Shown here: in pieces, positions 1 through 64,000 of the stretch
Position numbering within the stretch: position 1 is the first letter of the stretch
How the letters are laid out: every line of letters begins with the position of its first letter
From: Gamaleyavirus NAN33P5
Strand: one strand, 5' to 3'
Length of the DNA stretch: 64,000 nucleotides
Sequence record: OZ035750.1
The notes under the pieces: model-generated
Database searches by the model: none
Seen by the model: the letters and a program-made list of their open reading frames with translations, nothing else
What the model was told of the DNA's origin: nothing
Translations under genes and position numbers: made by a program

Positions 1-1
1 A

Positions 2-1678
2 ATGCCGGAAGATATTAAGGAAGCTGTTAACTACTTCAATGAAACTGGAGAAGCTACTTATGCAATCCAGACTGGGATTACTGAAGTAGAAGTAGAGAAG
101 GCACTGGTTAACAGACCTACCGTTGAAATGCTTAACCCCAATAACGTGGTTATTGACCCTAGTTGTAATGGTGATTTGGATAAGGCTCTGTATGCAGTTA
201 TCTCATTTGAGACATGCAAAGCAGACCTCATGAAGAACAAGGACCGTTATCACAATTTAGATAAGATTGACTGGGAAAGTTCTAGCCCTATGACTGACCC
301 AGACCATGAAAGTAAAACTCCAAGCGACTTCCAGTTTAAGGATGCACTTCGTAAGAAAGTTGTTGCCTATGAGTACTGGGGATTCTACGACATCAATGAT
401 GATGGCTCTCTGGAACCAATTGTTGCTACCTGGATTGGTTCTACCCTTATTCGTATGGAGAAGAACCCATTCCCGGATGGTAAGTTACCTTTAGTAGTTG
501 TTCCTTACATGCCCCGTAAACGCGAACTCTTTGGTGAAGCTGATGCTGAACTATTAGGTGATAACCAAGCAATCCTTGGTGCAACTATGCGTGGGATGAT
601 TGACCTGTTAGGTCGAAGTGCAAATGGTCAACGTGGTTACCCTAAAGGGATGCTGGATACACTGAACCGTCGTCGATATGACGATGGACAAGATTATGAA
701 TACAACCCAATGCAGGGTAATCCTAGTCAGGCCATTATGGAACATAAGTTCCCTGAGTTACCTCAGTCGGCAATAGTAATGACCCAGATGCAAAACCAGG
801 AAGCAGAATCCCTAACTGGTGTTAAAGCATTCTCTGGTGGTGTAACTGGTTCAGCTTACGGAGATGTGGCTGCTGGTATTCGTGGTGCACTTGACGCAGC
901 ATCTAAACGTGAGATGGCAATCCTTCGTCGATTAGCTAAGGGTATGGCAGATATTGGTACTAAGATTTGTGCAATGAATGCCGTGTTCTTATCGGAGAAA
1001 GAAGTAGTACGTATTACTAACGAGCAGTATGTAGAGATTAACCGTGAAGACCTTAAAGGTAACTTCGATATTGAGGTTGATATTAATACTGCTGAAATTG
1101 ATAACCAGAAGTCTCAGGACTTGAGCTTCATGGTTCAAACACTGGGTAATACGGTTGACCAGACTATTACGTTATCTCTTGTAGCTAAGATTGCAGAACT
1201 TAAACGTATGCCTGACCTGGCTCATGAGTTACGTACTTGGCAACCACAGCCAGACCCTATGGAAGAACAGCTTAAGCAATTGGCAATTCAGAAAGCACAG
1301 CTTGAGAATGAAGAGCTGCAAAGTAAGATTGCACTCAATATGGCTAAGGCTAAAGAGGCAGCTTCTGCTGGTGACCTTAAAGACCTGGATTATCTGGAAC
1401 AGGAATCTGGTACTAAACATGCTCGTGATATGGAAAAACAAAAAGCACAATCTCAAGGAAACCAGAACCTTCAAATAACTAAGGCATTGACAACACCTAT
1501 TAAAGAAGGTGAAACTACCCCCAACATATCTGCTGCTGTTGGATATAATACATTGACTGACGGGAACTCTATACCAGAACGTGATTTAGCTGCTCAGCAA
1601 GACCCGGCTTATTCACTCAGTTCCCAATACTATGACCCTAGCCAAGACCCAGCATCGGCTCTTGGCATGAACCTGTAA
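2..1678 (+). CDS. portal protein (5'-truncated at window edge)
   Basis: Open frame runs from the window edge (558 aa shown); large protein two genes upstream of the major capsid gene in an N4-like virion module; synteny-based call. Confidence 0.5.
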
Positions 1679-1691
1679 GGCAGACCTTCAC

Positions 1692-2036
1692 ATGAGTAAA
1701 GAATCAACAATCGCTGGACTGGAACATCGACTGGAAGCTGCTAAAGGTGCAGTTGCACATGCAGAAGATGTACGTAAACTTCTGGAGAATCCACTGTTCC
1801 GTAAAGTAATTCTTCGCCAGTTCTGTGTGGAAGATTGCGCACGTTACGTGCAAGAGTCTGGTGACCCACTGCTTGAAGCTAATAACCGTGCAGATGCATT
1901 GAACATGGCTCAAGCTGCTGGTCACTTACGTCGTTGGCTCGACCTCGCTATTCGTATGGGTGAAAACGAAGCTGACGTTATTCTACAGGTAGAAGAAGAA
2001 CTCGACGCAGTTCGTGCTGAACCTGAAGACGAATAA
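1692..2036 (+). CDS. hypothetical virion-module protein
   Basis: 114-aa ORF tightly packed between portal and next gene, same strand. Confidence 0.55.
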   Translation: MSKESTIAGLEHRLEAAKGAVAHAEDVRKLLENPLFRKVILRQFCVEDCARYVQESGDPLLEANNRADALNMAQAAGHLRRWLDLAIRMGENEADVILQVEEELDAVRAEPEDE

Positions 2037-2055
2037 TTAACCGGAGATATTTCCT

Positions 2056-3276
2056 ATGACTACGGAAGCTGCAACCACAGCTTCCGACATTCTCGCAATG
2101 TCGGATGATGAGATTCTGAATATGGAAGCCCCAGCAGTTATCGCTGAGGAAGAAACTTCCACTCAGAACAACCCTGAAACCAACGGCGTACAGACTCCTG
2201 AAGAAGAAGTTTACACCCCTGCTGTTGAAGACCTACCAACCGAAGAAACCTCCCCCGAAGCCGAACCAGATGAAGAAGATTCAGCAAATACTTTAACTTC
2301 TGATAAAGTTGATGATAAAGTTGTTGACACAGAAGTTGATAGTAACGGTGAGCCGATTACTAAAGCTGAACCTTCTACTACTGAACCAGGCCAGGAACAG
2401 AAAGAAGAAGGCAAACAGTCTGAAGGTCTGCCTGCTGACTTCAACTATAAGGAAGGTTACGAGAAGTTGATGGCTCCTTTTAAAGCTAACGGCAAAATGA
2501 TTACTCCCCGTTCACCGGAGGAGGCCATTAGCCTGATGCAGATGGGTGCTAACTATACTCGTAAGATGCAAGAACTACAGCCTTACCGTAAGGTAATGTT
2601 GATGTTACAGAACAACGGTTTGATGGATGAGGATAAACTTTCTTTCCTGATTGATCTGGATAAAAAGAATCCTGAAGCCATTAAGAAGTTGCTCAAAGAC
2701 TCTGGTACAGACCCTCTGGACTTTAACCCAGATGAGGAAATTAACTACCAGGGTGGCAATCACCGTGTTACCGACACCGAAGCAGATTTTGCAACCGAAA
2801 TTGACGACTTAAAGTCTACTCAAGAAGGACAAGCTACATTAGGTGTTATTAGTTCGACATGGGATGCTGTCAGTAAAGATGCTCTTTACCAGAATCGTGG
2901 GCTACTCCAGACTATTCACGAACAACGTGAGAATGGTATTTATGACACCATTGCAAACGAAGTGAATCGTCTTCAGATGTTAGGCCAGATTCCGGTTGGT
3001 ACTCCGTTCATTCAGGCTTATAACCACGTCGGTAACCTCCTTTCACAGCAAGGGGCATTTAACCGAGTGGCTAAGCCTGAACCGGTACAAGCAGTTAAAC
3101 CAGTGGTTCAGCCGGTAGTGCGTGTAGCACAACCTAAGCAGACCCTGGCTAACAGTGAGCAAGCTAAAGCAGCTTCCCTTAGTCGGGCTGCTACACGTAA
3201 AGCAACACCTATTGTAAACCCACTCGCTATGAGTGATGAAGATTTCGCTAAACTCCCAGTACCGGGTAGTCTTTAA
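2056..3276 (+). CDS. putative scaffolding/head-assembly protein
   Basis: 406 aa with acidic low-complexity N-terminal third (E/D/T/P rich) immediately upstream of the major capsid gene; GGAGA RBS before ATG 2056. Confidence 0.35.
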   Translation: MTTEAATTASDILAMSDDEILNMEAPAVIAEEETSTQNNPETNGVQTPEEEVYTPAVEDLPTEETSPEAEPDEEDSANTLTSDKVDDKVVDTEVDSNGEPITKAEPSTTEPGQEQKEEGKQSEGLPADFNYKEGYEKLMAPFKANGKMITPRSPEEAISLMQMGANYTRKMQELQPYRKVMLMLQNNGLMDEDKLSFLIDLDKKNPEAIKKLLKDSGTDPLDFNPDEEINYQGGNHRVTDTEADFATEIDDLKSTQEGQATLGVISSTWDAVSKDALYQNRGLLQTIHEQRENGIYDTIANEVNRLQMLGQIPVGTPFIQAYNHVGNLLSQQGAFNRVAKPEPVQAVKPVVQPVVRVAQPKQTLANSEQAKAASLSRAATRKATPIVNPLAMSDEDFAKLPVPGSL

Positions 3277-3292
3277 ACAGGAATAAGATGAT

Positions 3293-4495
3293 ATGTTAAA
3301 CTATAACGCTCCAGTTGACGGTCAGAAATCTAGCATTGATGGTGCTGGTTCCGACCAGATGAATACCTTTTACTGGCTGAAGAAAGCTATTATTCAGTCC
3401 CGCAAAGATCAGTACTTCATGCCACTGGCTAACACCATCAACATGCCGAAGAACTACGGTAAGACTGTTAAGGTGTATGAGTACGTTCCACTGCTTGATG
3501 ATAAGAACATCAACGACCAGGGTATTGATGCCAACGGTGCTACCATCGTTAATGGTAACCTGTATGGTTCGTCCAAAGACGTTGGTAACATCACCTCTAA
3601 ACTGCCTCTGCTGACAGAGAACGGTGGTCGTGTTAACCGTGTAGGCTTTACCCGTATTTCTCGCGAAGGTTCCATTCATAAGTTCGGTTTCTTCTACGAA
3701 TTTACCCAAGAGTCTCTGGACTTTGATTCTGATGACCAGCTGAAAGAACACCTGTCCCGTGAACTGATGAACGGTGCTGTACAGTTGACTGAAGCTGTTC
3801 TCCAGAAAGACCTGTTGGCTGCTGCTGGTACTGTACTGTATGCAGGTGCTGCTACCTCTGATGCTACCATCACTGGTGAAGGTTCTACCCCGTCCGTAGT
3901 TTCTTATAAGAACCTGATGCGTCTTGACCAGATTCTTACTGAGAACCGTACTCCGACTCAGACTACTATCATCACTGGTTCTAAACTTACTGATACCAAA
4001 GTACTTGGTGGTACTCGTGTAATGTACGTTGGTTCTGAACTGGTTCCTGAACTGAAAGCGATGAAAGACCTGTTCGGTAACAAAGCATTCATTGAGGTTC
4101 AGCACTATGCTGATGCTGGTACTCTGATGAATGGTGAAGTTGGTTGTATCGACAAGTTCCGTATTATCCAGGTTCCAGAGATGCTGCATTGGGCAGGTGC
4201 TGGTGCTCAAGTCTATTCTAACCCGGGTTACCGTTCTTCTATGGTTAGTGGTCAAGAACACTACGACGTATTCCCGATGCTGGTAGTTGGTGATGACTCC
4301 TTCTCTACCATTGGCTTCCAGACTGATGGTAAGTCTGTTAAGTTCTCCATCATGACTAAGATGCCTGGTCGAGAAACTGCTGACCGTAATGACCCGTATG
4401 GCGAGACTGGTTTCAGTTCCATCAAGTGGTACTACGGTATTCTGGTTAAACGCCCAGAACGTCTGGCTCTGATTAAGACTGTTGCTCCTCTGTAA
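3293..4495 (+). CDS. major capsid protein
   Basis: 400-aa ORF followed by a strong GC hairpin; position between portal/scaffold-like genes and downstream virion genes; N4-like synteny. Confidence 0.6.
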
Positions 4496-4511
4496 TAGTC
4501 CTAAATAAAGT

Positions 4512-4531
4512 AAGGGGGACTTATGTCCCCC
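4512..4531 (+). terminator. GC-rich hairpin downstream of capsid gene (attenuator-like, weak T tract)
   Basis: AGGGGGAC-TTAT-GTCCCCCT perfect 8-bp stem directly after the capsid stop codon. Confidence 0.3.
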
Positions 4532-4562
4532 TCTTAACAAAACAAAATGAACCACAGGAAAT

Positions 4563-5204
4563 ATGAACATGAGCATTAACGATAAACCGACCACTGACGT
4601 AGAACTGGACGTACAGGGCAACGAAGATACCGTTAACGATATTGCAATGCCTAGCGAACTTGATGTTCTTAAGCAACGTGCAACGTTGATGAATATTAAG
4701 TTCTCTAACAACATCTCCGTTGAGAAGCTCCGTGAGAAGATTGAAGCTGCACAAGCAAAAGACGAACCAGAAGTAAAAGAATCTACTGTTAACCCTTTGG
4801 GTGAAAAACAAGAGGCAGGTGTTAAGAAAATGACTCTGGGTCAGAAGATTCGTGCAGAACAGACTCGACTGATTCGTGTACGTATCCAGAACCTTGACCC
4901 TAAGAAGAAAGATCTGCCGGGTGAAATTATCACCGTAGCTAACGAATATATGGGTACTGTACGTAAGTTTGTTCCATTCGGTGAAGTAACCGACAACGGT
5001 TATCATATTCCGTATTGTATTTATGAGTTCCTTAAAGAACGTAAGTTTGTCAATATTACGACTCGCAAAGGTAAGAATGGCTTACCGGATATCCGTGCAA
5101 CAGAAGCACGTGAGTTCTCCATTGAAGTATTGCCACCACTGACTGAAGCAGAATTGGCTCAACTGGCTCAAGCACAGATTGCTGCTGGTAGCCTGAACGA
5201 TTAA
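4563..5204 (+). CDS. hypothetical virion-module protein
   Basis: 213-aa ORF, AGGAAAT RBS-like sequence before ATG; same strand and operon context as capsid genes. Confidence 0.55.
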   Translation: MNMSINDKPTTDVELDVQGNEDTVNDIAMPSELDVLKQRATLMNIKFSNNISVEKLREKIEAAQAKDEPEVKESTVNPLGEKQEAGVKKMTLGQKIRAEQTRLIRVRIQNLDPKKKDLPGEIITVANEYMGTVRKFVPFGEVTDNGYHIPYCIYEFLKERKFVNITTRKGKNGLPDIRATEAREFSIEVLPPLTEAELAQLAQAQIAAGSLND

Positions 5205-5224
5205 CGTATAAGCTACAGTTCAAC

Positions 5225-5262
5225 ACGGCTCACTGGGGTAACTCCGTGGGCCGTTTCTTTTT
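5225..5262 (+). terminator. rho-independent terminator
   Basis: ACGGCTCAC...GTGGGCCGT stem followed by TTTCTTTTT. Confidence 0.5.
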
Positions 5263-5280
5263 GAACCAAGAGGAATGATT

Positions 5281-6117
5281 ATGTCTTGTTCTGCTGAGGT
5301 AGAAGCTAACCGACTCCTAGATGAGTTAACTAAGGGTGATGACTTTACCCTTCCTAATGTTGATATGTCTGGTCCTGAATGGGATATCCCTGGTGGAGAT
5401 AGCTCCCCAATCTTTGGTGCTATTACTAAAATAACAAACGAATCGCTTACTACCCGTGAAGTAGGTGGTAGTGGTACGTTTGATGCATTAATGGAATCTG
5501 CACACAATCACCTTAAAGCTGAGTATAAAGCTAACCGTATTACTGGTGGTGAATATACCAAGGCGTACATTGCTACGATGGAAGCCTGCATGAATAATGC
5601 TGTTCAGTTCTTACTTGGTCGTGACCAAGCATACTGGGCTGCTGCTATGGCACAGATTCAGGCAGTTACTGCACGTGTTGGTTTGGCAACGGCTAAAGCA
5701 CAGTTTGTACTTGCTAAGGCACAAGCACTGTCTACTAAATCTGAGTATGCCTTAACTAAGCTGAAACTCTCTAATGAGGGCCAGAATTACTGTGCTGCAA
5801 AGTTCAATGTGGATGAGATTCTTCCTGCACAGGAACGCTTATTACAAGAACAATACGAAGTACAGCGTGCACAAACCATGGAAACCCGTTCTGACTCTTT
5901 ACCAATCAAAGGTAGTATTGGTAAGCAGAAGGAGCTGTATGACCAACAGATTACTTCTTATCAACGTGATGCAGAAGTTAAAGCATCCAAACTATTTACC
6001 GATGCGTGGATTACACAGAAGACTATTGATGAGGGCTTGAATCCTCCTAATGGTTTCACTAACGCAAGTATTGATACCATTCTGTCCAAGCTGAAGTCTA
6101 ACAACGGGCTGAACTAA
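5281..6117 (+). CDS. hypothetical virion protein
   Basis: ORF 5275-6117; second in-frame ATG at 5281 has better spacing to GAGGA; 280 aa. Confidence 0.55.
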
Positions 6118-6118
6118 T

Positions 6119-8773
6119 ATGGGCTTATTCAGTGGGAAGACCAAAGTATACGTAGCATCCTCTGTCTATAACATGGCAGGGGATATACATAAGCGTCCAA
6201 ACTATATGAAGACTGTGGTTATTGGTAATATTGTTTTTAATACAGGATTCACTATGGCAGACACTATCTCCGATAGTTATCTGAACGGACCTGGTATTCG
6301 TATGCGACTGTTCTCCAGCTGGAGTAAGAACCACTATGATTCAGAAGTTGGTATGGCAGGTTCTTCATTGGGTGTACTGGCTAAGATTGACCCTACTGTT
6401 ATAGAGGGTCAAATTACCCCACCTGCTGGAGAATCAGTCTATGTTCAGGCAGCAGAGATTGGCTTTGCTGACTTTGAGCAATGGTGTGACCAGTATCTTT
6501 ATGAGAATGCCCCAAGTCGTATCATGGAACGATTCGACGTAGACATTGATGAAGATACTAATGAAATTACTATGACTTCCCTGGATGGAGGTTCTACCAT
6601 TACATTCACACCTACTAATTTTGAACCAGGTGCTTTGTATCTCTATGCTGATTACACATTCTATAAGTCCCCGACTACTAATCCACCTGTAGTAGGACCG
6701 ACTACTGTCTATGATGGTGAGGATGACTTACCATCTACTTTGTTGTGGACTACCATCTCAAGCGATACGACAGCTAATACAGCCAATCTTACCAAGACTA
6801 TACAGACTCATTCTGTTTACTCTGATGGTAGGCCAGATGAAGACAGTACTGTTACTGAACCAAGTGTAGATAACTGGAACTCTTACGTTAAGGTTTACCG
6901 TAGAGGATTTACTGAGAAGCCTGATGATGTAACTGTAGTTGTATCTGACAGGGTAATGACTCATACAAAGTTTGGTGAGATTCAATCCAATACTACTGTA
7001 ACTACCAATGTAGTTGATTTAGGCGGTGGTGTTACTCGCACTGACACAATCACCACAATTACAGAGACACTGGTTCGTAAATACTCATCTCAGATTACTC
7101 GTACTGATACTGAGATGGCTGCTGTTAGTACACCTAAGCTGCTTATCTATAAGCATAATTCTGGCAACGCTGTACTTGACTCCCTATTTGAGACTGAAGC
7201 TACTGATAACCGATTCTATCCATTCATTCCAATCAGGAATGATAAACAATGGGTAGAGTATGACCCAATTTACCCCCACTGTAAGAAGGCACTCTATAAA
7301 GCTACTGGTGGTAAGCTTAATAAAGTAATGACGGAGCTTAAGAAGAATAAGGACATAGGTGATATTCAGTACATTTATGGCACATTCGGTGTATCCCTTA
7401 ATACTCCAGAGGATACTGCTAAGGAATATATCTACCGTTTCTTTCAGATGGCTACTGAAGCATTCCCACCAGACCCAACTTACCCTACGCTGGAATCGGT
7501 AATTGCAGGTTATCAGGCAGCAAATGATGCAGTCGATGCATACGTAAAATGGTGGAACAGGCAGGAAGGTCTTATTGTTGGAACACCACCCCCCTTGCCG
7601 GAATATCCTGTCATACCTAAGCGAGAGTTTAGGGTGCATAGTAGTAAGCATTATAAGTATGACATGACCATCCGTTGGAATTATGTATCTGAAACTACAC
7701 ATTCTGGTAAAGCATGGGCAGGTGCTAAACAAGGACAACTTCGAGCCAGGTATGCAGGGGATATAACTCTTACACGCAAGAACATACGTACAGCTAGTAA
7801 CTCTGGTTCAACCAAAAGATTGGAAGTTATCCCTACGTTTTACTCTATGCAGGAATATGAGTTGCTTTGGCAAGATGGTAGTAACACCTATCGTAAACTT
7901 AGGGTACTTGGTCTACATCACAGCAACAGGGTGTATAAAAACAAGTCAGTAAACATTGATGTTGCTGAAGCAATGGGTGATGCAGAAGAGAGTGGATTCA
8001 TTATCCCACTGCACACTAACATCTACCGTTCAATGTCACTGACTCGTAGTACTCAGCTGTCTACTGCTTGTTCCTACTTAGTAATGAACTCATATAAGAA
8101 GGTTAAGAAGAAGTGGTATCAAACTTCTGCCTTTAAGATTGTGGTTGTTGTAGTTGCTGTCGTTGTATCTGTATTCACTATGGGTGCTGGTGGTGTAGGT
8201 ATACTTGGGGCTTATGGTGCAGTTGGTGCATCACTCGGTTTTGTTGGATTAGCTGCTGCAATAGTAGGTGCTGTAGCAAACGCCATTGCTGCAATGATTA
8301 TGATATCTATTGTCACTAAAGTATCTACTTCACTGTTTGGTGATAAGCTAGGTTTTATCATCGCTGCTGTTGCTTCAATGGTAGCTATGAATGTTGGTAC
8401 TGCTCTATCTACTGGTACATCCTTATCTACCTTAGCCAGCGAAATGATGAATGCCCAAAACATCATGCAGCTCACCAGTTCAGTAGGTAACGGTATTAGC
8501 CAGTATATTAATGCATCTACGGCTGCTACTATTCAGAAAGCAGAGAGTGTAATGCAGAAGTACAATACCGATATGATGGCAATCAATAAGCAGTATGAAG
8601 AAATGTTTGGTACTGCTGGACAGGGTGTAATTGACCCTATGCAATTCGTGTCAATGGAGTCGATGGATTCTTTCCTCTCACGTACTCTTATGACTGGTTC
8701 AGATATAGCTGATATGTCTCTAAACATGATTGGCAGCTACACTGATATGACTCTTAATACTGACCTTGTTTAA
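6119..8773 (+). CDS. large virion protein with C-terminal hydrophobic Gly/Ala/Val-rich segment
   Basis: 884-aa ORF; C-terminal ~100 aa is a run of V/A/G/I (IVVVVVAVVVSVFTMGAGGVGILGAYGAVGASLGFVGLAAAIVGAVANAIAAMIMISIV) predicted to be membrane-spanning. Confidence 0.55.
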   Translation: MGLFSGKTKVYVASSVYNMAGDIHKRPNYMKTVVIGNIVFNTGFTMADTISDSYLNGPGIRMRLFSSWSKNHYDSEVGMAGSSLGVLAKIDPTVIEGQITPPAGESVYVQAAEIGFADFEQWCDQYLYENAPSRIMERFDVDIDEDTNEITMTSLDGGSTITFTPTNFEPGALYLYADYTFYKSPTTNPPVVGPTTVYDGEDDLPSTLLWTTISSDTTANTANLTKTIQTHSVYSDGRPDEDSTVTEPSVDNWNSYVKVYRRGFTEKPDDVTVVVSDRVMTHTKFGEIQSNTTVTTNVVDLGGGVTRTDTITTITETLVRKYSSQITRTDTEMAAVSTPKLLIYKHNSGNAVLDSLFETEATDNRFYPFIPIRNDKQWVEYDPIYPHCKKALYKATGGKLNKVMTELKKNKDIGDIQYIYGTFGVSLNTPEDTAKEYIYRFFQMATEAFPPDPTYPTLESVIAGYQAANDAVDAYVKWWNRQEGLIVGTPPPLPEYPVIPKREFRVHSSKHYKYDMTIRWNYVSETTHSGKAWAGAKQGQLRARYAGDITLTRKNIRTASNSGSTKRLEVIPTFYSMQEYELLWQDGSNTYRKLRVLGLHHSNRVYKNKSVNIDVAEAMGDAEESGFIIPLHTNIYRSMSLTRSTQLSTACSYLVMNSYKKVKKKWYQTSAFKIVVVVVAVVVSVFTMGAGGVGILGAYGAVGASLGFVGLAAAIVGAVANAIAAMIMISIVTKVSTSLFGDKLGFIIAAVASMVAMNVGTALSTGTSLSTLASEMMNAQNIMQLTSSVGNGISQYINASTAATIQKAESVMQKYNTDMMAINKQYEEMFGTAGQGVIDPMQFVSMESMDSFLSRTLMTGSDIADMSLNMIGSYTDMTLNTDLV

Positions 8774-8786
8774 CAGGAGAATCCTT

Positions 8787-9230
8787 ATGGATTTGTCATT
8801 CTTAACAGGCAACCAAGCCCCTCAGCCAGGAGCTATGTCTTGGATGCCTAATAACAATCAGAACTTTAATACCCCAGCTATGAACTATATCCCCGGTGCA
8901 ACTATTGGTATGAATGCAGGTATAGGAGTAGCCTCCCCTACTTCTTTCTTGTCTGGTTCAGCTAATCAGTTGGGTATGAACGTACCTACCTTCCAGCTAG
9001 GGCTTGGTGCACTTGGTTCCTTAGCTGGTATCTATAGTGGTTTTCAGGCCAACAAGTTAGCCAAAGACCAGTTGAACTTCACTAAGAGTGTTACTAACAC
9101 TAACCTGAATAACCAGATTAAGTCTTATAACACTGCACTGGAAGACCGTGCTCGCAGTCGTGCTACAGCAGAGAATCGTGACCAGTCTTCGGCTGATGCT
9201 TACATTGCAGCTAATAAACTAACTCGTTAA
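8787..9230 (+). CDS. hypothetical virion protein
   Basis: ORF 8766-9230; ATG at 8787 preceded by AGGAGA; 147 aa from that start. Confidence 0.5.
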   Translation: MDLSFLTGNQAPQPGAMSWMPNNNQNFNTPAMNYIPGATIGMNAGIGVASPTSFLSGSANQLGMNVPTFQLGLGALGSLAGIYSGFQANKLAKDQLNFTKSVTNTNLNNQIKSYNTALEDRARSRATAENRDQSSADAYIAANKLTR

Positions 9231-9242
9231 TAGGAAACCATC

Positions 9243-11207
9243 ATGGCTCAGATAACGTGGAGAAATGTTGATGCACCTAACTTCTCTGGAGTTGGTGACA
9301 GCATTCGCACATTTGGCAGCATGATTGGTAACGCCACCTCCGGCTTAAGTGATGCACTGGGTAATTTCCAGAACGCTGCCAAGCAGGAGGCTGGCAATGC
9401 CGTCATGATGAATGCTATGCAGTATCAGGACCCGAATGAATACCGTAATGCTTTGGCATCCGGTGCTCTGTTTCAGGGGGTTGACCCTTCACTGGTAAAC
9501 CAGCGTACTCTTCAGAATCTGGATGAGCGAGCAGGTACATTACTGACTCAACAAGGACAGCAGGGAACCAATGACTACATTGCATATCGCTTTGGACGTT
9601 TACAGGATACTAACACTGCATTAGATAATGCTTCCCCTGCTATTCGTTTACTGTCTGAGGCTTATCAGTCGGGTGACCAGAATCGTATTAATGCTGCATT
9701 AAGTCAGACCCGTGATGCATTGTCTGCACTCCCTGCTGACCAACAACTGGAGATGATGGGTAGTCTTCAAGGTCAGGGCAGTCAGGCTATTAATCAGGCA
9801 CAGAACCGTTTTGATTTGGGTGTGGCTCAACGTAATGATGCTGATAGTCAGGCAGCTATGGGTGTAATGTCACAGATTACCCGTGGTGCTGAGAACCCAA
9901 ATGATGCCCGTCTGTTGGCAGAAGCATATAGTAAGAACCTGTCCCCAGTTGCACAGGCACGTTTGCAGGGATTACTGGCTAATGCTTACCCAGGTGTTTA
10001 CGGTAATGGTGTAGGTGCTGCATCTGCTCCGGGTACTGCTGGTACACGGCAGGGTTCGCCTTATGATGTTACTTACCAGTTTGCTGGTACATCTACTCCT
10101 ATTACTCAAATGAGTATTGGTGATGTAATTAAACACCAGGATGGTATGAAATCGAACCAGGGTGCTTCACCTGTTGGTGCATTCCAGATTAACCAAGCTA
10201 CTCTGAAAGACTTCGCTCCCAAAGTTCTTGGTTCAGATTGGCAAAGCCAGCCTCTTTCTCCTGAGAACCAGGATAAGATTGGTAAGGCTATCTTTGAGTC
10301 TCGTAAGAATGGTAACCTTAAAGATACCTGGGCTGCTCTGCCTAACTCTACCCCAGGTGCTTATAAGGATATGACATGGGAAGAGGTTAAACCTGTTATT
10401 GCCCAAGCTGAAGTAGGGGCTGACCCACTTGCTATGGTTCAGAATAATCAGGGCAATCAGGCAGTATCTACTCTGGCTCAGGGTATGATTGGTACACGTT
10501 CTATGCAGGATAACACCGGTAGTCTTAATACTGACTTCCTCGGTACTGTCACTGATAATACCCCAGTGGGTGATATTGCTAACCGTCTGTTGGAGGGTGA
10601 TTTTAAAGGTGCTGACCGTAACTGGGTACTGAACCGGCTGAACGATATTTCTCAGCGTGGAAATATGTCACCAGCTATGGCTGCTGCTGTTATGCAACGT
10701 GCACAGACTGGAGTACCTGAGGGTTATATTGGTCGTGCTATTGATGCAGTTAACCCATTCATTACCAATGAAGCCGGTAATGGTATGCGTCTTAATGACC
10801 GTCAGGTAGAACAGTTAATTGAAGGTGTAAAACGGGGGGAGCCACTGGAAGGTAGTGTTCGTAACCTAGGTCGTGCTCAGGCTATGCAGAACATTCAGGC
10901 AGCACAGACTGCATATGATGCTGCCGTAGCTGCACTGGCAAATACCCAGAATAAGATTAACACCGGACAAAGTGGTCTTACTGCACTGTTACCTGCACGT
11001 CAGGAGGCTGTTACTAAAGCTGCTGCAATGCTCCAAGCTGCACAGGCACAAGTACAGGCTGACCCAGCTAACCTGGCTCCAAGGGGTTTCCAGTCACAGG
11101 CTAGTGTAGATAGAGCACGAGCTAAGGAAGATGAAGAACGTGCTGCACGGTACTTACGTCAGGCACAAGGACTGCCTGAGTATATGCAACCAAGGCAAAA
11201 TCGGTAA
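9243..11207 (+). CDS. hypothetical virion protein (Q/A/N-rich)
   Basis: 654-aa ORF immediately upstream of the giant RNAP gene; followed by terminator. Confidence 0.55.
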   Translation: MAQITWRNVDAPNFSGVGDSIRTFGSMIGNATSGLSDALGNFQNAAKQEAGNAVMMNAMQYQDPNEYRNALASGALFQGVDPSLVNQRTLQNLDERAGTLLTQQGQQGTNDYIAYRFGRLQDTNTALDNASPAIRLLSEAYQSGDQNRINAALSQTRDALSALPADQQLEMMGSLQGQGSQAINQAQNRFDLGVAQRNDADSQAAMGVMSQITRGAENPNDARLLAEAYSKNLSPVAQARLQGLLANAYPGVYGNGVGAASAPGTAGTRQGSPYDVTYQFAGTSTPITQMSIGDVIKHQDGMKSNQGASPVGAFQINQATLKDFAPKVLGSDWQSQPLSPENQDKIGKAIFESRKNGNLKDTWAALPNSTPGAYKDMTWEEVKPVIAQAEVGADPLAMVQNNQGNQAVSTLAQGMIGTRSMQDNTGSLNTDFLGTVTDNTPVGDIANRLLEGDFKGADRNWVLNRLNDISQRGNMSPAMAAAVMQRAQTGVPEGYIGRAIDAVNPFITNEAGNGMRLNDRQVEQLIEGVKRGEPLEGSVRNLGRAQAMQNIQAAQTAYDAAVAALANTQNKINTGQSGLTALLPARQEAVTKAAAMLQAAQAQVQADPANLAPRGFQSQASVDRARAKEDEERAARYLRQAQGLPEYMQPRQNR

Positions 11208-11217
11208 TACTAATAAA

Positions 11218-11240
11218 AGCCCTACGGGGCTTTTTTCTTT
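11218..11240 (+). terminator. rho-independent terminator
   Basis: AGCCC-TACG-GGGCT hairpin followed by TTTTTTCTTT. Confidence 0.6.
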
Positions 11241-11301
11241 AACTGGCTTACTGTAGAGTAAGTTACCTATATACGATATAAGTTTGAACAGGAAACATGC
11301 T

Positions 11302-14300
11302 ATGTCAACATTTGACCGTCTGGCAGGTTTCGCAGACAGCATCACTAATGCTAAGCAAGTCGATGTCTCTACTGCAACCTCTCAGAAGCAAGCTGCACAA
11401 GGGCAAAGCCCTTTCCAATTAACCCCAGAGAATGCTTACAATCTCCAGACTGGACGAGTAGGTAATCTTGGAATCGGTGCATTCGAACCAGGTTCACTTC
11501 AGGCAGATTTCACTCAAGCCTCTCCATTAGAAATTATTAATAAATACGGTAATGAGCAAGGTCTACAAATTCTTAATAGCCGAGCTAATGCTGCGGATGT
11601 TGTACGTCAGGACTTATCTAAACAACGTACTAACGCAGAAGCATTTGGCGATACTCTTTCTGGTGTTGGTCTTGGTGTTGCTAATACCCTTGGGGGCATT
11701 GCTGCTCTTGGCACAGGTCTGGTCAATGATAATGCCGGGGCATCCATTTCTTCCGGGATGGATTGGCTGAATGAAGGTGTACACAATTTACAATCTGATG
11801 CACTGAATGCTACCCGTAAAGTTGTTCAGAATCAGAACCAGATTTCTGCTCAAAAGAACCAGAAACTCTATGAGCAAGACATCAAAAATGGGGAGAGCGA
11901 TTTGGTTGCCTCCCTGTCTCGTATTGGACGTGATGCTTTCGATTCTGTTGCTAATACACTTGATAATGGCATGGCTGCTTCAGATGGACTGAGTGAAGGT
12001 GTTGGTTCCCTCTTTACTGGTGGTCCACTTATCCGTGGTGTATCTGCACTCGGTAAAGTAATGGTAGGTGGTGATAAAGCTGTTAAGGGTATTACCTTAG
12101 CTGCTGGGTTAGGTTCACGTCCTGCACAGGTTGCATTGTCTGCTGGTCGTGTTGCTGCACCTGCTATTGCAATTGGTGGCATGGAAGCTGGTGGTGCATA
12201 CCAACAGACTGCTTCTGAAATCATGAAGATGTCCCAGCAAGAATTGGCAAGTAAGTCTCCTGTTTACCAACAACATATTGCTGATGGCTTATCTCCTGAT
12301 GAAGCACGTCGTCAGACTGCATCTGAAACAGGTATCATTGCTGCTGGCTTAACTGCTCCAGTTGCTGCTGCTACCGGTCCACTGGTATCCAAGTTTGAAC
12401 TTAATCCACTTAAGGTAGGCTCACTTGCAGGTGCTGGTTCTAATATGCTGCGTGAAACAGTTGAAGAAGGTATTCAGTCAGGCTTTGGTCAGTATGCCCA
12501 GAACCGTGCAATCAAGGAAAATGTTGATGCATTCCGTGACACTCTCAAAGGGGTCGGTGAGCAAGCAGGTCTTGGTGCACTTTATGGCTTCGGTAGTGCT
12601 GGGGTTGCTCAAGCTCCTGGTGCAACTGTTAAAGCAGTTGGTGCTTCTGCTGGTCCTGCTCTTCGTACTACTCTGGCTGGTGCTTCTCTGGTTGGTAAAA
12701 CATTAGCAAAAGCTGCGTCCCCTCTTACTAACATCCTGGTTCAACGTGGTGAAGAAGTTGCTAAGCGTAATGAACAAGCATCTCCTGTAGCTGATGCTAC
12801 GGTTAACGCTGCTGCACAGGAAGCTGCTGCTCAAGCAGAGCAGGCACAAGCAACTGTACAGGAAGCAGTAGATGCAATGGATATCACTCCAGAGGAGAAA
12901 GCTGCTGCTACCCAGTATGCTGCTGATTTAACTCAGGCAATGAAGTTTGACCCAGTAGAATTGGAGCAAGCTAACCCTGCAATCCGTGAAGCTGTTTCTG
13001 GTTCCACTAACCGTGTAGAAGCTATTCAGAAGATGGCTGACCTGGTTAATACTGCCGAAGACCCTAACGTTCAAATGGAAGCTGCAATCCAGATGTATGA
13101 CAATATCATGTCTATGGATAGCTTCATTAACCGTGACCCAGGTGCTCTGGCTAATCTGGAACAGGGTTCCCCTGCTGCTGCAATCGTAGACCAGTTCTCT
13201 GGCCTGATGGCTAACGTGCAGAATACCCCTAAAGTACTCCGTGCATTCCGTGCTATCCATTCTATGATTCAGGAACAGGCTGAAGCAGGTAAACTGAAAG
13301 CCACTGAAGAAGCTAGCCAAGCCCAAGCAAACAACATTGCTATGGCTGCTGATGTATCTCCAGAAGTACTGGATGCAGATTCAGTAAACATGGTTCTGAA
13401 ACATGCAAGTGAAGGTAAGATTACACTTGGGAATCGTCAACGTGCTGCCCTGCAATCTGCTGCTGCCTTGTTACAGGGTGCACGTGAGTTCGACGCTAAA
13501 GCAGAAGAACTGGGCTTACGTCCTCAAGACATTGTTAGTAAACAGATTAAAACCGATGAGTCTCGTTCTAACGAAGGACAGTACTCTGCGTTGCAACATG
13601 CGAAACGCATTCGTTCTGCGTATAACTCTGGTAACTTCGATTTGGCCTCCGCTTATCTGAGCGACTTTATGAAGTTCGCCCAGCACATGCAGAATAAGGT
13701 CGGAGCATTGAATGAGCATCTGATTTCTGGGAATGCGGATAAGAATAAGTCTGTTCATTATCAGGCTCTCTCGCCTTCCCGTGAATGGGTACGTAGTCGT
13801 ACTGGCCTTGGTGTTAACCCTTACGATACCAAGTCTGTTAAGTTTGCCCAGCAAGTAGCACTGGAAGCTAAGACCGTAGCTGATATTGCTAATGCACTTG
13901 CTACGGCTTACCCGGAGCTTAGTGTTTCTCATGTGAAAGTTACCTCGTTAGATTCACGTCTGAACAAACCTGCTGCCCAGGTAGTTAAAGAGTTCCGTCA
14001 AGGTGGTCTTGATGCCACTCAGTCTCAACAGACTAATGAACCAGTGAATCAGGTTGATGAATCTCCTGCACCAGTGCAAGAGGTCACTACTACTGTACAG
14101 CCTAAAGCTAAACCAGTGGTAGAAAATAAGACTGCTCCTATTAAGGAGACTAGTCCAAAAGCAGAAGAAGTCTCTACTACTAAGACTGAAACAGTAGATG
14201 TTACCCTCACTAATGAGGGTAACATCCAGGAAGTAGCTGTAACCAAAACAGAAATGGAAACAGTGTTCCCTGTCTATAACAATGAAAAGACACCGAACCA

Positions 14301-17300
14301 GTTCCTGAAATCGTTTTCCCTGCCGGAAGAACCTAAGTCCCGTACCATTGGTTCTGAATCTCCTTTGGCTGATATTAAGCAAGCACTGTCTTCTGCTGCT
14401 CGCTTTGAAGCATTCACTCAAAAAGAAAATAACGCTCTCACTAGTGATGTGATGAAACGTTATCAGGACTTGATGGACTTTGGGGAAACTCTGAAGACTA
14501 CTCTGTCTGAACGTCTGGCTAAGTTCCTTGCTAACAAAAATGTTGGTAAACGTTTTGCAGAAGGTACTGAGGCTAATCGTTGGGTAGGTGGCAAACTGCT
14601 GAATATCGTTGAACGAGATGGTGATACCTTTAAGTTCAACGACCAGTTGTTAGAGACTGCTGTACTTGCTGGTCTGCAATGGCGACTGACTGCTACACAG
14701 AATGCTGCCATTAAAGATATGAAAGATGTAGCTGCTATTACTGGCGTAGAAGCATCTCTGTTACCAGAAGGTATTCTGGCTGAGTTTGAGAATGCCCAGA
14801 CTCTGGTAGAAGCTACTAACTCACTGGCTCAGAAGATTGAATCCTACTGGGGTTTGAATCGCAATCCTAATGCACCACTGGGTTATACGAAAGGTATCCC
14901 AATGGCAATGGCTACAGAGATTCTGTCTTCCCTCATTGAGATGGGTGAAGTTAAAGAGTCTATGCTGGATGTGTCTGAGATTGACCCGAACTCCAATAAG
15001 ACTGTTGGTCTGTATACTATTGAGAAGCTGGATGACAATGATGCCATTAATAAATTCCCTACTGCTATTGAGGAAGCTGTCCTATTAGAACCAGAAGAGA
15101 AAATGTACTTTGGTGATGACATTCCTTCCGTGGCCCAGACTCAGTTACGTAATCCTGCTGTTAAAAATACCCCTGAGCAGAAAGCTGCTCTGAAAGCTGA
15201 ACAGGCTACTGAGTTCCGTGTACATATGCCGATGGTTAACTTCTATGAAGCATTAGGCCGTGACAACATTCTGGAACTGATGGGTGCTGGTACTCTTAAT
15301 CCTGACTTACTGAATGAGAACACTGCTAAATCTCTGGAAGGTAAAAACCTGTCCGTGTCTATGGCATATGATTCTCTGTTCGGTGTAATTAATCAGATAC
15401 GGGAACAAGAGAATGGATTGGATACGCCTATCCATTACGGTTACAACATGACCCGTGTAGGTCGTATGCAGATGCTTGGTAAGAACAACCCACAATCCAG
15501 TAAGCTGGTTCGTGAAGCAATTCTGCCGACCTTCTCTACTATCGACTTAAGTAATGAAAACAGCCAAGCGTACTCTGACTTCCAGCTAGGACTGGCTCAG
15601 GCATTGGGCATCAAGGTACATAACATGTCCCGTGAGGCTATGTCTGAAAAGCTGACCAAGGCTCTGGAAGGCAATCTGAAGCCAGCTGTTGATATGATGG
15701 TTGAGTTCGATAAGTCTGGTCACTTACCTGCCGATGCAGTAGATATTCTGAAGACCTCTCTGGGTGGTGACAAATCCTTTGTAGCTCTCATGGCTCTGAT
15801 GGAATATGCCCGTTACCTGAACAGTGATGACCGTGCCAACTTTAATACCCCACTGTACGTTGAAGCTGATGGTGTAACCAACGGCCCAATCAATGCAATG
15901 GTATTAATGACTGGTGGTAAATTCACTCCAGACTGGATTAAGAATACTGCCAAAGGTGGTTTGTTCTTCGGCAAAGCTGGTAAGACTATGAACGAACATC
16001 GTTCACAGGATGATAGTGTTGACCTGTATGAAGCATCTACTAATGGTTTGCAACAAGCACTAAATGAGTTACGTACTACTTACCGTAACAACGTTCCTGT
16101 TATGAGCCAGATGAATCATCTCCAGAAGTTAATGGACCTGTTCATTAAAGACTTTAACCTGAATGAAGACGGTACTCTGGACCTGAAACGTGGTATCGCT
16201 AAAAACCCACTGACCATTACCATCTATGGTTCTGGTGCTCGTGGTATTGCTGGCAAGATGGTTAGTGCAATTACTGACACCATCTACGAACGCCTCAGTG
16301 ACGTTTTGCAAGCACGTGCTGCTGACCCTAGCATTTCCCCAGCTATGGCAATGTTTGGTAAGGAGGCTGCGTCTGAGGCTGATGCTCAGGCTATGCTGGA
16401 TACTTTCCTTACTTCTATGGAAGCACTGACTGGTAATGTTCCAGTTATGCGTAAGGGTGAGTTATCTATTCAACAAGTAGAGGGTGCACTGACTGGTAAG
16501 TTAAACCCTCAGAAATTTACAGTATCCGGTAATGCCCTGAAGAATTTACAGGAGAACATGCTCCACCTGTTCGTTGAACCAATGCGTACTGGTATCCGTA
16601 ATACTGTTGGTGAAGGTCTGATGCACTCTACTGAGAACTTGCAGAAGGCTACCCAGATTCAGTCTCTGGTATTGCAGGATATGTTCCAGCAAGCAGTACA
16701 GGCTAAACTAGCAGAAAAAGAAAAAGACTCAACCTGGAAGAAGGGTGATTTCTTAACGCAGAAAGAACTGAATGAAATCCAGGAATCATTATCCCCGCTG
16801 GCTCCAATGATTGAGACTGGCTCACAGACTTTCTACATTGCTGGTAGTGAGAATACTGATGTTGCTAACCAAGTACTGGCTACCAACTTAGATGACCGTA
16901 TGCGTGTGCCAATGAGTATCTATGCTCCTTCGCAGGCAGGTGTTGCAGGTATTCCGTTTATGACCATTGGTACTGGTGATGGCATGATGATGCAGACCCT
17001 TTCTACTATGAAAGGTGCTCCGAAGAATACCCTGAAAATCTTTGATGGTATGAACATTGGTATCAATGACATCACTGATGCGAGTCGTAAAGCGAATGAG
17101 GCTGTATACACATCCTGGCAGGGGAACCCTATCAAGAATGTTTATGACTCCTACGCTAAGTTCATGAAGAATGTAGATTTCAGCAAACTGTCTGATGAAA
17201 CCAAACAGGCTATCGCTAAATCTGCTCTGGAATATGACCAGCGTGAAGGTGCTACCGATGACCTGTTACGTGCGGGTGCTGAACAGATTGAACGTAACCT

Positions 17301-20300
17301 GCGTAACATTGCCCTGGGTGTAGATATTCGCCACAAAGTAATGGACCAGGTGCAGACCACTGTTGATCAGATGGCTGCTGTGGGTGCTCCTTATGTGAAC
17401 AACGGTAAAATCTCTCTTGAAGGTCTTACTGTAGACCAGCAAGTAGCCAAACTGAACGAACTGTTTGATGCTGAATTAAACAAGCGTCGTGATGCAGTAC
17501 GTGCTGCTAAAGCAGAACCAGTGAAAGAAGTACCGGCAATGGAACAGGTTGGTCGTGTTCTTAAGTCTGGTGTACGTCTGCTGTCCAATACTGCTATTGC
17601 TAAGCTGGCTAAAGAGATGTCTCCTGAACAGCAAGCAGTATTGAAAGAAGTACAGAAATCCCTTGCTGCCAAAGACTATAAGGTTGTTTACGGTACTCCT
17701 GCTCAACTGGATGCTTACGCTATTGAGAAGAACATTACTCGCCCAGCACCAGAAGATATTGAAGCTGCCGAAGCTGGTAATGCATACGGCTGGACTAACT
17801 TTGATGATAAGACCATCTACTTGGTTACCCCTTCCTTAGAGACTCTGGTTCATGAATTAGTACATGCTTCTACTTTTGAATCTGTACTGGCTCATTATGA
17901 GGGTACTCCTAACGAAGCAGTCCAGAATATTGAAGACCTGATGAATCAGTTCCGTACTTTGGATGTTAAGAACGAATCCACGGTAGTACGTGAAGCATAT
18001 GCTGATGCTCTCAATACCATTAATGGTCACTTGTCTAATGGCTTTATTGAACCAGCAATGGCTAAAGCTGCTGCACTGAATGAGTACATGGCATGGGGCT
18101 TAACTAACCGTGAGCTGATTAGTAAGCAGAAGAAGACCACTGCACTGAAAGCTATGGTTCAGTCTGTATATGAAGCAATCAAACGTCTGGTATTCGGTCG
18201 TAAGAAAGCTCCTGCTAATGCAGATGATATGTTCTCAGGCTTATTGTTTAACTCATCTGTAGTTATGCGTGGACAGGCTCCTACGGCTGTTGTATCCAAG
18301 GACACTACCTTGTTCCATAACAAAGCGTATGGTGACAATACCCGTCTGGAAGAGTTAGGACAGACCTTTGATAAGCTGATTACTAACTACATTGGTTCAG
18401 AACCAGTACAGCAAGTAATTCGTAAAGGTAAGTTTTCTGATGCAGTAGTGAATGCAACTAAAGTAACCCGCGATGTTCAGGCTCATGGCTTCACTATGAA
18501 TATGCAGGAACAGCGTCTGTTCACTAATATCGTTGCTGCTTTGGCTACTGAAGCTGCTATTAGTCCTGCTGCTCTTTCTCGTGCACAGGAATATTATGCA
18601 CACGTTACCAAGAACCTGACTGTTGAAGCATTCATGGCTGACCCAGATAGTACTGACCCTGCTGACCGTTACTATGCTCAGCAGAAGTTTGATACCATCA
18701 TGGGTGCTAACAATATTGAGTTTGATGCACAGGGACGTTCTTCCTTACTGCCTACCTTTGTTGGTCTGGCAATGGTAAGCGAAGAAGTACGTAATGTACT
18801 GGCTAACATTCCTGTTATGAAAGCAGATAAGAAATCTGGTAATACCGTTGATGCAATGCTGACTAACATTGGTACTGCTGCAATGTCCAGCCTGAATGCT
18901 CGTGTAGCAGGTGATACCAAAGCTACCAACGTGCAGGACGGTATGGATGCACTGGCTCAGACAATCATGCAGACTAGCCTTAATGCACAGTCATTCTATG
19001 ATTCCGTTGCTACTCCTAGTGGTAATGCTATTGACCGTGCTAACCAGTATCTGGTGGATTCTATCGATGCACTGTCTACTCGTGCTTTAGAAAGTGCTCG
19101 TGAAGTTGCAGCCAATACCAAGAACCCGTTGGTCAAAGGTGCTGCTCATGCTGCACAACTGGTAGCTGCCATTGCTACAGAGAAGAACGGTGCAATCGTG
19201 GCAGAAGGTGTTATGGCTGCAATGAACCAGGGTAAAGTATGGCCACCCTTCCATGACTTAGTTAATGACTTAACCGGTCGTACTAAGAGCAATGCTTCTG
19301 TATACGATTTGATTAAAGCAGTTCGTGCACAGGTACAAGCAGACCGACAGCAATTCCGTGAACGCCTGCCTACCACTATTGCATCTAAGTTCAGCCGTAA
19401 GCTGACTAATGATGAGTGGAAAGCAATGCACACTGGTATGGGTAAAACTGATTTAGCTGTCCTGCGTGACACCATGTCTCTGGCTGAAATCCGTGACCTG
19501 CTGTCTGACCAGAAGATTGTTGACCGTGAAGTGAATAAGCTGGAAGCAGATTTGCAGAAGCAAGCTGGTCGTAACTGGCCTCTTATTAGTCGTAAATCTA
19601 AGCAACTGGCTCAGTACATGATTAACGGTACAGTCGGTAATAACCTGCTGCGTAATGCTACTGCAATCTCCCGTATGCTGGGTGAACGACAGGCTGCTCG
19701 TTCTACTGTAGATGTAGCTCAGCTGGATAAACTGATTACCCTGTATGCACTGGAAGCAATGAATAAGACTGATCGTGAGATGTTATCTTCACTGGCTCAG
19801 ACAGAAGTTGATGGAATGGACTTTGCTACTTCTTATCTGGTTGGTCAGCGTAAAGATGAAATGGCTAAAGCCAAGTCTGACCCACGTGCAACTCTGAACC
19901 AGTACAAAGGGCATATCCCTAGTGAGACTAAACAGGGTGTTAATCTGATTGTTGCTGAAGATAGCCAGTTTGCTGATTTAATTGAGAAGTCTTATGTACG
20001 TCTTGGTACTTATCAAGGTAGCTCTGCCAACCGTGGTCCAGCACGTAGCTATTACTTTGCTCCAGTACAGGCACAGGCTCCCTTCTCACAGGGTATCCTA
20101 CAGAACGTTCGTGATACTGCTGGTGGTGTAGACCTCGGCACAGGATTTACGATGGGTTCAATGGTAGCTGGTCGTATTACTGACAAGCCTTCCGTAGACC
20201 GTATTACTAAAGCACTGGCTCGTGGTGAACGTGGCAATGAACCATTGCTGCCTGTATATGACGATAAAGGTAATGTAGTTGCTTATGAGCAATCCATTGA

Positions 20301-21654
20301 CCCTAACATGCTGAAGCATATTGAAGGTGAGAACCACCTTGCCCGTGCAATTGGTGTATGGCGTGGTCGCCAAGTGGAAGAGGCTAAGGCTCAGCGTTTT
20401 AACGATATGCTGATTGAGAACCTGCACAGCATGTATGAGAACGACATTAAGATGTCTGCCTCTAATAAGTCCCAGTACGTTAACCTTCTTGGTTCTAAAC
20501 TGGACCCAGTAACTGCTGATGCTCTCAAGCTGATGAACAGTGAAACTCGACGGAAAGCAGAAAGCCTGTTTGGTGATGGCGAACTGTGGGTGCGTCGTGA
20601 CATGCTGAATGATGCACTTGGTTATCGTGCAGCTTCTGTTGGTGATGCCTGGTCTGGTAATTCTCGTTGGTCCCCGGAAACCCTGGATACCTTCAAGAAA
20701 GCTATGCTGGGTGTATTTGGCAACCGTGCTTATAAGTACACAATAGGTGGTGAGAACCTGGTTCAGAACTTAGTTAAAGAAGCCAAGACTCTGATTGTAG
20801 TTAAGTCAGTAGTCGTACCTGCTGTTAACTTCTTGGCTAACCTTTACCAGATGGTTGCTCGTGGTGTACCGGTTAAGAACATTGCTAAAAGCATTCCACA
20901 GAAAACTGCTGAGATTAACCAGTACCTGAAATCTCGTTTGCGTCAGGTAGATGCAGAAGCAGAATTACGTGCAGCTACTAACCCGAACCAGATTCGTAAA
21001 CTTAAGGCTGAGATTCAGTCTATCACTGATAGCCATAAGCGTATGAGTATCTGGCCTCTGTTAGAAGCTGGTGAGTTCTCTTCAATTGCAGATGCTGGTA
21101 TCGGTCGTGATGACATTCTGATCACTGAAGGCAAACTTCACGAATACATGGAAAAGCTGGCTGATAAGTTACCTAAGTCAGTACGTACTGCTGGTCGTTA
21201 TGCACTTATCACTAAGGATACTGCTTTGTTCCAGGGTATTCAGAAGACGGTTGAGTACTCTGACTTTATTGCTAAAGCAATCATCTATGATGAATTGACC
21301 CAGCGTAAAGGTAAGACTCGTGAAGAAGCACTAGGACGTGTGACGGAAGAGTTCGTGAACTATGACCGTTTACCGGGTCGCTTCCGTGGGTATATGGAAA
21401 GTGTTGGTTTAATATGGTTCTACAACTTTAAGATTCGTTCTGCAAAAGTTGCAGTGTCCATGATTCGTAACAACCCAGTACATGCAGCAATGGCGATGTT
21501 GGCTCCAACTCCTACCATGTTTGGTAATGTTGGCTTACCTATTCAGGACAACATCTTTAGCATTGCTGCTAAGGGTGGACTGGATTACTCATGGGGCTTC
21601 GGTCAAGGGCTTCGTGCTCACAACCTGAACCCTTGGATGAACTTAGTAAACTAA
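11302..21654 (+). CDS. virion-encapsidated RNA polymerase (giant vRNAP)
   Basis: Single uninterrupted ORF of about 3450 codons (track ORF 11284-21654; first ATG with AGGA RBS at 11302); a protein of this size at the end of the virion module is the hallmark of N4-like phages. Confidence 0.8.
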   Translation: MSTFDRLAGFADSITNAKQVDVSTATSQKQAAQGQSPFQLTPENAYNLQTGRVGNLGIGAFEPGSLQADFTQASPLEIINKYGNEQGLQILNSRANAADVVRQDLSKQRTNAEAFGDTLSGVGLGVANTLGGIAALGTGLVNDNAGASISSGMDWLNEGVHNLQSDALNATRKVVQNQNQISAQKNQKLYEQDIKNGESDLVASLSRIGRDAFDSVANTLDNGMAASDGLSEGVGSLFTGGPLIRGVSALGKVMVGGDKAVKGITLAAGLGSRPAQVALSAGRVAAPAIAIGGMEAGGAYQQTASEIMKMSQQELASKSPVYQQHIADGLSPDEARRQTASETGIIAAGLTAPVAAATGPLVSKFELNPLKVGSLAGAGSNMLRETVEEGIQSGFGQYAQNRAIKENVDAFRDTLKGVGEQAGLGALYGFGSAGVAQAPGATVKAVGASAGPALRTTLAGASLVGKTLAKAASPLTNILVQRGEEVAKRNEQASPVADATVNAAAQEAAAQAEQAQATVQEAVDAMDITPEEKAAATQYAADLTQAMKFDPVELEQANPAIREAVSGSTNRVEAIQKMADLVNTAEDPNVQMEAAIQMYDNIMSMDSFINRDPGALANLEQGSPAAAIVDQFSGLMANVQNTPKVLRAFRAIHSMIQEQAEAGKLKATEEASQAQANNIAMAADVSPEVLDADSVNMVLKHASEGKITLGNRQRAALQSAAALLQGAREFDAKAEELGLRPQDIVSKQIKTDESRSNEGQYSALQHAKRIRSAYNSGNFDLASAYLSDFMKFAQHMQNKVGALNEHLISGNADKNKSVHYQALSPSREWVRSRTGLGVNPYDTKSVKFAQQVALEAKTVADIANALATAYPELSVSHVKVTSLDSRLNKPAAQVVKEFRQGGLDATQSQQTNEPVNQVDESPAPVQEVTTTVQPKAKPVVENKTAPIKETSPKAEEVSTTKTETVDVTLTNEGNIQEVAVTKTEMETVFPVYNNEKTPNQFLKSFSLPEEPKSRTIGSESPLADIKQALSSAARFEAFTQKENNALTSDVMKRYQDLMDFGETLKTTLSERLAKFLANKNVGKRFAEGTEANRWVGGKLLNIVERDGDTFKFNDQLLETAVLAGLQWRLTATQNAAIKDMKDVAAITGVEASLLPEGILAEFENAQTLVEATNSLAQKIESYWGLNRNPNAPLGYTKGIPMAMATEILSSLIEMGEVKESMLDVSEIDPNSNKTVGLYTIEKLDDNDAINKFPTAIEEAVLLEPEEKMYFGDDIPSVAQTQLRNPAVKNTPEQKAALKAEQATEFRVHMPMVNFYEALGRDNILELMGAGTLNPDLLNENTAKSLEGKNLSVSMAYDSLFGVINQIREQENGLDTPIHYGYNMTRVGRMQMLGKNNPQSSKLVREAILPTFSTIDLSNENSQAYSDFQLGLAQALGIKVHNMSREAMSEKLTKALEGNLKPAVDMMVEFDKSGHLPADAVDILKTSLGGDKSFVALMALMEYARYLNSDDRANFNTPLYVEADGVTNGPINAMVLMTGGKFTPDWIKNTAKGGLFFGKAGKTMNEHRSQDDSVDLYEASTNGLQQALNELRTTYRNNVPVMSQMNHLQKLMDLFIKDFNLNEDGTLDLKRGIAKNPLTITIYGSGARGIAGKMVSAITDTIYERLSDVLQARAADPSISPAMAMFGKEAASEADAQAMLDTFLTSMEALTGNVPVMRKGELSIQQVEGALTGKLNPQKFTVSGNALKNLQENMLHLFVEPMRTGIRNTVGEGLMHSTENLQKATQIQSLVLQDMFQQAVQAKLAEKEKDSTWKKGDFLTQKELNEIQESLSPLAPMIETGSQTFYIAGSENTDVANQVLATNLDDRMRVPMSIYAPSQAGVAGIPFMTIGTGDGMMMQTLSTMKGAPKNTLKIFDGMNIGINDITDASRKANEAVYTSWQGNPIKNVYDSYAKFMKNVDFSKLSDETKQAIAKSALEYDQREGATDDLLRAGAEQIERNLRNIALGVDIRHKVMDQVQTTVDQMAAVGAPYVNNGKISLEGLTVDQQVAKLNELFDAELNKRRDAVRAAKAEPVKEVPAMEQVGRVLKSGVRLLSNTAIAKLAKEMSPEQQAVLKEVQKSLAAKDYKVVYGTPAQLDAYAIEKNITRPAPEDIEAAEAGNAYGWTNFDDKTIYLVTPSLETLVHELVHASTFESVLAHYEGTPNEAVQNIEDLMNQFRTLDVKNESTVVREAYADALNTINGHLSNGFIEPAMAKAAALNEYMAWGLTNRELISKQKKTTALKAMVQSVYEAIKRLVFGRKKAPANADDMFSGLLFNSSVVMRGQAPTAVVSKDTTLFHNKAYGDNTRLEELGQTFDKLITNYIGSEPVQQVIRKGKFSDAVVNATKVTRDVQAHGFTMNMQEQRLFTNIVAALATEAAISPAALSRAQEYYAHVTKNLTVEAFMADPDSTDPADRYYAQQKFDTIMGANNIEFDAQGRSSLLPTFVGLAMVSEEVRNVLANIPVMKADKKSGNTVDAMLTNIGTAAMSSLNARVAGDTKATNVQDGMDALAQTIMQTSLNAQSFYDSVATPSGNAIDRANQYLVDSIDALSTRALESAREVAANTKNPLVKGAAHAAQLVAAIATEKNGAIVAEGVMAAMNQGKVWPPFHDLVNDLTGRTKSNASVYDLIKAVRAQVQADRQQFRERLPTTIASKFSRKLTNDEWKAMHTGMGKTDLAVLRDTMSLAEIRDLLSDQKIVDREVNKLEADLQKQAGRNWPLISRKSKQLAQYMINGTVGNNLLRNATAISRMLGERQAARSTVDVAQLDKLITLYALEAMNKTDREMLSSLAQTEVDGMDFATSYLVGQRKDEMAKAKSDPRATLNQYKGHIPSETKQGVNLIVAEDSQFADLIEKSYVRLGTYQGSSANRGPARSYYFAPVQAQAPFSQGILQNVRDTAGGVDLGTGFTMGSMVAGRITDKPSVDRITKALARGERGNEPLLPVYDDKGNVVAYEQSIDPNMLKHIEGENHLARAIGVWRGRQVEEAKAQRFNDMLIENLHSMYENDIKMSASNKSQYVNLLGSKLDPVTADALKLMNSETRRKAESLFGDGELWVRRDMLNDALGYRAASVGDAWSGNSRWSPETLDTFKKAMLGVFGNRAYKYTIGGENLVQNLVKEAKTLIVVKSVVVPAVNFLANLYQMVARGVPVKNIAKSIPQKTAEINQYLKSRLRQVDAEAELRAATNPNQIRKLKAEIQSITDSHKRMSIWPLLEAGEFSSIADAGIGRDDILITEGKLHEYMEKLADKLPKSVRTAGRYALITKDTALFQGIQKTVEYSDFIAKAIIYDELTQRKGKTREEALGRVTEEFVNYDRLPGRFRGYMESVGLIWFYNFKIRSAKVAVSMIRNNPVHAAMAMLAPTPTMFGNVGLPIQDNIFSIAAKGGLDYSWGFGQGLRAHNLNPWMNLVN

Positions 21655-21690
21655 AATAAAAAAGCCCCTCATAGAGGGGCTTTGCTTTTA
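21655..21690. terminator. bidirectional rho-independent terminator at strand-switch point
   Basis: AGCCCCTC-ATA-GAGGGGCT hairpin flanked by A-run upstream and T-run downstream; sits between convergent plus-strand and minus-strand genes. Confidence 0.6.
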
Positions 21691-21694
21691 GAAG

Positions 21695-21925
21695 TTAGGG
21701 TGTTTTCCACATTTTAGGCTTACGCCCTTCGCTTGGAAATTTACCAGTCTCTTTAATCTTCCGTAATGTTTCTTCTCCCGGGAACCACAGGAAAGAGAAG
21801 TAGAGTTTCTTAGCTACGTAACGAGTTACTCCCAGCTTCTCTGCGATTTCATCGAATGAGTATGTACGGACGGTATTGTTGAGAATGGCCTCACGAACAA
21901 CAGAGGTAATAGATACTTGCGTCAT
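21695..21925 (-). CDS. small hypothetical protein, possible HTH DNA-binding
   Basis: 76-aa ORF; segment FDEIAEKLGVTRYVAKK resembles a helix-turn-helix. Confidence 0.4.
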   Translation of the reverse strand: MTQVSITSVVREAILNNTVRTYSFDEIAEKLGVTRYVAKKLYFSFLWFPGEETLRKIKETGKFPSEGRKPKMWKTP

Positions 21926-21934
21926 AATAGTTTC

Positions 21935-22450
21935 CTACAGAATTACCCAGTCTTCAGCTAATACATCCGATTGGGATGGAACCCAAGGCATAAACTGGTC
22001 ATCAACAGTTTTGATGCCCAACCAATCCCGTTTCTCGCATACGGTATTCTCATGTTTATCCATAGCCCAATTTTCACCAGGTACTAGGGTGATATACATT
22101 CCCTTACCATTCCAGCCTTTACGGGTCAGTCTGTGACCTAGTTTTATAAGTTCTACTGCGTGACCAAAAGTACAACCCTTATCTACATCACAATATGCAG
22201 CTTCAAATGCAGCCCTCGGTGACCAGCTAATATAACCACGGAATTGCTTATGGTTAGGATTAGAATCCGGGTATTCTACTAAGTAACCTACTTCTAATGG
22301 GTCTTCATTAGCAGGCACATCCCAGCCACGAAGTTTGCAATATGTTTCCTTGTTCATCCGGAATCCATTTACACACTTGGTTCCGATGTAGTTGGTGAAG
22401 TGAACTTTAATTTCTTCGGACATAACTACCTCAAATGATAAAGCCCTCAC
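21935..22450 (-). CDS. hypothetical protein
   Basis: 171-aa ORF on minus strand. Confidence 0.55.
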   Translation of the reverse strand: MRALSFEVVMSEEIKVHFTNYIGTKCVNGFRMNKETYCKLRGWDVPANEDPLEVGYLVEYPDSNPNHKQFRGYISWSPRAAFEAAYCDVDKGCTFGHAVELIKLGHRLTRKGWNGKGMYITLVPGENWAMDKHENTVCEKRDWLGIKTVDDQFMPWVPSQSDVLAEDWVIL

Positions 22451-22470
22451 TAGGAGGGCTTGTTTTGTTT
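22442..22470. terminator. hairpin with plus-strand T tract (possible bidirectional terminator)
   Basis: AGCCCTC-ACTA-GGAGGGCT followed by TGTTTTGTTTT on plus strand. Confidence 0.3.
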
Positions 22471-22541
22471 TGGCTTCATGAGCCTTACCACATGTCGGGT
22501 AGTTCTGTACCTTTCGGTAAAAACTACCTTACTCTTATTTG

Positions 22542-31548: not shown

Positions 31549-31853
31549 TATTCCCCCTTGGGAATCATATTTGCCTGGAACTCTGGTTCAGACATCAGAC
31601 CCAGGTTATTGATGGACAGATAAACAATGTCTTTCAGGTCAACCGAGGTATCAAAACGCTGGTCCAGACTAATCTTCAGAGAGTGATTGACACGGGCCAA
31701 ATCTTTATAAGTCACATGAGGTTCGTCAGTGAGCAGCATTGTATTCATGGTAAGCAGGGAACCATCATCAGCTTTAGGAAGCTGGAAGATTACCTGTGCT
31801 GCCACCATCCAATGATATTTTTTGACGACGGTTTCTTTAGTACTTTTAGTCAT
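31548..31853 (-). CDS. hypothetical protein
   Basis: 101-aa ORF, overlaps DNA polymerase stop by 4 nt. Confidence 0.5.
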   Translation of the reverse strand: MTKSTKETVVKKYHWMVAAQVIFQLPKADDGSLLTMNTMLLTDEPHVTYKDLARVNHSLKISLDQRFDTSVDLKDIVYLSINNLGLMSEPEFQANMIPKGE

Positions 31854-34429
31854 GCGAATGCCTTTTGAATTATTTGATGAACTTCTTCTGGGGTAGCGTG
31901 ATTTGGAATCTCAATCTCGTTAGCCCACGTTGGGTAGAACAAGGATAGTTCCCCACCCAAACCAACTTCTGGATGAGCAATATCAGGATGGTCTTGCCAG
32001 TTAACGGCTTCAACCAAGTGCTTGTTCGTGTACTGCAAAGTATCCATGTTGTCACGAATCATGAAGTACTGGGCATCGTGAATGTGAATACTAGGACGTA
32101 TATCTAACCTGAACTCACTGGCTCTGACTTTACGCATAAATTCTGAACCAGCACGGTTATTCAGAAGACACCAGCTTTGCCCCAAGGCATTACCAGCAGT
32201 TCTACCTTCAGCTTCTGCTTCATATGGAGTCTTACATGTCCCACGTAATACCTGAGCCAGTAAAGGAGTACGCACTCTCAAACCAAATGCAGCAGTTACA
32301 TAACCAGTCTTGGCAGCTTCATCTAGCTTAGCTTGAACCCACATATCGCTAACTACATAGAGGTCGTGATAACGTTTCTCCGTTGTTTTAGCTTTCTCTT
32401 CCGAGAAGCCACAGTTTTTCATCAAGCCCATATATGTGCCACCATAGGTAAGCAAGAATGTTGGGGCTTTAGAATCACTACGCAAGTGCTTGTACTTCGT
32501 CTGAATAGAATTAATTGACTCAACTGTGTCTACTATGTCTGGCATCTGCTCACCGAAGTAAGCATACGCACGTAGACTATGCCCATCATAACCATCGGTA
32601 TATACCTTAAGTTTCTGGGGGTCTTTAGTAGTCAATGCAGATATTCTGTCTTCCAGCGAGGCGAAGTCCAAACCGCAAAATATCCAGCCAGGTGGGGCTT
32701 CGAAGCATTTCTTAATCTTCTTGGCATATTTAGAACCGGATGGAATTGTTTGTAGATTTGGCTCTGAAGCCGATAGCCTACCGGAGACTGTGCCTCCCAG
32801 ATTGAGGTTGCCGAATAGGTAGTGCCAGCCATCCGGCCCCGGTTGGGCATTCCTGAAAGCTGGTATAAAACTAGTGATAATCTTATCCACGAGCTTATAG
32901 TCGATAAGTGCATTGAGCAGTTCCTTAACATCTTCACTCTGCGTATGTGTACGCAGTGCTTTAATAGTGTCACCGTCAGTAGCAGGTTGCTTGCTCTTAG
33001 TAAGACCAAGAACCGGTAAGCCAATATAATCAAATAACAGTTTCTGTAATTGTGGACCGGAGTTAGGATTAAACTCGATGTCACAATCAGCCAGTGTTAC
33101 CTGCTTTTTCTTAAGCTTAGCATTCTTATCGTCTACCCATTCCTGACGAAGCATCAGGGTGAAATTCTTCATGAGCTTAGACTCATGAATAGTTTTCAGA
33201 GCCTGGTTCCTGTCAGTTTCCATCTCTTCAGCTACTTGGTTAACGGTTTCCATATTCATGGGCATACCGGTTAACTGCATCTGAATAATGTCTTCACAGG
33301 CTGGTTTAAAGATGTTGTTATAAACATCCAGTTGGTCATCAGCAATGAGAGTATCCCAGTGCTTCTCGTAGGTGTACCACGTACACAAACCATCAATGAG
33401 GTTGTAGCGTAACAGTTGCTCATTAGGAATAAGACGAATGTCTTTAATATCATCCTGAGCATAGTTACCAGCATACTCCTGAGCCTGGTCTTTCAGACTA
33501 AGGTGATTTCCAGCACAACTGTTAGTAGCCAGGTAGGTAATTAACTTAGTACAGTCCCAATTGCGTAGCATGATGTCCATGCCATGCAGCAAGCCTTCCG
33601 TATCAATCAGGTTATCCATGAATAGCTGATAGATAAGTATGTACACGTCATAGCTAATGTTGTGATACATCTGCCGTTGAGTGTACTTAATGAAGAACTC
33701 ACGTAATAGGTTACGAACAACATCGTTCCTGTTAATACGCCCATAGGGTGCTTCAGTAGCCCCCTTAATTGGCTCGTAGTCCACATTAAAGGCTATGCCT
33801 TGTGTCTTACTCCAACAGAACGTAATCGTTCCTATACCTGCGTTATAGTGCTTTAAACCGAATGATTCGATGTCTATAGCCAGAGGCTTATTCATCTCAA
33901 GCAACTGGTCTAACCAGGCTTTAATCTTTTCTGGTGTATCTGGGTAGGCTTCAAACTCAATTATTCCCTGTCCTGGTTCAGCATACTGCCCACGAATGTG
34001 GTTAAGTAATGCATCCATACCCTGAGCAATTTTGGCTTTCACTACAGGTGGGTCGTAAAAGACCTGTCTGTAGCTAGGTGTATAGATAACCTTCTGTTTA
34101 CCCCATACTGAATCACAAACATAGCCGAGGTTAGCCTCTGCTTTAGCTTCTTTAGTCAGTATTTTGAAGTAGTCAGAATCTGTACAGATAATGTACTGAG
34201 TCTCTGCATCATCCAGTACTTGTTGCAGTTCCTGCTGTATGAACTCTTTAATCTCCCTTACAGGAGTTTTCTTCTTGCCGGGGGCGGAATGAAGTTCAAG
34301 GAATATGAAATCTTCCATGCTTAGGTCATAAGGCAGCAGGTAGGTTTTAATCATCTCCTCCCTTCGGATTTGATGACCGAGGATAGCAATAGGATACTTA
34401 CCAGTATCCTGAGAGGTGATGTAACGCAT
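31850..34429 (-). CDS. DNA polymerase, family A
   Basis: 859 aa; motif A-like GLDFASLEDRI, motif B-like KAPTFLLTYGGTYMGL, motif C-like IHDAQYF. Confidence 0.8.
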   Translation of the reverse strand: MRYITSQDTGKYPIAILGHQIRREEMIKTYLLPYDLSMEDFIFLELHSAPGKKKTPVREIKEFIQQELQQVLDDAETQYIICTDSDYFKILTKEAKAEANLGYVCDSVWGKQKVIYTPSYRQVFYDPPVVKAKIAQGMDALLNHIRGQYAEPGQGIIEFEAYPDTPEKIKAWLDQLLEMNKPLAIDIESFGLKHYNAGIGTITFCWSKTQGIAFNVDYEPIKGATEAPYGRINRNDVVRNLLREFFIKYTQRQMYHNISYDVYILIYQLFMDNLIDTEGLLHGMDIMLRNWDCTKLITYLATNSCAGNHLSLKDQAQEYAGNYAQDDIKDIRLIPNEQLLRYNLIDGLCTWYTYEKHWDTLIADDQLDVYNNIFKPACEDIIQMQLTGMPMNMETVNQVAEEMETDRNQALKTIHESKLMKNFTLMLRQEWVDDKNAKLKKKQVTLADCDIEFNPNSGPQLQKLLFDYIGLPVLGLTKSKQPATDGDTIKALRTHTQSEDVKELLNALIDYKLVDKIITSFIPAFRNAQPGPDGWHYLFGNLNLGGTVSGRLSASEPNLQTIPSGSKYAKKIKKCFEAPPGWIFCGLDFASLEDRISALTTKDPQKLKVYTDGYDGHSLRAYAYFGEQMPDIVDTVESINSIQTKYKHLRSDSKAPTFLLTYGGTYMGLMKNCGFSEEKAKTTEKRYHDLYVVSDMWVQAKLDEAAKTGYVTAAFGLRVRTPLLAQVLRGTCKTPYEAEAEGRTAGNALGQSWCLLNNRAGSEFMRKVRASEFRLDIRPSIHIHDAQYFMIRDNMDTLQYTNKHLVEAVNWQDHPDIAHPEVGLGGELSLFYPTWANEIEIPNHATPEEVHQIIQKAFA

Positions 34430-34438
34430 AGCTTTACC

Positions 34439-34969
34439 TTAGAAGATCAGATGTGAAGCTGCATAGTACTCAATAGAAGGTAGAATCTTCTCATACTGTT
34501 TGATTGCCATAACATCACCAGCAAGAGTCCAAGCTGCTTCACGAGTACGTGGTAGCCCTTTGTACTGACCAGTCTGGTCTTGAGCTACCAGACATTCAGG
34601 TAGAGCATCACGTACATCCTGATAGGACATACAACCGCGAACCAGTCGATATACTGTCTGGTTCACAAGGTGTACTTCCATAATCAGACGACTGGAGGCT
34701 TTCAGATACTTGTCCATTGCAGGCCAAAGTTCTGGATTAAGTGTTAACCGTTCACCGTAGGTTGGAGGTCTGGTAGCATTAGAACGCTGATAGAACTCTC
34801 CTTGGTGAAGGAATCCAGCTGATACATCTACACCATTGATACGGTCATTCTTATCAATGATGCCGTTTAACACACCATCAAGACGAACCAGTTCTGCTAA
34901 GAACAGGTGCTTGACTATCTCGCTGCTATTGGCAACCTGACCAATAGTTGCTGAACCAATCTGAGGCAT
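34439..34969 (-). CDS. hypothetical protein
   Basis: 176-aa ORF between helicase and polymerase. Confidence 0.5.
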   Translation of the reverse strand: MPQIGSATIGQVANSSEIVKHLFLAELVRLDGVLNGIIDKNDRINGVDVSAGFLHQGEFYQRSNATRPPTYGERLTLNPELWPAMDKYLKASSRLIMEVHLVNQTVYRLVRGCMSYQDVRDALPECLVAQDQTGQYKGLPRTREAAWTLAGDVMAIKQYEKILPSIEYYAASHLIF

Positions 34970-34979
34970 ATGTCCTCCC

Positions 34980-36290
34980 TTAGAAAGTTAGACCACCATA
35001 CTTACTGGCAAGATTGCCATAGAACACTACACGCTTACGGGCACGAGACACAGCAACATAAAGCAGGCGGGCAACCATATCAGGTTGGCGACAGCTTGAG
35101 AGGTCATTTGCATCAATGAAGATTGTGTCGTAAGTAGAGCCTTGTGATTTATGAACAGTACATGCATGTGTAGCACGTAGGTCTGGAATAGTTTCTTTAA
35201 GACGGAAGTAAGGTTCCCAGTTCTTCTCTTTACCTAACCACTTAACCAAACGGTTGAAGTAGTCTGAGTCTGTAGGGACTGGGACTTCACTAACAATACC
35301 ACCATAACCAAGGTCTAGAGTACTATCACGGACTTCCAGTTCCAGGTCACCTGTAACCTGAATCATGCGAGTACTACTATCCTGGTCGATAAGTTTTACT
35401 TCTTGCTCAATAGACAGACGGTCTTCCTTCCCTAAGCGAACGGCTGAGTTAGAGACTAGCTGTTCACCAATGGAGTATTCACCTACATATCCGTTAGCTT
35501 CACGAATGTAGTTATTGTAATTAATAACCTGGTCATTGGTGTAAGCGACAATACGGCTATTGGTAGGCTGAGTGAAGTGACTGAGAACCAGTTTCTCCAT
35601 CTCTTCACCCTGTACCCAGTCAATAATTCCTGGAATACATTTAATAGGCAGGAAGCCTGTCTTACCTTCCACCGTATCACGCAATTGCTGGTGCAATGCT
35701 TTGAGTTCTGGTGTATCGGTACGCATTTGTTCAGTCAGATAGTGTGTTGGGATATTACCTGCATACACTGGAGACTTACTCTCTTTAACAGGCAGAAGCT
35801 GAGAAGCATCACCTACGAATACCAGTTTACACTGGTGAGTACCTTCACGAGCATACTTAAGTAACTGACGGTCAATCATGGATGCTTCATCTACGAAGAT
35901 AATCTTGTTCTTCTTAATGGTGAATGACTTAGAGGGTACGACATTAGCCTCACCAGTCTTAAAGTCATTCTTAACAATCAGCCCCTGAAAGGAATGATAG
36001 GTAGACGTTGGACGCCCGGTAGCTTGAGCCAGAACTTCAGCAGCTTTGTTCGTGGTCGCTGTCATGACAACTTCGTTATACAGGGGCTTGGTTCCCATCA
36101 GAGAACAGGTTTCCATATATGCAGGCATAGTGTCATCAATAAGGTGCGACATCAGGAATGTCTTACCAGTTCCTCCAGGTCCACTGATTCCGAACTCTGT
36201 GGCATTAGGGTCGAGCAGGAAGTCGAAGAACTCCTTCGCAACCGCTTCTTGCCCCTGGTTCAATGGGGCTTTGGTAGGTTTGGAAAACAT
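34980..36290 (-). CDS. SF1-type DNA helicase (Dda/RecD-like)
   Basis: Walker A GISGPGGTGKTF; IIFVDEASM Walker B; 436 aa. Confidence 0.65.
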   Translation of the reverse strand: MFSKPTKAPLNQGQEAVAKEFFDFLLDPNATEFGISGPGGTGKTFLMSHLIDDTMPAYMETCSLMGTKPLYNEVVMTATTNKAAEVLAQATGRPTSTYHSFQGLIVKNDFKTGEANVVPSKSFTIKKNKIIFVDEASMIDRQLLKYAREGTHQCKLVFVGDASQLLPVKESKSPVYAGNIPTHYLTEQMRTDTPELKALHQQLRDTVEGKTGFLPIKCIPGIIDWVQGEEMEKLVLSHFTQPTNSRIVAYTNDQVINYNNYIREANGYVGEYSIGEQLVSNSAVRLGKEDRLSIEQEVKLIDQDSSTRMIQVTGDLELEVRDSTLDLGYGGIVSEVPVPTDSDYFNRLVKWLGKEKNWEPYFRLKETIPDLRATHACTVHKSQGSTYDTIFIDANDLSSCRQPDMVARLLYVAVSRARKRVVFYGNLASKYGGLTF

Positions 36291-36300
36291 TTAAATCTCC

Positions 36301-36325
36301 AGTAAAAAACCCTCCGTAGAGGGTT
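36301..36325 (-). terminator. rho-independent terminator (minus strand)
   Basis: AACCCTC-TACG-GAGGGTT on minus strand followed by TTTTTTACT. Confidence 0.55.
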
Positions 36326-36776
36326 AGATGTATGGTTTTAAGTTGGGCTTGGTGTAATGCGGTCCTTTCATTACTTTCTGATTCTCGTTGAAGATAGGAT
36401 TACCATCTTCGTCGAACTTGGAATAGTTTGAGCGATTGACTTCAGCCAATGCTCCAGGGACATTCATCCCAAGGAAAGTACCGACGCCAGTTGCTGTAAC
36501 GATCTGGTCTGCCAGAGCATCCAGAAGTTCCTGACGGTCTTCTTCTTGAATGAAGAAACTGTCTTCTTCCTGCTTCAATAAGTTAGAAATGAAGCGTAAA
36601 TGTTTACGAGCATCATCTAACTTATTTTTGTAACCAGGGTATTTAGTCTGGAGTACATCCAGCATTTCCACTACTTCTTCCAGATGGCAACCCATCTGGG
36701 TACTGATGTTCTTACTCGTCGGATTCGGTACTGCGATTTCAAACCATTCTTTGGTTTTAGTGATAATATCTGACAT
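36324..36776 (-). CDS. putative MazG-like nucleotide pyrophosphohydrolase
   Basis: Acidic helical motifs HLEEVVEMLDVL and ELLDALADQIV typical of all-alpha NTP pyrophosphatases; 150 aa. Confidence 0.3.
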   Translation of the reverse strand: MSDIITKTKEWFEIAVPNPTSKNISTQMGCHLEEVVEMLDVLQTKYPGYKNKLDDARKHLRFISNLLKQEEDSFFIQEEDRQELLDALADQIVTATGVGTFLGMNVPGALAEVNRSNYSKFDEDGNPIFNENQKVMKGPHYTKPNLKPYI

Positions 36777-36778
36777 TG

Positions 36779-37249
36779 TTATTTCCCATGATTTGGGTGA
36801 AAGTTATAGAGTATTTCAGCGTCTTTCCTGGCTTTTGCAGCCTCATTTAAGTCATCAAATGTGCCCAAATGCTTTCGTTTACCCTTGATGGTTATACTAG
36901 CTAACCAGTTAGAGTCACGTTTATTCCAGCATACGCCTGTTACCCCAGAAGTATTCTTAGGGGATTTTGCTCTATTCCTATGATTATCTAAGACTGTAAC
37001 TAATCTTAGATTCTCAATTCTGTTATCCAACTTGTCATGCCATATATGGTCAACCTGCATACCTTCCGGTATGGGTCCGTTGTGCATCTCCCAGATTACT
37101 CTGTGAACTAAGAAGTTCTCCTGTAGATACTGGAATTTCAGGTAACCACTCCCATTTGGCGAGCCAACTAAATCTCCTATTTTAGTTCTGTTTCTATGTT
37201 TTACAGCCCAGTAGAGCTTTCCTCTACTGGGCTGAATATTTCTTTCCAA
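36779..37249 (-). CDS. HNH homing endonuclease (free-standing) with AP2-like DNA-binding domain
   Basis: HRVIWEMHNGPIPEGMQVDHIWHDKLDNRIENLRLV HNH core; C-terminal SGVTGVCWNKRDSNWLASI...FDDLNEAAKA AP2-like. Confidence 0.7.
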   Translation of the reverse strand: MERNIQPSRGKLYWAVKHRNRTKIGDLVGSPNGSGYLKFQYLQENFLVHRVIWEMHNGPIPEGMQVDHIWHDKLDNRIENLRLVTVLDNHRNRAKSPKNTSGVTGVCWNKRDSNWLASITIKGKRKHLGTFDDLNEAAKARKDAEILYNFHPNHGK

Positions 37250-37274
37250 TTATGCATTGATACCTCTATGGAGA

Positions 37275-37661
37275 TTATTCTTTACCCTCATGTGCACGAA
37301 GGTATCGGATATGGGCAGGCAAATCGGTTGCCTGTCTGTTTTTATAGGCATCCAGTAATAGATCACGAACAAACTGTCGGATTTCATACTTCGGCCCTAA
37401 TTGCTCCGCAATCCAATCTACAATTGGAGTAGGCATTGGTGTAAGAACATTCTCCATAAAAGTTCTGCGAGTGTCCGCTGGTTCTATATTCAATGACCGC
37501 AGACGTAGTGTAACCGTAGTGGGGTGAACCCCCAACGTCTTAGCGATAGTTGCGAGGGACAGACCAACAGCATTCATACGAATGATGTCTTCATCAGTTG
37601 CTTTGCGATTACTTCTGAATACTTTACTCATAGTACATTTCCTCTTCAAATTTACCCTCAC
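37275..37661 (-). CDS. putative HTH DNA-binding protein
   Basis: MNAVGLSLATIAKTLGVHPTTVTLRL helix-turn-helix-like; true start may be the internal Met (MSKVF). Confidence 0.4.
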   Translation of the reverse strand: MRVNLKRKCTMSKVFRSNRKATDEDIIRMNAVGLSLATIAKTLGVHPTTVTLRLRSLNIEPADTRRTFMENVLTPMPTPIVDWIAEQLGPKYEIRQFVRDLLLDAYKNRQATDLPAHIRYLRAHEGKE

Positions 37662-37857
37662 TTTATTATAAGTGAGGGCATTTGAACAGGCTAGGACTGG
37701 TTCTTATACCATTCCCCGAACTCTTTCATTGCATCTTCTAAGGACAAGCCTTCGAAGAATTGACCAAAGTGCCCGTTGTACATTACACAAATCCTTGTAA
37801 CGGTTTGCTTTTGGGGTGTGATTACTTCCCGTATATCCACCTTATCAATGCTAACCA

Positions 37858-39909
37858 TTACTTGGCAGCCTTGACTAGCTTGGTTGCTAACTTAGCTTCT
37901 TCTTCAGTCAGACCCATTGCAGTGAATGACTTCTTAGCATGACGCTTATAGTCTTGCAAAGCATGGCCTTTCTGATAGTCAGAGTAGGACGTATCGTTCA
38001 GGATGCTACGCAGGTTATCAACGTGTTTACCAGATGGTGCTACCTTAGTAGCAGTAGCCGAACGGTTAACCTTAGTTTGCTTCACCGGTTTAGGTTTACC
38101 GATTGGTTTAGCTGTGTAGGTTGTACGTACATCAGCAATCTTAGATACCACATCGGAACCAACACCCAAAGCAGCCCATGGCTTACGAGCCTTACCCCGC
38201 ATTTCCACAAGTAAATCAGCAGCAGCTAATTTATCTTCTGGAGTAGTAGCGTTAAGGAACTCTTTGATCAGTTCCTGAATTTGTTCTTTCACAGTAGGAG
38301 CCTTATTAACAATAGGTTTAAGGTCAGTAGCCTTCACTGGTTCAGCAGCTAAAGCTTCATTCAGTGACTCTTCCATATTCAGTGCTTCTTTACTGGCAAC
38401 TGTACGGAATTGTTCTACAGAACCAGATGAGAGATTAGTGTATTTGAGGTTAGTGCCATAATGTCCACCAACCATGACAAGTGTGGTAGGTGAACTATGG
38501 TTCCCAACGATGGCATCATTAAGCAACTTCTTACCTACTTCTGTCTTAGACAGGTAGATACCACTGTTAACGTTGCAACGTTCCTCTTCCGGTAGTTCAG
38601 CAATAATGTGATACGCAGCTACACGCATCTTATTAGTGTTGTACTCAGGAACAGCAAATACATCTTCTGGTGCTACTTTACCAAGGATAGTTACGTTACC
38701 ACCGAAGTGACGGATGTAGCTCATGGATGCTACGTGCAGACCATTAGAGCAGTCTTGTCGACGGTCAGGGTCTACCAGGTCTTCTCGTACCTGTACTTTA
38801 CAGCCTACCCACTGACGGATGTTGCCTGAGTGACAGTCAACGAATACACGTTTACCATTTTCTTCACCCCTGAACTTAAGGCGTTTCAGGAACAGGATTG
38901 AGCCATCATCAGCGATAGGTAGTTCAGCAGTTTCCATGAATTTCATCAGGTCTTCTACTGAGTGCAGACGGTCTTTAATAACCGGAGCCAGACGCTCAAG
39001 GAACTTAGTAAAGCCCTTGTAGTCTTTCAGCTTGGCAGACTGACGCAGATGACGGTGCAGGTTCTCAACCCCAGGGATAACCCCATTGTTGGTAACAGCA
39101 ACAACCACTTCATCTTCCTTCACATCAGTGTGGAAGTTAGCATCATCGGTGCTGATAGCACCTAATGCAGCCAGCTTCTCTGAAGCAGCAGCTAGCTTAT
39201 CCTGGTTCGTAGTTTTAGCTACTTCCACATAAGGTAGTGGTGTTTCCTCACGGTTGGTAAATACAATGTGTACACCTTTGATGTTCTGAGCTTGTTTAGC
39301 AAACTCACCCATTTCATCATCAGATACTGCACGAATTGCAATAGGCCATTCTTGTGCAAGAGTACGAGCGGTGTGGGCATACCCCCAGCATAGTACGTCG
39401 TTAATAAAACGAACCAGTGCAGGATGGTTATGGTCCTTGTCCCAACCAATAACCCACATCAGATTGTCACGTTTGTCGTAACAACCATCTGCTACCGTTA
39501 CTTCTGGTTCATTAGCCTGGACAGCCAGGAAGGTATCCATAGCTTTAGATACTAATGTCTTAGTAGGATTACCCAGCTTAATATCTGAGACGATACGGGC
39601 TGGTTGAACACCTGTACCATCCTTAAAGAACTCTTTGAGTTTAGCTTTAGCTACCTTGAAGAAACGAACGAATCCGTTGGTGTTCTTCTCTGCTTCCAGA
39701 TATTCAGTACGTAATTCTACTTCTGGTGCAATGTTTACTTCTATTTGATCATGAGTAGTACCCAGACCTTTAGTCTGTGCTTCAGACACAATGCGAGCAA
39801 CCCGTGGGTCGCTCTGAGGATATACAACCGTGGAGCCATCAGGCTTCCACAGCGTGAGGTTTCGACTGTCAACTGCCAGTGCGATGATAGAAATCAATTC
39901 GATTTTCAT
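37858..39909 (-). CDS. rIIB: rIIB-like protein
   Basis: 683-aa protein immediately downstream of the rIIA-like gene with 5-nt spacing; adjacency-based call. Confidence 0.4.
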   Translation of the reverse strand: MKIELISIIALAVDSRNLTLWKPDGSTVVYPQSDPRVARIVSEAQTKGLGTTHDQIEVNIAPEVELRTEYLEAEKNTNGFVRFFKVAKAKLKEFFKDGTGVQPARIVSDIKLGNPTKTLVSKAMDTFLAVQANEPEVTVADGCYDKRDNLMWVIGWDKDHNHPALVRFINDVLCWGYAHTARTLAQEWPIAIRAVSDDEMGEFAKQAQNIKGVHIVFTNREETPLPYVEVAKTTNQDKLAAASEKLAALGAISTDDANFHTDVKEDEVVVAVTNNGVIPGVENLHRHLRQSAKLKDYKGFTKFLERLAPVIKDRLHSVEDLMKFMETAELPIADDGSILFLKRLKFRGEENGKRVFVDCHSGNIRQWVGCKVQVREDLVDPDRRQDCSNGLHVASMSYIRHFGGNVTILGKVAPEDVFAVPEYNTNKMRVAAYHIIAELPEEERCNVNSGIYLSKTEVGKKLLNDAIVGNHSSPTTLVMVGGHYGTNLKYTNLSSGSVEQFRTVASKEALNMEESLNEALAAEPVKATDLKPIVNKAPTVKEQIQELIKEFLNATTPEDKLAAADLLVEMRGKARKPWAALGVGSDVVSKIADVRTTYTAKPIGKPKPVKQTKVNRSATATKVAPSGKHVDNLRSILNDTSYSDYQKGHALQDYKRHAKKSFTAMGLTEEEAKLATKLVKAAK

Positions 39910-39913
39910 CAGA

Positions 39914-42475
39914 TTATTTACCTTTCAGTTTGTTTAGACGATTACGGTAGAGGGACTTAAACCCAGGAATATCCTCTGGATTCTTCTTGAGATGTTTAAC
40001 TAAACTACCTAAGTCCAGTCTCTGTAGAATGTCGCCAGCACTCCAGTTATAACTGAATAGTCCTTTGTACTCGTTAAGTACTTCGAAATGCTTATGCATA
40101 CGAGGATTAACCATCCTTACATATGGCACTAAGACATCTACTGACTTAATGAGGCCCATCTCAACAAGTTTCTCTTTGTTGCGTGAATGACTTCTTAGGA
40201 AGTCACATGCCCATTCATATTCTGGTTTAAAAGTCAGACTCTGTAATGGTTTGAATGTTAGACCCAGGATGTCGAGGATTTCCCAATATTCTCTGTCATC
40301 CAGTCCTACGTATTCCAGAACACCGATACGTTGCTCTGTGGCGTACTTCTTGAATCCCTTGCTGGTAATAACAGACATCAATTCATTAAGACGAATATCA
40401 TCAATGTGAATAGCACCACGACGTTTGGCTTTGTTAACTTCGATTTGATTACGACAGACAACAGTCTCTGCTTTCATCTCATCAGACAGTTCATACCATT
40501 TCCACATGGTTCCAATCTGGGCAGTTTCTGGTCTACCAGAAACAACCTGACTGGCTGGTACGTAGTACTTAGGTAATTCTACTTCAACAAAACCAGACTT
40601 CTCATGGAAGCTCGGGTCAGCAAACTCCCCCTGAATATATGGCCTGGATTCCCAATCACCACTCGTATTTCGTTCACGAATAGTACCTAGTACAGCATTC
40701 AATGAAACCAGTGCATTAGTTTTACCGCCTGCTTTGGTTTTATTGGCAGCTATTGTCTTAGCACGCTTCTCAGCAGCTATCTTAGCCTGTTCCCTGCGGA
40801 AGTTAGTTGGCTTGTCCCACTCATTATACTGAGTAAGGTCAATTACCCGATAACCCATAGCAGTGAACTTAGCTACAGCTTCTTCTGCTTCACCCTTCTT
40901 AGGTCCAACGACGTGAACAAAAGCTGTACGCTCCAGATCACCTCGGTTGTACTCAGGGAAGTATGAGAAAGAGTCTGCACAGTCAGATAAACGTCTTGTA
41001 ACTACAACGTTCTTGGTAGTGAATATACCGATACTCAAATGGCTGTTATATCTCATCTTAAAGTAGTCAGTAAGTTTACCCTTCACCAAGTCAACACTGT
41101 TACCCTGGTTCATTATGTAACCAGACCACTTAGCGCCAGTAGCTTTTAATGCAACAAGCTGAGGTAAGTGCAGATGACGGTATACTAAATCCTGGAATAA
41201 GGATGTACCGTCTGTACGAGTATGCTTAAGAGCACGCATAGCCTTACTATACAGTTTCTTAAGACCTGCATATTCAGGGCGAGCCAATAATGCCTTGTTG
41301 GATAGATTACGCCAGTGCTTAATATGATGCTTACGTTGCTTAGCCCACAAGCTAGAGGACATATAACGTTGAACAATTTCGTCTGTAACAACACCCAAGA
41401 AAGATGGATAGTCCCAGTAACGAGTAGAAGATTGGGAGGCATATTCTTCAATCTGCTTAATAGCTTCAGGAATCTTAGCCTTAATCTCTTTCTCCATTCG
41501 ATCTACTAAATCTACACATAGAGCAGTAATACCATCGTCAGTTAACTTCTGGTTAGACAGTGTTTCACGACTAGGGGCAATAGCTAAGGTATCTGGTGCA
41601 GCCTGAACTACTAAAGTGTCAGCACCAATGATATTCATGAAGTTGAGAATAAGACCTACAGCCTCTTCACTAGCTGGACTGGATACTATTGGGTACATTA
41701 CGTTACCGTAACGAACAAAGATGTTACTGCTACCCATATAGCCTTGATACCAGCTATTGGACATATCATATGAACCAGGTTCAAATGACATACCCAGCGT
41801 ATTCAATAGAGTGTAGTCACCTTGCTGAATACTATTGCCTGCTTCTGTTTTAATGAGTTTAGGGATACTAAGCTCAGCTTTAATCTCACCGTTAAATACG
41901 ATTGATGTGATGTAATGCACGAAGGTATTTACATCATGTTTACCCAACTGGAATTTAACTTCCAGACCGGATTCCTCAGTAGGAATATTGGTAACAATAG
42001 GAACAATACCCGGTTTACCATCATTCTCAATCGCAGCCTTAGCTACGTTATATACCGACATCTTTCCCTGGTTCCATGAAGTAACCTGGAAGCTGTCTGT
42101 ATAAGCGAATGGGGATTTACATCCCAGACCAAAGCCACCAGTAACACTACTGTTGGACTTCTTGGTAGATGCACCATAGACACCATAAATGGAACCAATG
42201 AGTTCATCCGGGATTCCGTTACCAAAGTCACGGAAGGTAATAAAGTTGTCTGTATCAATGGTGATACGGATAGGAGTATCAGTCTTACCTGCTTCAATAT
42301 GAGCATCCCAACTGTTACAGATAGTCTCACGGACTACTGCCAGAGTAGGGTTGTTATATAAGGAAGTACTTAATACGTGAAAGAATGCCGGGTCATCAGA
42401 GATGCCAAAGGCAATTGTTTCTTTGCCACCCAGTGTCGCTGAAGTGGCTGATTGATTGGTATCTGCAACTAACAT
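39914..42475 (-). CDS. rIIA: rIIA-like protein (GHKL ATPase fold N-terminus)
   Basis: N-terminal Bergerat-fold motifs: ETICNSWDA (N box), FRDFGNGIP (G1), GGFGLGCKSPFAY (G2); 853 aa. Confidence 0.65.
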   Translation of the reverse strand: MLVADTNQSATSATLGGKETIAFGISDDPAFFHVLSTSLYNNPTLAVVRETICNSWDAHIEAGKTDTPIRITIDTDNFITFRDFGNGIPDELIGSIYGVYGASTKKSNSSVTGGFGLGCKSPFAYTDSFQVTSWNQGKMSVYNVAKAAIENDGKPGIVPIVTNIPTEESGLEVKFQLGKHDVNTFVHYITSIVFNGEIKAELSIPKLIKTEAGNSIQQGDYTLLNTLGMSFEPGSYDMSNSWYQGYMGSSNIFVRYGNVMYPIVSSPASEEAVGLILNFMNIIGADTLVVQAAPDTLAIAPSRETLSNQKLTDDGITALCVDLVDRMEKEIKAKIPEAIKQIEEYASQSSTRYWDYPSFLGVVTDEIVQRYMSSSLWAKQRKHHIKHWRNLSNKALLARPEYAGLKKLYSKAMRALKHTRTDGTSLFQDLVYRHLHLPQLVALKATGAKWSGYIMNQGNSVDLVKGKLTDYFKMRYNSHLSIGIFTTKNVVVTRRLSDCADSFSYFPEYNRGDLERTAFVHVVGPKKGEAEEAVAKFTAMGYRVIDLTQYNEWDKPTNFRREQAKIAAEKRAKTIAANKTKAGGKTNALVSLNAVLGTIRERNTSGDWESRPYIQGEFADPSFHEKSGFVEVELPKYYVPASQVVSGRPETAQIGTMWKWYELSDEMKAETVVCRNQIEVNKAKRRGAIHIDDIRLNELMSVITSKGFKKYATEQRIGVLEYVGLDDREYWEILDILGLTFKPLQSLTFKPEYEWACDFLRSHSRNKEKLVEMGLIKSVDVLVPYVRMVNPRMHKHFEVLNEYKGLFSYNWSAGDILQRLDLGSLVKHLKKNPEDIPGFKSLYRNRLNKLKGK

Positions 42476-42608
42476 TTATTTACTCTCCAGTTTAAATGTT
42501 GCTTATAGGAAAAGACTGAATACAACTATGGAAATACCTACGGCTGTACCGTATGTACCTAATAATTCATTAAGTATGTAGGGTAGAGCCATGAAATAGT
42601 TGAATACT

Positions 42609-42923
42609 TCAACCATTACGTTTACCTGCCATTGCTTGAAGGATAAATACTACAGCATCAGAAATCTGATCATCAGTTGGCTCAACTAATTGTCCATCCT
42701 CATCATACATTTCTTTCAGAAGTGCATTCAGTTCAGACATACCAGCCAGTACCATTTGCTCATTTGGTTCCAGCCATAATTTACGTTCTTCTGCTAGTGC
42801 AGCAATACACATACACAGAGAAGCGATGTTAGCTGGACAAGCAGCAATATCACCGGTAACTGCAATATCGCTAAGTGGAACAGCCTTGCCAGTTTTACTA
42901 TGAATAACTTCAGGATTAATCAT
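42609..42923 (-). CDS. hypothetical protein
   Basis: Start taken at MINPEV (ATG 42923) overlapping upstream stop. Confidence 0.45.
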   Translation of the reverse strand: MINPEVIHSKTGKAVPLSDIAVTGDIAACPANIASLCMCIAALAEERKLWLEPNEQMVLAGMSELNALLKEMYDEDGQLVEPTDDQISDAVVFILQAMAGKRNG

Positions 42924-43128
42924 GGATTTGCTCCAGGTTGTGGGCAGGAATAGGGAAACATGGATAGTCACCGGTAGGATCCAGTGTTACTGATACATGC
43001 AGTGTATTTGTCATTTGGGTTAACATCAGGGCAGCATTGAAATCATCTTGGATACAGGCATATACAATGTCACCTTTCTCACCCTCACACATTAGTGGAG
43101 TGTCTTTGATACAGTATTTAGCAGGCAT
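42916..43128 (-). CDS. hypothetical protein
   Basis: 70-aa ORF, translationally coupled to downstream gene. Confidence 0.45.
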   Translation of the reverse strand: MPAKYCIKDTPLMCEGEKGDIVYACIQDDFNAALMLTQMTNTLHVSVTLDPTGDYPCFPIPAHNLEQIHD

Positions 43129-43157
43129 ATGCCCTCCTAAAAGAGTTAATTGAAACC

Positions 43158-43184
43158 AAAAAAAGACCTCCCGAAGGAGGTCTT
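43158..43184 (-). terminator. rho-independent terminator (minus strand)
   Basis: AGACCTCC-TTCG-GGAGGTCT on minus strand followed by TTTTTTTGG. Confidence 0.6.
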
Positions 43185-43188
43185 AGGT

Positions 43189-43425
43189 TTACTTACGATT
43201 TTCTTCTACGAATTGTCGTAGACGTTCCTTAGCATCATCATGTTCCTTGATAGCTACATAGTCACGTGCATAGTAATACACACACCACAAGCCAAGAACA
43301 CATGCAGAGAAACGGGCTACTACAAAGAACATCTCTTCCAGGCTCTGTGCACCATGCAGTGCAAATACAAATTCCAGAACCAGGATGATACTTATAATCA
43401 TTGCTTGTATAGCTAGACGTTTCAT
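43189..43425 (-). CDS. small membrane protein
   Basis: 78 aa with two hydrophobic segments (IISIILVLEFVFALHG, VLGLWCVYYYA). Confidence 0.45.
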   Translation of the reverse strand: MKRLAIQAMIISIILVLEFVFALHGAQSLEEMFFVVARFSACVLGLWCVYYYARDYVAIKEHDDAKERLRQFVEENRK

Positions 43426-44366
43426 TCTGTAATTGTTTCCCCAGGGATTAGTTTACGTAATTGGATAAAATCTAACAGGTTGCCTGAATACAGATTACCT
43501 ACACGGTCCATAGATGTAACACCTTGTTCCCAGGTTAATGGGTTCTGGTTGTTAATGAACTTATCACCAAACAGCATAGGAGTTGCTTGATGTTCAGTAG
43601 GTGAAGCATGGATAGGTTGGTCTTCAACCAACTTAGCGAACAACCCTAAGTCCTCTTCAATAGTAGAAGGACGGCCTTCGAAATTGTTGTAAGAAGCACG
43701 AGCACAGCGAGCAGCACTTACTTTAAGAAGTAAACCATACACTTCTGCACCACTTGGTTCATCACGAGTAATTCGTTGATGTTTGCAGAAATCGTAAGCA
43801 GCAAAACGATCATTAGCAGTGATATATGGCATATGCCAATGCCCTTGCATGAGTTTTGATGGAACACTTTCATTATGAGCCTTACGCATTGCTTGGGCCA
43901 GTTCACGAATCTCTGGCTGTGCATCTTTATGGTCACGCAAGCCATAGAAGTTAGCCCAGCTAGTTGAAGTTACCACTACACGAATATGTGTGAAGGGTTC
44001 CAGAATACGGTTAACAATCTGTTTATGTACTTGTCCACGACGCAGTTGTTCAGCATATACAGCAGCAGCAGATGCAGCGTTATCCCAGATAAACTTAGCA
44101 TCCTCAATCTCCATAGGAGTGAGTTCTTCATCTGCTTGCATACCTTTCTGGTTCTTGCCCCAGTGACTTGGCATCACTGGTTCATTACGAACCTGTTCGA
44201 TGAACTTAGAGGTAGGGATAGCACGACTACTTGAAGCATTGCGGTTGAATACACGGTGGGTCATAAACTCACTGTGAATGAATCGGGGATAAACCAATTC
44301 AAAGGTAGTAATACGAGTACCCGTTGCATGATGAACGGAATCTGCAATGACAGTTGCCTTAATCAT
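43422..44366 (-). CDS. thyX: flavin-dependent thymidylate synthase (ThyX-like)
   Basis: SEFMTHRVFNRNASSSRAIP resembles the ThyX RHRxxSxNxxSxR signature; 314 aa. Confidence 0.45.
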   Translation of the reverse strand: MIKATVIADSVHHATGTRITTFELVYPRFIHSEFMTHRVFNRNASSSRAIPTSKFIEQVRNEPVMPSHWGKNQKGMQADEELTPMEIEDAKFIWDNAASAAAVYAEQLRRGQVHKQIVNRILEPFTHIRVVVTSTSWANFYGLRDHKDAQPEIRELAQAMRKAHNESVPSKLMQGHWHMPYITANDRFAAYDFCKHQRITRDEPSGAEVYGLLLKVSAARCARASYNNFEGRPSTIEEDLGLFAKLVEDQPIHASPTEHQATPMLFGDKFINNQNPLTWEQGVTSMDRVGNLYSGNLLDFIQLRKLIPGETITE

Positions 44367-44809
44367 TAGAATGACCTTAGATAGTTGGTGATACCACTAC
44401 GGCTTTCTGTAATCTTCTTGGCCTGAACATATACCAGCTTAAACTCACTACGTGGTAGTTCCTGTAATACTGCTATACCTTCAGTAAGAGCCACAGAACA
44501 TGCTACAGCGGTTTCTTTTTTAAAGGAGTACAAGTCTTCATATATGAGGGACTCATACTCTTTGCGGAGCATACAGAGAGCATCTCTTGCCTTATCACTT
44601 ACTTCTTGTGAACCAGCAGACATAGCTAAGCTGTATATGATAAAGACTTGTTCGAAAACAAAGTCCAGTAATCTATCAGGGTTGCTAGTCCCCATGAATA
44701 ATTTTGTTGCGTAGGAACGGGCTTTACGGTTGAGTTCGTACTCATCCTCTATGCCTTTATTATAAAGAACAGGACTTCGTTCCCTTTTTCTTAGGAATGG
44801 GATACGCAT
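44366..44809 (-). CDS. hypothetical protein
   Basis: 147-aa ORF, stop/start overlap with neighbours. Confidence 0.5.
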   Translation of the reverse strand: MRIPFLRKRERSPVLYNKGIEDEYELNRKARSYATKLFMGTSNPDRLLDFVFEQVFIIYSLAMSAGSQEVSDKARDALCMLRKEYESLIYEDLYSFKKETAVACSVALTEGIAVLQELPRSEFKLVYVQAKKITESRSGITNYLRSF

Positions 44810-45195
44810 TAGTATTTACTACTTCTTCTATACCAAGGGTAATGGTGGGTAGTGCTCTTGCCTTTGAACACATCCTTGGTATATGGATTTTTTTGTATTT
44901 GAGCCAGGTAAAGATACATGTCGTTATAACACGGACTAAGCCAGAACTTATCTATGATTCGGTATACCTTAGATTTCAGATGAGGTTCAGGAGGGATGTA
45001 TGGGAAAACATTAAATGATCTACTAGTCCATCCTTTCTGAATAAGAACTTGCATTGCTGCATAAACATCAGAGTTAATCCCATTATTTTCCACCAGGTCA
45101 TGCATAGTTTTACCTAAAGTAAGCATTGCAGTTTGTTCCAGTTTACTTAAGTCCAGTCCATATAAGATAGACTTACCATTTTGTCTGTTTGACAT
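44809..45195 (-). CDS. hypothetical protein
   Basis: 128-aa ORF. Confidence 0.5.
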   Translation of the reverse strand: MSNRQNGKSILYGLDLSKLEQTAMLTLGKTMHDLVENNGINSDVYAAMQVLIQKGWTSRSFNVFPYIPPEPHLKSKVYRIIDKFWLSPCYNDMYLYLAQIQKNPYTKDVFKGKSTTHHYPWYRRSSKY

Positions 45196-45210
45196 AAGAG
45201 TACCTGTAAT

Positions 45211-45238
45211 TAAAAAAGCCCACGGGTTAGGTGGGCTT
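45211..45238 (-). terminator. rho-independent terminator (minus strand)
   Basis: AGCCCAC-CTAACCC-GTGGGCT on minus strand followed by TTTTTT. Confidence 0.55.
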
Positions 45239-45312
45239 GGATTAGGAGATGGATAAGCAATGAGCTGGAAGTAACTTCCACAAGCACCACCATATAATGA
45301 TGCTTAGGTTAG

Positions 45313-45591
45313 TTACTCTGCTTTACTGTCACCATTGGTTTGAACAACAGTTACATTTGTAACTTGGTTCTGACCTTTGTTAGACAATGACCAGATCAGT
45401 GCTACTACCCAGAAGATTAAAGACCAGCCTAATACGATATTGAGTACACCAATACCCCACTTAGAGGCATGGCCTCGTGCAAAAGCAATGATAGTAGGGA
45501 TAAGGTATACAGCTAATATGAATAAGAAAACAAGGATTGCTGCTAAAGATTCCATGATGGTTCCTATGTGAGGTTTAGTTAGTTTCTTCAC
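45313..45591 (-). CDS. superinfection-immunity-like small membrane protein
   Basis: Two TM segments; YLIPTIIAFARGH...NIVLGWSLIFWVVALIWSLS matches the Imm-type pattern (IIAF-RGH, GW...W..AL.W). Confidence 0.4.
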   Translation of the reverse strand: MKKLTKPHIGTIMESLAAILVFLFILAVYLIPTIIAFARGHASKWGIGVLNIVLGWSLIFWVVALIWSLSNKGQNQVTNVTVVQTNGDSKAE

Positions 45592-45628
45592 AAATAGCCC
45601 AACTATGCCGGGCTATTTAGGCAGCTAC

Positions 45629-45835
45629 TTACTCAGCATCTTTGCTTGCAGGAGCAAGAGCTTTCTTCAGGTAATTACGTACTGAACGATAGGTTTCTTT
45701 GGTAATTACTACATCACCACCTACGGTAGTAATAGCAGAGTTACCTGCGGTAAGTTCTTGTACTGCAATCACTTGGTTCGCATTAATGGTCAGGCGAATA
45801 CCAATACTTTCTTGAGTTACTTGAAATACTGACAT
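45629..45835 (-). CDS. hypothetical protein
   Basis: 68-aa ORF. Confidence 0.4.
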   Translation of the reverse strand: MSVFQVTQESIGIRLTINANQVIAVQELTAGNSAITTVGGDVVITKETYRSVRNYLKKALAPASKDAE

Positions 45836-45865
45836 ATTGTTTCCTTGATTAAGCCGGATAGCCTT

Positions 45866-46372
45866 TTATTTTGAAGGTCTAGCAGCTACTGGTTTGTTTT
45901 CCTGGTTATTGTACTTGCCAGTATATGTGGCAGGTTCTTGAACCAGATGAAATAATACTTGAGCTATCCCAGCACCAGCCGGGATATGCAGCTTCTTACG
46001 ACCATGATAGACCAGTTCGAGGGTAAGATACCCTTTCCATCCTGGTTCTATTACAGTATTAAATACAGATAATGCACGTCTTGCCCATGTGGATTTATCG
46101 TGAACGATAGCTACACAGGATGGAGACATGTTGAACTTCTCAATTGCTGAAGCCAATGCGAATTTACCGAAATGGCGTGATACTTGTTTTCCATCAACGA
46201 TTTTCACCATTGGAATCAACCCAAATAAGCGATAGAAGGTGATGTCTTGTTTGATACGAATATCATATCCAGCTTCGCCCAACCCATAGCTTACACCATG
46301 CTCGGATACCTTACGGTCTGGGACATCCAGCAATTGAGATGAACGGTATAGAGAATTACCATTAACAACCAT
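45866..46372 (-). CDS. dCTP deaminase / dUTPase-fold protein
   Basis: GYDIRI, IEPGWKGYLTLEL and GAGIAQ segments typical of the dCTP deaminase/dUTPase superfamily. Confidence 0.4.
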   Translation of the reverse strand: MVVNGNSLYRSSQLLDVPDRKVSEHGVSYGLGEAGYDIRIKQDITFYRLFGLIPMVKIVDGKQVSRHFGKFALASAIEKFNMSPSCVAIVHDKSTWARRALSVFNTVIEPGWKGYLTLELVYHGRKKLHIPAGAGIAQVLFHLVQEPATYTGKYNNQENKPVAARPSK

Positions 46373-47547
46373 TATTTCATTCCTTTAGGGATATGAACTA
46401 CCTCCCCAAAAGGTACGGTAGCATTAGGATTATTCAGAACACACCAGATGATAGGGATATCAAATGGTAATTCTTCCATAGGACGAACATACATATCGGA
46501 GAATATGATTGCAGCGGTTGGCTTATTCTTAATAATCCATTCACGCACTGGTTCAAGGTTTGTACCACCACGACCAGTAATCTTAATCTCTTCAAAAGTA
46601 TCTTCTTCAGTGATGTCCATCTCTTCTTGGATAATATCGTCGAAGGTAATTAAGGACATCTTCTTAGGATTGAACTGGCTCTTAACGTAGGCAACCTCTG
46701 AGTTAAAACGCAGAGAGTCAGCACTACTAATAGAACCAGATACATCCTCAAAGTAAGCTAAGTGTCGTAAGCGTCCTTCATCATCTTCCAGAGAAGGTAG
46801 ATAGATGTCAGTGAAACGACGGTTAGGTCTGGCCCATGTATAGTGTGAGTCATCAATGTCGGTAAAGAAGTTCAGTAGGACTTCCTGCCAAGGAACCACT
46901 GGTTTAAGGAATTGGGTAATAACCTCTTCCATACGACCAGCACCCTTACCAGGCATCATTCCACCAGCCATCTTCTGGCTTTGCATTGCACGTACTACGT
47001 TGTTGACAACAGCACCCTGGGACTGCCCCGAAGAGGGAGCTTTCATGTCGCCAGCAAGACCTGCTCCAGCACCCCCTGACGGCTTCTGCCTTTTCTGAGG
47101 GTTCTTCATCAGGTCATCGTAGATGTCTTCTTCAACCCATCCTTTATATTGAGGGTCTTTGCAAATGCCTTTATCGATACCAGTGAACTTGTAACCATCT
47201 TCCTCTAACTGAAGATTAATGAAGTGATCACATGCCTGGTTCCAGACTTCCGGGTCACGGCTTCCACAACGGATGCCATGGAGATATGCCACATGCCAGA
47301 GTTCGTGCATTAGTACTGTTTCTCTTGCATCGGGACACATCCAGACAAAGAAGTCTGGGTTGAAATGGAGTTCTATCCCATCAGTACATGCAGTGGGGCA
47401 GTCTTCACGTTTCCATGAGAACTTAAGACTACACAGCAATGAACCAAAAAATGCAGCAGAGCGTCCAAGGAATGCATTAGCCTGAATACGGTCATACTCA
47501 CGCATGAGTTGTTCATCACTAAGTGTGTGCTGAGGTATCTGGTTCAT
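46372..47547 (-). CDS. VWA-like protein with N-terminal HExxH metallopeptidase-like domain
   Basis: LMHELWHVAYLHG (HExxH) in N-terminal part; 391 aa immediately downstream of the AAA+ ATPase, the usual MoxR-partner arrangement. Confidence 0.4.
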   Translation of the reverse strand: MNQIPQHTLSDEQLMREYDRIQANAFLGRSAAFFGSLLCSLKFSWKREDCPTACTDGIELHFNPDFFVWMCPDARETVLMHELWHVAYLHGIRCGSRDPEVWNQACDHFINLQLEEDGYKFTGIDKGICKDPQYKGWVEEDIYDDLMKNPQKRQKPSGGAGAGLAGDMKAPSSGQSQGAVVNNVVRAMQSQKMAGGMMPGKGAGRMEEVITQFLKPVVPWQEVLLNFFTDIDDSHYTWARPNRRFTDIYLPSLEDDEGRLRHLAYFEDVSGSISSADSLRFNSEVAYVKSQFNPKKMSLITFDDIIQEEMDITEEDTFEEIKITGRGGTNLEPVREWIIKNKPTAAIIFSDMYVRPMEELPFDIPIIWCVLNNPNATVPFGEVVHIPKGMK

Positions 47548-47554
47548 GTTGTGA

Positions 47555-47959
47555 TTATCCGTGAATGTAACGAGAGATGTTGGCAGCAGCCTTACGCCAT
47601 TCAGGGGTAGCCTGAATTTCTGGTAATGCTTTACCTACTGTACGGAAGTACAGAATCTTATGGGTGAACGTTTTAAAGCGTTCAATATACTGAAGTACAT
47701 CAGCGAAGTTATCTTCAGTAGTCTTGTTAGCCAAATGGTTAACGGTAGCCCAACACAGGTTATTATCTTCCGGTAGTACACAGCCCAAAGGGTCTTTAAC
47801 TACCTTCTCAATCGTAATCATACGATTGTATACCTGAGTGAACTGAACAAATTCTGTAGCTTTACCGGCAGTAACGTGGCCTGCATAGTAGATAGAATCT
47901 TCATCAGGCAGAGCACCTTCCGGTCGGTTCTTAAGGTCTTTGTTAACAAAGTCCCAAGT
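47555..47959 (-). CDS. AAA+ ATPase, proposed exon 3
   Basis: ORF 47555-47983; frame stays open upstream to a stop at 48017; 5' boundary set 14 nt after the conserved TTGCGAACTA element (intron then ends in G), by analogy with intron 1. Confidence 0.45.
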   Translation of the reverse strand, partial: TWDFVNKDLKNRPEGALPDEDSIYYAGHVTAGKATEFVQFTQVYNRMITIEKVVKDPLGCVLPEDNNLCWATVNHLANKTTEDNFADVLQYIERFKTFTHKILYFRTVGKALPEIQATPEWRKAAANISRYIHG

Positions 47960-47964
47960 CGTGA

Positions 47965-48137
47965 TATTCGACGTAGTTCGCAAGACTACGCCCGTTCTCT
48001 TATGAACTGCTGCATGTCACCATGCAGACTAGACTATATCAACACCCTTAGCATTACCTGTAGGGTGGCTACCATTTCGAGCATCATTAGCTTATGCTCT
48101 ACTCCCTCCCGGGATAGTCGTTGGACATTTATGGAAG
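47965..48137 (-). repeat. conserved intron 3' element, copy A
   Basis: Shares TAGTTCGCAA, CTGCTGCATGTCACCATGCAGA, AGACTATATCAA, ACC(A/G)TTTCGAG and GATAGTCGTTTGG blocks with 49160-49350. Confidence 0.55.
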
Positions 48138-48713
48138 TCAGAAATTACGTTTACGTCTAGTATCCCCAATTGAGTCCAGATAGGCATCTACGGCTTTAGC
48201 AGCAGCTACCTCATCTTTAAACTGTTTGTAGAATACTACCTTGTAATTATCTTTAACCTTGGCTTCGTAATAAGTGTAAATTTTATCTTTATACTTACTA
48301 CGACGTATGTGCACATTATGGTACACAGACTTACCTGGTTTAGGGGCTAGCCCAGTTTTATGAGCATGGAGATTATTGTCTTGTGTGGTGCATGGTTCCA
48401 GGTTGTCTTCATGGTTATTCTCCTTATTACCATCTAAGTGGTTAACAGGATCACCATACTTAAAGCCTGGTTTAAATGCTGCACAAACGAGTTGATGAAT
48501 AGTTTTCTTATGGGTCTTCCCATCTTTGTACATAGAGGCATACAGATAGCCTAATCGGTTCTTGTTAAGTGCCCTGATAAGGGGCTTAACTTCTCTGTAC
48601 TTATTTACAGATTGGCGTGACTCATGCTTACGGTATTTACCTGTATTAGATACTTGGTATAAACCTTCAAATTCAACAACATCTTTCCAAATCTCACTCA
48701 TGCTGACTCCCAA
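48138..48713 (-). CDS. HNH homing endonuclease (intron-encoded)
   Basis: N-terminal EIWKDVVEFEGLYQVSNTGKY (NUMOD4-like) and HQLVCAAF...NHLDGNKENNHEDNLEPCTTQDN HNH core; 191 aa. Confidence 0.7.
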   Translation of the reverse strand: MGVSMSEIWKDVVEFEGLYQVSNTGKYRKHESRQSVNKYREVKPLIRALNKNRLGYLYASMYKDGKTHKKTIHQLVCAAFKPGFKYGDPVNHLDGNKENNHEDNLEPCTTQDNNLHAHKTGLAPKPGKSVYHNVHIRRSKYKDKIYTYYEAKVKDNYKVVFYKQFKDEVAAAKAVDAYLDSIGDTRRKRNF

Positions 48714-48804
48714 TTTAGTAACGGATTGACTTTTACATATTACCTTTAGGCAACAGAAAGTAAAGTGTTTCCCGTTTTAGGCAGCTTTAGACAGGGAATT
48801 ACTC

Positions 48805-49158
48805 CCCTGAATCGCAGTGTGTTTACGAGGACAACAGAATGTCTTGTTCTTATGGGCAGGGTCGAAGTCGTGCAGATAGCCAGGGTTAGCATGTAAGAAT
48901 GCAACCAGACGCTCATCCCATTCTTGTGGAATCATTACGTCTTCAACAAAGATGTCGAAGTTAAGTTCCATTTCGAAGTGGACAACACGAGACTGCATTG
49001 CAGTACCCAGTGGGTTAACGATGGCTCGGTCAGTAGCTTTGTTACCGGCACAGATAATCATCACATTAGGGTGAAGTTTTTTCTGTCCAGTCATACGGTC
49101 TAGAATCAGTTTGTATGCAGCAGCTACTACTTCTTTCTTAGCTGAGTTGAATTCGTCG
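48805..49158 (-). CDS. AAA+ ATPase, proposed exon 2
   Basis: Frame open from 49157 (DEFNSAKKEVV...) with in-frame stop just upstream; completes Walker B (LLFL+DEF) and supplies sensor-1-like NVMIICAGN; 3' end uncertain. Confidence 0.5.
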
Positions 49159-49159
49159 C

Positions 49160-49350
49160 ATTATCTTCACATTAGTTCGCAACTACTAATGCCGTCAGTA
49201 CACTCAGTGAATACTGACTGCTGCATGTCACCATGCAGAGGAGACTATATCAAAGCCCTATTGCTAGGGCTGTTACCGTTTCGAGTGCCATTGGCTTGCA
49301 CCCTACTCTACTCACTTCCACATTTCTGTGTGTTTTCGATAGTCGTTTGG
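49160..49350 (-). repeat. conserved intron 3' element, copy B
   Basis: Same conserved blocks as 47965-48137, in the same order. Confidence 0.55.
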
Positions 49351-49353
49351 CGT

Positions 49354-49923
49354 TTAAATGAAATTGGTACTGTACCCAATCTGTGTAAGATTGTTGTTAG
49401 TTACGTAGGAGTCATAGGCTTTGGCAGCCTCTTCCTCTGTTTTGTAACGTCCCAAACCAATAGATTTCTTGTTAACCCTTATATGGGCACACCATCTTTG
49501 TCTTTGCTCACTCCAGGATACACCTACGTATTTGGAGGAGCCTCCACGATTTTTGTTACTAGCGTTGGCATGTCTGTTTGACAATAATCCAGTATCCCAA
49601 GCATGTTTAATATTTTGGGACTGGGTACACCATTCCAGGTTACTCTCGTGGTTATTAAGAGGGTTTCCATCTATATGATTAATAACTGGATAGTTATTGG
49701 GGTTTGGTACAAAGGCTATGCCTACCAGACGATGAACTTGATATTTGTACACTTTACTATTCATGTACAGGTTCACGCAGTAGTACCCTTTGTTATTAAG
49801 ATACGGTTTTATATGTGTCCTATTTTTGTATTTATACTTTCCTTCTTTTCGGCGTACTACACCAAAGTTGGAAACTTCATACGGTAAGTCGGGCACATCT
49901 TTCCAAATTTCATTATTTAGCAC
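49354..49923 (-). CDS. HNH homing endonuclease with AP2-like domain (intron-encoded)
   Basis: EIWKDVPDLPYEVSNFGVV, HRLVGIAFVPNP...NHIDGNPLNNHESNLEWCTQSQN HNH core, C-terminal YVGVSWSEQRQRWCAHI...YKTEEEAAKAYD AP2-like; 189 aa. Confidence 0.75.
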   Translation of the reverse strand: MLNNEIWKDVPDLPYEVSNFGVVRRKEGKYKYKNRTHIKPYLNNKGYYCVNLYMNSKVYKYQVHRLVGIAFVPNPNNYPVINHIDGNPLNNHESNLEWCTQSQNIKHAWDTGLLSNRHANASNKNRGGSSKYVGVSWSEQRQRWCAHIRVNKKSIGLGRYKTEEEAAKAYDSYVTNNNLTQIGYSTNFI

Positions 49924-50040
49924 AGGATTGTCTCCAATTGATTAAAACTCAAGTATACACCTGAGCCAACCATATTAGAAGAGGTTCCCTGTTTAGGTAA
50001 CTTTCGACATGAGATTGCTCTCATGAAGCCCCGTCAGTTA

Positions 50041-50354
50041 AGGAACAAGAGCCAGCCATTATAACCTTCTGGTACTTCGTCACCCTCGATAGGGAATAAG
50101 TCAGCGAAAGGGATAAACTCTGCACGATCACCATTACGGAATGGTAGACCAGACAAGTCTTCCGGGGCAGAAGTAGACAGACGATGGTCAATCAGCTTCA
50201 TGCCAAATTCTTCTGCAACAGAACGAATAATTGCAGACTTACCCATGCCAGGTGATGAAGTCAGGAACGGTACGTTACCTGCTTGCAAGGCACGGATAAT
50301 AAAGTTACGGGCTTGGCGTGTATTACATACAGTCAAGGAGTCAATGCTCGCCAT
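50041..50354 (-). CDS. AAA+ ATPase (MoxR-like), exon 1
   Basis: Walker A SSPGMGKSAI; ORF ends ...YNGWLLFLN-stop exactly where a Walker B hhhhDE is expected. Confidence 0.6.
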
Positions 50355-50388
50355 TTACTTACTCTCCTAAAGTTAATGGAATTACTAA

Positions 50389-50715
50389 TTAAGATTTAAC
50401 GCAGGGATACGCTGTATCAATCGCTAACAGAACCATGTCTGACGATATTTTTACTGCATTTACCTTTCGGTCATACAGAATAATAGATGCCACTCTGTCA
50501 AAAATGGGTCCTAACTTCATATCGTCAGGTACACAATTCTTTCCTGCTTCCACTCCCATAGTAACCATGCCCATGAAGTAACCCTGGTTCACAAAGTTTG
50601 CATTATTGGCTTTGTAATCAGCAGCAGCTTCCAACAAGGTTGCACGACTAGATGCCTGAGCACCGAATGAAAGAACTGATAGAGCTACAAGAACAACAGC
50701 AATTAAAGTTTTCAT
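50389..50715 (-). CDS. secreted/periplasmic small protein
   Basis: N-terminal signal-peptide-like MKTLIAVVLVALSVLSFGAQA; 108 aa. Confidence 0.5.
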   Translation of the reverse strand: MKTLIAVVLVALSVLSFGAQASSRATLLEAAADYKANNANFVNQGYFMGMVTMGVEAGKNCVPDDMKLGPIFDRVASIILYDRKVNAVKISSDMVLLAIDTAYPCVKS

Positions 50716-50901
50716 TTAGTTACCTTTTAACTCGTTGAGTTGAAGTACTCCGGTAGGGGTTAATGACCACCCAAGACCAGTATTGAACTGTACTAAGCCC
50801 AGCTTCTTAAGAGACTGTGCGGTTTTGTTATTACGGTTGCTGGTGGCAGAACCACCTTGAACCATGCGAAGGAAGATTGCTTGGGACTGGGTAAGTTTCA
50901 T
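50716..50901 (-). CDS. small hypothetical protein
   Basis: 61-aa ORF, start abuts upstream stop. Confidence 0.4.
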   Translation of the reverse strand: MKLTQSQAIFLRMVQGGSATSNRNNKTAQSLKKLGLVQFNTGLGWSLTPTGVLQLNELKGN

Positions 50902-51107
50902 AGGTAATATGCTTCCAGGTTTATTGGCGTTACGAATGTACTTGCTGATAGACAGAATGATTTACCAGTCTCTACAGCAACAGCAGCAGGTTTACCATCT
51001 GGTAAGTGAATCTTTAAACACACAGACTGGTTATATATAAAACCGTTAGCAGGTTGCACATCACCGAAAGTTACTTCAGTGTTTTCAGAACGATTTGTTA
51101 CTCTCAT
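50898..51107 (-). CDS. small hypothetical protein
   Basis: 69-aa ORF with 4-nt overlaps on both sides. Confidence 0.4.
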   Translation of the reverse strand: MRVTNRSENTEVTFGDVQPANGFIYNQSVCLKIHLPDGKPAAVAVETGKSFCLSASTFVTPINLEAYYL

Positions 51108-51292
51108 TTCTTCTCCGGTACGAACTGCATTACGCAGCTTTGATTACGAGGGATATTCAATTCACATTCATGCTTGAGGGTTTGCGTTACAGAATTTGGA
51201 GTAGAACCAAAGTAGGTATTAGAAATATCTACAATTCCTGCACCAATGATCCCACCTAGTATGAATGAGAAAAATGCAATCTCTTTGTACAT
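51104..51292 (-). CDS. small membrane protein
   Basis: 62 aa, hydrophobic N-terminus IAFFSFILGGIIGAGIV. Confidence 0.4.
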   Translation of the reverse strand: MYKEIAFFSFILGGIIGAGIVDISNTYFGSTPNSVTQTLKHECELNIPRNQSCVMQFVPEKK

Positions 51293-51317
51293 TTCCTGGC
51301 TCCGGTTTGTTTAAGTC

Positions 51318-51347
51318 AAAAAAAGACCTCCCTTTAATATGGAGGTC
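51318..51347 (-). terminator. rho-independent terminator (minus strand)
   Basis: GACCTCC-ATATTAAAG-GGAGGTC on minus strand followed by TTTTTTT. Confidence 0.6.
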
Positions 51348-51398
51348 AAACATGAGGGTTTCATATCAGGGTTTATAACTCCAAGAAAGCAATAATGC

Positions 51399-51743
51399 TT
51401 ACTTGGTTATAGAATCCAGATACTCTTCTGGGTCTTCGAAGTATCCGTCTTCTGTTTCAATATACCAATCTACCCAACGGTCATCCAATTCCATATCAAT
51501 AAGGTCTTGGTCAGTGAGGGACTCATCCCACACCTCAATACCGTTAGCATTAGCGTAATCGCCTTTGACATTGTTTTCGTACTGGAATAGGTCATAGTCT
51601 GCTAATGCATTCTTAATTTTAACAGCTTCCTGAAGACTATCAGTCTCTACATGGAATGCTTTCATTGGCACTTGAGGAATGTGCCATACACGCAATTTCT
51701 GTGTCATTTTTACTCTCCTATGGATACAAAAAAGCCCTCTCAA
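51399..51743 (-). CDS. hypothetical acidic protein
   Basis: 114-aa ORF; D/E/W/Y-rich. Confidence 0.45.
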   Translation of the reverse strand: MRGLFCIHRRVKMTQKLRVWHIPQVPMKAFHVETDSLQEAVKIKNALADYDLFQYENNVKGDYANANGIEVWDESLTDQDLIDMELDDRWVDWYIETEDGYFEDPEEYLDSITK

Positions 51744-51750
51744 GGAGGGC
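51727..51750 (-). terminator. rho-independent terminator (minus strand)
   Basis: GCCCTCC-TTGA-GAGGGC on minus strand followed by TTTTTTGT. Confidence 0.6.
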
Positions 51751-51773
51751 TATAATCACAAAAAGAAATACTA

Positions 51774-52607
51774 TTACTCTGCAACAGTAACTGCGATGGT
51801 TACATCGACAGTACCGTTGGTAACTACTACAGAAGTAGCATCACCAGCAGCCACTGGTTTAACCGTCAGTACGTTACCAGAAATGGTAGCTGTAGCACGG
51901 GCAGAATTTGGAGCAGTTTTAATAGACAAAGTACCAGCAGATGAACCAACAGGCATAGAAGCAATGGTTACTTTCTTACCAGCGGTAGTATCAGCAGCAA
52001 CAGACAGAGCCAGTGAAGCAGGAGTAGCTACCAGTGAGCTTGCTTCATAGTAACCTACAGCCAGCAACGAGGTATCTTCTACCGTGGTTCCATTGGCATC
52101 AGTAACAATCACTTTATAAGTACCAGCAGAAGCTGCTGTTACATTATTAAGGGTTAATGTTGCAGTAGCAGCAGACGGATTACTACTGGAAGCAATATCA
52201 GCAAATACTGCACCAGCAGTATCTGCTTTGAATTGCCACTTATAAGTAAATGGTGCTTTACCACCTGCTACATCAATATGCCAGTTAACCTTCTTGCCTT
52301 CGATGGCAGAGACTACACGAGGCAGTTTGGTAGCAACAGTCAGACGTGGAGTAGCTTTCATGTCGATGGTAACTGACTGCATATCCACAATGTTGTTAGG
52401 CCAGAAGCCCGCTTTAGTAGGGTCTTTAGCAGAGCGTTTGTACAACAGGTCACGAACACCGTGAAAGATAACTAAGCTATCAGGGTAAGTGGCATCCGGA
52501 TGTACAAAAGTACCTACTTCCACAGAACCACCTGGAACACTACCACCTGAATCCAGTACGGTAGCAACGTTGGTAGTTTTATTAAACGCAATCTTTAAGG
52601 TTGGCAT
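51774..52607 (-). CDS. Ig-like (bacterial Ig-like fold) domain protein
   Basis: T/S/A/V-rich beta-strand-like repeats (TATLTLNNVTAASAGTYKVIVTDANGT, TATISGNVLTVKPVAAGDATSVVVTNGTV); 277 aa. Confidence 0.35.
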   Translation of the reverse strand: MPTLKIAFNKTTNVATVLDSGGSVPGGSVEVGTFVHPDATYPDSLVIFHGVRDLLYKRSAKDPTKAGFWPNNIVDMQSVTIDMKATPRLTVATKLPRVVSAIEGKKVNWHIDVAGGKAPFTYKWQFKADTAGAVFADIASSSNPSAATATLTLNNVTAASAGTYKVIVTDANGTTVEDTSLLAVGYYEASSLVATPASLALSVAADTTAGKKVTIASMPVGSSAGTLSIKTAPNSARATATISGNVLTVKPVAAGDATSVVVTNGTVDVTIAVTVAE

Positions 52608-52663
52608 GCATGTATCCTCTTGAGTAAATATGCCTAATCATTATGAAGGCTGATAAAAAAGAA

Positions 52664-52693
52664 AGCCACCCTCAAGGGTGGCTAGTTGTTGAC
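52664..52693 (-). terminator. rho-independent terminator (minus strand)
   Basis: AGCCACCC-TTGA-GGGTGGCT followed by TTCTTTTTT on minus strand. Confidence 0.55.
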
Positions 52694-52900
52694 TTGGTAA
52701 ATCCAGTAAGCTATCCAACCGGCTAATACAAAACATCCGGCAGAGTACGCTCCATAGTAGCAGTAAGCAAATTTGGATTTGTGAGCATTAACTATTGTGA
52801 ATATCACAATAGCAGATAAAACTATCAGTACAGTTTTAGTAATAACATCATAGATGTCTGGCATGTTGACTACCTCCAAGCAAAAAATAAAAGGCCTCAC
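52682..52900 (-). CDS. small membrane protein
   Basis: 72 aa with two hydrophobic segments. Confidence 0.45.
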   Translation of the reverse strand: MRPFIFCLEVVNMPDIYDVITKTVLIVLSAIVIFTIVNAHKSKFAYCYYGAYSAGCFVLAGWIAYWIYQVNN

Positions 52901-52919
52901 TCCCGAAGGAATGAGGCCG
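52882..52919 (-). terminator. rho-independent terminator (minus strand)
   Basis: GGCCTCATTCC-TTCG-GGAGTGAGGCC followed by TTTTATTTTTT on minus strand. Confidence 0.6.
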
Positions 52920-53051
52920 ATTTATTAACACACTTTCACAGTCCAGCCTTTGTAAGCATCTATAAAGGCAATCCAGTCATCTTCTGACCATAGTCTAGAA
53001 CAAACTCCTGGGGCTTTGAATCTATATAAACTTTGTCTATAAGCTTCTTTT

Positions 53052-54269
53052 TTAGCTAAGGGCATAATCGGTCTCCAGAATGTCTTGCCAGAGGCTGTCA
53101 TCCAGCTTACCAGCAGAGAACTCTTGTCCCAGTACCTGAGAAAGGATGAAGCCCAGCAGGTCACTCTTAGCAATGTCAGACAGAATCTGATTGTACTGAC
53201 GACGCAGGTCATTACCATAGTTAGGATGACAACGGAAGCAGTCATGTACAGTCAGTACAGGGAACGGTTTCTTAGGCATAGTATCAATCATATCGGCTAC
53301 TACCTGACGGTCTACCAATGCAATAGTATTCGGGTCAAGGAAGTCTAGGATAGACAGCGACAGGAATCCTGATTTCTCATAATGATTCCAGATTTCCATA
53401 GTCTTCTCTTGGTTCCCTTCAATAACAGGGTATTCACTTGGCCCGATATTGCACAGTTCGCGTACATAGGCAACCAGTTTAGGGTCGTAGTTACAACGAC
53501 GCAACATCTCACGTACCACCATCCCATCAATAGAGTGGGTGATGTTAGCAGAGAGCATACGAGTCTTCTCTTCAGTACCCTGAACCATACGAGTGATGTC
53601 GAATGGTTTACCTAAGAAGTTAACGGTCTGTACTTCAGGAACCATGACTTTAATAACAGCGTGGTAGTTGTCAGGCAGTACCCATACGTAACGGTTAGCA
53701 TCCGGGTTACCACATTGCAGTAAGAACTTGTTCAGTGCCCAAGGTCCACTAGCAACAGTTTCCATTACATTCTCGAAAGTCTTGAGACGGATACCTTCAC
53801 CGAATACTTCTTTAGGCTTAGCTTCTGAACCGTAGAACGCAGTCATAACTGCCTGCTTGGTGTCACTACGTTTAATACGAGATGCTTCACCAAGGATGTC
53901 CAACATCTTATGGTAGATAACTGTATAAGCATCACGTCGTAATGGTTTACCATTCTCACCCATGTAGTTAACTACGTTACACAGTTCAGCAGCAGAACGG
54001 TCACCAGTCAGGCAAGCCAGTAACTGTAAGCCAGATGATGTAGCATCCAGAGCTACAGCGTAACCGATAGGCTTACCGGCTTTCATATCTTTCCATGCGT
54101 TTACACCAGCATAGAACAGTGCAGATTCTTCAGCTTCATCTACCAGATTGAGCAGGTTAGCTTCGTTCTCCTCGAACCAGTTAATACGTTCATCCCATGT
54201 CTTTTTATCTAAGCCATAGTTGTTAGCGATATCTACTTTCAGGTATTCACGAGCAGTTAGCAGTTGCAT
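53052..54269 (-). CDS. T7-like single-subunit RNA polymerase, catalytic (large) subunit of phage RNAP II
   Basis: 405 aa; C-terminal TVHDCFRCHPNYG resembles T7 RNAP motif C (HDSF); followed upstream by a second small subunit gene as in the N4 RNAP II heterodimer. Confidence 0.55.
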   Translation of the reverse strand: MQLLTAREYLKVDIANNYGLDKKTWDERINWFEENEANLLNLVDEAEESALFYAGVNAWKDMKAGKPIGYAVALDATSSGLQLLACLTGDRSAAELCNVVNYMGENGKPLRRDAYTVIYHKMLDILGEASRIKRSDTKQAVMTAFYGSEAKPKEVFGEGIRLKTFENVMETVASGPWALNKFLLQCGNPDANRYVWVLPDNYHAVIKVMVPEVQTVNFLGKPFDITRMVQGTEEKTRMLSANITHSIDGMVVREMLRRCNYDPKLVAYVRELCNIGPSEYPVIEGNQEKTMEIWNHYEKSGFLSLSILDFLDPNTIALVDRQVVADMIDTMPKKPFPVLTVHDCFRCHPNYGNDLRRQYNQILSDIAKSDLLGFILSQVLGQEFSAGKLDDSLWQDILETDYALS

Positions 54270-54476
54270 TTTATATTCCTTTTGCTTCTTGGCTCCCCAC
54301 TATGGAGAGCCTGCTTATTGGAGGGTTAGATAGTTACTACGTCGGCAGATAGTTTGTAAATAATGGTTTTATTCTTAGGGTTCTGAAGCTTGTAAAGCTT
54401 CTCAAAGTATAGGCACTTCACATACGTACCTGAGTAGATACACTCTTCATTAACCCATAACTCATAGGAGCCAATG

Positions 54477-55295
54477 TTAGTCTTCATTTACTAACTCCTT
54501 ATCAGCGAACTCCAGTACAGCTTTGTTGTAGCTGGTTCCCTGATAGTTGATGTGATAGCCCTGAGCGTAAGTACGCCCACGTTTGTCATATTTGTGACCC
54601 AGTGAGAAGTTATTGCCTTCCTGAGTCACTAACTCCATTACTTCCTTAGCAGTACGGCTGTACTTCTCAAAGGCTTTAACTCGTTTCTCATAGTCCTGAC
54701 GGGTTTCACCTTCTTTGGGTTTATCCATATTAGGACGAGAGTCTTTTACATAGTTGGCAACGTCCCAGTTAATGCAAAGACGTTGATTGTTCATACGGTT
54801 GATGTGGTCAAGGCAGACATCCATCTCATGATGGTTCTTCTTGAGGATAATGCTTCCTTTAGTCTGGTAGTAACCAGTATCCCTGTTAGTTCTGACAGGA
54901 TTGGGAGCACTTACAATAGGTAATGGATACTGGAATGCTTCCAGTTCCATCTGGACATCTTCGCTAATCTCATAGATAACACCGAACTTGTCGATAGTAG
55001 GGTCATAGTTGAAGCAGTCATTCTCTGCCATCTTATACAGACAGTCAGCGATATACTGAGCATCATCTGAGTGACTCATGAGAGAGCCAATCATAGTCTG
55101 AATGTCAGCACGTTTATGTAGGGCAATCTGCACCATTGCATCAATGAGCAGCTTATAATCAATTTCTAAATAGGCAGCGAATGCCTTAAAGTCAATTTCT
55201 TTGGAGTCCTCGAATTCCTTCCTCATGCGAGGCAGTAATTGATTTTTATTGAATAGGACTTCAAGCTGCTTCTGATGCTCAATAGATGAGTACAT
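54477..55295 (-). CDS. putative RNAP II small subunit (N-terminal part of split T7-like RNAP)
   Basis: 272-aa ORF directly upstream of the catalytic subunit gene; synteny-based. Confidence 0.4.
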   Translation of the reverse strand: MYSSIEHQKQLEVLFNKNQLLPRMRKEFEDSKEIDFKAFAAYLEIDYKLLIDAMVQIALHKRADIQTMIGSLMSHSDDAQYIADCLYKMAENDCFNYDPTIDKFGVIYEISEDVQMELEAFQYPLPIVSAPNPVRTNRDTGYYQTKGSIILKKNHHEMDVCLDHINRMNNQRLCINWDVANYVKDSRPNMDKPKEGETRQDYEKRVKAFEKYSRTAKEVMELVTQEGNNFSLGHKYDKRGRTYAQGYHINYQGTSYNKAVLEFADKELVNED

Positions 55296-55318
55296 CGCAT
55301 ATCTCCTAATAAATTAGT

Positions 55319-55573
55319 TTATCTAATAAAACAATTGAATTCATATTTGCCAATACTTTTATCGAAGTAGCAGCTTATAAATATACTCTTTGATACAACC
55401 TCTCTATGGGTAAACATCGATAATCTTACCCCTAGTACACTTACTTCTGAATATTGTAGAGTAGGGCTTGAAACAGTCATACGAATAAGATGTTTTAATA
55501 GATGATAATCTCTCCATTTTAATTGATGTTTTCTTTTTACAATCTCCCCAATGCTTACAGCAGTTGTATCCAT
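55319..55573 (-). CDS. small early-region hypothetical protein (start uncertain)
   Basis: 84-aa ORF; annotated ATG lies only 15 nt from the promoter hairpin, so true start may be internal. Confidence 0.3.
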   Translation of the reverse strand: MDTTAVSIGEIVKRKHQLKWRDYHLLKHLIRMTVSSPTLQYSEVSVLGVRLSMFTHREVVSKSIFISCYFDKSIGKYEFNCFIR

Positions 55574-55580
55574 TTTATAT

Positions 55581-55600
55581 CCCCAAAGCTGCGGAGCAGC
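55581..55600 (-). promoter_or_regulatory. vRNAP-type hairpin promoter candidate (drives leftward transcription)
   Basis: Plus (template) strand CCCCAAAG + GCTGC-GGA-GCAGC: conserved CCAAAG block followed by 5-bp stem, 3-nt purine loop. Confidence 0.5.
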
Positions 55601-55606
55601 TATTAC

Positions 55607-55867
55607 CTAACGCTTAGTCCAAAAGGCAATACGAATATTGTTCTCTTGGCCGAGGTAGTTAATACGTACATATAAACCATTGCCGCTAAATTCATTACTT
55701 TTTTCCCGATAAGGCCATACTAGACTACGCATAGGTATTTTAATGAAACCTGATATGTGACCTAACTTAGTACGACCTTTTAATTCGTTCTGTAATGCAC
55801 AATATATGTCATGCCGTGTTAGTGCTCTGGCTCTAACCTGAGCAGACCATAGTTCTTCATATGTCAT
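55607..55867 (-). CDS. small early hypothetical protein
   Basis: 86-aa ORF. Confidence 0.45.
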   Translation of the reverse strand: MTYEELWSAQVRARALTRHDIYCALQNELKGRTKLGHISGFIKIPMRSLVWPYREKSNEFSGNGLYVRINYLGQENNIRIAFWTKR

Positions 55868-56247
55868 TAGAAGATTCCCCAGTAGATATAGTCATCTCCC
55901 AGAATAGGCTTCCAGGCTTCGTCAAACATGACATTGCCGGTAGCATTGGCAAACATAGGAGCAATTTCTTCATCCTTATAGCCAGCCAAACCACAGCCAA
56001 TGCGAGTTACTTTAAAGTCCCACTCCGGGTGTGATGCTGCGTATAGGATGAAAGCATCTACGAATACTTTTATGTCATCCAGTTTCATGGTCTTTATGTT
56101 CTGGTCTTTGGTTGGGATTGCATAGCTGCAACCATAATGACCAACTCCCATTCCATAACGAGCACCATGCTTCTTATACGCAACTTTGGCTGCACCAGCT
56201 CCGTGACGTCCTGCTAAATTACTACCGAATACGAATATCTCTTTCAT
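55867..56247 (-). CDS. early protein with Gly-rich nucleotide-binding-like motif
   Basis: 126 aa; FVFGSNLAGRHGAGAAKVA glycine-rich loop; fold not assigned. Confidence 0.45.
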   Translation of the reverse strand: MKEIFVFGSNLAGRHGAGAAKVAYKKHGARYGMGVGHYGCSYAIPTKDQNIKTMKLDDIKVFVDAFILYAASHPEWDFKVTRIGCGLAGYKDEEIAPMFANATGNVMFDEAWKPILGDDYIYWGIF

Positions 56248-56444
56248 TTACAAGTCTCTCTATTATAAATATAAGCATCGTGTGTGGTCATATTGTTACA
56301 GTTACGTGTCATTTCTAAATAAGTAAGAGCATACTCATGATCACGCTGTTCTTTCTTGGTTCGGCAGTGACCACACTTCTTATCCCATTGGGATACATAG
56401 CCTTTACCACAATTACACTGTTTATTCATTTGAAAGTACTCCAT
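56244..56444 (-). CDS. small Cys-rich (zinc-ribbon-like) protein
   Basis: 66 aa with CNC...CGHC cysteine pairs. Confidence 0.4.
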   Translation of the reverse strand: MEYFQMNKQCNCGKGYVSQWDKKCGHCRTKKEQRDHEYALTYLEMTRNCNNMTTHDAYIYNRETCK

Positions 56445-56689
56445 GGTATGGATTCTAAGTAAGTAATTTTATAAATAATCTTACTTCTTAATTCTCCTCC
56501 AACATCTTGTACATGGATTAGGTTTAACCTTTGAGCTTGGGTTATAGTAGCTGCAAGAGTTCTCTGCATAATATTTGATATTTCTACAAAAGACTTATTA
56601 GATTCCACTAATAATTTTAAGTTAGTATTATCTAGATTATCCCATTCTTTGGAATGGTTCTTTGGCTTACCCATTAGGATTCTCCACAA
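56426..56689 (-). CDS. small early hypothetical protein
   Basis: 87-aa ORF. Confidence 0.4.
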   Translation of the reverse strand: MWRILMGKPKNHSKEWDNLDNTNLKLLVESNKSFVEISNIMQRTLAATITQAQRLNLIHVQDVGGELRSKIIYKITYLESIPWSTFK

Positions 56690-57047
56690 AGTAGTTATAC
56701 ATAGCCTGTACTAGCTTCTCTTTAATAACCTCACCATGACATGGTTTCGGATAACAGAAGCACTGTAAGGCCAGTCCTTTCTCGTCAATGGCTTTATTAC
56801 CCAGACGATTGAGTTCATCCAGTACAACTGGATTACCTTTATCAATCTGTTCTTGTAGCCAGACTTTATACTTAGCAATTACTTGCTCTCTGGTTCCATG
56901 TTTACCAATGACGAATGGATTTCCAAGAGGTGAACCACGTCCAATATACTCACCAGATTTACCGTGATGTTTATTAACAATAATAATTGGACGTGCAGAT
57001 ACACCCAGCAAAGCATTGGTGTTATCGCCTAATGGGATAGTTTTCAT
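56667..57047 (-). CDS. DUF4326-like early protein
   Basis: RGSPLGNPF ... LQCFCYPKPCHG pattern typical of the DUF4326 family common in phages. Confidence 0.3.
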   Translation of the reverse strand: MKTIPLGDNTNALLGVSARPIIIVNKHHGKSGEYIGRGSPLGNPFVIGKHGTREQVIAKYKVWLQEQIDKGNPVVLDELNRLGNKAIDEKGLALQCFCYPKPCHGEVIKEKLVQAMYNYFVENPNG

Positions 57048-57358
57048 GGTTTAAGTACCTGAAATGCGAATACTGGACGTTTACTACGCCACTGGTTCAT
57101 AGCTAATTCACTAGTTTCAGAACCATCATGTAAGTCATAAATAAATGAGATTACATAGTCTGGTTCTTCCGGGAAGTTCTCTGTAGAGAATGGTAAACCT
57201 GATTCCTTAAGGATAGGAACCAGAGGAGATTCAGCATTACAGTAGAGAGTAAACTCTTCATTGAATGCCTGGCTTGTTTGAGATACATAATCAATATTAC
57301 GCATCATTTTATCTACATCAGTAAATGTGGAATCATGAACCACTAGAATAGTTTTCAT
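57044..57358 (-). CDS. small early hypothetical protein
   Basis: 104-aa ORF. Confidence 0.45.
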   Translation of the reverse strand: MKTILVVHDSTFTDVDKMMRNIDYVSQTSQAFNEEFTLYCNAESPLVPILKESGLPFSTENFPEEPDYVISFIYDLHDGSETSELAMNQWRSKRPVFAFQVLKP

Positions 57359-57546
57359 ACTGGCTCCTTGCCTGTAAATGCTACCACTTTTCCTGACATA
57401 TTCCGTATGGTTACCTGTGCTGAATTAACATCAGCGAATTGCTCTGCAACCCAGTTAAGCATCTCAGGGTCATTATTTAATTGTTTTTTAATCATAGTTT
57501 TACTATCTGCTGTTACTAAAGTGATTTCATAATTTTCAATATTCAT
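57355..57546 (-). CDS. small early hypothetical protein
   Basis: 63-aa ORF. Confidence 0.4.
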   Translation of the reverse strand: MNIENYEITLVTADSKTMIKKQLNNDPEMLNWVAEQFADVNSAQVTIRNMSGKVVAFTGKEPV

Positions 57547-57800
57547 ATTACTTTCTCCAGTGTTAGGTAAACGTTATTATCGACAATACTCAAATCACAG
57601 AAACCAATTTCTTCTTGTCTCCCTGAGGATACCCAGATATTATTTTCTGTTAGCTTAGGTTTCTTAGAGAATCCTATTAGTGAGGTATTAGCACTCTTAT
57701 ACTGTCGAGTATATAGAGCTATATACTTAACCCAGTGAGGCACTTGGATAGTATGCCCCATATATTCTACGTTCTTGCCTGTAGGATATGTAATAATCAT
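57543..57800 (-). CDS. small early hypothetical protein
   Basis: 85-aa ORF. Confidence 0.4.
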   Translation of the reverse strand: MIITYPTGKNVEYMGHTIQVPHWVKYIALYTRQYKSANTSLIGFSKKPKLTENNIWVSSGRQEEIGFCDLSIVDNNVYLTLEKVI

Positions 57801-58018
57801 TTCTGATACCCTTGTATATAGTTAATACGACGAATACGTTGAGTAGATGCCTTAACAGCCATCTGTTGATTTTCTTCTTTGTGCTGATTATTTAATAACT
57901 TATCCCATTCTTCCTGGTTCCGTTGTTTCTGTAATATACGACTACAACGTTTATGATTGGCAACTCCACGCCCTTTCTTACAGACTGGGCATATACCATA
58001 ATCGTTTGAGTACATCAT
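57797..58018 (-). CDS. small Cys-containing (CxxC) early protein
   Basis: 73 aa; ICPVCKKG ... HKRCS. Confidence 0.4.
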   Translation of the reverse strand: MMYSNDYGICPVCKKGRGVANHKRCSRILQKQRNQEEWDKLLNNQHKEENQQMAVKASTQRIRRINYIQGYQK

Positions 58019-58323
58019 TGGCTTAAAGCCTCCATTAATATTTTACGAATAACGTTAACATCAGATTCAGTACCAATTAAACCAACAGGTTTCTTAGTAC
58101 TATCTGTTACAAAGGATGCAATCCTTTCCATCTCTGCTGTAATTAATTTGTCACCACTAATAAGACGATTACGAAGGTAGGCTTCATAAGCTACCTCTAT
58201 ATCCTCTACTGTGGTTCTTTCATTACGAGTGAATGGATTACTTAATGGGAAGGGCAAATGTACCCGTATATTCCTGTCAGCTACTTTAGCTAAGTGAGGA
58301 AGTATGCAAACTATTTCATTCAA
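58015..58323 (-). CDS. small early hypothetical protein
   Basis: 102-aa ORF. Confidence 0.45.
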   Translation of the reverse strand: MNEIVCILPHLAKVADRNIRVHLPFPLSNPFTRNERTTVEDIEVAYEAYLRNRLISGDKLITAEMERIASFVTDSTKKPVGLIGTESDVNVIRKILMEALSQ

Positions 58324-58360
58324 GATTATTTCTCCTATTTAAATACATATCTAACTATTC

Positions 58361-58400
58361 AAAAATAAAAAATAGGAGCCTCCTATTGGAGGACTCCTAG
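58361..58400 (-). terminator. hairpin cluster with U tract (minus strand), probable terminator
   Basis: TAGGA-GCC-TCCTA and GGAG..CTCC hairpins adjacent to AAAAATAAAAAAT on plus strand. Confidence 0.35.
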
Positions 58401-59045
58401 TTCTACTAATGCACATAGGATTAAAGTTATAGACCAGCCCATGTAAATGAATATGGGAAGTTGACTACACAATAATATACGAACCATAAACCATAGCCTA
58501 TGTTCAATCCCTTAGTTAATGCAGTAACATAACCAAATATTGCAAAACCTCTGGCATCGTTATTAGTAACAAAGGTTCAGGTACAGCAATACTATAAAGA
58601 TTATAAAGTACATGATTAATTCCCTAAGATTGGGTGATTGAAGGTAACAATCTTACGTACTGGTTCAGGTGTCTGTTGCTTAGAAGCCAGACGTTCTTTC
58701 ATCTTTTGTACGTCAGCTTTGGTTCCCATGATTAATGACTTACGCATGTTTAGTACTCCACATAAAGTTAAAAGGTTTGTTATTACGTACAATTCTTACA
58801 GCCATTTGATAGCCATTTAGTTGTACAACACCATAATGTCTCTTCTGGTTACCAGTATGGTTACGACGGAAGATACATTCTTCAATAGCAGCATTGATAT
58901 CAGTGAACACCATCGGCTTCTTTCATAGATTGGATACATTTATCAGCATGTTCACGAGCACGTTTAAGGTCATACTCGTTCACGGTTCCTAATATGGATT
59001 CAATCCATTGTTCATAGAAGTACAACCACATAGCTGAATAGTTCA

Positions 59046-59267
59046 TCATTGGTTCCTCTTTGCAAACTCTTTTGCTTGTTGCTTGTAGTACTGAGTCATT
59101 GCCTTCTTGTGTTTAACACTGGCAATGAGACACTCGATAGTAACGAATGGCAGCTTAGCAATAAGCAACCACTTATGACGAAATTTCCAGCCTAGAAAGT
59201 AGAAAATTACACAGAAAGCGATGAAGTCTAACATGGTTAATTCCTCTTTTAAGATAGCTCTAATCAT
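59046..59267 (-). CDS. small membrane protein
   Basis: 73 aa, hydrophobic segment FIAFCVIFYFLGW. Confidence 0.4.
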   Translation of the reverse strand: MIRAILKEELTMLDFIAFCVIFYFLGWKFRHKWLLIAKLPFVTIECLIASVKHKKAMTQYYKQQAKEFAKRNQ

Positions 59268-59758
59268 TTACCGTGACGTTCTGTATATCCATGATTCTTA
59301 ATAAAATCTTTAAGTATATTCTCACGGTAGCTTATGGCTAATTGCTTGGCAACTTCATAGCCATTCTTTTGTACACTGAAGCGTTTTTTACGCTGCTTAC
59401 CTGTAATAGGGTCTATCCATTGAGTACACCAATACTCAATGCCACTATCAATTCTATTGGTTACACCTGTAACACCTGAATTGTTGTTAGAGTAAATACT
59501 CTTATTCTTCATGTTTACTGCTTTTGGTATGCAACGTAGGTTAACTAACCTACAGTCCCAACGGATACCATTTACATGGTCTATCTCATACCCTTCAGGT
59601 ATAGCACCGTTGATTTGCTCCCAAATCCATACATGTAAAAGTACGGTTTTACCATCACGTTTTACATATATGTATCCATTGGTATGTGAGTCTTCAGCTG
59701 TATAACATTTAGCCAATTCTTGGGCAGATTTTAGCCAGTATCCTCTAGGTTTTCTCAT
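59264..59758 (-). CDS. HNH homing endonuclease (free-standing) with AP2-like domain
   Basis: HVWIWEQINGAIPEGYEIDHVNGIRWDCRLVNL HNH core; C-terminal SGVTGVTNRIDSGIEYWCTQW AP2-like; 164 aa. Confidence 0.7.
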   Translation of the reverse strand: MRKPRGYWLKSAQELAKCYTAEDSHTNGYIYVKRDGKTVLLHVWIWEQINGAIPEGYEIDHVNGIRWDCRLVNLRCIPKAVNMKNKSIYSNNNSGVTGVTNRIDSGIEYWCTQWIDPITGKQRKKRFSVQKNGYEVAKQLAISYRENILKDFIKNHGYTERHGK

Positions 59759-59823
59759 AGATACCTCTTAGTCTCTCTTCGTCGATTTACCCTATAAAAG
59801 TAGGAATAGCATTTAGTAAGTAG

Positions 59824-59852
59824 AAAATAAAAGGACTCCCCGAAGGGAGTCC
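59824..59852 (-). terminator. rho-independent terminator (minus strand)
   Basis: GGACTCCC-TTCG-GGGAGTCC on minus strand followed by TTTTATTTTC. Confidence 0.6.
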
Positions 59853-59861
59853 TGTGGTTGA

Positions 59862-60245
59862 TTAGAAAGTCAGTTTACGAGCATATTTATTCTCGTCTGC
59901 TGGGATGTCAGCAGCTTCTGCTTTCACACGACGAAGTTGAACTTGCAGGTTAATGATACCTTCTTCACCTGGTTCCAGGTTCTGAGCATATTCGATTAAC
60001 TGTTCCAGCAAATCGTTCTGTGCACAACGCATAGCACGGAAGTCAGCATTGCTGCTGTTAGTAGGCAGTGGTTCCTGAGTATCCAGTGGAATACCAGTAG
60101 GCAGAGAGATGAACTTCTCTTCTTCAGAACCTTCATTAGCAACATAACCAATGTTCAGCCAGAACTGAGCTTTAGGCTTAGCAGTTTTAGTTTCAGTGGT
60201 AGCAGCAGCGTTAGATTGACCGAAAGTGAATTTTTGAATAGACAT
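59862..60245 (-). CDS. early hypothetical protein
   Basis: ORF 59862-60344; start placed at internal ATG 60245 (MSIQKF) which has a GGAGAG RBS. Confidence 0.45.
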
Positions 60246-60348
60246 TTTGTACTCTCCAGATTGATAAATGTTTGATTTATGGGTTTGTCCGTCGGTGACT
60301 AAACCCAAGAAAAGACTTAAGATTTCAATGATTAGTGGATGCATAAAT

Positions 60349-60370
60349 CATCCAAAAGCTGCAGAGCAGC
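60349..60370 (-). promoter_or_regulatory. vRNAP-type hairpin promoter candidate (drives leftward transcription)
   Basis: Plus strand CATCCAAAAG + GCTGC-AGA-GCAGC. Confidence 0.5.
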
Positions 60371-60378
60371 CCTAGTTT

Positions 60379-60606
60379 TTACTGACAGAAATCGTCCATC
60401 TTTCTGAATGAACGACGGAGCTTTCTTACTTGCTTACGAGTAGGTTTTACAGGGAAACTGTAATCCATAACCAAAGGCATCTTGGTTTCTTCGCATGATT
60501 CATAGAACCACAATTGCCATTCTGCTTTCGCAGGGAATGCACGTTGCTTACCAAATACTAGTTGCTGAGCACCACCAACGTAAATGAGGTCTGTATTGAT
60601 TTTCAT
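60379..60606 (-). CDS. small early hypothetical protein
   Basis: 75-aa ORF; AGGAG RBS 7 nt before ATG 60606; 34 nt downstream of promoter hairpin. Confidence 0.5.
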   Translation of the reverse strand: MKINTDLIYVGGAQQLVFGKQRAFPAKAEWQLWFYESCEETKMPLVMDYSFPVKPTRKQVRKLRRSFRKMDDFCQ

Positions 60607-60631
60607 TAGTAAACTCCTGAGTTAAAGGGAT

Positions 60632-60652
60632 ATCCAATAGATGCGGAGCATC
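60632..60652 (-). promoter_or_regulatory. vRNAP-type hairpin promoter candidate (drives leftward transcription)
   Basis: Plus strand ATCCAATAG + GATGC-GGA-GCATC. Confidence 0.5.
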
Positions 60653-60659
60653 TTGGTTT

Positions 60660-60827
60660 TTAAGACAAGCGTTTAAGCAGCTCTTCTCTAGCAGATTTAT
60701 ACTCTTCCTCAATTCCCGGTCGATCTTCCGGGTCTTGAGCACCAATCATTTCACGAGCACGAACAGCTTTTTCAAAGTTTTCCAAAGCTTCTTGCGGTGA
60801 TTTAGATTTGCAATCTGTCAGGGACAT
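60660..60827 (-). CDS. small early hypothetical protein
   Basis: ORF 60660-60860; start placed at ATG 60827 (MSLTD) with AGGAG RBS. Confidence 0.4.
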   Translation of the reverse strand: MSLTDCKSKSPQEALENFEKAVRAREMIGAQDPEDRPGIEEEYKSAREELLKRLS

Positions 60828-60848
60828 TTTACTTCTCCTAAAGTAGAT

Positions 60849-60861
60849 GATGCTTCGCATC
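60849..60861. promoter_or_regulatory. hairpin with inverse loop (GATGC-TTC-GCATC on plus strand)
   Basis: Same stem as promoter at 60640-60652 but loop is TTC on plus strand (GAA on minus) and no CCAAAAG block. Confidence 0.25.
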
Positions 60862-60938
60862 TTCTGCGAATAACTATCTACTTAGTTAAACTATCTAATC
60901 TTTATAAAAGGAGACTCCGAAGAGCCTCCTATATTGAC

Positions 60939-61262
60939 TTAGTCTTTAGTCAGGATGTCGATTACTTTTGAATATTCTGCGTTATAGATACGAGCGTTTT
61001 CTGAATCTTTGCAGAATTCTTCGATACTTTTCTTACGCATAGTCTCGTTCATAGCTGTTTCTTCAGCTAATTTGTTTACGAATGTATGCATTTCTAATTT
61101 AGTACGGATGGCTTGTTTCTCTGCCATAGTACTTACATATGAATTAAGCATACCTACTGCTTTAGTAGCTGTGCCGAATGTATCTGCAACAGTAGTAGCA
61201 GCAGAGTTAACAGTACCAAGTAAAGTTCCTGCGGTCATACGTACAGTAGCGGTAGTAGTCAT
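60939..61262 (-). CDS. early hypothetical protein
   Basis: ORF 60939-61448; start placed at ATG 61262 (MTTTATV, GGAG RBS) because a promoter hairpin lies inside the longer frame. Confidence 0.4.
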   Translation of the reverse strand: MTTTATVRMTAGTLLGTVNSAATTVADTFGTATKAVGMLNSYVSTMAEKQAIRTKLEMHTFVNKLAEETAMNETMRKKSIEEFCKDSENARIYNAEYSKVIDILTKD

Positions 61263-61298
61263 GATGATAGCTCCAATAGTTGATGATAGGACGACATG

Positions 61299-61318
61299 TC
61301 CATAACATGCGGAGCATG
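61299..61318 (-). promoter_or_regulatory. vRNAP-type hairpin promoter candidate (drives leftward transcription)
   Basis: Plus strand TCCATAA + CATGC-GGA-GCATG. Confidence 0.5.
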
Positions 61319-61478
61319 TGTAACGTGTAAGGTGGGGTAGGGTAGTGGCTACAGGGTCAACATACCGGGGGGGGATGGTTGAGTGTAAGGGTGTAGCCCC
61401 AGCCACACCACTGTAGTCATACATAGCTATCAACATTTTGGTATGCAAAAATATTATAACTATCTCACTTATAAGCAG

Positions 61479-61817
61479 TTAAATAGGAGGTGAGATTCGG
61501 GTGATAATACGAGCTATGCCAGAGTAATAATCAGGATGGTTAGGGTTACCACTACTATGTCTTACGGCAGCATCTTTGATAAACACATGAGCATAATCAC
61601 CTAATAAGATGAAGGCTGACTCACCATTTTGCAGGATAACTATCTCTGCATTGCTGTTAGTAAGTAGCTTATGCCCTTGTGCAAAGTCTGCTAACTCTCC
61701 TGGTTCCATTATTAGTGTGGAATCCCCATAGGACATAAGGTGGATGATTGCTTTCTCTGGTTCAGAAGAGTAGTGCAGTAAGTCAGTACCACTCATGCCT
61801 AAGAGTTTAATGTTCAT
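61479..61817 (-). CDS. small early protein (paralog family member)
   Basis: 112 aa; shares an ILEPG/IMEPGE-type segment with ORFs 62086-62370 and 63568-63858. Confidence 0.4.
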   Translation of the reverse strand: MNIKLLGMSGTDLLHYSSEPEKAIIHLMSYGDSTLIMEPGELADFAQGHKLLTNSNAEIVILQNGESAFILLGDYAHVFIKDAAVRHSSGNPNHPDYYSGIARIITRISPPI

Positions 61818-62085
61818 ACTTTAGTACCTGCTTGAGAAGACTATCCATGTAATAACAGTATGCCTCGGAGGATTCATCATTAATTGGTAAGCCAACGAAG
61901 CCAAGGGTGTATATGCAGAAGTGATTAAGTTCATGAACCAATGTGATAGGGTTGCTATCCTGTACATAGATAAGTACCGAACCATCGGGGAGTAGTGTAG
62001 TAACACCTTTACTTTGCTCCCCTGGTTCAATGCCTTTAGTTTTCTTGTACTTCTAACTGTACCGGATAGGGAGATGTGTTTAGTT

Positions 62086-62370
62086 TCATTGCCTTTCCTT
62101 ATAGATTGGGGTGTTATCCTCGAAGGATAGTATGTACTTGTCCGTATTGAGATGCCATGGACTGAAGCCATCCTGCCAGGACATGGGTGTTCCTGGTTCA
62201 AGTAGATGTACTTCTGCTTTCTTATTGTATAAGAAAATTAATCCTTGTAGCTCATGCAGGGACTGCTCGTCTGGAACGAGGATAAGTACATCAGCAACTA
62301 GGTTAGCTACTTCTTTATGATGGGTGTATTCATCCCAAGGTAGCTCTGAATAAATTTTACTGATAACCAT
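62086..62370 (-). CDS. small early protein (paralog family member)
   Basis: 94 aa; LHELQGLIFLYNKKAEVHLLEPGT aligns with FHELSGIMLLENRPGVTILEPQET of ORF 63568-63858. Confidence 0.4.
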   Translation of the reverse strand: MVISKIYSELPWDEYTHHKEVANLVADVLILVPDEQSLHELQGLIFLYNKKAEVHLLEPGTPMSWQDGFSPWHLNTDKYILSFEDNTPIYKERQ

Positions 62371-62684
62371 TAGTAGCTCTCGTCGCTAGATAAATATGAG
62401 GAAGGATAGAGGGTAATGAGTCTACCTGTAAGAGTAGTAGCTACCATAGGTTCACAGGAGGAGAAGATGTATACAGCGACATCCTCCGGAACTTCAATGG
62501 AAGTATCTATCCTAATAAAGGTAATAGGTGCACCTAACATTAAACAGGTTCCGATGAACTCATCTGCTTTTTCACATTGTTCATAGTACATGGTCATGGG
62601 TTTACTTATTCCCAACCATGGAGATTTACCTACCCCCAGATTAAGGGGACAGGTACTACGACTACTTAAACCATAGAAGTGCAT
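62370..62684 (-). CDS. small early hypothetical protein
   Basis: 104-aa ORF. Confidence 0.4.
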   Translation of the reverse strand: MHFYGLSSRSTCPLNLGVGKSPWLGISKPMTMYYEQCEKADEFIGTCLMLGAPITFIRIDTSIEVPEDVAVYIFSSCEPMVATTLTGRLITLYPSSYLSSDESY

Positions 62685-62687
62685 GGC

Positions 62688-63002
62688 TTACTTCCTTACG
62701 TAATAGTAACGGTATTCGTCATTCTCATGGCGACTATCCCATTGGTATTCATCGGATACCATCATGAAAGGTAGAGCGTCATATGCATCGCTAAAGGAGT
62801 AGACGGAAGGTGGGACAATACATACAACCTTACGGTCATTACCCGCTAAGAATAATTGGTCCCTTACTTCATGGTAGTCCTCTAAGGTAGGAACTAGGAT
62901 TACACGTTGTGGGCTACTATTCATGACTTCTTCTAAAGAGAAGTCAGTTGTGTACAGGGATTCCCCTTTAATAAAACTGGGGGCGGTCATTATGAATTTC
63001 AT
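62688..63002 (-). CDS. small early hypothetical protein
   Basis: 104-aa ORF. Confidence 0.4.
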   Translation of the reverse strand: MKFIMTAPSFIKGESLYTTDFSLEEVMNSSPQRVILVPTLEDYHEVRDQLFLAGNDRKVVCIVPPSVYSFSDAYDALPFMMVSDEYQWDSRHENDEYRYYYVRK

Positions 63003-63366
63003 GATTGATTCTCCTTCCTTTAGGGATAGGTCTGAAGTAAATGGAAAGTGTCTTATTAAAGACGTTATGGTCAGCTATCAATTCCCAACCATCTATCTTA
63101 TAGAAGCGTACACCAGGGAAGATCATATGGAAGTCACTGTAAAAGGAAAGATCATACACCTTTGGTTCAGTAAGTATCTTAGTATTGAGTTGCAGGTTGG
63201 ATAGGAAAAGAGAACCAATAACCTCATGGGACTCTTCGCAGTCAGGTAAGAATACTGTTTGCCACGGGGTAATGAACTTACTTACTACTTCTGGTTCCGC
63301 AAGGTAATAGGGTTCTTGCTTGCGTAATACTCCGGTAATATCAATATCAAAAAAGTAGATGCTCAT
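62968..63366 (-). CDS. small early hypothetical protein
   Basis: 132-aa ORF. Confidence 0.4.
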   Translation of the reverse strand: MSIYFFDIDITGVLRKQEPYYLAEPEVVSKFITPWQTVFLPDCEESHEVIGSLFLSNLQLNTKILTEPKVYDLSFYSDFHMIFPGVRFYKIDGWELIADHNVFNKTLSIYFRPIPKGRRINHEIHNDRPQFY

Positions 63367-63380
63367 AATTGCATACCTCC

Positions 63381-63418
63381 AGAAAAAGAAATGGGGTAGA
63401 GCCTCTCGACCCTACCCC
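63381..63418 (-). terminator. rho-independent terminator (minus strand)
   Basis: GGGGTAGGGTCGAGAGGCTCTACCCC on minus strand followed by ATTTCTTTTTC. Confidence 0.5.
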
Positions 63419-63567
63419 TTACCGTTTTCAATCACGGGTCAGTTCATCCCCCTAGGTACTTATGTACCGTTAGACCTACGGAGTAGGAAAGGAGCCGGGG
63501 AACCCTGACTGTAGAAGTTATTAACTCTTTACGAGTACCGCCACTGTCTACTAGGCGGCATGACTAA

Positions 63568-63858
63568 TCACATCGTCACCGTCATCCGAACGCTATCTTT
63601 GCTTCGTTTGATGGAGACACTATGGGGTAATCTTGTGAAGAACACAAGAGCTGAACTAGACTTTTCTAAAGAGTAAGTTTCTTGTGGTTCTAAGATGGTA
63701 ACACCGGGACGGTTCTCTAATAACATGATTCCAGACAACTCATGGAATGCATCTTCGTCATGGGTAAGGATTATATCACCTGAAAGAATGCCAGCCTTGG
63801 TGTGGTCTAGCTCCTTGTATTCGTCTTTAGAGTCTTGGACTCTCATATAGATCCTCAA
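63568..63858 (-). CDS. small early protein (paralog family member)
   Basis: 96-aa ORF; shares conserved segment with 62086-62370. Confidence 0.4.
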   Translation of the reverse strand: MRIYMRVQDSKDEYKELDHTKAGILSGDIILTHDEDAFHELSGIMLLENRPGVTILEPQETYSLEKSSSALVFFTRLPHSVSIKRSKDSVRMTVTM

Positions 63859-64000
63859 GGGAGTACTCCTTGGGGAATAGGGTCATCGGAACATTACATA
63901 CTATTTAGTATCATGAACTTTTTCTATATCATGACTAAAGTGTAGCTGTGTGATAGAGTTTCTTCAAGGGGTATCTCACCCCAAGAAAAGAATCTTCGTT

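What the first reader, a model, noticed from the sequence alone, without database searches (positions are those of the whole stretch)
6119..8773. Virion protein with a long C-terminal hydrophobic Gly/Ala/Val segment
The last ~100 residues of the 884-aa protein form a nearly uninterrupted hydrophobic run rich in G, A, V, I, long enough for multiple membrane spans. In a virion-module protein this suggests a membrane-inserting ejection or channel-forming role rather than a purely structural one.
Basis: inference. Interest (0 to 1): 0.35.

Follow-up and report, generated by a model that had tools for sequence, protein, structure and literature searches.

The report
N4-type phage tail plug protein
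This gene encodes the tail plug of an N4-like phage, and its long greasy Gly/Ala/Val stretch matches the segment that corks the tail tube in the published phage N4 structure, so the feature is real but already explained.

Summary
The ORF (6119-8773, +, 884 aa) is real. So is the Gly/Ala/Val/Ile-rich hydrophobic run (z = 8.9 against shuffles; the most hydrophobic 100-aa window in the 64-kb window). It is misplaced in the finding: it covers aa 674-774 (nt 8138-8440), and the last ~110 residues are polar.

The window is a G7C-like (Gamaleyavirus) N4-like phage. The protein is a full-length orthologue of N4 gp53 (PDB 9YFT, E = 0, ~54% identity) and a relative of Pseudomonas phage DEV gp74 (9ZE4). 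Both are published in 2026 as the single-copy tail plug. In N4, residues 29-56 and 670-716 (ours 29-56 and 674-720) form a "hydrophobic knot" of six short helices that corks the gp54 tail tube. The last ~160 residues lie unresolved in the tail lumen and are proposed to act as a "ripcord" for gp52.

Membrane insertion or channel formation has no support: there is one copy per virion, it stays on emptied particles, and pore activity was measured for gp52 and gp51.

What remains open is the equally conserved second half of the run (aa 721-774) and the polar tail.

Verdict: already known, low interest.

The parts
6119..8773 (+). gp53-like tail plug gene, 884 aa. ATG at 6119 lies one base after the TAA of the tail-tube gene; stop TAA at 8771-8773.
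   Evidence: Full-length match to N4 Gp53 (9YFT chain FA, E = 0, residues 1-883 to 1-883). phrog_2220 over its full length.
6203..6286 (+). aa 29-56, the N-terminal half of the 'hydrophobic knot' (N4 gp53 residues 29-56); predicted helices 29-40 and 46-55.
   Evidence: Alignment to an N4-like representative: 68% identity, same numbering. AF2 secondary structure. Role taken from PMC13434306.
6731..7138 (+). aa ~205-340, the beta-'feather': four 24-30-residue strands, T/S-rich. Absent from the ~735-760-aa family members.
   Evidence: AF2 strands 211-234, 241-266, 272-300 and 306-335 with pLDDT 84-93. Least conserved region and the one with most gaps. DEV gp74 lacks it.
8039..8137 (+). aa 641-673, a conserved basic/aromatic collar (STQLSTA..YLV.NSYKKVKKKWYQ) just before the hydrophobic run.
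   Evidence: Among the most conserved segments; T645, Q646, N657, Y659, K665 and W666 are invariant. The motif is kept in distant genera.
8138..8278 (+). aa 674-720, the first half of the hydrophobic run (IVVVVVAVVVSVFT + Gly-rich MGAGGVGILGAYGAVGASLGFVG + LAAAIVGAVA). It equals N4 670-716, the C-terminal half of the knot that corks the tail tube.
   Evidence: Longest stretch free of D/E/K/R/H/N/Q. 66% identical to N4. Conserved G694, G697, G703, G707, G710 and G717. Structure-based role from PMC13434306.
8279..8440 (+). aa 721-774, the second half of the hydrophobic run: the end of the hydrophobic helix that starts at aa 711 (to 732), a polar FGDK turn (740-743), then a further hydrophobic helix at aa 744-766. 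Almost all of it is beyond the end of the N4 atomic model (N4 724 = ours 728), so it is unresolved in the tail lumen.
   Evidence: 69% identical to N4. N721, G741 and G745 invariant; K743 and G766 conserved in at least 90%. AF2 helical but pLDDT 31-51.
8441..8656 (+). aa 775-846, a polar M/N/Q/S/T-rich region predicted as a long amphipathic helix (779-830), plus a variable linker.
   Evidence: mean KD -0.34, helical hydrophobic moment 0.93.
8657..8770 (+). aa 847-884, a conserved C-terminal motif (E847, F852, R855, T856, G860; 'FLxRTLMTGSDIAxMS').
   Evidence: Invariant columns in 25 and in 114 homologues. Always at the extreme C-terminus in the 150 best family representatives.
5275..6117 (+). 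gp54-like tail-tube protein (280 aa), the tube that the plug seals.
   Evidence: PDB matches: 9D80 'Tail protein' at 2e-137, N4 Gp54 (9LC0/9YF4/9YFT) at 2e-120, DEV gp75 tail tube at 7e-21.
8787..9230 (+). gp52-like ejection protein (147 aa from the ATG at 8787, with a GGAGA Shine-Dalgarno sequence upstream). The mechanical ORF call starts at a TTG at 8766.
   Evidence: N4 '16.5 kDa protein' in 9YF4 at 1.7e-41; DEV gp73 (8VXQ) at 8e-5. Sequence. Same length as annotated in phage SP5M.
9243..11207 (+). gp51-like ejection protein (654 aa).
   Evidence: PDB 11MN '66 kDa protein' at 2.8e-130. phrog_6126.
11284..21654 (+). Giant virion RNA polymerase ORF (3456 aa as listed).
   Evidence: Annotated 'virion RNA polymerase' in relatives at 94-98% nucleotide identity.

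Best explanation
The protein is the tail plug of a G7C-like N4-like podovirus (Schitoviridae) and the orthologue of N4 gp53.

Inferred from the N4 and DEV structures: one copy closes the distal opening of the dodecameric gp54-like tail tube. [quoted passage not shown] The chain then turns into the tube through a conserved basic/aromatic collar (aa 641-673).

The first half of the hydrophobic Gly/Ala/Val run (aa 674-720) packs with aa 29-56 into a knot of short helices. This knot works as a greasy cork. It keeps DNA and the luminal ejection protein gp52 in.

The rest of the chain runs up the lumen: a further stretch of hydrophobic helix, a long polar helix and a conserved C-terminal motif (aa 721-884).

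On receptor engagement the plug is displaced sideways and its C-terminus is pulled out of the lumen (the published 'ripcord' idea). This releases gp52, then gp51, then the virion RNA polymerase and the DNA.

Shown here: orthology, synteny, residue-level conservation of the knot segments, and universality of the module. Inferred from homologues: location, copy number, cork function and the displacement mechanism.
For: - **Identity of the phage.** 94-98% nucleotide identity to Gamaleyavirus phages.
- **Orthology.** Full-length match to N4 Gp53, PDB 9YFT, E = 0. The C-terminal profile matches 9YFT at 1e-110 and DEV gp74 (9ZE4_M) at 2e-22. The AF2 model matches 9ZE4_M at Foldseek E = 2.4e-16.
- **Published structure and model.** N4 residues 29-56 and 670-716 form the hydrophobic knot. 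[quoted passage not shown] The paper also reports the 12:6:1 stoichiometry, the plug on empty particles, and the ripcord proposal (PMC13434306). For DEV gp74, see PMC12892993.
- **Residue mapping.** Ours 29-56 and 674-720 correspond to N4 29-56 and 670-716, at 68% and 66% identity against 53% overall.
- **Neighbours.** The flanking genes are the gp54-like tube, gp52-like, gp51-like and vRNAP genes.
- **Synteny.** The same order holds in 61 of 61 IMG/VR loci with enough downstream DNA.
- **Family size and architecture.** The C-terminal module finds 1901 cluster representatives at E <= 1e-3 and 617 at E <= 1e-30. The best 150 all carry it at the extreme C-terminus. All have the hydrophobic window.
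- **Distant genera.** Pacinivirus and Triduovirus keep the same architecture.
- **Virion presence.** Moo19 gp70 (69% identical) was found by mass spectrometry, with unassigned weak density at the tube tip.
Against: - Nothing was measured on this phage itself. Location and stoichiometry are transferred from N4 (54% identity) and DEV.
- The N4 partner that holds the plug (gp65 domains D9-D10) has no counterpart in the closest annotated relative, SP5M. That phage has tailspike genes instead of the gp64/gp65 sheath genes. The retention and trigger step must therefore differ.
- AF2 gives only pLDDT 31-51 for aa 688-805, even with 114 sequences. The knot is therefore not independently predicted here.
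- About half of the hydrophobic run (aa 721-774) and the tail are unresolved in every structure, so the cork explanation covers only part of the observation.
- This protein is much more hydrophobic than the published pore formers of the same cassette. A pure seal does not obviously require that.
Confidence: 0.82

Rival explanations
1. First reader's idea, in its strongest surviving form. After the plug is dislodged, the hydrophobic helices (aa 674-766) leave the tube and insert into the host outer membrane. There they anchor the tail tip or seed assembly of the gp52 pore. The plug would then be a membrane-active initiator of ejection as well as a seal.
For: - Three segments are of transmembrane length and hydrophobicity: 47 windows of 19 aa with KD >= 1.6. 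A summed Hessa-type insertion energy is about 0 kcal/mol for aa 674-692 and 711-729 (the scale values were entered from memory).
- It is the only protein of the tube/gp53/gp52/gp51 set with such windows.
- The segment sits at the very tip of the tail, which meets the outer membrane first.
- The half not explained by the knot (aa 721-774) is as conserved as the knot.
- Small-xxx-small motifs at spacings of 3-4 residues are typical of membrane helix packing.
- AF2's failure to fold the region could reflect conformational plasticity.
Against: - In N4 the segment is seen folded in the tube, not in lipid. The plug is present on emptied particles and is described as rebinding the tube.
- With one copy per virion it cannot itself form a DNA-wide channel.
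- Bilayer activity was shown for gp52 and gp51 or their DEV homologues, and no test of gp53 is reported.
- There is no homology to any known ejection or pore protein in Pfam, NCBIfam or the PDB.
- Val/Ala/Gly-rich segments give only marginal predicted insertion energy.
Confidence: 0.12
2. The luminal C-terminal ~155 residues act mainly in assembly. They would serve as an internal template or docking rod on which the tail tube closes and the 12 gp52 N-termini are loaded. This resembles a miniature tape-measure or chaperone segment, and the hydrophobicity would serve protein-protein packing only.
For: - In N4 the gp52 residues 1-16 and the gp53 C-terminus share the tail lumen, and a poorly resolved double ring is seen there.
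- The C-terminal motif (E847, F852, R855, T856, G860) is invariant, which argues for a specific partner.
- The gene order tube-plug-gp52 is fixed with very short gaps: 1 nt and 13 nt here.
Against: There is no direct evidence, and no assembly phenotype is reported in the papers read. The idea is compatible with the cork/ripcord model rather than exclusive of it.
Confidence: 0.2
3. The hydrophobic run is a cytoplasmic-membrane anchor used in the infected cell, for example to assemble tails at the membrane, or for lysis or exclusion. It would be unrelated to the virion.
For: Only the hydrophobicity, and the Lys-rich flank KKVKKKW before the first helix, which resembles a positive-inside signal.
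Against: The orthologous segment is resolved inside the virion tail tube in N4. The gene sits in the structural operon in all relatives examined. The lysis genes lie elsewhere in the close relative.
Confidence: 0.03

Closest known systems
Coliphage N4 gp53 tail plug (PDB 9YFT; Bellis et al., Nat Commun 2026, PMC13434306)
   Same: Full-length orthologue (E = 0, ~54% identity, 884 vs 885 aa). It holds the same position between the gp54 tube gene and the gp52/gp51/gp50 cassette. It has the same beta-feather. Both halves of the hydrophobic knot are conserved at 66-68% identity, and the unresolved C-terminal ~160 residues are also conserved.
   Different: It belongs to a different genus (Gamaleyavirus rather than Enquatrovirus). 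The closest relative carries G7C-type tailspike genes and no gp64/gp65 sheath genes. The protein that tethers the plug and couples it to receptor binding in N4 is therefore apparently missing, and the trigger is unknown.
Pseudomonas phage DEV gp74 tail plug (PDB 9ZE4 chain M; mBio 2026, PMC12892993)
   Same: The core fold is shared (Foldseek E = 2.4e-16). The C-terminal hydrophobic module is homologous (profile E = 2e-22). The gene lies in the same syntenic position, and one copy caps a 12-mer tube.
   Different: It is 740 aa and has no beta-feather. It is held by the gp56-gp55-gp54 receptor-binding fibre. Sequence identity outside the C-terminal module is very low.
Tail needle or plug of P22-like podoviruses (gp26 of P22 and Sf6)
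   Same: It is a functional analogue: a protein that closes the tail channel and must move for ejection proteins and DNA to leave. The DEV paper itself makes this comparison.
   Different: From established knowledge: it is a trimeric coiled-coil needle. It has no hydrophobic knot, is not homologous and sits in a different symmetry context.
Hydrophobic segments of siphophage tape-measure proteins that occupy the tail lumen and enter the host envelope (for example T5 pb2, lambda gpH)
   Same: This is an analogy from my own knowledge, not tested here. In both cases a hydrophobic segment is stored inside the tail tube at the distal end and is expelled first on triggering.
   Different: Tape-measure proteins are multi-copy, set the tail length and have documented membrane activity. 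None of this is shown for gp53-type plugs. No sequence similarity was found.
Podovirus outer-membrane ejection proteins (N4 gp52, DEV gp73, T7 gp14)
   Same: They belong to the same operon and the same delivery pathway. They are hydrophobic helical proteins stored in or near the tail lumen.
   Different: They are small, multi-copy (9-12 per virion) and have measured pore activity. The plug is large and single-copy, has no measured pore activity and is not homologous to them.

Membership tests
Schitoviridae tail plug (N4 gp53 / DEV gp74 family; phrog_2220) | Full-length sequence homology to N4 gp53 | tested here: met
   phmmer against PDB chains: 9YFT_FA Gp53, E = 0, 1050 bits, residues 1-883 to 1-883. 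phrog_2220, E = 0, over its full length.
Schitoviridae tail plug (N4 gp53 / DEV gp74 family; phrog_2220) | [quoted passage not shown] | tested here: met
   Neighbours identified by PDB matches. The same order holds in 61 of 61 related IMG/VR loci with at least 7.5 kb downstream and in two distant genera.
Schitoviridae tail plug (N4 gp53 / DEV gp74 family; phrog_2220) | The two segments that build the hydrophobic knot (N4 29-56 and 670-716) are conserved | tested here: met
   Ours 29-56 and 674-720 align without shift, at 68% and 66% identity. Conserved Gly positions and N721.
Schitoviridae tail plug (N4 gp53 / DEV gp74 family; phrog_2220) | Core fold like the solved plugs | tested here: met
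Schitoviridae tail plug (N4 gp53 / DEV gp74 family; phrog_2220) | Present in the virion as a single copy sealing the tail-tube tip | not testable with these tools
   Literature only: N4 LC-MS and cryo-EM, DEV cryo-EM, and Moo19 gp70 (69% identical) in virion mass spectrometry with unassigned tip density.
Schitoviridae tail plug (N4 gp53 / DEV gp74 family; phrog_2220) | Held in place by the receptor-binding protein (gp65 D9-D10 in N4; gp56 fibre in DEV) | tested here: inconclusive
   The tail genes lie outside the window. The closest annotated relative, SP5M, has tailspike and tail-protein genes but no sheath genes the size of gp64/gp65. The partner differs between N4 and DEV, so this feature varies within the family.
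Pore-forming / membrane-inserting podovirus ejection proteins (T7 gp14, DEV gp73, N4 gp52 class) | Hydrophobic segments of membrane-spanning length | tested here: met
   Segments 674-692, 711-731 and 744-764. There are 47 windows with KD19 >= 1.6, and the additive insertion energy is about 0 kcal/mol for the first two.
Pore-forming / membrane-inserting podovirus ejection proteins (T7 gp14, DEV gp73, N4 gp52 class) | Sequence or profile homology to a known ejection or pore protein | tested here: not met
   Pfam gave only DUF2207_C at E = 0.16, below its cut-off. There were no Pfam hits for aa 641-884, no NCBIfam hits, and the PDB profile search returned only gp53 and gp74.
Pore-forming / membrane-inserting podovirus ejection proteins (T7 gp14, DEV gp73, N4 gp52 class) | Multiple copies per virion that leave the particle and oligomerise into a channel | not testable with these tools
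   The literature on the N4 orthologue argues against it: one copy per virion, and it is retained on empty particles.
Pore-forming / membrane-inserting podovirus ejection proteins (T7 gp14, DEV gp73, N4 gp52 class) | Measured membrane insertion or channel activity | not testable with these tools
   The papers read report no experiment on gp53-type proteins. Bilayer data exist only for gp52 and gp51 of N4 and gp73 of DEV.

The most novel reading that the evidence does not exclude
The part of the hydrophobic run that no structure explains is aa 721-774, together with the conserved luminal tail (aa 775-884). In this reading it is not a passive 'ripcord'. It would be a membrane-active element that inserts into the outer membrane when the plug is dislodged, marking or nucleating the site where gp52 assembles its pore. 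That would make the single-copy plug the first phage component to enter the host envelope. It would also explain why the plug is by far the most hydrophobic protein of the tail/ejection cassette, and why the module is invariant across Schitoviridae while the receptor-binding partners change.
Probability: 0.12. Interest if true: 0.5.

Novelty: already known. Interest (0 to 1): 0.15.

Why it matters
As it stands, the practical value is in annotation. The gene is still labelled 'hypothetical protein' in close relatives such as SP5M, E20 and IME11. Elsewhere it carries labels such as 'baseplate wedge protein', 'membrane protein', 'putative tail protein' or 'ATPase'. Pfam and NCBIfam have no model for it, and PHROGs lists it as 'unknown function'. 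It can now be named a tail plug with a defined hydrophobic cork.

Two points would matter if pursued. First, roughly half of the hydrophobic run and the conserved C-terminal tail are unexplained by any structure. Second, G7C-like phages lack the N4 sheath protein that holds and triggers the plug. How receptor binding by their tailspikes opens the gate is therefore open. This is relevant because G7C-like phages are used as models for O-antigen-dependent infection.

Tried and rejected
- **Pfam, NCBIfam and PDB profile searches** of the whole protein and of aa 641-884. Nothing was found outside the gp53/gp74 family. DUF2207_C at E = 0.16 is below its threshold and was ignored.
- **AF2 with 25 and then 114 sequences.** The core and feather are confident, but aa 688-805 stay at pLDDT 31-51. 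The knot could therefore not be confirmed by prediction, and no fold claim is made for the C-terminal module.
- **Foldseek hits of the feather to aerolysin-type beta-pore-forming toxins** (7ML9 at E = 2e-4, probability 0.47, TM-score 0.06-0.13, rmsd about 40 Å). These were rejected as generic long beta-hairpin similarity.
- **Mean-field DCA** on 241 family sequences, to look for contacts between aa 29-56 and 674-720. The first run exceeded memory. In the reduced run the top pairs (71-833, 687/688-767, 43-691) fell in what appear to be indel-rich columns, judged from the Gly-rich loop in the alignment. They look gap-driven, so the result was not used.
- **The Structure 2025 N4 tail paper** (pmid 40318628) is not held in the library.
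- **Holin or inner-membrane anchor reading.** It was considered and rejected, because the orthologous segment is resolved in the virion tail.
- **Resemblance to viral fusion peptides, glycine zippers and the phiX174 H pilot protein.** This rests on memory only and was not tested. It is not used as evidence.
Full report
**1. What is in the sequence**

The ORF is as described: ATG at 6119, TAA at 8771-8773, 884 codons, + strand. It starts one base after the stop of the preceding gene (TAA-T-ATG). A GGAGA-ATG start for the next gene follows 13 nt later, at 8787.

The hydrophobic run exists and is striking. The best 100-aa window has a mean Kyte-Doolittle value of 1.68. Two thousand shuffles of the same protein gave 0.45 +/- 0.14, so z = 8.9. 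It is the highest such window among all open frames of 150 aa or more in the window. Within aa 674-774, G+A+V+I make up 60%, against 29% for the whole protein.

The finding misplaces the run. It starts at aa 674 and ends near aa 774 (nt 8138-8440). The last 100 residues are polar: mean KD -0.06, with 15 charged residues.

The run has internal structure:
- a beta-branched stretch, IVVVVVAVVVSVFT (aa 674-687);
- a Gly-rich stretch with Gly every 3-4 residues (aa 688-710);
- an Ala/Ile/Val helix (aa 711-732);
- a short polar turn with an invariant FGDKxG motif (aa 740-745);
- a fourth hydrophobic helix (aa 744-766).

**2. What it is**

The window comes from a G7C-like N4-like podovirus (Schitoviridae, genus Gamaleyavirus). 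It shows 94-98% nucleotide identity over 25 kb to Escherichia phages SP5M, PhAPEC5/7 and E20, and to Klebsiella phage K57alpha1.2.

PHROGs and PDB matches give this gene order:
- portal (2-1678);
- a 114-aa and a 406-aa protein;
- major capsid protein (3293-4495);
- a 213-aa protein;
- gp54-like tail tube (5275-6117);
- the protein in question (6119-8773);
- gp52-like (8787-9230);
- gp51-like (9243-11207);
- the 3456-aa virion RNA polymerase (11284-21654).

The protein matches N4 Gp53 (PDB 9YFT chain FA) over its full length, at E = 0. It also matches the 'N4 gp53-like protein' of 9ZE4, which is DEV gp74 (9ZE4 also contains the DEV gp75 tube). The AF2 model has a confident globular core and four 24-30-residue strands forming the 'feather' (pLDDT 75-95). 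It matches 9ZE4_M at Foldseek E = 2.4e-16.

**3. What the literature says about the orthologue**

Bellis et al. (Nat Commun 2026, PMC13434306) identified gp53 as the N4 tail plug. They describe the following:
- It is a single asymmetric copy closing the 12-mer gp54 tube.
- It is tethered by domains D9-D10 of one gp65 sheath subunit, giving a 12:6:1 arrangement.
- Most of the protein lies outside the tube.
[quoted passage not shown] - The plug is present on both full and emptied particles.
- The authors propose that receptor binding displaces the plug sideways. Withdrawal of its C-terminus then acts 'as a ripcord' for the luminal copies of gp52.

The DEV paper (mBio 2026, PMC12892993) reaches the same view for gp74, which lacks the feather and is held by the gp56 fibre.

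Pore activity in bilayers was measured for N4 gp52 and gp51 and for DEV gp73.

In Moo19, whose gp70 is 69% identical to the window protein, the protein was detected in virions by mass spectrometry. Weak, unassigned 'plug' density was seen at the tube tip.

**4. Mapping onto this protein**

The alignment puts N4 29-56 on ours 29-56 and N4 670-716 on ours 674-720. The latter is exactly the longest stretch free of D/E/K/R/H/N/Q. The end of the N4 model (residue 724) falls at ours 728.

These segments are 68% and 66% identical to N4, against 53% for the whole protein. The published knot therefore accounts for the first ~47 residues of the run.

The following ~55 hydrophobic residues (aa 721-774) are 69% identical to N4. 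The polar tail, with an invariant E847/F852/R855/T856/G860 motif, is also conserved. Both correspond to the unresolved luminal part.

**5. How general it is**

A profile of aa 641-884 was run against 1.84 billion cluster representatives. It found 1901 proteins at E <= 1e-3 and 617 at E <= 1e-30. In the best 150, the module always covers the extreme C-terminus of proteins that are mostly 660-920 aa long, plus some fragments.

All 142 new representatives have the hydrophobic window 112-134 residues from the end. Lengths fall into a ~720-760 group, which lacks the feather, and a ~880-920 group.

In IMG/VR, 61 of 61 loci with enough downstream DNA show the order plug, then a ~150-aa gene, a ~650-aa gene and a giant ORF. 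Distant genera (Vibrio Pacinivirus JSF3 and Salmonella Triduovirus TR2) keep the KxKWYQTG collar, a ~100-aa hydrophobic run and a polar tail.

Together with residues 1-28, the collar and the hydrophobic run are the most conserved parts of the protein.

**6. Mechanism and rivals**

The best-supported reading (confidence ~0.8) is the published one, transferred by orthology: a single-copy plug whose Gly/Ala/Val helices form a greasy cork in the tube. My inference is that small residues at 3-4-residue spacing let short helices pack tightly enough to seal a 12-fold channel with one asymmetric chain.

A weaker version survives (~0.12). In it, the unresolved half and the tail touch or enter the outer membrane when the plug is dislodged.

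One observation made here favours this version. The plug is the only protein of the tube/plug/gp52/gp51 set with windows of transmembrane-grade hydrophobicity: 47 windows, against none for the other three.

Against it stand the retention of the plug on empty particles, the absence of any reported membrane test of gp53, and only marginal additive insertion energies (about 0 kcal/mol; the scale was entered from memory).

A third, compatible idea is an assembly or docking role for the luminal tail with the gp52 N-termini (~0.2).

**7. A difference from N4**

In the closest annotated relative, SP5M, the genes between portal and terminase encode a spanin, an endolysin, a 672-aa tailspike, a 93-aa protein, a 929-aa tail protein and a 235-aa structural protein. 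Nothing there has the size of the N4 gp64/gp65 sheath genes. The plug's tether and trigger in Gamaleyavirus must therefore be another protein. This is an inference from annotation, because the tail genes lie outside the window.

**8. Verdict**

The feature is real and its coordinates need correcting. The protein, its role and the purpose of at least half of the hydrophobic run are already published for a clear orthologue. The novelty rating is 'already known' and interest is low (0.15). The remaining open question is the function of aa 721-884, which would need experiments.

Noticed in passing
window 6119-11207 (gp53-like, gp52-like, gp51-like) and 5275-6117: Within the tail/ejection cassette, only the plug has windows of transmembrane-grade hydrophobicity (47 windows with KD19 >= 1.6). 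The homologues of the experimentally pore-forming gp52 and gp51 have none; their maxima are 1.08 and 0.72.
   Followed up: partly
window 8279-8770 (aa 721-884 of the plug): The part of the protein that is unresolved in the N4 structure is as conserved as the resolved knot. It includes invariant N721, G741, G745, E847, F852, R855 and G860, which suggests a specific but unidentified partner in the tail lumen.
   Followed up: partly
L001 (Escherichia phage SP5M, NC_070869.1) 15300-25500 of the locus: The closest annotated relative has tailspike and tail-protein genes but no genes the size of the N4 gp64/gp65 sheath genes. The protein that tethers and triggers the plug in N4 therefore has no evident counterpart in this genus. 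The plug gene there is annotated only as 'hypothetical protein'.
   Followed up: partly
window 2056-3276 (+): The 406-aa ORF between the portal and major capsid genes matches phrog_2120, which is labelled 'tail length tape measure protein'. RefSeq relatives carry the same label. That is implausible for a short-tailed phage. The position suggests a scaffolding or other head-assembly protein. It has no PDB match.
   Followed up: partly
window 8766-8790: The mechanical ORF call for the gp52-like gene starts at a TTG at 8766, overlapping the plug's stop codon. The likely start is the ATG at 8787, with a GGAGA 8 nt upstream, giving 147 aa as annotated in SP5M.
   Followed up: yes
window 23361-23520 (-): Two adjacent tRNA genes lie on the minus strand, about 1.7 kb beyond the end of the vRNAP gene. 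One is tRNA-Ile (anticodon aat). The other is called by ARAGORN with an abnormal 2-nt anticodon loop ('tRNA-???'). Relatives annotate tRNA-Ile or tRNA-Xle there.
   Followed up: no
window 6731-7138 (aa ~205-340, beta-feather): The AF2 feather gives weak Foldseek hits to aerolysin-type beta-pore-forming toxins (7ML9 at E = 2e-4; TM-scores 0.06-0.13). This is probably only generic long beta-hairpin similarity.
   Followed up: partly
window 6119-6202 (aa 1-28): The N-terminal 28 residues (MGLFSGKTKVYVASSVYNMAGDIHKRPN) are the most conserved stretch of the protein: 89% identical to N4, with M1, V12, S14, N18 and G21 invariant in 114 homologues. Residues 1-8 are not in the N4 model and their role is unknown.
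   Followed up: no

Follow-up and report, generated by a model that had tools for sequence, protein, structure and literature searches.

Our analysis supports a split structure for the minus-strand gp24 ATPase gene of this N4-like, G7C-like Gamaleyavirus, in which three exons are separated by two td-like group I introns. The gene lies in a stretch of 64,000 nucleotides from Gamaleyavirus NAN33P5 (OZ035750.1), here called the window, and all features described below are on its minus strand. We put at about 0.9 the probability that gp24 is a single pre-mRNA with two independently acquired introns of the T4-td-like (IA2-type) kind, each with a homing endonuclease. This is the best explanation of what was shown, namely the exon/intron boundaries, colinearity with intact genes, a covarying RNA fold, endonuclease homology and presence/absence polymorphism; catalysis by the window introns and their splicing in vivo are predicted. 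What is new is the combination; the mobile elements themselves are well known, and no new mechanism is involved. An earlier note on this DNA had proposed an AAA+ gene split by two HNH-bearing group I introns, and that proposal stands: the spliced reading frame is colinear with intact gp24 and the td-type core covaries.

The interrupted gene and its spliced product

The exons were placed by blastn against the intact PhAPEC7 gene together with translation. The uninterrupted gene matches the window in three colinear blocks (gene nucleotides 1-315, 316-649 and 649-1053), from which exon 1 (50041..50354), exon 2 (48825..49158) and exon 3 (47555..47959) were defined. Exon 1 holds codons 1-104, two nucleotides of Leu105 and the Walker A motif (GMGKS), and its 3' end reads ...UUCCU. 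Exon 2 runs from the last nucleotide of Leu105 through Arg216 and contains Walker B (DE) and the sensor-1 region (IICAGN), and exon 3 spans Thr217 to Gly350 and the stop codon. Much of this had been read from the letters by the earlier note, and the sequence bears it out: the ORF at 50354-50034 with SSPGMGKSAI ends as ...GWLLFLN-stop, the frame reopens as C-DEFNSAKKEVV...NVMIICAGN after a TAA at 49163-49161, and the frame of the third ORF, which terminates at 47555, stays open beyond the 5' end of exon 3. The end of exon 2, which had been set at about 48805, lies instead at 48825, the open frame running on into the intron as far as a stop at 48779-48777.

When the exons are joined in silico they form an ORF of 1053 nt encoding 350 amino acids, not about 358 as had been estimated, and this is the length of the uninterrupted gene of PhAPEC7, G7C and Mimir124. 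Alignment of the joined product to these intact homologues, a check that had been suggested, gives 98.0-99.2% protein identity with no gap at either junction. PHROG 1297 also matches the spliced protein in a single stretch from end to end (E=4.9e-134; residues 4-349 against profile positions 3-354 of 356), and the AAA+ features of the N4 gp24 family (Walker A, then Walker B, then the sensor-1 region) follow one another along a full-length colinear product. The Pfam AAA model scores 28.7 bits (cut-off 21.2) over residues 31-146, which span the first junction; exon 1 alone scores 18 bits, so that the cut-off is passed only once the gene is spliced. The exons are free of frameshifts and stop codons, and gp24 is present in every relative examined.

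A MoxR-type label for the ATPase is plausible. The AAA_5 model reaches 17.7 bits against a cut-off of 22, an NCBIfam search found no match, and the top PDB match is the midasin AAA domain (E=6e-5). Downstream lies an N4 gp25-like partner gene (46372..47547), which begins 7 nt past the gp24 stop codon and encodes DUF2201 metallopeptidase-like and VWA-like domains (Pfam DUF2201_N 2.5e-54, DUF2201 1.7e-34). The synteny of the two genes is kept in all relatives, and as context a VWA-like DUF2201 partner beside gp24 fits a MoxR-VWA pairing.

The two introns and their ribozyme fold

Intron 1 (49159..50040, 882 nt) and intron 2 (47960..48824, 865 nt) were recognised from RF00028, phage homologues, the covarying fold and guide pairing. 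Intron 1 interrupts the Walker B codons (LFL|DE) in phase 2, between the second and third nucleotides of Leu105, and intron 2 lies in phase 0 between Arg216 and Thr217 (CPR|TW). At both 5' splice sites the last exon nucleotide is a U that makes a U.G wobble with the guide, and the last nucleotide of each intron is G; the group I junction rule anticipated earlier is obeyed, with a matching internal guide sequence. Placing the first junction as CT|C...G|C satisfies this U(-1)/omega-G rule, and the intron-positive alleles examined have that C. The placement at CTT|GAC that blastn had suggested was dropped, since the intron would then end in C.

Both introns hold the full T4 td core, that is P1-P2, the P3/P7 pseudoknot, P4-P6, P7.1/7.2, P8 and P9-9.2. 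That of intron 1 extends from the IGS (50032-50029) and P2 (50025-50008) through P3 (50001-49996 with 49277-49272), P4 (49992-49988 with 49926-49922), P5 (49983-49980 with 49935-49932), P6 (49914-49903 with 49367-49357), P7 (49346-49340 with 49247-49242), P7.1 (49339-49312), P7.2 (49308-49283), P8 (49271-49254), P9 (49238-49221), P9.1 (49218-49194) and P9.2 (49190-49171) to the omega-G at 49159. The corresponding elements of intron 2 are the IGS (48815-48812), P2 (48809-48792), P3 (48785-48780 with 48073-48068), P4 (48776-48772 with 48724-48720), P5 (48766-48762 with 48733-48729), P6 (48711-48703 with 48141-48133), P7 (48121-48115 with 48036-48031), P7.1 (48114-48103), P7.2 (48099-48079), P8 (48067-48043), P9 (48027-48010), P9.1 (48007-47994), P9.2 (47990-47972) and the omega-G at 47960. 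Exon UCCU pairs with guide GGGG in P1 of intron 1 (guide G at +9) and exon UCGU with guide GCGA in that of intron 2 (guide G at +10); each P1 has 4 bp only, and a search by eye for P10 pairing with the 3' exons found nothing convincing. The guide sequence shifts along with its exon context across 13 related introns, among which the JA29 td intron was probably assigned the wrong 5' splice site (its P1 has only 2 bp), leaving the window introns unaffected.

Covariation was assessed in 10 related introns including T4 td, which were aligned with MAFFT after deletion of their ORFs and analysed by RNAalifold and pair counting. RNAalifold recovers P2, P3, P4, P5, P6, P7.1, P7.2, P8, P9 and P9.2, and 92.7% of cells are paired compared with 35-44% when the partners are slid. 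Compensatory changes occur in 43 of 64 pairs, and none of 500 shuffles came up to these values. P3 is 100% paired with covariation in all six of its pairs, P7 is invariant and 100% paired, and P7.1 and P7.2 (helices 8 and 9), which between P7 and P3' are a hallmark of the IA subgroup, are present in both introns, covarying and 100% paired. P9.1 is only 67.5% paired in the alignment, where MAFFT shifted its columns by one position for intron 1 and U1G, and is clear as a helix in each individual sequence. In all nine ORF-containing introns tested P6 starts 6 nt past P4' and ends 9 nt before ACGACUA. The conserved TTGCGAACTA makes up the loop and 3' strand of P9.2 and is not a splice signal; the earlier observation that both introns end in G 14 nt after it proved exact.

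The helix order is that of T4 td (I-TevI), the archetypal IA2-type phage intron, in which J6/7-P7 (AACGACUAUC), J8/7-P7' (GAUAUAGUCU) and P9 (CUGCAUGGUGACAUGCAG) are near-identical to the window introns, and the invariant nucleotides of J6/7, J8/7 and P7 are the same. T4 td also shares with them P7.1 and P7.2, an endonuclease ORF looped out of P6, the U.G wobble at the 5' splice site and the position of the guide G (+9 in td), and overall ribozyme identity is 59-62%. It differs in its host gene, which is thymidylate synthase rather than an AAA ATPase, and in its endonuclease, which is GIY-YIG rather than HNH/I-HmuI type; relative to td, intron 1 has an enlarged P5 and P9.1. The 3' cores of the introns match 547 and 153 phage records, including td introns (Bacillus KKP_4047, Dickeya JA29), the APK44 DNA polymerase intron and the KIL1 intron. 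These comparisons support assignment of both introns to group I as td-like, IA2-type members for which self-splicing is predicted. Chance as the source of the split-gene pattern can be excluded: the joined ORF aligns over its whole length with intact homologues, and hundreds of phage group I introns are homologues of the insertions.

The covariance-model check proposed beforehand gave RF00028 matches of 35.6 bits (E=1e-6) for intron 2 and 19.0 bits (E=0.097) for intron 1, both under the gathering score of 50 bits, which is an operational cut-off and not a defining property of the family. These scores probably do not count against the window introns, because T4 td itself, run as a positive control with its ORF in P6, gave no match to RF00028 at E<=1; ORF-less relatives pass (KIL1 71.9 bits, KKP_4047 td 67.2 bits). 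Over the whole window Rfam returned two tRNAs only at the gathering threshold, and at the E-value threshold both gp24 introns and no further group I introns. It is very unlikely that one or both introns are decayed, non-splicing relics in what would here be a pseudogene, even though the low Rfam scores (above all that of intron 1), the short P1 helices, the weak P10 and the sighting of the two-intron arrangement in only two contigs could be read in that way. Against decay, neither intron has an unpaired core helix and both keep the invariant td nucleotides, the uninterrupted exon frames encode a protein 98-99% identical to that of intact genes, both endonuclease ORFs are intact, gp24 is kept by every relative examined, and intron 1 is 95% identical to its counterpart in the viable isolate U1G.

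If the introns do splice as proposed, each would adopt the P3-P9 ribozyme core and its guide would pair with the last four exon nucleotides, with the wobble at the splice site. Exogenous guanosine would attack 3' of the splice-site U, and the released exon 3'-OH would then attack past the intron's terminal G. Removal of both introns would yield the 1053-nt ORF, in which Walker B (LLFL-DEF) and the CPRTW motif are whole again.

The intron-encoded endonucleases

The two HNH ORFs reported earlier are present at 49923-49354 and 48713/48701-48138, each with a Pfam HNH_3 match. Endonuclease gene 1 (49354..49923) has a GTG start and encodes 189 amino acids with NUMOD4 (38.9 bits), HNH_3 (33.3 bits) and AP2 (40.1 bits) domains; endonuclease gene 2 (48138..48701, ATG at 48701) encodes 187 amino acids with NUMOD4 (35.8 bits) and HNH_3 (25.7 bits, cut-off 24.8). 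Both are homologous to I-HmuI (PDB 1U3E), the HNH nicking enzyme of the SPO1 DNA polymerase intron, with E=2e-12 and E=2e-10 respectively, and both align with it in the N-terminal NUMOD4-like beta region and in the HNH motif. In these alignments the motif NH(I/L)DGN...NL...N is found in both, with its His at DH(74-75) of I-HmuI and its last Asn at N96, which we take to be the catalytic His and the metal-binding Asn. I-HmuI differs in its C-terminal DNA-binding region, endonuclease 1 having an AP2 domain, and in Asp74, the position of which is Asn in both window enzymes. Homing endonuclease activity, with the conserved gp24 motif as target, is predicted for both HNH enzymes.

Each endonuclease ORF is intact and looped out of P6 of its own intron. 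In gene 1 the 3' strand of P5 doubles as the Shine-Dalgarno sequence (GGAG), and the start codon overlaps P4 in its 3' strand; in gene 2 the Shine-Dalgarno sequence (GGGAG) falls within the 5' strand of P6, and the stop codon within its 3' strand. With ribosome-binding sites that form part of the ribozyme in this way (P5/P4 for intron 1 and P6 for intron 2), folding and endonuclease translation should compete. Endonuclease 1 is 95.8% identical to the HNH protein of U1G. The best phage relatives of endonuclease 2 are the HNH genes of the gp24 introns in pYD6-A (48.7%) and Pylas (44.2%); a search of IMG/VR found no relative, and it turned up only through exact-protein look-up, in Logan assembly ERR12949720 (a 74-kb contig, probably of the same phage), and in a large protein collection as a 36-member cluster at 90% identity. 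That intron 2 is a duplicate of intron 1 was considered and rejected: the endonucleases are 34% identical and the ribozymes 62%, which is no closer than either ribozyme is to td introns of unrelated phages.

The HNH genes could alternatively be free-standing cassettes that have broken gp24 into three pieces, each translated on its own, which come together as a working enzyme without RNA splicing, as might be read from the public annotations of U1G, pSb-1, Pollock and pVco-5, where the gp24 pieces are separate 'ATPase' CDSs, and from the free-standing HNH genes found beside gp24 in G7C, Mimir124 and U1G. We regard this as highly improbable. The part of each insertion outside the ORF, some 300 nt, is a conserved, covarying group I ribozyme, and the first junction breaks codon Leu105 between its second and third nucleotides. 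A separately translated exon 2 piece would be without Walker B, because the earliest in-frame start codon, Met127, is 3' of that motif, and for exon 3 there is neither a plausible start codon nor a Shine-Dalgarno sequence. That the insertions are inteins or group II introns, for which nothing speaks beyond the interruption of a conserved ATPase motif, can be taken as already refuted by the sequence: protein splicing is excluded because in-frame stops follow both 5' junctions (2 codons past that of intron 1 and 15 past that of intron 2), no group II family was matched in the Rfam search of the window, and the fold, with its P3/P7 pseudoknot, is that of group I.

Related gp24 introns, proposed mobility and annotation

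The occurrence of two introns in one phage gene is less unusual than had been claimed, as both multi-intron phage genes and other gp24 introns are already documented. Introns in gp24 were noted in 2013 for Vibrio phages JA1/VchO139-I (PMC3670811), and these phages, Pylas (Klebsiella) and pYD6-A (Pseudoalteromonas) share with the window the gp24 host, the td-like ribozyme family and a NUMOD4-HNH gene in P6, each with one annotated intron rather than two. Pylas, whose record reads 'ATPase split by intron', is interrupted at AAA|YKL (amino acids 119/120), unlike either window site. The pYD6-A record gives a joined CDS; its intron is 74% identical to the 3' 260 nt of intron 2, and its site (CP|RTW) is 3 nt upstream of that in the window. 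Pollock, an Escherichia phage, has like the window three gp24 exons and two group I introns, which are not annotated as such; its sites differ, lying inside Walker A (GSPGI|GKS) and at AAA|YKL, and its first intron is ORF-less and scores 101.4 bits against RF00028. Several group I introns in one conserved phage gene, often with HNH endonucleases, are also documented in Twort orf142 (three introns, exon skipping) and in the DNA polymerase and terminase genes of Bastillevirinae (two to three introns) (PMC11878797, also citing Landthaler & Shub 1999). Those phages are Herelleviridae with other host genes and experimentally shown splicing, whereas splicing in the window is predicted from sequence.

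Intron 1 occurs at the identical site in U1G, an Escherichia phage of Gamaleyavirus, where 95.4% of its nucleotides are the same along the full 882 nt; the insertion is annotated there as 'Phage intron', and U1G differs from the window in that intron 2 is absent and exons 2 and 3 are contiguous. It is also found in metagenome contigs L015-L020 carrying the exon-1 product and is missing from relatives that are >90% identical, a precise presence/absence polymorphism. The first nucleotide of exon 2 is C in all intron-1-positive alleles in which the 3' junction was read (window, U1G, L015, L016, L019 and L020) and T in three of three intron-less alleles. Both versions are Leu codons, and the synonymous T-to-C change fits co-conversion; together with the presence/absence polymorphism it lends homing indirect support. 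For intron 2, a similar intron occupies the identical site in the metagenomic N4-like contigs L025, L027 and L028; of the phage records searched none covers >30% of its length, and neither IMG/VR nor the JGI metagenomes contain an exact copy of a 26-mer taken from its P1-P2 region. The arrangement with both introns was seen in only two contigs.

In a mixed infection, the endonuclease of each intron would be expected to nick or cut an intron-less gp24 at the conserved motif, whereupon recombinational repair would copy the intron into it (homing). Five or six gp24 intron sites were seen in N4-like phages (Walker A, DL|SG, Walker B, AAA|YKL and CP(R)|TW). The window adds a well-defined case to a pattern in which the gp24 ATPase of Schitoviridae is repeatedly invaded by td-like introns at its most conserved codons. 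More tentatively, and with rather less confidence than doubt, gp24 of N4-like phages may be a hot-spot where td-like intron and HNH lineages compete for conserved-motif codons and where a double-intron phage damages gp24 of co-infecting intron-less relatives. If true, the phage with two endonucleases would gain a competitive advantage by interference competition, which has been shown for the intron endonuclease of PhiPA3 (PMC11620839). Related, easily grown coliphages with zero, one or two introns offer a convenient system for homing, co-conversion and intron-mediated phage competition.

The window's ORF calls are at present three 'ATPase' or hypothetical fragments and two HNH genes; these five ORFs would become one joined CDS and two intron-encoded endonucleases. 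The same split-gp24 annotation error is in the public records of U1G, pSb-1, Pollock, pVco-5 and phi 1, and as a consequence some PHROG families consist of gp24 exon fragments. Exon 2 might also be skipped, given two related ribozymes in the same transcript; on inspection of the sequence, joining exon 1 straight to exon 3 shifts the reading frame.

The interrupted gp24 gene of the window

Read from its sequence, gp24 of the window is very probably an ATPase gene in three exons, interrupted by two group I introns of td-like type that were acquired independently and that each carry an I-HmuI-like HNH endonuclease in P6. By megablast, window 47400-50500 matched 103 phage records, nearly all of them G7C-like N4-like coliphages (Schitoviridae, Gamaleyavirus) at 90-97% identity, and none of the 103 reached 80% coverage of this query. 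In most of these relatives the three blocks adjoin one another within one 1053-nt CDS named 'ATPase, similar to N4 gp24' (PhAPEC7, G7C and Mimir124), which is followed by a gp25-like DUF2201/VWA gene whose counterpart in the window is at 47547-46372 (minus strand). The intact PhAPEC7 gene aligned by blastn as three colinear blocks on the minus strand of the window, gene nucleotides 1-315 corresponding to 50354-50040, 316-649 to 49157-48824 and 649-1053 to 47959-47555. One-nucleotide ambiguities at the junctions of these blocks could be resolved because the group I rule was applied, by which an exon ends in U and an intron in G. This places exon 1 at 50354-50041, intron 1 (882 nt) at 50040-49159, exon 2 at 49158-48825, intron 2 (865 nt) at 48824-47960 and exon 3 at 47959-47555, all on the minus strand.

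Joined in silico and aligned to intact homologues, as the earlier note had suggested, the three exons form an ORF of 1053 nt that is colinear with PhAPEC7, G7C and Mimir124 without a single gap (94-96% nucleotide and 98.0-99.2% protein identity). PHROG 1297 'ATPase' matches the product in a single alignment (residues 4-349 on profile positions 3-354 of 356, E=4.9e-134), and the Pfam AAA score rises from 18 bits with exon 1 alone, which is below the cut-off, to 28.7 bits in the spliced protein, where the match (residues 31-146) crosses junction 1. All features described in the earlier note are present in the ORF list and sequence of the window. Its proposal of a three-exon ATPase gene with group I splicing stands in both observation and mechanism, but small errors required correction: exon 2 ends at 48825 and not at about 48805, and the spliced length is 350 aa and not about 358.

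A ribozyme core of the td type

A search with RF00028, the Rfam group I intron family, matched both insertions, but each fell below the gathering score of 50 bits (35.6 bits, E=1e-6 for intron 2; 19.0 bits, E=0.097 for intron 1). These sub-threshold scores are uninformative because the ORF-bearing intron of T4 td, the founding self-splicing phage intron, which carries its ORF in P6, gave no RF00028 match at E<=1 in the same pipeline. Homologues lacking an ORF do exceed the threshold (KIL1, 71.9 bits; the td intron of Bacillus KKP_4047, 67.2 bits), and the 3' cores of the window introns align to both with E values of ~1e-11 to 1e-18. RF00028 detection is fragile for phage introns that contain ORFs. 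The td intron of KKP_4047, itself free of an internal ORF, escaped a 32.6-kb search and scored 67.2 bits in a 12.6-kb search, which is a filter effect.

Sensitive blastn showed that the 3' 150-260 nt of the introns recur in 547 and 153 phage records, with split thymidylate synthase, DNA polymerase and terminase genes among the relatives. We aligned nine introns from which the ORF-containing P6 loop had been removed, T4 td among them, together with one related ORF-less intron, and from this ten-intron alignment RNAalifold independently recovered P2, P3, P4, P5, P6, P7.1, P7.2, P8, P9 and P9.2. With the P7 pseudoknot and P9.1 added to these helices, 64 pairs (640 pair cells) were counted. Standard pairs fill 92.7% of the cells, and shifting the 3' partners by 1-3 columns lowers this to 35-44%; two-sided changes occur in 43 of the 64 pairs, and none of 500 shuffles reached any observed measure. 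P3 is 100% paired and covaries at six of six pairs, reading GUUACC/GGUAAC in intron 1 and GCUGCC/GGUAGC in intron 2. J6/7-P7 (AACGACUAUC), J8/7-P7' (GAUAUAGUCU) and P9 are invariant among T4 td and both window introns. P9.2 covaries as well (AUUAGU...ACUAAU vs CGUAGU...ACUACG), and the conserved TTGCGAACTA block noticed earlier is indeed present, its identity being the loop and 3' strand of this helix. The internal guide sequence lies directly 5' of P2 and varies with the exon, examples of exon end/guide pairs being UCCU/GGGG for intron 1, UCGU/GCGA for intron 2, UGCU/GGCA for Pylas, GCGU/GCGC for KKP_4047, CCAU/GUGG for HdK5 and CUUGGGU/GCCUGAG for T4 td. The comparison argues strongly that both interruptions in the window belong to the T4 td type of group I intron.

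Two further loci came to light among the comparison records. Escherichia phage HdK5 has a second match at 160-313, to a group I 3' half (32.4 bits) with GAUAUAGUCU and P9 present, where a 'putative recombination endonuclease' CDS ends, upstream of its terminase-region intron. In Aeromonas phage PhAER-4, two 'hypothetical protein' CDSs flank a pair of group I intron matches, 1406-1613 (45.8 bits) and 1665-1944 (90.5 bits), only ~50 nt from each other; possibly the locus is one gene whose two introns enclose a very short exon.

Endonucleases and the spread of the introns

P6 starts exactly 6 nt 3' of P4' and ends 9 nt 5' of ACGACUA in all nine ORF-containing introns; therefore the endonuclease ORF is in every case looped out of P6, like I-TevI in T4 td. 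Endonuclease 1 (49923-49354, minus strand) has NUMOD4, HNH_3 and AP2 domains and endonuclease 2 (48701-48138, minus strand) has NUMOD4 and HNH_3, all above Pfam cut-offs. I-HmuI (PDB 1U3E), the nicking HNH enzyme encoded in the SPO1 polymerase intron, aligns with each of them (E=2e-12 and 2e-10), and each retains the motif His and the terminal Asn; to one another they are only 34% identical. In intron 1 the GGAG 5' of the GTG start is the P5 3' strand and the start codon overlaps P4', and in intron 2 the stretch from GGGAG up to the ATG is the P6 5' strand and the stop codon is within the P6 3' strand. This layout suggests that ribozyme folding could compete with endonuclease translation.

Introns 1 and 2 are 62% identical, no nearer to each other than either is to td introns of unrelated phages, which argues that they were acquired independently. 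Intron 1 is also found in phage U1G (95.4% identity across 882 nt, annotated 'Phage intron'), and 51 blocks of the assembly collection list the exact exon-1 product; those contigs that were inspected have a one-intron architecture. Wherever the 3' junction of an intron-1-positive allele was read, exon 2 begins with C, and in the three intron-less alleles it begins with T, encoding Leu either way; the Leu codons upstream of it differ too. Such differences fit co-conversion or target-site immunity. Exact endonuclease 2 with intron 2 was seen only in a 74-kb Logan contig (ERR12949720), which has the two-intron gp24 layout of the window, and in one similar place; its cluster at 90% identity has 36 members. 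Relatives at 65-72% identity occur in metagenomic N4-like contigs at the identical CPR/TW site (the slash marking the insertion point), in td-like introns with guide GCG(A). We infer that the window introns splice and home. Intron 2 is new among cultured Gamaleyaviruses, and the two-intron gp24 is a new combination whose components and host-gene target are all of known kinds.

gp24 as an intron target in N4-like phages

Interruption of this gene has been recorded before. Fouts et al. 2013 described HNH genes as splitting the homologues of gp24, DNA polymerase and gp43 in Vibrio phages JA1 and VchO139-I (PMC3670811), the Pylas annotation reads 'ATPase split by intron; HNH homing endonuclease encoded in intron', and the pYD6-A record has a joined gp24 CDS. 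Mapping ten comparison records (L005, L006, L021-L024 and L025-L028) against 47555-50354 with the spliced window protein gave at least five insertion sites in the one gene: GSPGI/GKS in Walker A (Pollock), DL/SG at aa 67/68 (pSb-1, Vibrio phi 1), LFL/DE in Walker B (window, U1G), AAA/YKL at aa 119/120 (Pylas, Pollock), and CPR/TW (window, metagenome contigs) with CP/RTW 3 nt upstream of it (pYD6-A). In pVco-5 the gene is split near AAA/YKL, one aligned block running to aa 115 and the next starting from aa 120. From these alignments gp24 of N4-like phages appears to be an intron hot-spot, with every site at a conserved motif. The pYD6-A intron (1888/2755) is 74% identical to window intron 2 (48825/47959) over the 3' 260 nt and the endonucleases are 49% identical; its guide is adapted to the shifted exon end (GUCCU/GGGAU), and the 3-nt offset could reflect either intron sliding or independent insertion.

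Pollock (NC_027381, 673-2923) has, like the window, a three-exon gp24 with two group I introns. The Walker A intron has no ORF (RF00028 101.4 bits, locus 746-1098) and the AAA/YKL intron contains an HNH gene; GenBank lists here a 28-aa 'hypothetical protein', two 'ATPase' pieces and one HNH gene. The Pollock genome paper mentions the DNA polymerase intron alone (PMC4319500). Two or three group I introns per phage gene, with exon skipping, are documented in Twort and Bastillevirinae (PMC11878797).

Exon fragments of gp24 genes split by introns seem to underlie some PHROG families (phrog_21479, phrog_16335); for example, the 68-position 'unknown function' profile phrog_21479 covers residues 1-67, the part encoded by exon 1 in genes split at DL/SG. 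The gp25-like DUF2201/VWA gene 3' of gp24 is named 'HNH endonuclease' in five comparison records (L006 3421-4518, L021 2937-, L022 3236-, L023 3028- and L004 1-648). Pfam found no HNH domain in the window homologue (46372-47547), and the name on these metallopeptidase-like genes looks like a propagated mis-annotation. Elsewhere in the window, beside a normal tRNA-Ile (23361-23439), ARAGORN places a tRNA at 23445-23520 (minus strand; Rfam tRNA 42.5 bits) whose two-base anticodon it leaves undetermined, and ~370 nt away, at 23888-23963 (minus strand), there is a sub-threshold Rfam tRNA-Sec-like match of 34.9 bits against a cut-off of 47.

Follow-up and report, generated by a model that had tools for sequence, protein, structure and literature searches.

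Two putative T4 td-like group I introns with HNH endonuclease genes in the AAA ATPase gene of a Gamaleyavirus-like phage

Introduction

Multiple group I introns in phage (T4, Twort nrdE) were reportedly described by Shub et al. in 1988 and by Landthaler and Shub in 1999. Three related introns, in td, nrdB, and nrdD, are present in T4 (PMC2988022), and two group I introns in nrdE of Staphylococcus phage Twort are cited in PMC3984707. The td intron belongs to group IA2 and encodes I-TevI, a GIY-YIG endonuclease, in an ORF that is looped from P6 with its 3' end entering the core (PMC2988022). The DNA polymerase gene of SPO1-type phages is interrupted by a group I intron carrying the HNH nicking endonuclease I-HmuI.

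In the window analysed here, a 64-kb stretch of DNA, the minus-strand gp24-like AAA ATPase gene of a Gamaleyavirus-like (N4-like, Schitoviridae) coliphage is very probably interrupted by two self-splicing, T4 td-like group I introns (IA type, with P7.1 and P7.2), termed I1 and I2, which carry I-HmuI-like HNH homing endonuclease genes (HEGs) and belong to separate, old lineages. Such introns are an ordinary, well-known type of mobile element and give no reason to revise current views of group I introns. The placement of the ORF in I1 and I2 is as in td, but the host gene of td is thymidylate synthase rather than an AAA ATPase and its endonuclease is GIY-YIG rather than HNH. The SPO1-type intron likewise combines a group I intron with an HNH enzyme in an essential phage gene, but it differs in host phage, host gene, and ribozyme lineage, and its likeness to I1 is at the level of the HEG (1U3E). 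As described for Twort nrdE and the T4 trio, which concern other phages and genes, self-splicing introns with related cores would occur together in a single gene or genome.

Exons and splice junctions of the ATPase gene

The gene was divided as follows.

50041 to 50354, minus strand: exon 1; start codon ATG at 50354, ends ...GTTCCT, aligns to nt 1 to 314 of the uninterrupted SP5M gene
49159 to 50040, minus strand: I1, td-like group I intron of 882 nt; begins TAACTGAC..., ends ...GAAGATAATG
48825 to 49158, minus strand: exon 2; starts CGACGAATTC, ends ...CCTCGT
47960 to 48824, minus strand: I2, td-like group I intron of 865 nt; begins AAACACAC..., ends ...GAATATCACG
47555 to 47959, minus strand: exon 3; starts ACTTGGGAC, stop codon at 47555 to 47557

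Both insertions can be excised precisely. Removal of 49159 to 50040 and 47960 to 48824 produced a 1,053-nt ORF of 350 aa that is colinear with the uninterrupted ATPase of phage SP5M, is 98.6% identical to it, and matches Pfam AAA. The SP5M-type intron-less sites are TTCCTTGATGAG and CCTCGTACTTGG; the I1 site lies within the Walker B motif (LLFL|DE) and the I2 site at CPR|TW. For annotation, the three fragments called "ATPase" and the two genes called "HNH endonuclease" are to be merged into a single AAA ATPase gene that contains two mobile introns; the 350-aa protein would be the correct product of this essential-looking gene.

Read directly from the sequence, the last base of each 5' exon is U, which could pair with G in P1 as U.G, and that of each intron is G. 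In P1 of I2, TCGU|A pairs with UGCGA, and in P1 of I1, CCU|U pairs with GGGG; P10 pairing was weak in both. The omega-G of I2 is found at the intron end ...AUCACG. For I1, plain BLAST against the intron-less allele gave CTT|...GC|GAC, with C rather than G as the last intron base, and these boundaries (50040|50039 and 49158|49157) were rejected because of the terminal C that they imply. When both boundaries are moved by 1 nt, I1 ends in ...GAUAAUG, and CUU is replaced by CUC, both encoding Leu, without change to the coding. The shifted boundaries were preferred because they preserve both U(-1) and omega-G, fit td, and do not alter the protein; the new 3' end resembles the td terminus GAACAUAAUG, and the boundaries agree with the td 3' end GAACATAATG. 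The canonical boundaries of I1 appear consistent with td homology. Two further junctions for I1, LLFLNE and LLFLNDE, were rejected, as they destroy or alter Walker B and place A at position -1.

Group I architecture of the two insertions

Each intron would comprise a 5' ribozyme part (P1 to P6), an HNH ORF looped from P6, and a 3' ribozyme part (P6' to P9.2), with P7 as the predicted guanosine-binding helix and P9 capped by a GUGA tetraloop. The parts were assigned as follows.

49915 to 50040, minus strand: I1 5' ribozyme part; P1 guide GGGG, P2 CATGAGA-GCAA-TCTCATG, P3 5' strand GTTACC, block CCTAAACAGGGAACC (49983 to 49997), extended P5, P4' CCTGT
49354 to 49923, minus strand: HEG1, 189-aa HNH homing endonuclease ORF in the P6 loop of I1; GTG start inside P4', stop in J6/7
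49159 to 49367, minus strand: I1 3' ribozyme part; P6', J6/7, P7, P7.1 (with the hairpin CACA-GAAA-TGTG), P7.2, P3' GGTAAC, P8, P7', P9 (49221 to 49238), P9.1, P9.2; omega-G at 49159
48702 to 48824, minus strand: I2 5' ribozyme part; P1 TCGT|A with TGCGA and U.G at the splice site, P2 CAGGGGA-GTAA-TTCCCTG, P3 5' strand GCTGCC, block CCTAAAACGGGAAAC (48767 to 48781), P5, P4' CCGTT
Within 48702 to 48824, minus strand: P6 5' strand of I2, GGGAGTCAG, which holds the HEG2 ribosome-binding site
48138 to 48701, minus strand: HEG2, 187-aa HNH homing endonuclease ORF in the P6 loop of I2; ATG at 48701, stop TGA inside P6'
47960 to 48141, minus strand: I2 3' ribozyme part; P6', J6/7, P7, P7.1 (CCC-GGGA-GGG), P7.2, P3' GGTAGC, P8, P7', P9 (48010 to 48027), P9.1, P9.2; omega-G at 47960

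On the basis of sequence and predicted pairing, we class both insertions as group I introns of the T4 td-like (IA) type, and in each the P6 loop holds an ORF for an I-HmuI-like HNH endonuclease. An earlier note on this DNA had placed the segments 47965 to 48137 and 49160 to 49350 in two introns with a common structured 3' element. This was borne out: the element is the td-like catalytic core, P7-P7.1-P7.2-P3'-P8-P7'-P9-P9.1-P9.2.

The td ribozyme could be aligned with I1 and I2 over its whole length. The P9 hairpin of td, CUGCAUG-GUGA-CAUGCAG, is identical to that of I1 and I2, as are GAUAUAGUCU (J8/7-P7'), the J6/7 sequence AAAUGCC-AACGACUAU, and the block CUAAACGGGGAAC. The 3' end of td is of the same type (GAACAUAAUG), and P7.1 and P7.2 are present. 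Overall ribozyme identity with td is about 57 to 60%, and the lengths of P2 and P5 differ. The IA-subgroup helices P7.1 and P7.2, whose role in group I classification is described in PMC3984707, form two hairpins between GACUAU and the P3' strand in I1 and I2 alike.

Secondary-structure prediction recovered P7.1, P7.2, P8, P9, P9.1, and P9.2 in single-sequence folds, with modest fold z-scores for the 3' elements alone (-1.6 and -2.2), and the pairing was backed by covariation among 37 non-redundant family members. In P7, P7.2, P8, P9, and P9.2 of the 3' element, 95.5% of cells were paired versus 28 to 41% with slid partners, and 21 of 30 pairs showed double changes. The covariation score was 0.579 versus 0.06 to 0.11, and none of 500 shuffles attained the observed values. 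All six pairs of P7.2 covaried. The family alignment was collected by an exact 23-mer in P9, in a scan that found 83 contigs, and conservation of P9 is uninformative because of this mode of collection.

In the 5' halves, P3 (6/6) and P4 (5/5) were paired in I1, I2, T4 td, and the introns of phages U1G, pYD6-A, and Pylas and the metagenomic locus L063, with four compensating sequences each. P2, P7, P8, and P9 showed full or near-full pairing in the same seven introns, the exceptions being td where misaligned by MAFFT and the end pair of P7 in L063. Since a regular-expression search for 5' halves recovered only 10 loci, the P3 and P4 covariation rests on 8 sequences. Between I1 and I2 themselves, compensatory changes were found in P2, P3, P4, P7.2, and P8. 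MAFFT misaligned P1, P6, P7.1, P9.1, and short-loop P7.2, and these helices were left out of the counts and assessed by visual inspection or from single-sequence folds.

Against Rfam RF00028, I2 scored 35.6 bits (E = 3e-6) and I1 scored 19.0 bits, neither reaching the gathering threshold of 50 bits. The low scores are explained by the model not tolerating a 570-nt ORF in P6, as seen in two controls: an ORF-less family member (L035) scored 70.6 bits, above the cut-off, and the ORF-bearing T4 td intron was undetected even at E < 0.01. I1 and I2 are a further case of RF00028 missing ORF-bearing phage introns, T4 td included.

These sub-threshold scores, the ambiguity of the I1 boundary under BLAST, and the RefSeq listing of the U1G pieces as separate "ATPase" CDSs would also fit one or both being decayed introns that have lost splicing, or a gene that free-standing endonuclease insertions broke up into three ORFs, the repeats then being regulatory hairpins associated with the endonucleases. 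We regard this as extremely improbable. All core helices from P1 to P9.2 are intact in I1 and I2, with compensatory changes relative to homologs, and both HEG ORFs are full length and lie between the P6 strands. The frame is restored exactly from undamaged exons (98.6% identical to the intact gene), and I1 is 95% conserved between two phages whose exon divergence is similar. Moreover, exon 1 breaks off within Walker B and exon 2 does not open with a start codon, so that no functional ATPase core would be left in separately translated polypeptides. As active group I introns, I1 and I2 would each fold in the transcript and self-excise through two guanosine-initiated transesterifications, and ligation at ...CCU|CGAC... 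(site 1, Walker B LLFL|DE) and ...CGU|ACU... (site 2, CPR|TW) would yield the 350-aa ATPase.

Repeated blocks shared by the introns

The following blocks are common to both introns.

47974 to 47983 and 49173 to 49182, minus strand: TAGTTCGCAA
48006 to 48048 and 49217 to 49259, minus strand: 43-nt repeat with 91% identity, containing ACTGCTGCATGTCACCATGCAGA and AGACTATATCAA
48113 and 49338, minus strand: GATAGTCGTT
48767 to 48781 (I2, CCTAAAACGGGAAAC) and 49983 to 49997 (I1, CCTAAACAGGGAACC), minus strand: 5' block, J3/4-P4-J4/5

The blocks of the 3' segments were located where the earlier note had them and in the same order in both introns. The last is not identical in the two, GATAGTCGTTGG versus GATAGTCGTTTGG, which differ by a 1-nt indel. 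The 7-bp minus-strand hairpin was likewise found, but its loop is the 4-nt GTGA (GNRA) and not GTGAC. The 5' block CCTAAA(A)C(A)GGGAA proposed to be common to both introns is present in both and corresponds to J3/4-P4-J4/5. Pairwise alignment gave a mean column identity between I1 and I2 of 76% for the 3' segments and 76% for the 5' segments.

The 22-nt minus-strand block CTGCATGGTGACATGCAGCAGT has two exact copies in the 64-kb window, with 0 expected by chance; the count stayed at two with up to 3 mismatches permitted, and 100 dinucleotide-preserving shuffles gave no match. No third copy was found in the whole window with the P9 motif at 3 mismatches or with Rfam at E < 0.1. All shared blocks are on the minus strand and none lies within exon sequence; the HEG ORFs are touched only by P6' and the start of J6/7, over their final codons or stop codon. 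Because the repeats lie outside the exons and contain the group I core, homology of exons, similarity of HEG coding sequence, and terminators were rejected as explanations. What the introns share is RNA structure, and not coding sequence of homologous exons.

Homing endonuclease ORFs

HEG1 matched Pfam NUMOD4, HNH_3, and AP2, each above the cut-off, and HEG2 matched NUMOD4 and HNH_3 above the cut-off. HEG1 was similar to I-HmuI (PDB 1U3E) over residues 7 to 120 (E = 2e-12), and its ortholog in U1G is annotated "HNH homing endonuclease # Phage intron". The two proteins are 34% identical to each other. HEG2 is most closely related to the intron-encoded endonucleases of pYD6-A (48.7% identity) and Pylas (44.6%), with no relative above 49% amino acid identity in the phage collection. 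The exact HEG2 protein was found in only two public contigs, and the one listed locus has the same two-intron arrangement.

In mixed infections, the HEGs may nick or cut intron-less alleles, with repair then copying the intron in; such homing would account for a sporadic intron distribution. The start signals of the HEGs appear to be buried in ribozyme helices, in P6 for I2 and in P5/P4' for I1, so translation and ribozyme folding probably compete. Competition of this kind has been described for I-TevI in td.

Introns in the ATPase gene of other Schitoviridae

A search of other Schitoviridae, which the earlier note had suggested, found the same intron family in the ATPase gene of U1G, Pylas, and pYD6-A. 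In these and in the metagenomic locus L063, the host gene, intron family, and HNH type are the same as for I1 and I2. Neither SP5M nor any of about 100 other Gamaleyavirus records contained I1. Escherichia phage U1G carries it at the same site with 95.4% identity, which marks an ortholog already annotated there, and is without I2. I2 was not found in SP5M, U1G, or the approximately 100 related records; none of 50,697 phage records covered at least 80% of its length, and none exceeded 30% nucleotide coverage. Existing annotations of introns in this gene are "Phage intron" in U1G, "ATPase split by intron" in Pylas (Klebsiella), and a joined CDS in pYD6-A (Pseudoalteromonas). None of the U1G, Pylas, pYD6-A, and L063 records has two introns in the ATPase gene. 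The window thus holds an allele with two introns; annotations of this gene in three other Schitoviridae already showed one intron each.

Relationship between I1 and I2

I1 and I2 are homologous, as had been proposed, in that both belong to the T4 td-like group I family. The earlier note went further and suggested that one of the introns descends from the other, through duplication or homing to a second position in the gene, leaving a gene-specific paralogous pair. The occupancy of one gene by both introns would suit this origin, as would the td-like features that they have in common (J6/7 TAAA(T/C)GCC, P2 with a GNRA loop, and an identical 34 nt around P7'-P9), the NUMOD4 and HNH_3 domains of both HEGs, and their position in the same broad clade of a neighbour-joining tree of 3' halves. 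However, identity over the ORF-deleted ribozymes was 61% between I1 and I2, no nearer than either is to T4 td (59% for I1), whereas I2 was 66 to 71% identical to the introns of pYD6-A, Pylas, L063, and L035. The sister grouping of I1 and I2 received 1.4% bootstrap in simple neighbour-joining on short alignments, and the current data already point to different clades. By blastn, I1 and I2 matched with 68.9 bits, compared with 157 bits for I2 and pYD6-A and 135 bits for I2 and Pylas, and many metagenomic introns also scored higher with I2 than I1 did. The 34% identity of HEG1 and HEG2 compares with 45 to 49% for HEG2 and the HEGs of pYD6-A and Pylas. The architectures of P7.1 and P9.1 differ between I1 and I2, and U1G has I1 without I2. 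The identical P9 stretch is no sign of closeness between the two, because it is invariant across 83 unrelated viral contigs. The duplication claim is therefore unsupported, and we consider such an origin very unlikely. Instead, the sequences indicate that I1 and I2 are old, separate lineages of one family with no recent intragenic duplication, although an ancient transposition between the two sites may have occurred.

The best matches to I2, in both ribozyme and HEG, are pYD6-A and Pylas. The pYD6-A intron lies at CP|RT, which precedes the I2 site (PR|TW) by 3 nt, and the Pylas and L063 introns lie at AAA|YKL (aa 119/120), elsewhere than the I1 and I2 sites. Tentatively, and with some doubt, the ATPase gene could be a long-term home of one td-like intron and HNH lineage that moved among at least three nearby positions (AAA|YKL, CP|RT, and PR|TW) across subfamilies, with I1, in Walker B, belonging to another lineage that was acquired independently. 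In that case, the intron/HEG pair of I2 would be one not recorded before, and the introns of this gene together would offer a natural series for the retargeting of introns by HNH nicking endonucleases, including a one-codon "slide". Across Schitoviridae, insertions in the ATPase gene are now seen at four sites, of which two lie 3 nt from each other, and these could serve for the study of site choice by I-HmuI-like enzymes.

Two introns interrupt the ATPase gene

All genes of this part of the window lie on the minus strand. In a megablast comparison with 50,697 phage records, the 2.9-kb region was assigned to a Gamaleyavirus-like coliphage (Schitoviridae, Enquatrovirinae); about 100 relatives covered just 40% of it, as three pieces, and phage U1G covered 70%. 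The 'ATPase' gene of phage SP5M is uninterrupted (1053 nt), and alignment to it divided the window gene into three exons which, when joined, encode a 350-aa protein with 98.6% identity to the SP5M protein and a Pfam AAA match. The features are as follows:

50354-50041, minus: ATPase exon 1 (alignment to SP5M gene)
49159-50040, minus: intron 1 (I1)
49354-49923, minus: HEG1, endonuclease ORF in I1, 189 aa, GTG start within P4' and stop in J6/7; NUMOD4, HNH_3 and AP2 domains
49158-48825, minus: ATPase exon 2 (alignment to SP5M gene)
47960-48824, minus: intron 2 (I2), with canonical ends ...CCUCGU^AAACAC...AUCACG^ACUUGG (caret, splice site)
48138-48701, minus: HEG2, endonuclease ORF in I2, 187 aa from ATG; NUMOD4 and HNH_3 domains
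47959-47555, minus: ATPase exon 3 (alignment to SP5M gene)

Under plain BLAST boundaries the last base of I1 would be C. Moving both boundaries by one base gave ...GUUCCU^UAACUG...GAUAAUG^CGACGA, which retains the U at position -1 and the 3'-terminal G and agrees with the T4 td 3' terminus GAACAUAAUG. The resulting Leu codon change, CUU to CUC, is synonymous, and the Walker B LLFLDE motif is therefore kept. U1G has the same arrangement, and we read the putative I1 junction as CCU^...^CGACGA, one base off the BLAST boundaries. The exon bases adjoining this site (window 49152-49158) are CCT^TGATGAG in SP5M, which has no intron there, CCT^CGATGAG in U1G and CCT^CGACGAA in the window. Every allele difference next to the site is synonymous, a pattern that co-conversion or selection for endonuclease immunity would be expected to produce. 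At the I2 site the exon sequence is identical to the intron-less allele.

The shared blocks are the catalytic core of td-like group I introns

The earlier note had described identical blocks shared by 47965-48137 and 49160-49350. These were found in both segments in the same order, except that the last differs by a one-base indel between copies. With up to three mismatches allowed, the minus-strand 22-mer CTGCATGGTGACATGCAGCAGT has exactly two sites in the 64-kb window (48006-48027 and 49217-49238), and it matched in 0 of 100 dinucleotide-preserving shuffles. Pairwise alignment gave 76% column identity for the 3' segments and likewise 76% for the 5' segments. The proposed hairpin does have a 7-bp stem, but its loop is a GTGA tetraloop rather than GTGAC. 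Both segments are parts of introns, as had been claimed: excision of I1 and I2 restores the ATPase, and the segments are ribozyme core. No third intron was detectable in the window by a P9 motif search with three mismatches or by an Rfam search.

Eight ORF-deleted introns were aligned with MAFFT: I1, its U1G ortholog, I2, the annotated ATPase introns of Klebsiella phage Pylas and Pseudoalteromonas phage pYD6-A, the metagenomic ATPase intron L063, the metagenomic intron L035, and T4 td. The ribozyme was alignable throughout. Base pairing of P3 and P4 is complete in I1, U1G, I2, pYD6-A, Pylas, L063 and td, with compensating variants in both P3 (GCUGCC/GGUAGC, GUUACC/GGUAAC, GCUACU/AGUAGC and UCUAUC/GAUAGA) and P4 (AACGG/CCGUU, ACAGG/CCUGU, AACAG/CUGUU and ACGGG/CCCGU). 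Pairing in P2, P7, P8 and P9 is full or nearly so, the exceptions being MAFFT misalignment of td or the P7 end pair of L063. The 3' element is therefore P6'-J6/7-P7-P7.1-P7.2-P3'-P8-P7'-P9-P9.1-P9.2; the 5' block CCTAAA(A)C(A)GGGAA corresponds to J3/4-P4-J4/5. GNRA tetraloops cap P2 and P9, and with P7.1 and P7.2 present, I1 and I2 fall in the IA subgroup with td (criteria in PMC3984707). Judged from sequence, what the two segments share is the catalytic core of T4 td-like group I introns, two in number, with HNH homing endonucleases; splicing and endonuclease activity are predicted.

The Rfam group I model (RF00028) scored the insertions at 35.6 and 19.0 bits, both below the gathering score of 50, because of their 570-nt ORFs. 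T4 td was not detected by the same search at E<0.01, whereas L035, an ORF-less td-like relative of ~290 nt from a viral metagenome (9089-9390 of IMGVR_UViG_3300013939_000002), reached 70.6 bits, which shows that the model misses ORF-bearing phage introns.

A 23-mer around P9 is present in 83 IMG/VR viral contigs, and blastn with I1 or I2 matched, in the 3' core alone, hundreds of phage records, including T4-like, rV5-like, Campylobacter, Bacillus, Vibrio and Pseudomonas phages. RNAalifold, run on 37 non-redundant 3' halves aligned with MAFFT, recovered P7, P7.2, P8, P9 and P9.2. Cells were paired in 95.5% of cases, versus 28-41% with the 3' partners slid by 1-3 columns; double-sided changes occurred in 21 of 30 pairs, and the covariation score was 0.579 versus 0.06-0.11 for slid partners. 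None of 500 shuffles reached the observed values. Since the sequences were ascertained through P9, its invariance is uninformative either way. Folded singly, each 3' element gave the same hairpins, with modest z-scores (-1.6 and -2.2).

I1 and I2 are probably separate acquisitions

The earlier note had proposed a paralogous pair arising by duplication or homing within the gene, and the comparisons do not support this. ORF-deleted ribozyme identity is 61% between I1 and I2, 59% between I1 and T4 td, and 66-71% between I2 and pYD6-A, Pylas, L063 and L035. Of 500 bootstrap neighbour-joining trees, 1.4% contained a sister split of I1 and I2, and 45% contained one uniting I2 with pYD6-A, Pylas and L063; among the 36 neighbours of I2 in the alignment of 37 sequences, I1 ranks 19th. 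By blastn, I1-I2 scored 68.9 bits, I2-pYD6-A 157 and I2-Pylas 135, and the top non-orthologous matches of I1 were introns of other phages. HEG1 and HEG2 share 34% identity; HEG2 is 48.7% identical to the pYD6-A and 44.6% to the Pylas intron endonuclease. P7.1 and P9.1 are constructed differently in the two introns, P7.1 being of an 'AUCGAAA-hairpin-GAAG' type in I1, also seen in loci L037, L076 and L078, and of a short CCC-GNNA-GGG type in I2. U1G carries I1 without I2.

I1 and I2 are homologous but not close. An ancient transfer of an intron from one site to the other within the gene is conceivable for such a pair. The simplest reading is two separate acquisitions out of a large td-like phage intron pool, with I2 a probable member of a lineage resident in Schitoviridae ATPase genes.

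Pairs of family members also lie near each other in two further viral contigs. L039 has cores at ~6723 and ~9172. The copies in L068 (IMGVR_UViG_3300043122_000006), where ORF identities were judged by eye from translations, are:

~4780-5137: ORF-less copy, directly after a large-terminase-like ORF (3340-4779)
~5918-6310: second copy, splitting a portal-like ORF (5138-5917 and 6311-6967)

Four insertion positions in Schitoviridae ATPase genes

The search of other Schitoviridae suggested in the earlier note yielded family members in the ATPase genes of U1G, Pylas and pYD6-A, all already flagged in GenBank/RefSeq. The gene has four insertion positions:

LLFL^DE: I1 and U1G
AAA^YKL: Pylas and L063
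CP^RT: pYD6-A
PR^TW: I2, 3 nt downstream of the pYD6-A site

An N4-like Vibrio phage has a published group I intron in its td gene (PMC5746245), and Twort nrdE is cited within PMC3984707 as one phage gene with two group I introns. No record in the phage collection covered more than 30% of I2 by blastn. What is new here is I2 and the two-intron allele; the kind of element is thoroughly known.

Endonuclease ORFs and neighbouring genes

HEG1 and HEG2 each sit between the two P6 strands, and HEG1 matched the nicking homing endonuclease I-HmuI (PDB 1U3E; E=2e-12). As read from the sequence, the GGGAG ribosome-binding site in I2 is part of the P6 5' strand, and GGAG and the GTG start in I1 lie within P5'/P4'. 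In td, the end of the I-TevI ORF runs into core helices and translation competes with splicing (PMC2988022); by analogy, translation may compete with ribozyme folding in I1 and I2. Exact matches to the HEG2 protein turned up in just two public contigs; the sole place shown, within a Logan assembly of ERR12949720 (74 kb), shares the two-intron layout of the window. HEG2-like HNH endonucleases (38-40% identity) occur in the N4-like Escherichia phage Pollock (NC_027381, 11886-12455) and Vibrio phages phi 1 and pVco-5, and may mark further introns there.

Elsewhere in the window, two adjacent minus-strand tRNA genes (23361-23520) scored 62.4 and 42.5 bits with Rfam; ARAGORN called one tRNA-Ile (anticodon aat) and gave the other an odd 2-base anticodon loop. 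A tRNA-Sec model had a weak sub-threshold match at 23888-23963. Immediately downstream of the ATPase is a 391-aa gene (46372-47547, minus; SP5M locus 2607-3782; U1G locus 3488-4662), whose copy in the Logan contig has the VWA-like/metallopeptidase domains DUF2201_N and DUF2201. RefSeq names its SP5M ortholog 'HNH endonuclease', and the same space in U1G holds two shorter 'HNH endonuclease' CDSs (504 and 675 nt). This name looks like a mis-annotation, and the U1G gene is possibly frameshift-split.

Follow-up and report, generated by a model that had tools for sequence, protein, structure and literature searches.

Knowledge of the early promoters of phage N4 reportedly owes much to work by Haynes and Rothman-Denes in 1985, Glucksmann in 1992, Dai and Rothman-Denes in 1998 and Gleghorn in 2008. 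Three such promoters for the N4 virion RNA polymerase (vRNAP), P1, P2 and P3, have been mapped experimentally, and their determinants lie in a conserved stretch, -17 to +1, that comprises a GC-rich heptamer centred at -11 and a 3-nt loop (PMC4496689). The polymerase recognizes -11A/G, -10G, -8G and +1C, positions -1 to -4 form an A ruler, double-stranded DNA gives way to single-stranded between -5 and -4, and GTP is the nucleotide at +1 and +2 (PMC4496689). Hairpin early promoters have also been mapped experimentally in LUZ7 (PMC9163698), and for the Klebsiella N4-like phage KP8 four promoters, P1-P4, have been predicted (PMC6950046, Table 1).

The window, as the whole 64,000-nucleotide stretch analysed is called here, is a Gamaleyavirus genome (G7C-like, among the N4-like Schitoviridae) that shares 97.5% identity with Klebsiella phage K57alpha1.2 and 86-94% with G7C, SP5M, Bp4 and others. 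It encodes a giant vRNAP of the N4 type that is 66% identical to N4 gp50 overall and 71% identical in the mini-vRNAP (polymerase) domain, and that matches the PDB chains of the solved N4 vRNAP structures (E=0). Promoter-recognition residues are the same as in N4 (K114, R119, W129, K849, K850, D901 and R904 in mini-vRNAP numbering), the hairpin-reading W129, R119, K114, D901 and R904 among them. Four hairpins of this genome are very probably early promoters for the injected vRNAP, a judgment that draws on sequence, structure potential, synteny, covariation and the conserved enzyme contact residues; initiation, and its dependence on gyrase and SSB, we infer from N4. This is well-known N4-type biology seen in one more genome, and the picture of N4-type early transcription is unchanged by it.

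Four hairpins on the template strand

The letters and hairpins at the four sites (Table 1) are those that the original prediction had described. All four hairpins are on the plus strand and the genes downstream of them on the minus strand, so that the plus strand is, as had been proposed, the template. The stems, within the 5-7-bp range, are perfect, being 5 bp at site 2 and 6 bp at sites 1, 3 and 4, and each carries a 3-nt loop, 5′-G(-10) R(-11) A(-12)-3′, that is GGA at sites 1, 3 and 4 and AGA, without -10G, at site 2. A C(-9):G(-13) pair closing the loop and a G at -8 are present at every site, and two Cs, +1C/+2C, stand 8 nt downstream of -8, the same distance in each case. The 4-nt rulers are AAAA, AATA, ATAA and CAAA, with C at -1 in site 1. 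A CC..A block is present in all of the sites, with site 1 deviating by substitutions (CCCCAAA against TCCAAAA) and not by spacing. The proposed likeness to N4 vRNAP promoters likewise stands with respect to the loop centre at -11, -12A, -9C, -8G, the A/T ruler from -1 to -4 and +1C/+2C, and the published N4 determinants are all found in the window save for -10 at site 2 (the AGA loop) and -1 at site 1 (C).

Table 1. Hairpin sites, genes and terminators of the predicted early transcription units, and the virion RNA polymerase gene, in window coordinates.
Feature	Coordinates	Strand	Remarks
Site 1	55581-55601	+	P3-type, upstream of RNAPII genes; loop 55593-55595; letters 55581-55600 CCCCAAAGCTGCGGAGCAGC; template hairpin AGCTGC-GGA-GCAGCT (55587-55601)
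Site 2	60349-60370 (motif 60351-60370)	+	P2-type, upstream of gp2; loop 60363-60365; letters 60349-60370 CATCCAAAAGCTGCAGAGCAGC; template hairpin GCTGC-AGA-GCAGC (60358-60370)
Site 3	60632-60652 (motif 60633-60653)	+	Extra promoter (predicted), before 75-aa ORF; loop 60645-60647; letters 60632-60652 ATCCAATAGATGCGGAGCATC; template hairpin AGATGC-GGA-GCATCT (60639-60653)
Site 4	61299-61319	+	P1-type, upstream of gp1; loop 61311-61313; letters 61299-61318 TCCATAACATGCGGAGCATG; template hairpin ACATGC-GGA-GCATGT (61305-61319)
gp1 homologue, 107 aa	60939..61262	-	PHROG 5020; first gene after site 4
Early terminator after gp1	60880..60909	-	RNA GGAGGCUC-UUCG-GAGUCUCC then UUUUAUAAAG
75-aa early ORF	60379..60606	-	Pfam DUF7279, PHROG 2375; AGGAG Shine-Dalgarno; predicted site 3 target
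gp2 homologue, long form 160 aa	59862..60344	-	Starts 9 nt after predicted TSS
Strong intrinsic-type terminator after gp2	59822..59853	-	9-bp stem then T-run
84-aa ORF	55319..55573	-	Between site 1 and gp15; unannotated conserved gene
RNAPII small subunit, N4 gp15 homologue	54477..55295	-	PHROG 2166
RNAPII large subunit, N4 gp16 homologue	53052..54269	-	Homology to N4 gp16
vRNAP, 3456 aa	11284..21654	+	Expected reader of the four hairpins

A blind scan of both strands of the whole window for any perfect 5-bp stem with a loop of three purines yielded 34 hairpins, and the CC..A block accompanies these four only. With the motif defined as CC at +1/+2 and a GC-RRA-GC heptamer within a 5-bp stem (CC-N4-[5-bp stem ending GC]-RRA-[stem]), there are exactly four matches on both strands of the 64 kb, where 1000 shuffles that preserve dinucleotides averaged 0.011 and never exceeded 1. 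A genome-wide search of this kind had been put forward as a check in the original prediction; all four matches fall on the strand that is template for the early genes, with none on the non-template strand. The pattern CCAWWAVNTGCRGAGCA has three matches against 0.00 expected. Applied to N4, the identical rule picks out three hairpins, one each upstream of gp1 (at 102), gp2 (at 571) and gp15 (at 4560): ACATGTCCATAA-GTTGC-GAA-GCAAC, CATCCAAAA-GAAGC-GGA-GCTTC and CCAAAA-GCTGC-GGA-GCAGC. The labels P1-P3 were assigned to these hairpins in the present analysis. Nearest-neighbour DNA folding energies of the window sites are modest (-4.6 to -5.7 kcal/mol), and as that of site 4 is unremarkable in comparison with shuffles (z = -1.4), the case rests on conservation and not on thermodynamics.

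Conservation among relatives and its bearing on function

In 24 related genomes (388 kb) a search with the core CC-N4-N3-GC-RRA-GC-N3, for which outer-stem pairing was not required, gave 66 matches on the template strand, 63 of them with all three outer pairs complementary, and six on the other strand, none of which is fully paired. The covariation score of the outer stems is 0.545 compared with 0.097 in shuffles, double-sided stem changes number 49 cells against 13.6 and involve all three outer pairs, and 98.3% of cells are paired, a proportion that falls to 14-56% when the register is slid. Stem identity is free while pairing is kept by compensatory changes; fixed across the relatives are -8G, -9C, the loop A and +1C/+2C, and the GC...GC core is unvarying in all 46 distinct related sequences. 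Genomes with a complete left end have three to four such sites each, at syntenic positions. Sites 4, 2 and 1, which precede gp1, gp2 and the RNAPII genes at the left genome end, are the positional and sequence counterparts of N4 P1, P2 and P3, being near-identical in sequence and in the same syntenic places. N4 lacks site 3, which SP5M, K57alpha1.2, L006 and others share.

The hairpins could also act in RNA, as processing or stability elements of read-through early mRNAs instead of as DNA promoters. Transcripts from an upstream promoter would carry the complementary hairpin (GCUGC-UCC-GCAGC) immediately before the next start codon, and site 2 does fall inside the site 3 transcription unit. Nevertheless, what is conserved is what N4 vRNAP reads on template DNA, namely the GGA loop, -8G and +1C/+2C at the fixed 8-nt distance; site 4, about 100 bp from the genome end, has nothing upstream from which it could be transcribed; and the N4 orthologues of these sites have been mapped by experiment as promoters (PMC4496689), all of which makes an RNA role very unlikely. 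Even less credence attaches to the hairpins being chance palindromes, which the shuffles and the covariation across genomes exclude, or intrinsic terminators of plus-strand transcription. T-rich runs do follow the hairpin on the plus strand at sites 2 and 3, which were flagged in a terminator-pattern scan, but sites 1 and 4 have no T-run, and as the minus strand carries every gene between about 22 kb and 64 kb there is nothing for such terminators to end. A Rho-independent plus-strand terminator was rejected as a candidate, with T-rich tails at two of the four sites only and no plus-strand gene upstream of any of them.

As vRNAP promoters, the sites would by homology with N4 come into play once the left genome end is in the cell and its DNA has been supercoiled by host gyrase. 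Small hairpins would then extrude from the inverted repeats, the non-template arm being melted by host SSB, and vRNAP would bind the template hairpin of the plus strand with its 5-6-bp stem and 3-nt G/A-G-A loop centred at -11. It would read -11G, -10G, -9C and -8G, and the RNA would begin with GG, laid down opposite +1C and +2C, 8 nt beyond -8.

Predicted transcription units and short leaders

From every site transcription would proceed leftward on the minus strand. Site 4 is about 87-105 bp from the physical left genome end, as is similar for N4 P1, with the left terminus mapping to about 61405 within the permuted assembly. Its predicted +1 is C61301, from which a 39-nt leader would run to gp1, and its transcripts would stop at the gp1 terminator, whose conservation extends to N4. 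The ORF listed as 60939..61448 is too long: gp1 in fact begins at ATG 61262, which has a GGAG Shine-Dalgarno ahead of it. Site 3, with a predicted +1 at C60635 and a 29-nt leader, would serve the 75-aa ORF. No terminator was found between that ORF and site 2/gp2, and transcription would read on through site 2, with the possibility that gp2 is also transcribed from site 3, 282 nt upstream of site 2. Site 2 itself (predicted +1 C60353) would give gp2 mRNA that stops at the gp2 terminator, its leader, GGAUGAUUU, being just 9 nt to ATG 60344. From site 1 (predicted +1 C55583) a 10-nt leader would precede the 84-aa ORF, followed by RNAPII gp15 and gp16. Six related genomes conserve the protein of the 84-aa ORF, for which no PHROG or Pfam match was found, and the ORF always starts 10-11 nt past the predicted TSS.

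For the ORF starts at 55573 and 60344 the original prediction had offered a choice between nearly leaderless mRNAs and true starts that are internal. Comparative data speak for the predicted 9-10-nt leaders rather than for starts that are solely internal: the long gp2 and the 84-aa ORF are both conserved as proteins, and in every close relative examined the start codons of gp2 and orf84 are 8-11 nt past the predicted TSS (for gp2 of the distant L019 the distance is 4 nt). In each of the gp2 and orf84 leaders compared, the predicted 5′-terminal GGA/GGG is 4-8 nt ahead of the AUG. There is also a conserved internal start (SD+ATG) in gp2 at 60246 (GGAGAGUACAAAAUG) that would give a 127-aa short form. 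We tentatively entertain, as possible though rather doubtful, a joint reading in which gp2 and orf84 mRNAs with 8-11-nt leaders have the promoter-dictated 5′-terminal GGA/GGG as their sole ribosome-binding element, and gp2 is made as long and short isoforms, the short one from the conserved internal SD+AUG. N4 gp2 is a single-stranded DNA-binding cofactor of RNAPII for which membrane association has been reported, and the conserved hydrophobic N-terminal peptide of the long isoform could underlie that association. If the joint reading is true, the promoter would set both transcription and an unusual 5′-end-dependent translation.

Variant sites and comparison with known systems

At the P2 position the AGA loop occurs only in the window genome and K57alpha1.2, with GGA in all other genomes examined; one other AGA loop is in L019, at a P1-like site and so a different promoter, and IMG/VR has no match to the exact site 2 variant. 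In N4, vRNAP recognizes -10G, the 5′ G of the loop, which is in contact with K114 and D901; extrusion of the hairpin needs this G, which forms a loop-stabilizing sheared G:A pair that explains extrusion at physiological supercoiling (PMC4496689). Given -10A, site 2 is probably the weakest promoter of the four. A stronger version, which we take seriously without favouring it, is that only three of the sites are active, with site 2 a decaying or very weak P2 and gp2 expressed mainly via read-through from site 3. The N4 need for -10G in recognition, extrusion and stability (PMC4496689) argues for this, as do the GGA loop at the P2 position of all other relatives and the unchanged K114 and D901, by which no compensating enzyme change is visible; the site 2 heptamer GCAGAGC is outside the extra-stable mini-hairpin motif GCGNAGC (PMC13037366), and site 3, with no terminator between, would relax selection on site 2. 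Against it, the remainder of site 2 is canonical (+1C/+2C, AAAA ruler, -8G, -9C, -11G and -12A), two genomes that share 97.5% identity both keep the AGA variant, and its presence at the P1-like site of the more distant L019 suggests that AGA can be tolerated. With regard to site 1, the initiating NTP stacks on the -1 purine in N4 structures (PMC4496689); its C has parallels, several of the predicted orthologues having T or C at -1.

The value of the sites is mainly for annotation of the early transcription units of a Gamaleyavirus, with TSSs predicted to the single nucleotide, the true gp1 start, one unannotated conserved 84-aa gene and the physical genome end placed within the permuted assembly. 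For N4 specialists the natural -10A P2 variant is a ready-made test of the strictness of -10G, and start codons so near the predicted TSS raise the question of how gp2 and orf84 early mRNAs are translated.

Among extra-stable DNA mini-hairpins, d(GCGNAGC)/d(GCGAAGC) (PMC13037366), the GCGGAGC of sites 1, 3 and 4 fits GCGNAGC while the GCAGAGC of site 2 does not. The early promoters of LUZ7 resemble these in depending on vRNAP, in having a conserved 3-nt loop on a stem no shorter than 4 bp and in starting RNA with G, but LUZ7 is of another subfamily with another host, has nine early TSSs, and its TSS is 13-14 nt from the hairpin centre compared with 11 in N4 and the window (PMC9163698). KP8 has the same layout: of its four left-end hairpin promoters one precedes ORF1, one an additional small ORF, and the other two the homologues of gp2 and gp15, with a template-strand form of TCCATAG-GTTGC-GGA-GCAAC and similar; it differs in being of another genus, with about 47% nucleotide identity to G7C, and in having sites that are computational predictions only (PMC6950046). 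The contrasts with N4 are that it has three sites and the window four, the extra one being site 3 before the DUF7279 ORF; that the window has -10A at site 2, -1C at site 1 and the 84-aa ORF between the P3-type promoter and gp15; and that residue K267, in the intercalating hairpin of N4 vRNAP, is replaced by N in the window's enzyme. Both have the hairpin on the template strand, its stem 5-7 bp long and its 3-nt loop centred at -11, together with -12A, -9C, -8G, the A/T ruler and +1C/+2C, and the likeness extends to identity between the stems of site 1 and N4 P3 and between the flanks, ACATGTCCATAA, of site 4 and N4 P1.

Hairpins on the template strand of the early region

Four short hairpins in the early region of the Gamaleyavirus NAN33P5 window are very probably promoters for the virion RNA polymerase (vRNAP), a reading of the N4 type that is supported by motif statistics, synteny with N4, covariation and conserved contact residues in the polymerase; for site 2, confidence in promoter activity is lower than for the set as a whole. 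The sequences are present exactly where the original prediction placed them. Between about 22 kb and 64 kb every gene is on the - strand, so the + strand is the template of the early genes, as had been claimed.

Features of the early region and related loci in the window
Feature	Position	Strand	Details
Site 1	55581-55601	+	flank TATATCCCCAAA; stem GCTGC, loop GGA, stem GCAGC; predicted +1 C55583
Site 2	60351-60370	+	flank AATCATCCAAAA; stem GCTGC, loop AGA, stem GCAGC; predicted +1 C60353
Site 3	60633-60653	+	flank GGATATCCAATA; stem GATGC, loop GGA, stem GCATC; predicted +1 C60635
Site 4	61299-61319	+	flank ACATGTCCATAA; stem CATGC, loop GGA, stem GCATG; predicted +1 C61301
gp1	ATG 61262	-	GGAG Shine-Dalgarno; 39-nt leader from site 4
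gp1 terminator	60880-60909	-	GGAGGCUC-UUCG-GAGUCUCC, then U-run
84-aa ORF	55319-55573	-	between P3-type promoter and gp15; no annotation in SP5M
vRNAP ORF (3456 aa)	11284..21654	+	N4 vRNAP homology
Two adjacent tRNA genes	23361-23520	-	Rfam, ARAGORN

Scanned blind on both strands, the 64-kb window gave 34 hairpins with a perfect 5-bp stem and a 3-purine loop, only four of which have the CC..A block, all of them on the + strand in the early region. With the motif fixed as CC at +1/+2 and GC-RRA-GC within a 5-bp stem, the window has four instances against a mean of 0.011 and a maximum of one in 1000 dinucleotide-preserving shuffles, and a consensus pattern search returned three matches where 0.00 were expected. 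Nearest-neighbour folding as single-stranded DNA forms a 5-6-bp stem with a 3-nt loop at each site, with modest energies of -4.6 to -5.7 kcal/mol, that of site 4 being nothing unusual relative to shuffles (z = -1.4), so thermodynamics alone is weak evidence. Rfam at its gathering threshold and ARAGORN had no match at the four sites, their hits being just two tRNAs near 23.4 kb, one a tRNA-Ile (anticodon AAT) and the other with an unusual anticodon loop left unassigned by ARAGORN.

N4 promoters are conserved from -17 to +1, with inverted repeats flanking a GC-rich heptamer centred at -11, and the non-conserved bases of the stem need only to pair (PMC4496689, a 2015 review of N4 polymerases). 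Within the 3-base loop a sheared pair joins -10G to -12A, with W129 stacked on -11G; K114 and R119 make contacts to -10G and -11G, and D901 and R904 to -9C/-10G and -8G. Double-stranded DNA gives way to single-stranded between -5 and -4, a ruler of four As sets the start 8 nt downstream of -8, and the bases at +1 and +2 both pair with GTP at initiation; specific recognition involves -11A/G, -10G, -8G and +1C (PMC4496689). With this numbering all four sites of the window have C at the predicted +1 and +2, so that GG is predicted as the 5′ end of all four RNAs.

The central part of the 3456-aa ORF matches solved structures of the N4 virion RNA polymerase (E=0), and its identity to N4 gp50 is 66% overall and 71% in the mini-vRNAP domain. 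The hairpin-reading residues (K114, R119, W129, D901 and R904), those that bind the backbone (K849 and K850) and those involved with the initiating NTP or catalysis (K437, R440, E557, D559 and D951) are identical in the two proteins, the sole change among the compared residues being K267 of the intercalating hairpin, which is N here. With these contacts kept, N4-like promoter specificity is expected of the window enzyme.

Conservation, weak points and alternatives

Sequence search with the early region (55300-61500) matched 84 phage records, every one from an N4-like member of the Enquatrovirinae, with Klebsiella phage vB_Kpl_K57alpha1.2 on top (97.5%), followed by Bp4, PhAPEC7, SP5M, G7C and others at 86-94% over the early region; relatives that carry annotation are placed in Schitoviridae, Gamaleyavirus. 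The feature table of K57alpha1.2 (OY979416.1) misfits its sequence, with the counterpart of the early region labelled vRNAP, tRNAs, SSB and primase, among others, and nearly all CDS flagged partial or pseudo, and its entries seem shifted or rotated against the sequence as deposited; only the DNA of that record entered the comparisons and its feature table was left out.

The comparison set was 20 IMG/VR loci, recovered with the small subunit of RNAPII (gp15) as query at 31-99% protein identity, together with N4, SP5M, G7C and K57alpha1.2. Where the left end is complete, there are three to four such hairpins per genome, always on the early template strand, and their places are constant: upstream of gp1, of one or two small additional ORFs, of gp2, and of gp15 or the small ORF that precedes it. 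To guard against circularity, 388 kb were searched for the core CC-N4-N3-GC-RRA-GC-N3, leaving the three outer stem positions free to mispair. All three outer pairs are complementary in 63 of the 66 template-strand matches, where chance would give 1/64, and in none of the six on the opposite strand. Within the alignment of 46 distinct sequences (A1), 98.3% of cells pair against 14-56% with the register slid, double-sided changes occur at all three outer pairs (49 cells versus 13.6 in shuffles) and the covariation score is 0.545 versus 0.097 in shuffles. Invariant throughout are the -8G/-14C and -9C/-13G pairs, the 3′ A of the loop and C at +1 and +2. Contact bases that are fixed, with an outer stem free to vary as long as it pairs, are exactly what has been published for N4.

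Chance palindromes are excluded by the shuffles, the outer-stem pairing of the core matches and the covariation. The T-rich tails at sites 2 and 3 could suggest terminators of + strand transcription, but tails are present only there, and there is no + strand gene for them to terminate; this explanation is also rejected. So is action of the hairpins at the RNA level, as nothing upstream of site 4 could transcribe its sequence and the bases that are conserved are the ones that are read on DNA.

Among the four sites, site 2 is probably the weakest. Its AGA loop gives -10A; N4 experiments have vRNAP recognising -10G, which is also needed, by way of the sheared G:A pair, for hairpin extrusion and stability (PMC4496689). 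Its heptamer, GCAGAGC, does not fit GCGNAGC, an extra-stable mini-hairpin motif (PMC13037366). The -10A variant is also in K57alpha1.2, every other relative compared having GGA at this site, and a search of IMG/VR for the exact variant gave no matches. An AGA loop is found at the P1-like site of a distant phage (L019), and so AGA may be tolerated. Site 2 is probably functional but weaker, with site 3, 282 nt upstream of it, as a backup. The -1 base of site 1 is C, where a purine is preferred in N4 structures; T or C is at this position in several orthologous sites of the alignment, and a start shifted by +/-1 is possible.

One further hairpin, at 60849-60861 (GATGC-GAA-GCATC on the - strand, GATGC-TTC-GCATC on the +), has C at the +1 distance, A at -1 and the N4 core determinants on the - strand. 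It is present in K57alpha1.2, but in G7C a single mismatch interrupts its stem and other relatives lack it, for which reason it was not counted, and it is probably nonfunctional. RNA from it would be antisense to gp1 and its terminator. GC-RRA-GC hairpins near 11400, 37412 and 63475 were also set aside, lacking +1C/+2C and/or -8G, or being on the wrong strand inside genes. The last (CCTAC-GGA-GTAGG, 63475-63487) is in a GC-rich, apparently non-coding stretch (63390-63600) with a strong terminator-like stem on the - strand at 63393-63418, and is identical with the same flanks in two related loci (L006 and L008); lacking -8G and +1C, it does not qualify as a canonical vRNAP promoter, and no Rfam match was obtained. 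G7C has an additional hairpin, AACGC-GGA-GCGTT, at ~503-515 inside its terminal repeat, with flank CGAAAC and no CC at the +1 distance, which may represent a promoter that has degenerated or shifted.

Transcription units and short leaders

In alignment, the first base in the records of N4 and of G7C falls at ~61405, so the window spans the terminal junction of a circularly permuted or repeat-collapsed assembly. From site 4 to the physical left end is a distance of about 100 bp, as for N4 P1. Small - strand genes at 61479-63858 belong to the right end of virion DNA.

In the proposed arrangement site 4 would serve gp1, ending at a terminator that is kept almost base for base up to N4 (N4 ~493-520) and that a consensus terminator scan missed because of a G:U pair. 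Transcription from site 3 would cover the 75-aa DUF7279 ORF after a 29-nt leader and, as no terminator lies between that ORF and site 2, would read on across the latter. Site 2 would in turn give gp2, ending at a strong terminator (59822-59853), and site 1 the 84-aa ORF and then the RNAPII subunits gp15 and gp16. PHROG and Pfam searches gave no function for gp1, gp2, orf55, orf75 or orf84, orf75 matching DUF7279 only and orf84 having no match in either.

The original prediction had left two readings for the starts closest to the hairpins, nearly leaderless mRNAs or true starts further in. Conserved start spacing and protein conservation support short leaders for both gp2 and the 84-aa ORF; for gp2 the internal start is conserved as well. 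The gp2 ATG at 60344 is 9 nt past the predicted start of site 2, and the equivalent codon (ATG, GTG in one) is 8-11 nt past it in 20 related genomes, with 4 nt in the most distant, L019. From there to the internal Met are 30-44 codons, the indels all being multiples of three and the frame kept, and the hydrophobic peptide is conserved (MHP[LI][LI][IYF]E[IL]L[ST][FL][CF]LG[LVF][LV]TD), so the extension is very probably translated. The internal start at 60246 has a strong Shine-Dalgarno (GGAGAGUACAAAAUG) and is where the PHROG gp2 profile begins; annotation has the long form in N4 and G7C and the short one in SP5M. Two isoforms are possible on these sequences, and N4 gp2 is described in a review as membrane-associated.

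The 84-aa protein (AVSIxEI..KRKH..KW) is conserved in six genomes, SP5M (L001), L006, L008, L011, L017 and K57alpha1.2 (L024), and always starts 10-11 nt past the P3-type start; N4 and G7C are without it and have the P3-type promoter ~30 nt before gp15. The sole purine-rich element in the short leaders is the promoter-dictated 5′ GGA/GGG, 4-8 nt ahead of the AUG, and that it acts as a minimal Shine-Dalgarno is speculation.

Relation to N4 and other hairpin promoters

Prediction of hairpin promoters is routine in N4-like genomes, and the finding is thus of a known kind of element, correctly recognised in one more genome; what it adds, modestly, is a naturally occurring -10A variant and very short leaders that are conserved. 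In LUZ7 early hairpin promoters have been mapped by experiment (PMC9163698), and CB1-like phages of Pectobacterium have three hairpin promoters (PMC6027278). The window rule applied to N4 (NC_008720) gives hairpins at 102, 571 and 4560, upstream of gp1, gp2 and gp15, which we take, by our own assignment, to be P1, P2 and P3. P1 (ACATGTCCATAA-GTTGC-GAA-GCAAC) is the counterpart of site 4, with the flank common to both; P2 (CATCCAAAA-GAAGC-GGA-GCTTC) is that of site 2, sharing CATCCAAAA; and P3 (CCAAAA-GCTGC-GGA-GCAGC) is that of site 1, with an identical stem. Site 3 has no counterpart in N4. The same four-promoter layout as in the window, with hairpins ahead of ORF1, of an additional ORF, of gp2 and of gp15, is predicted for KP8 (PMC6950046).
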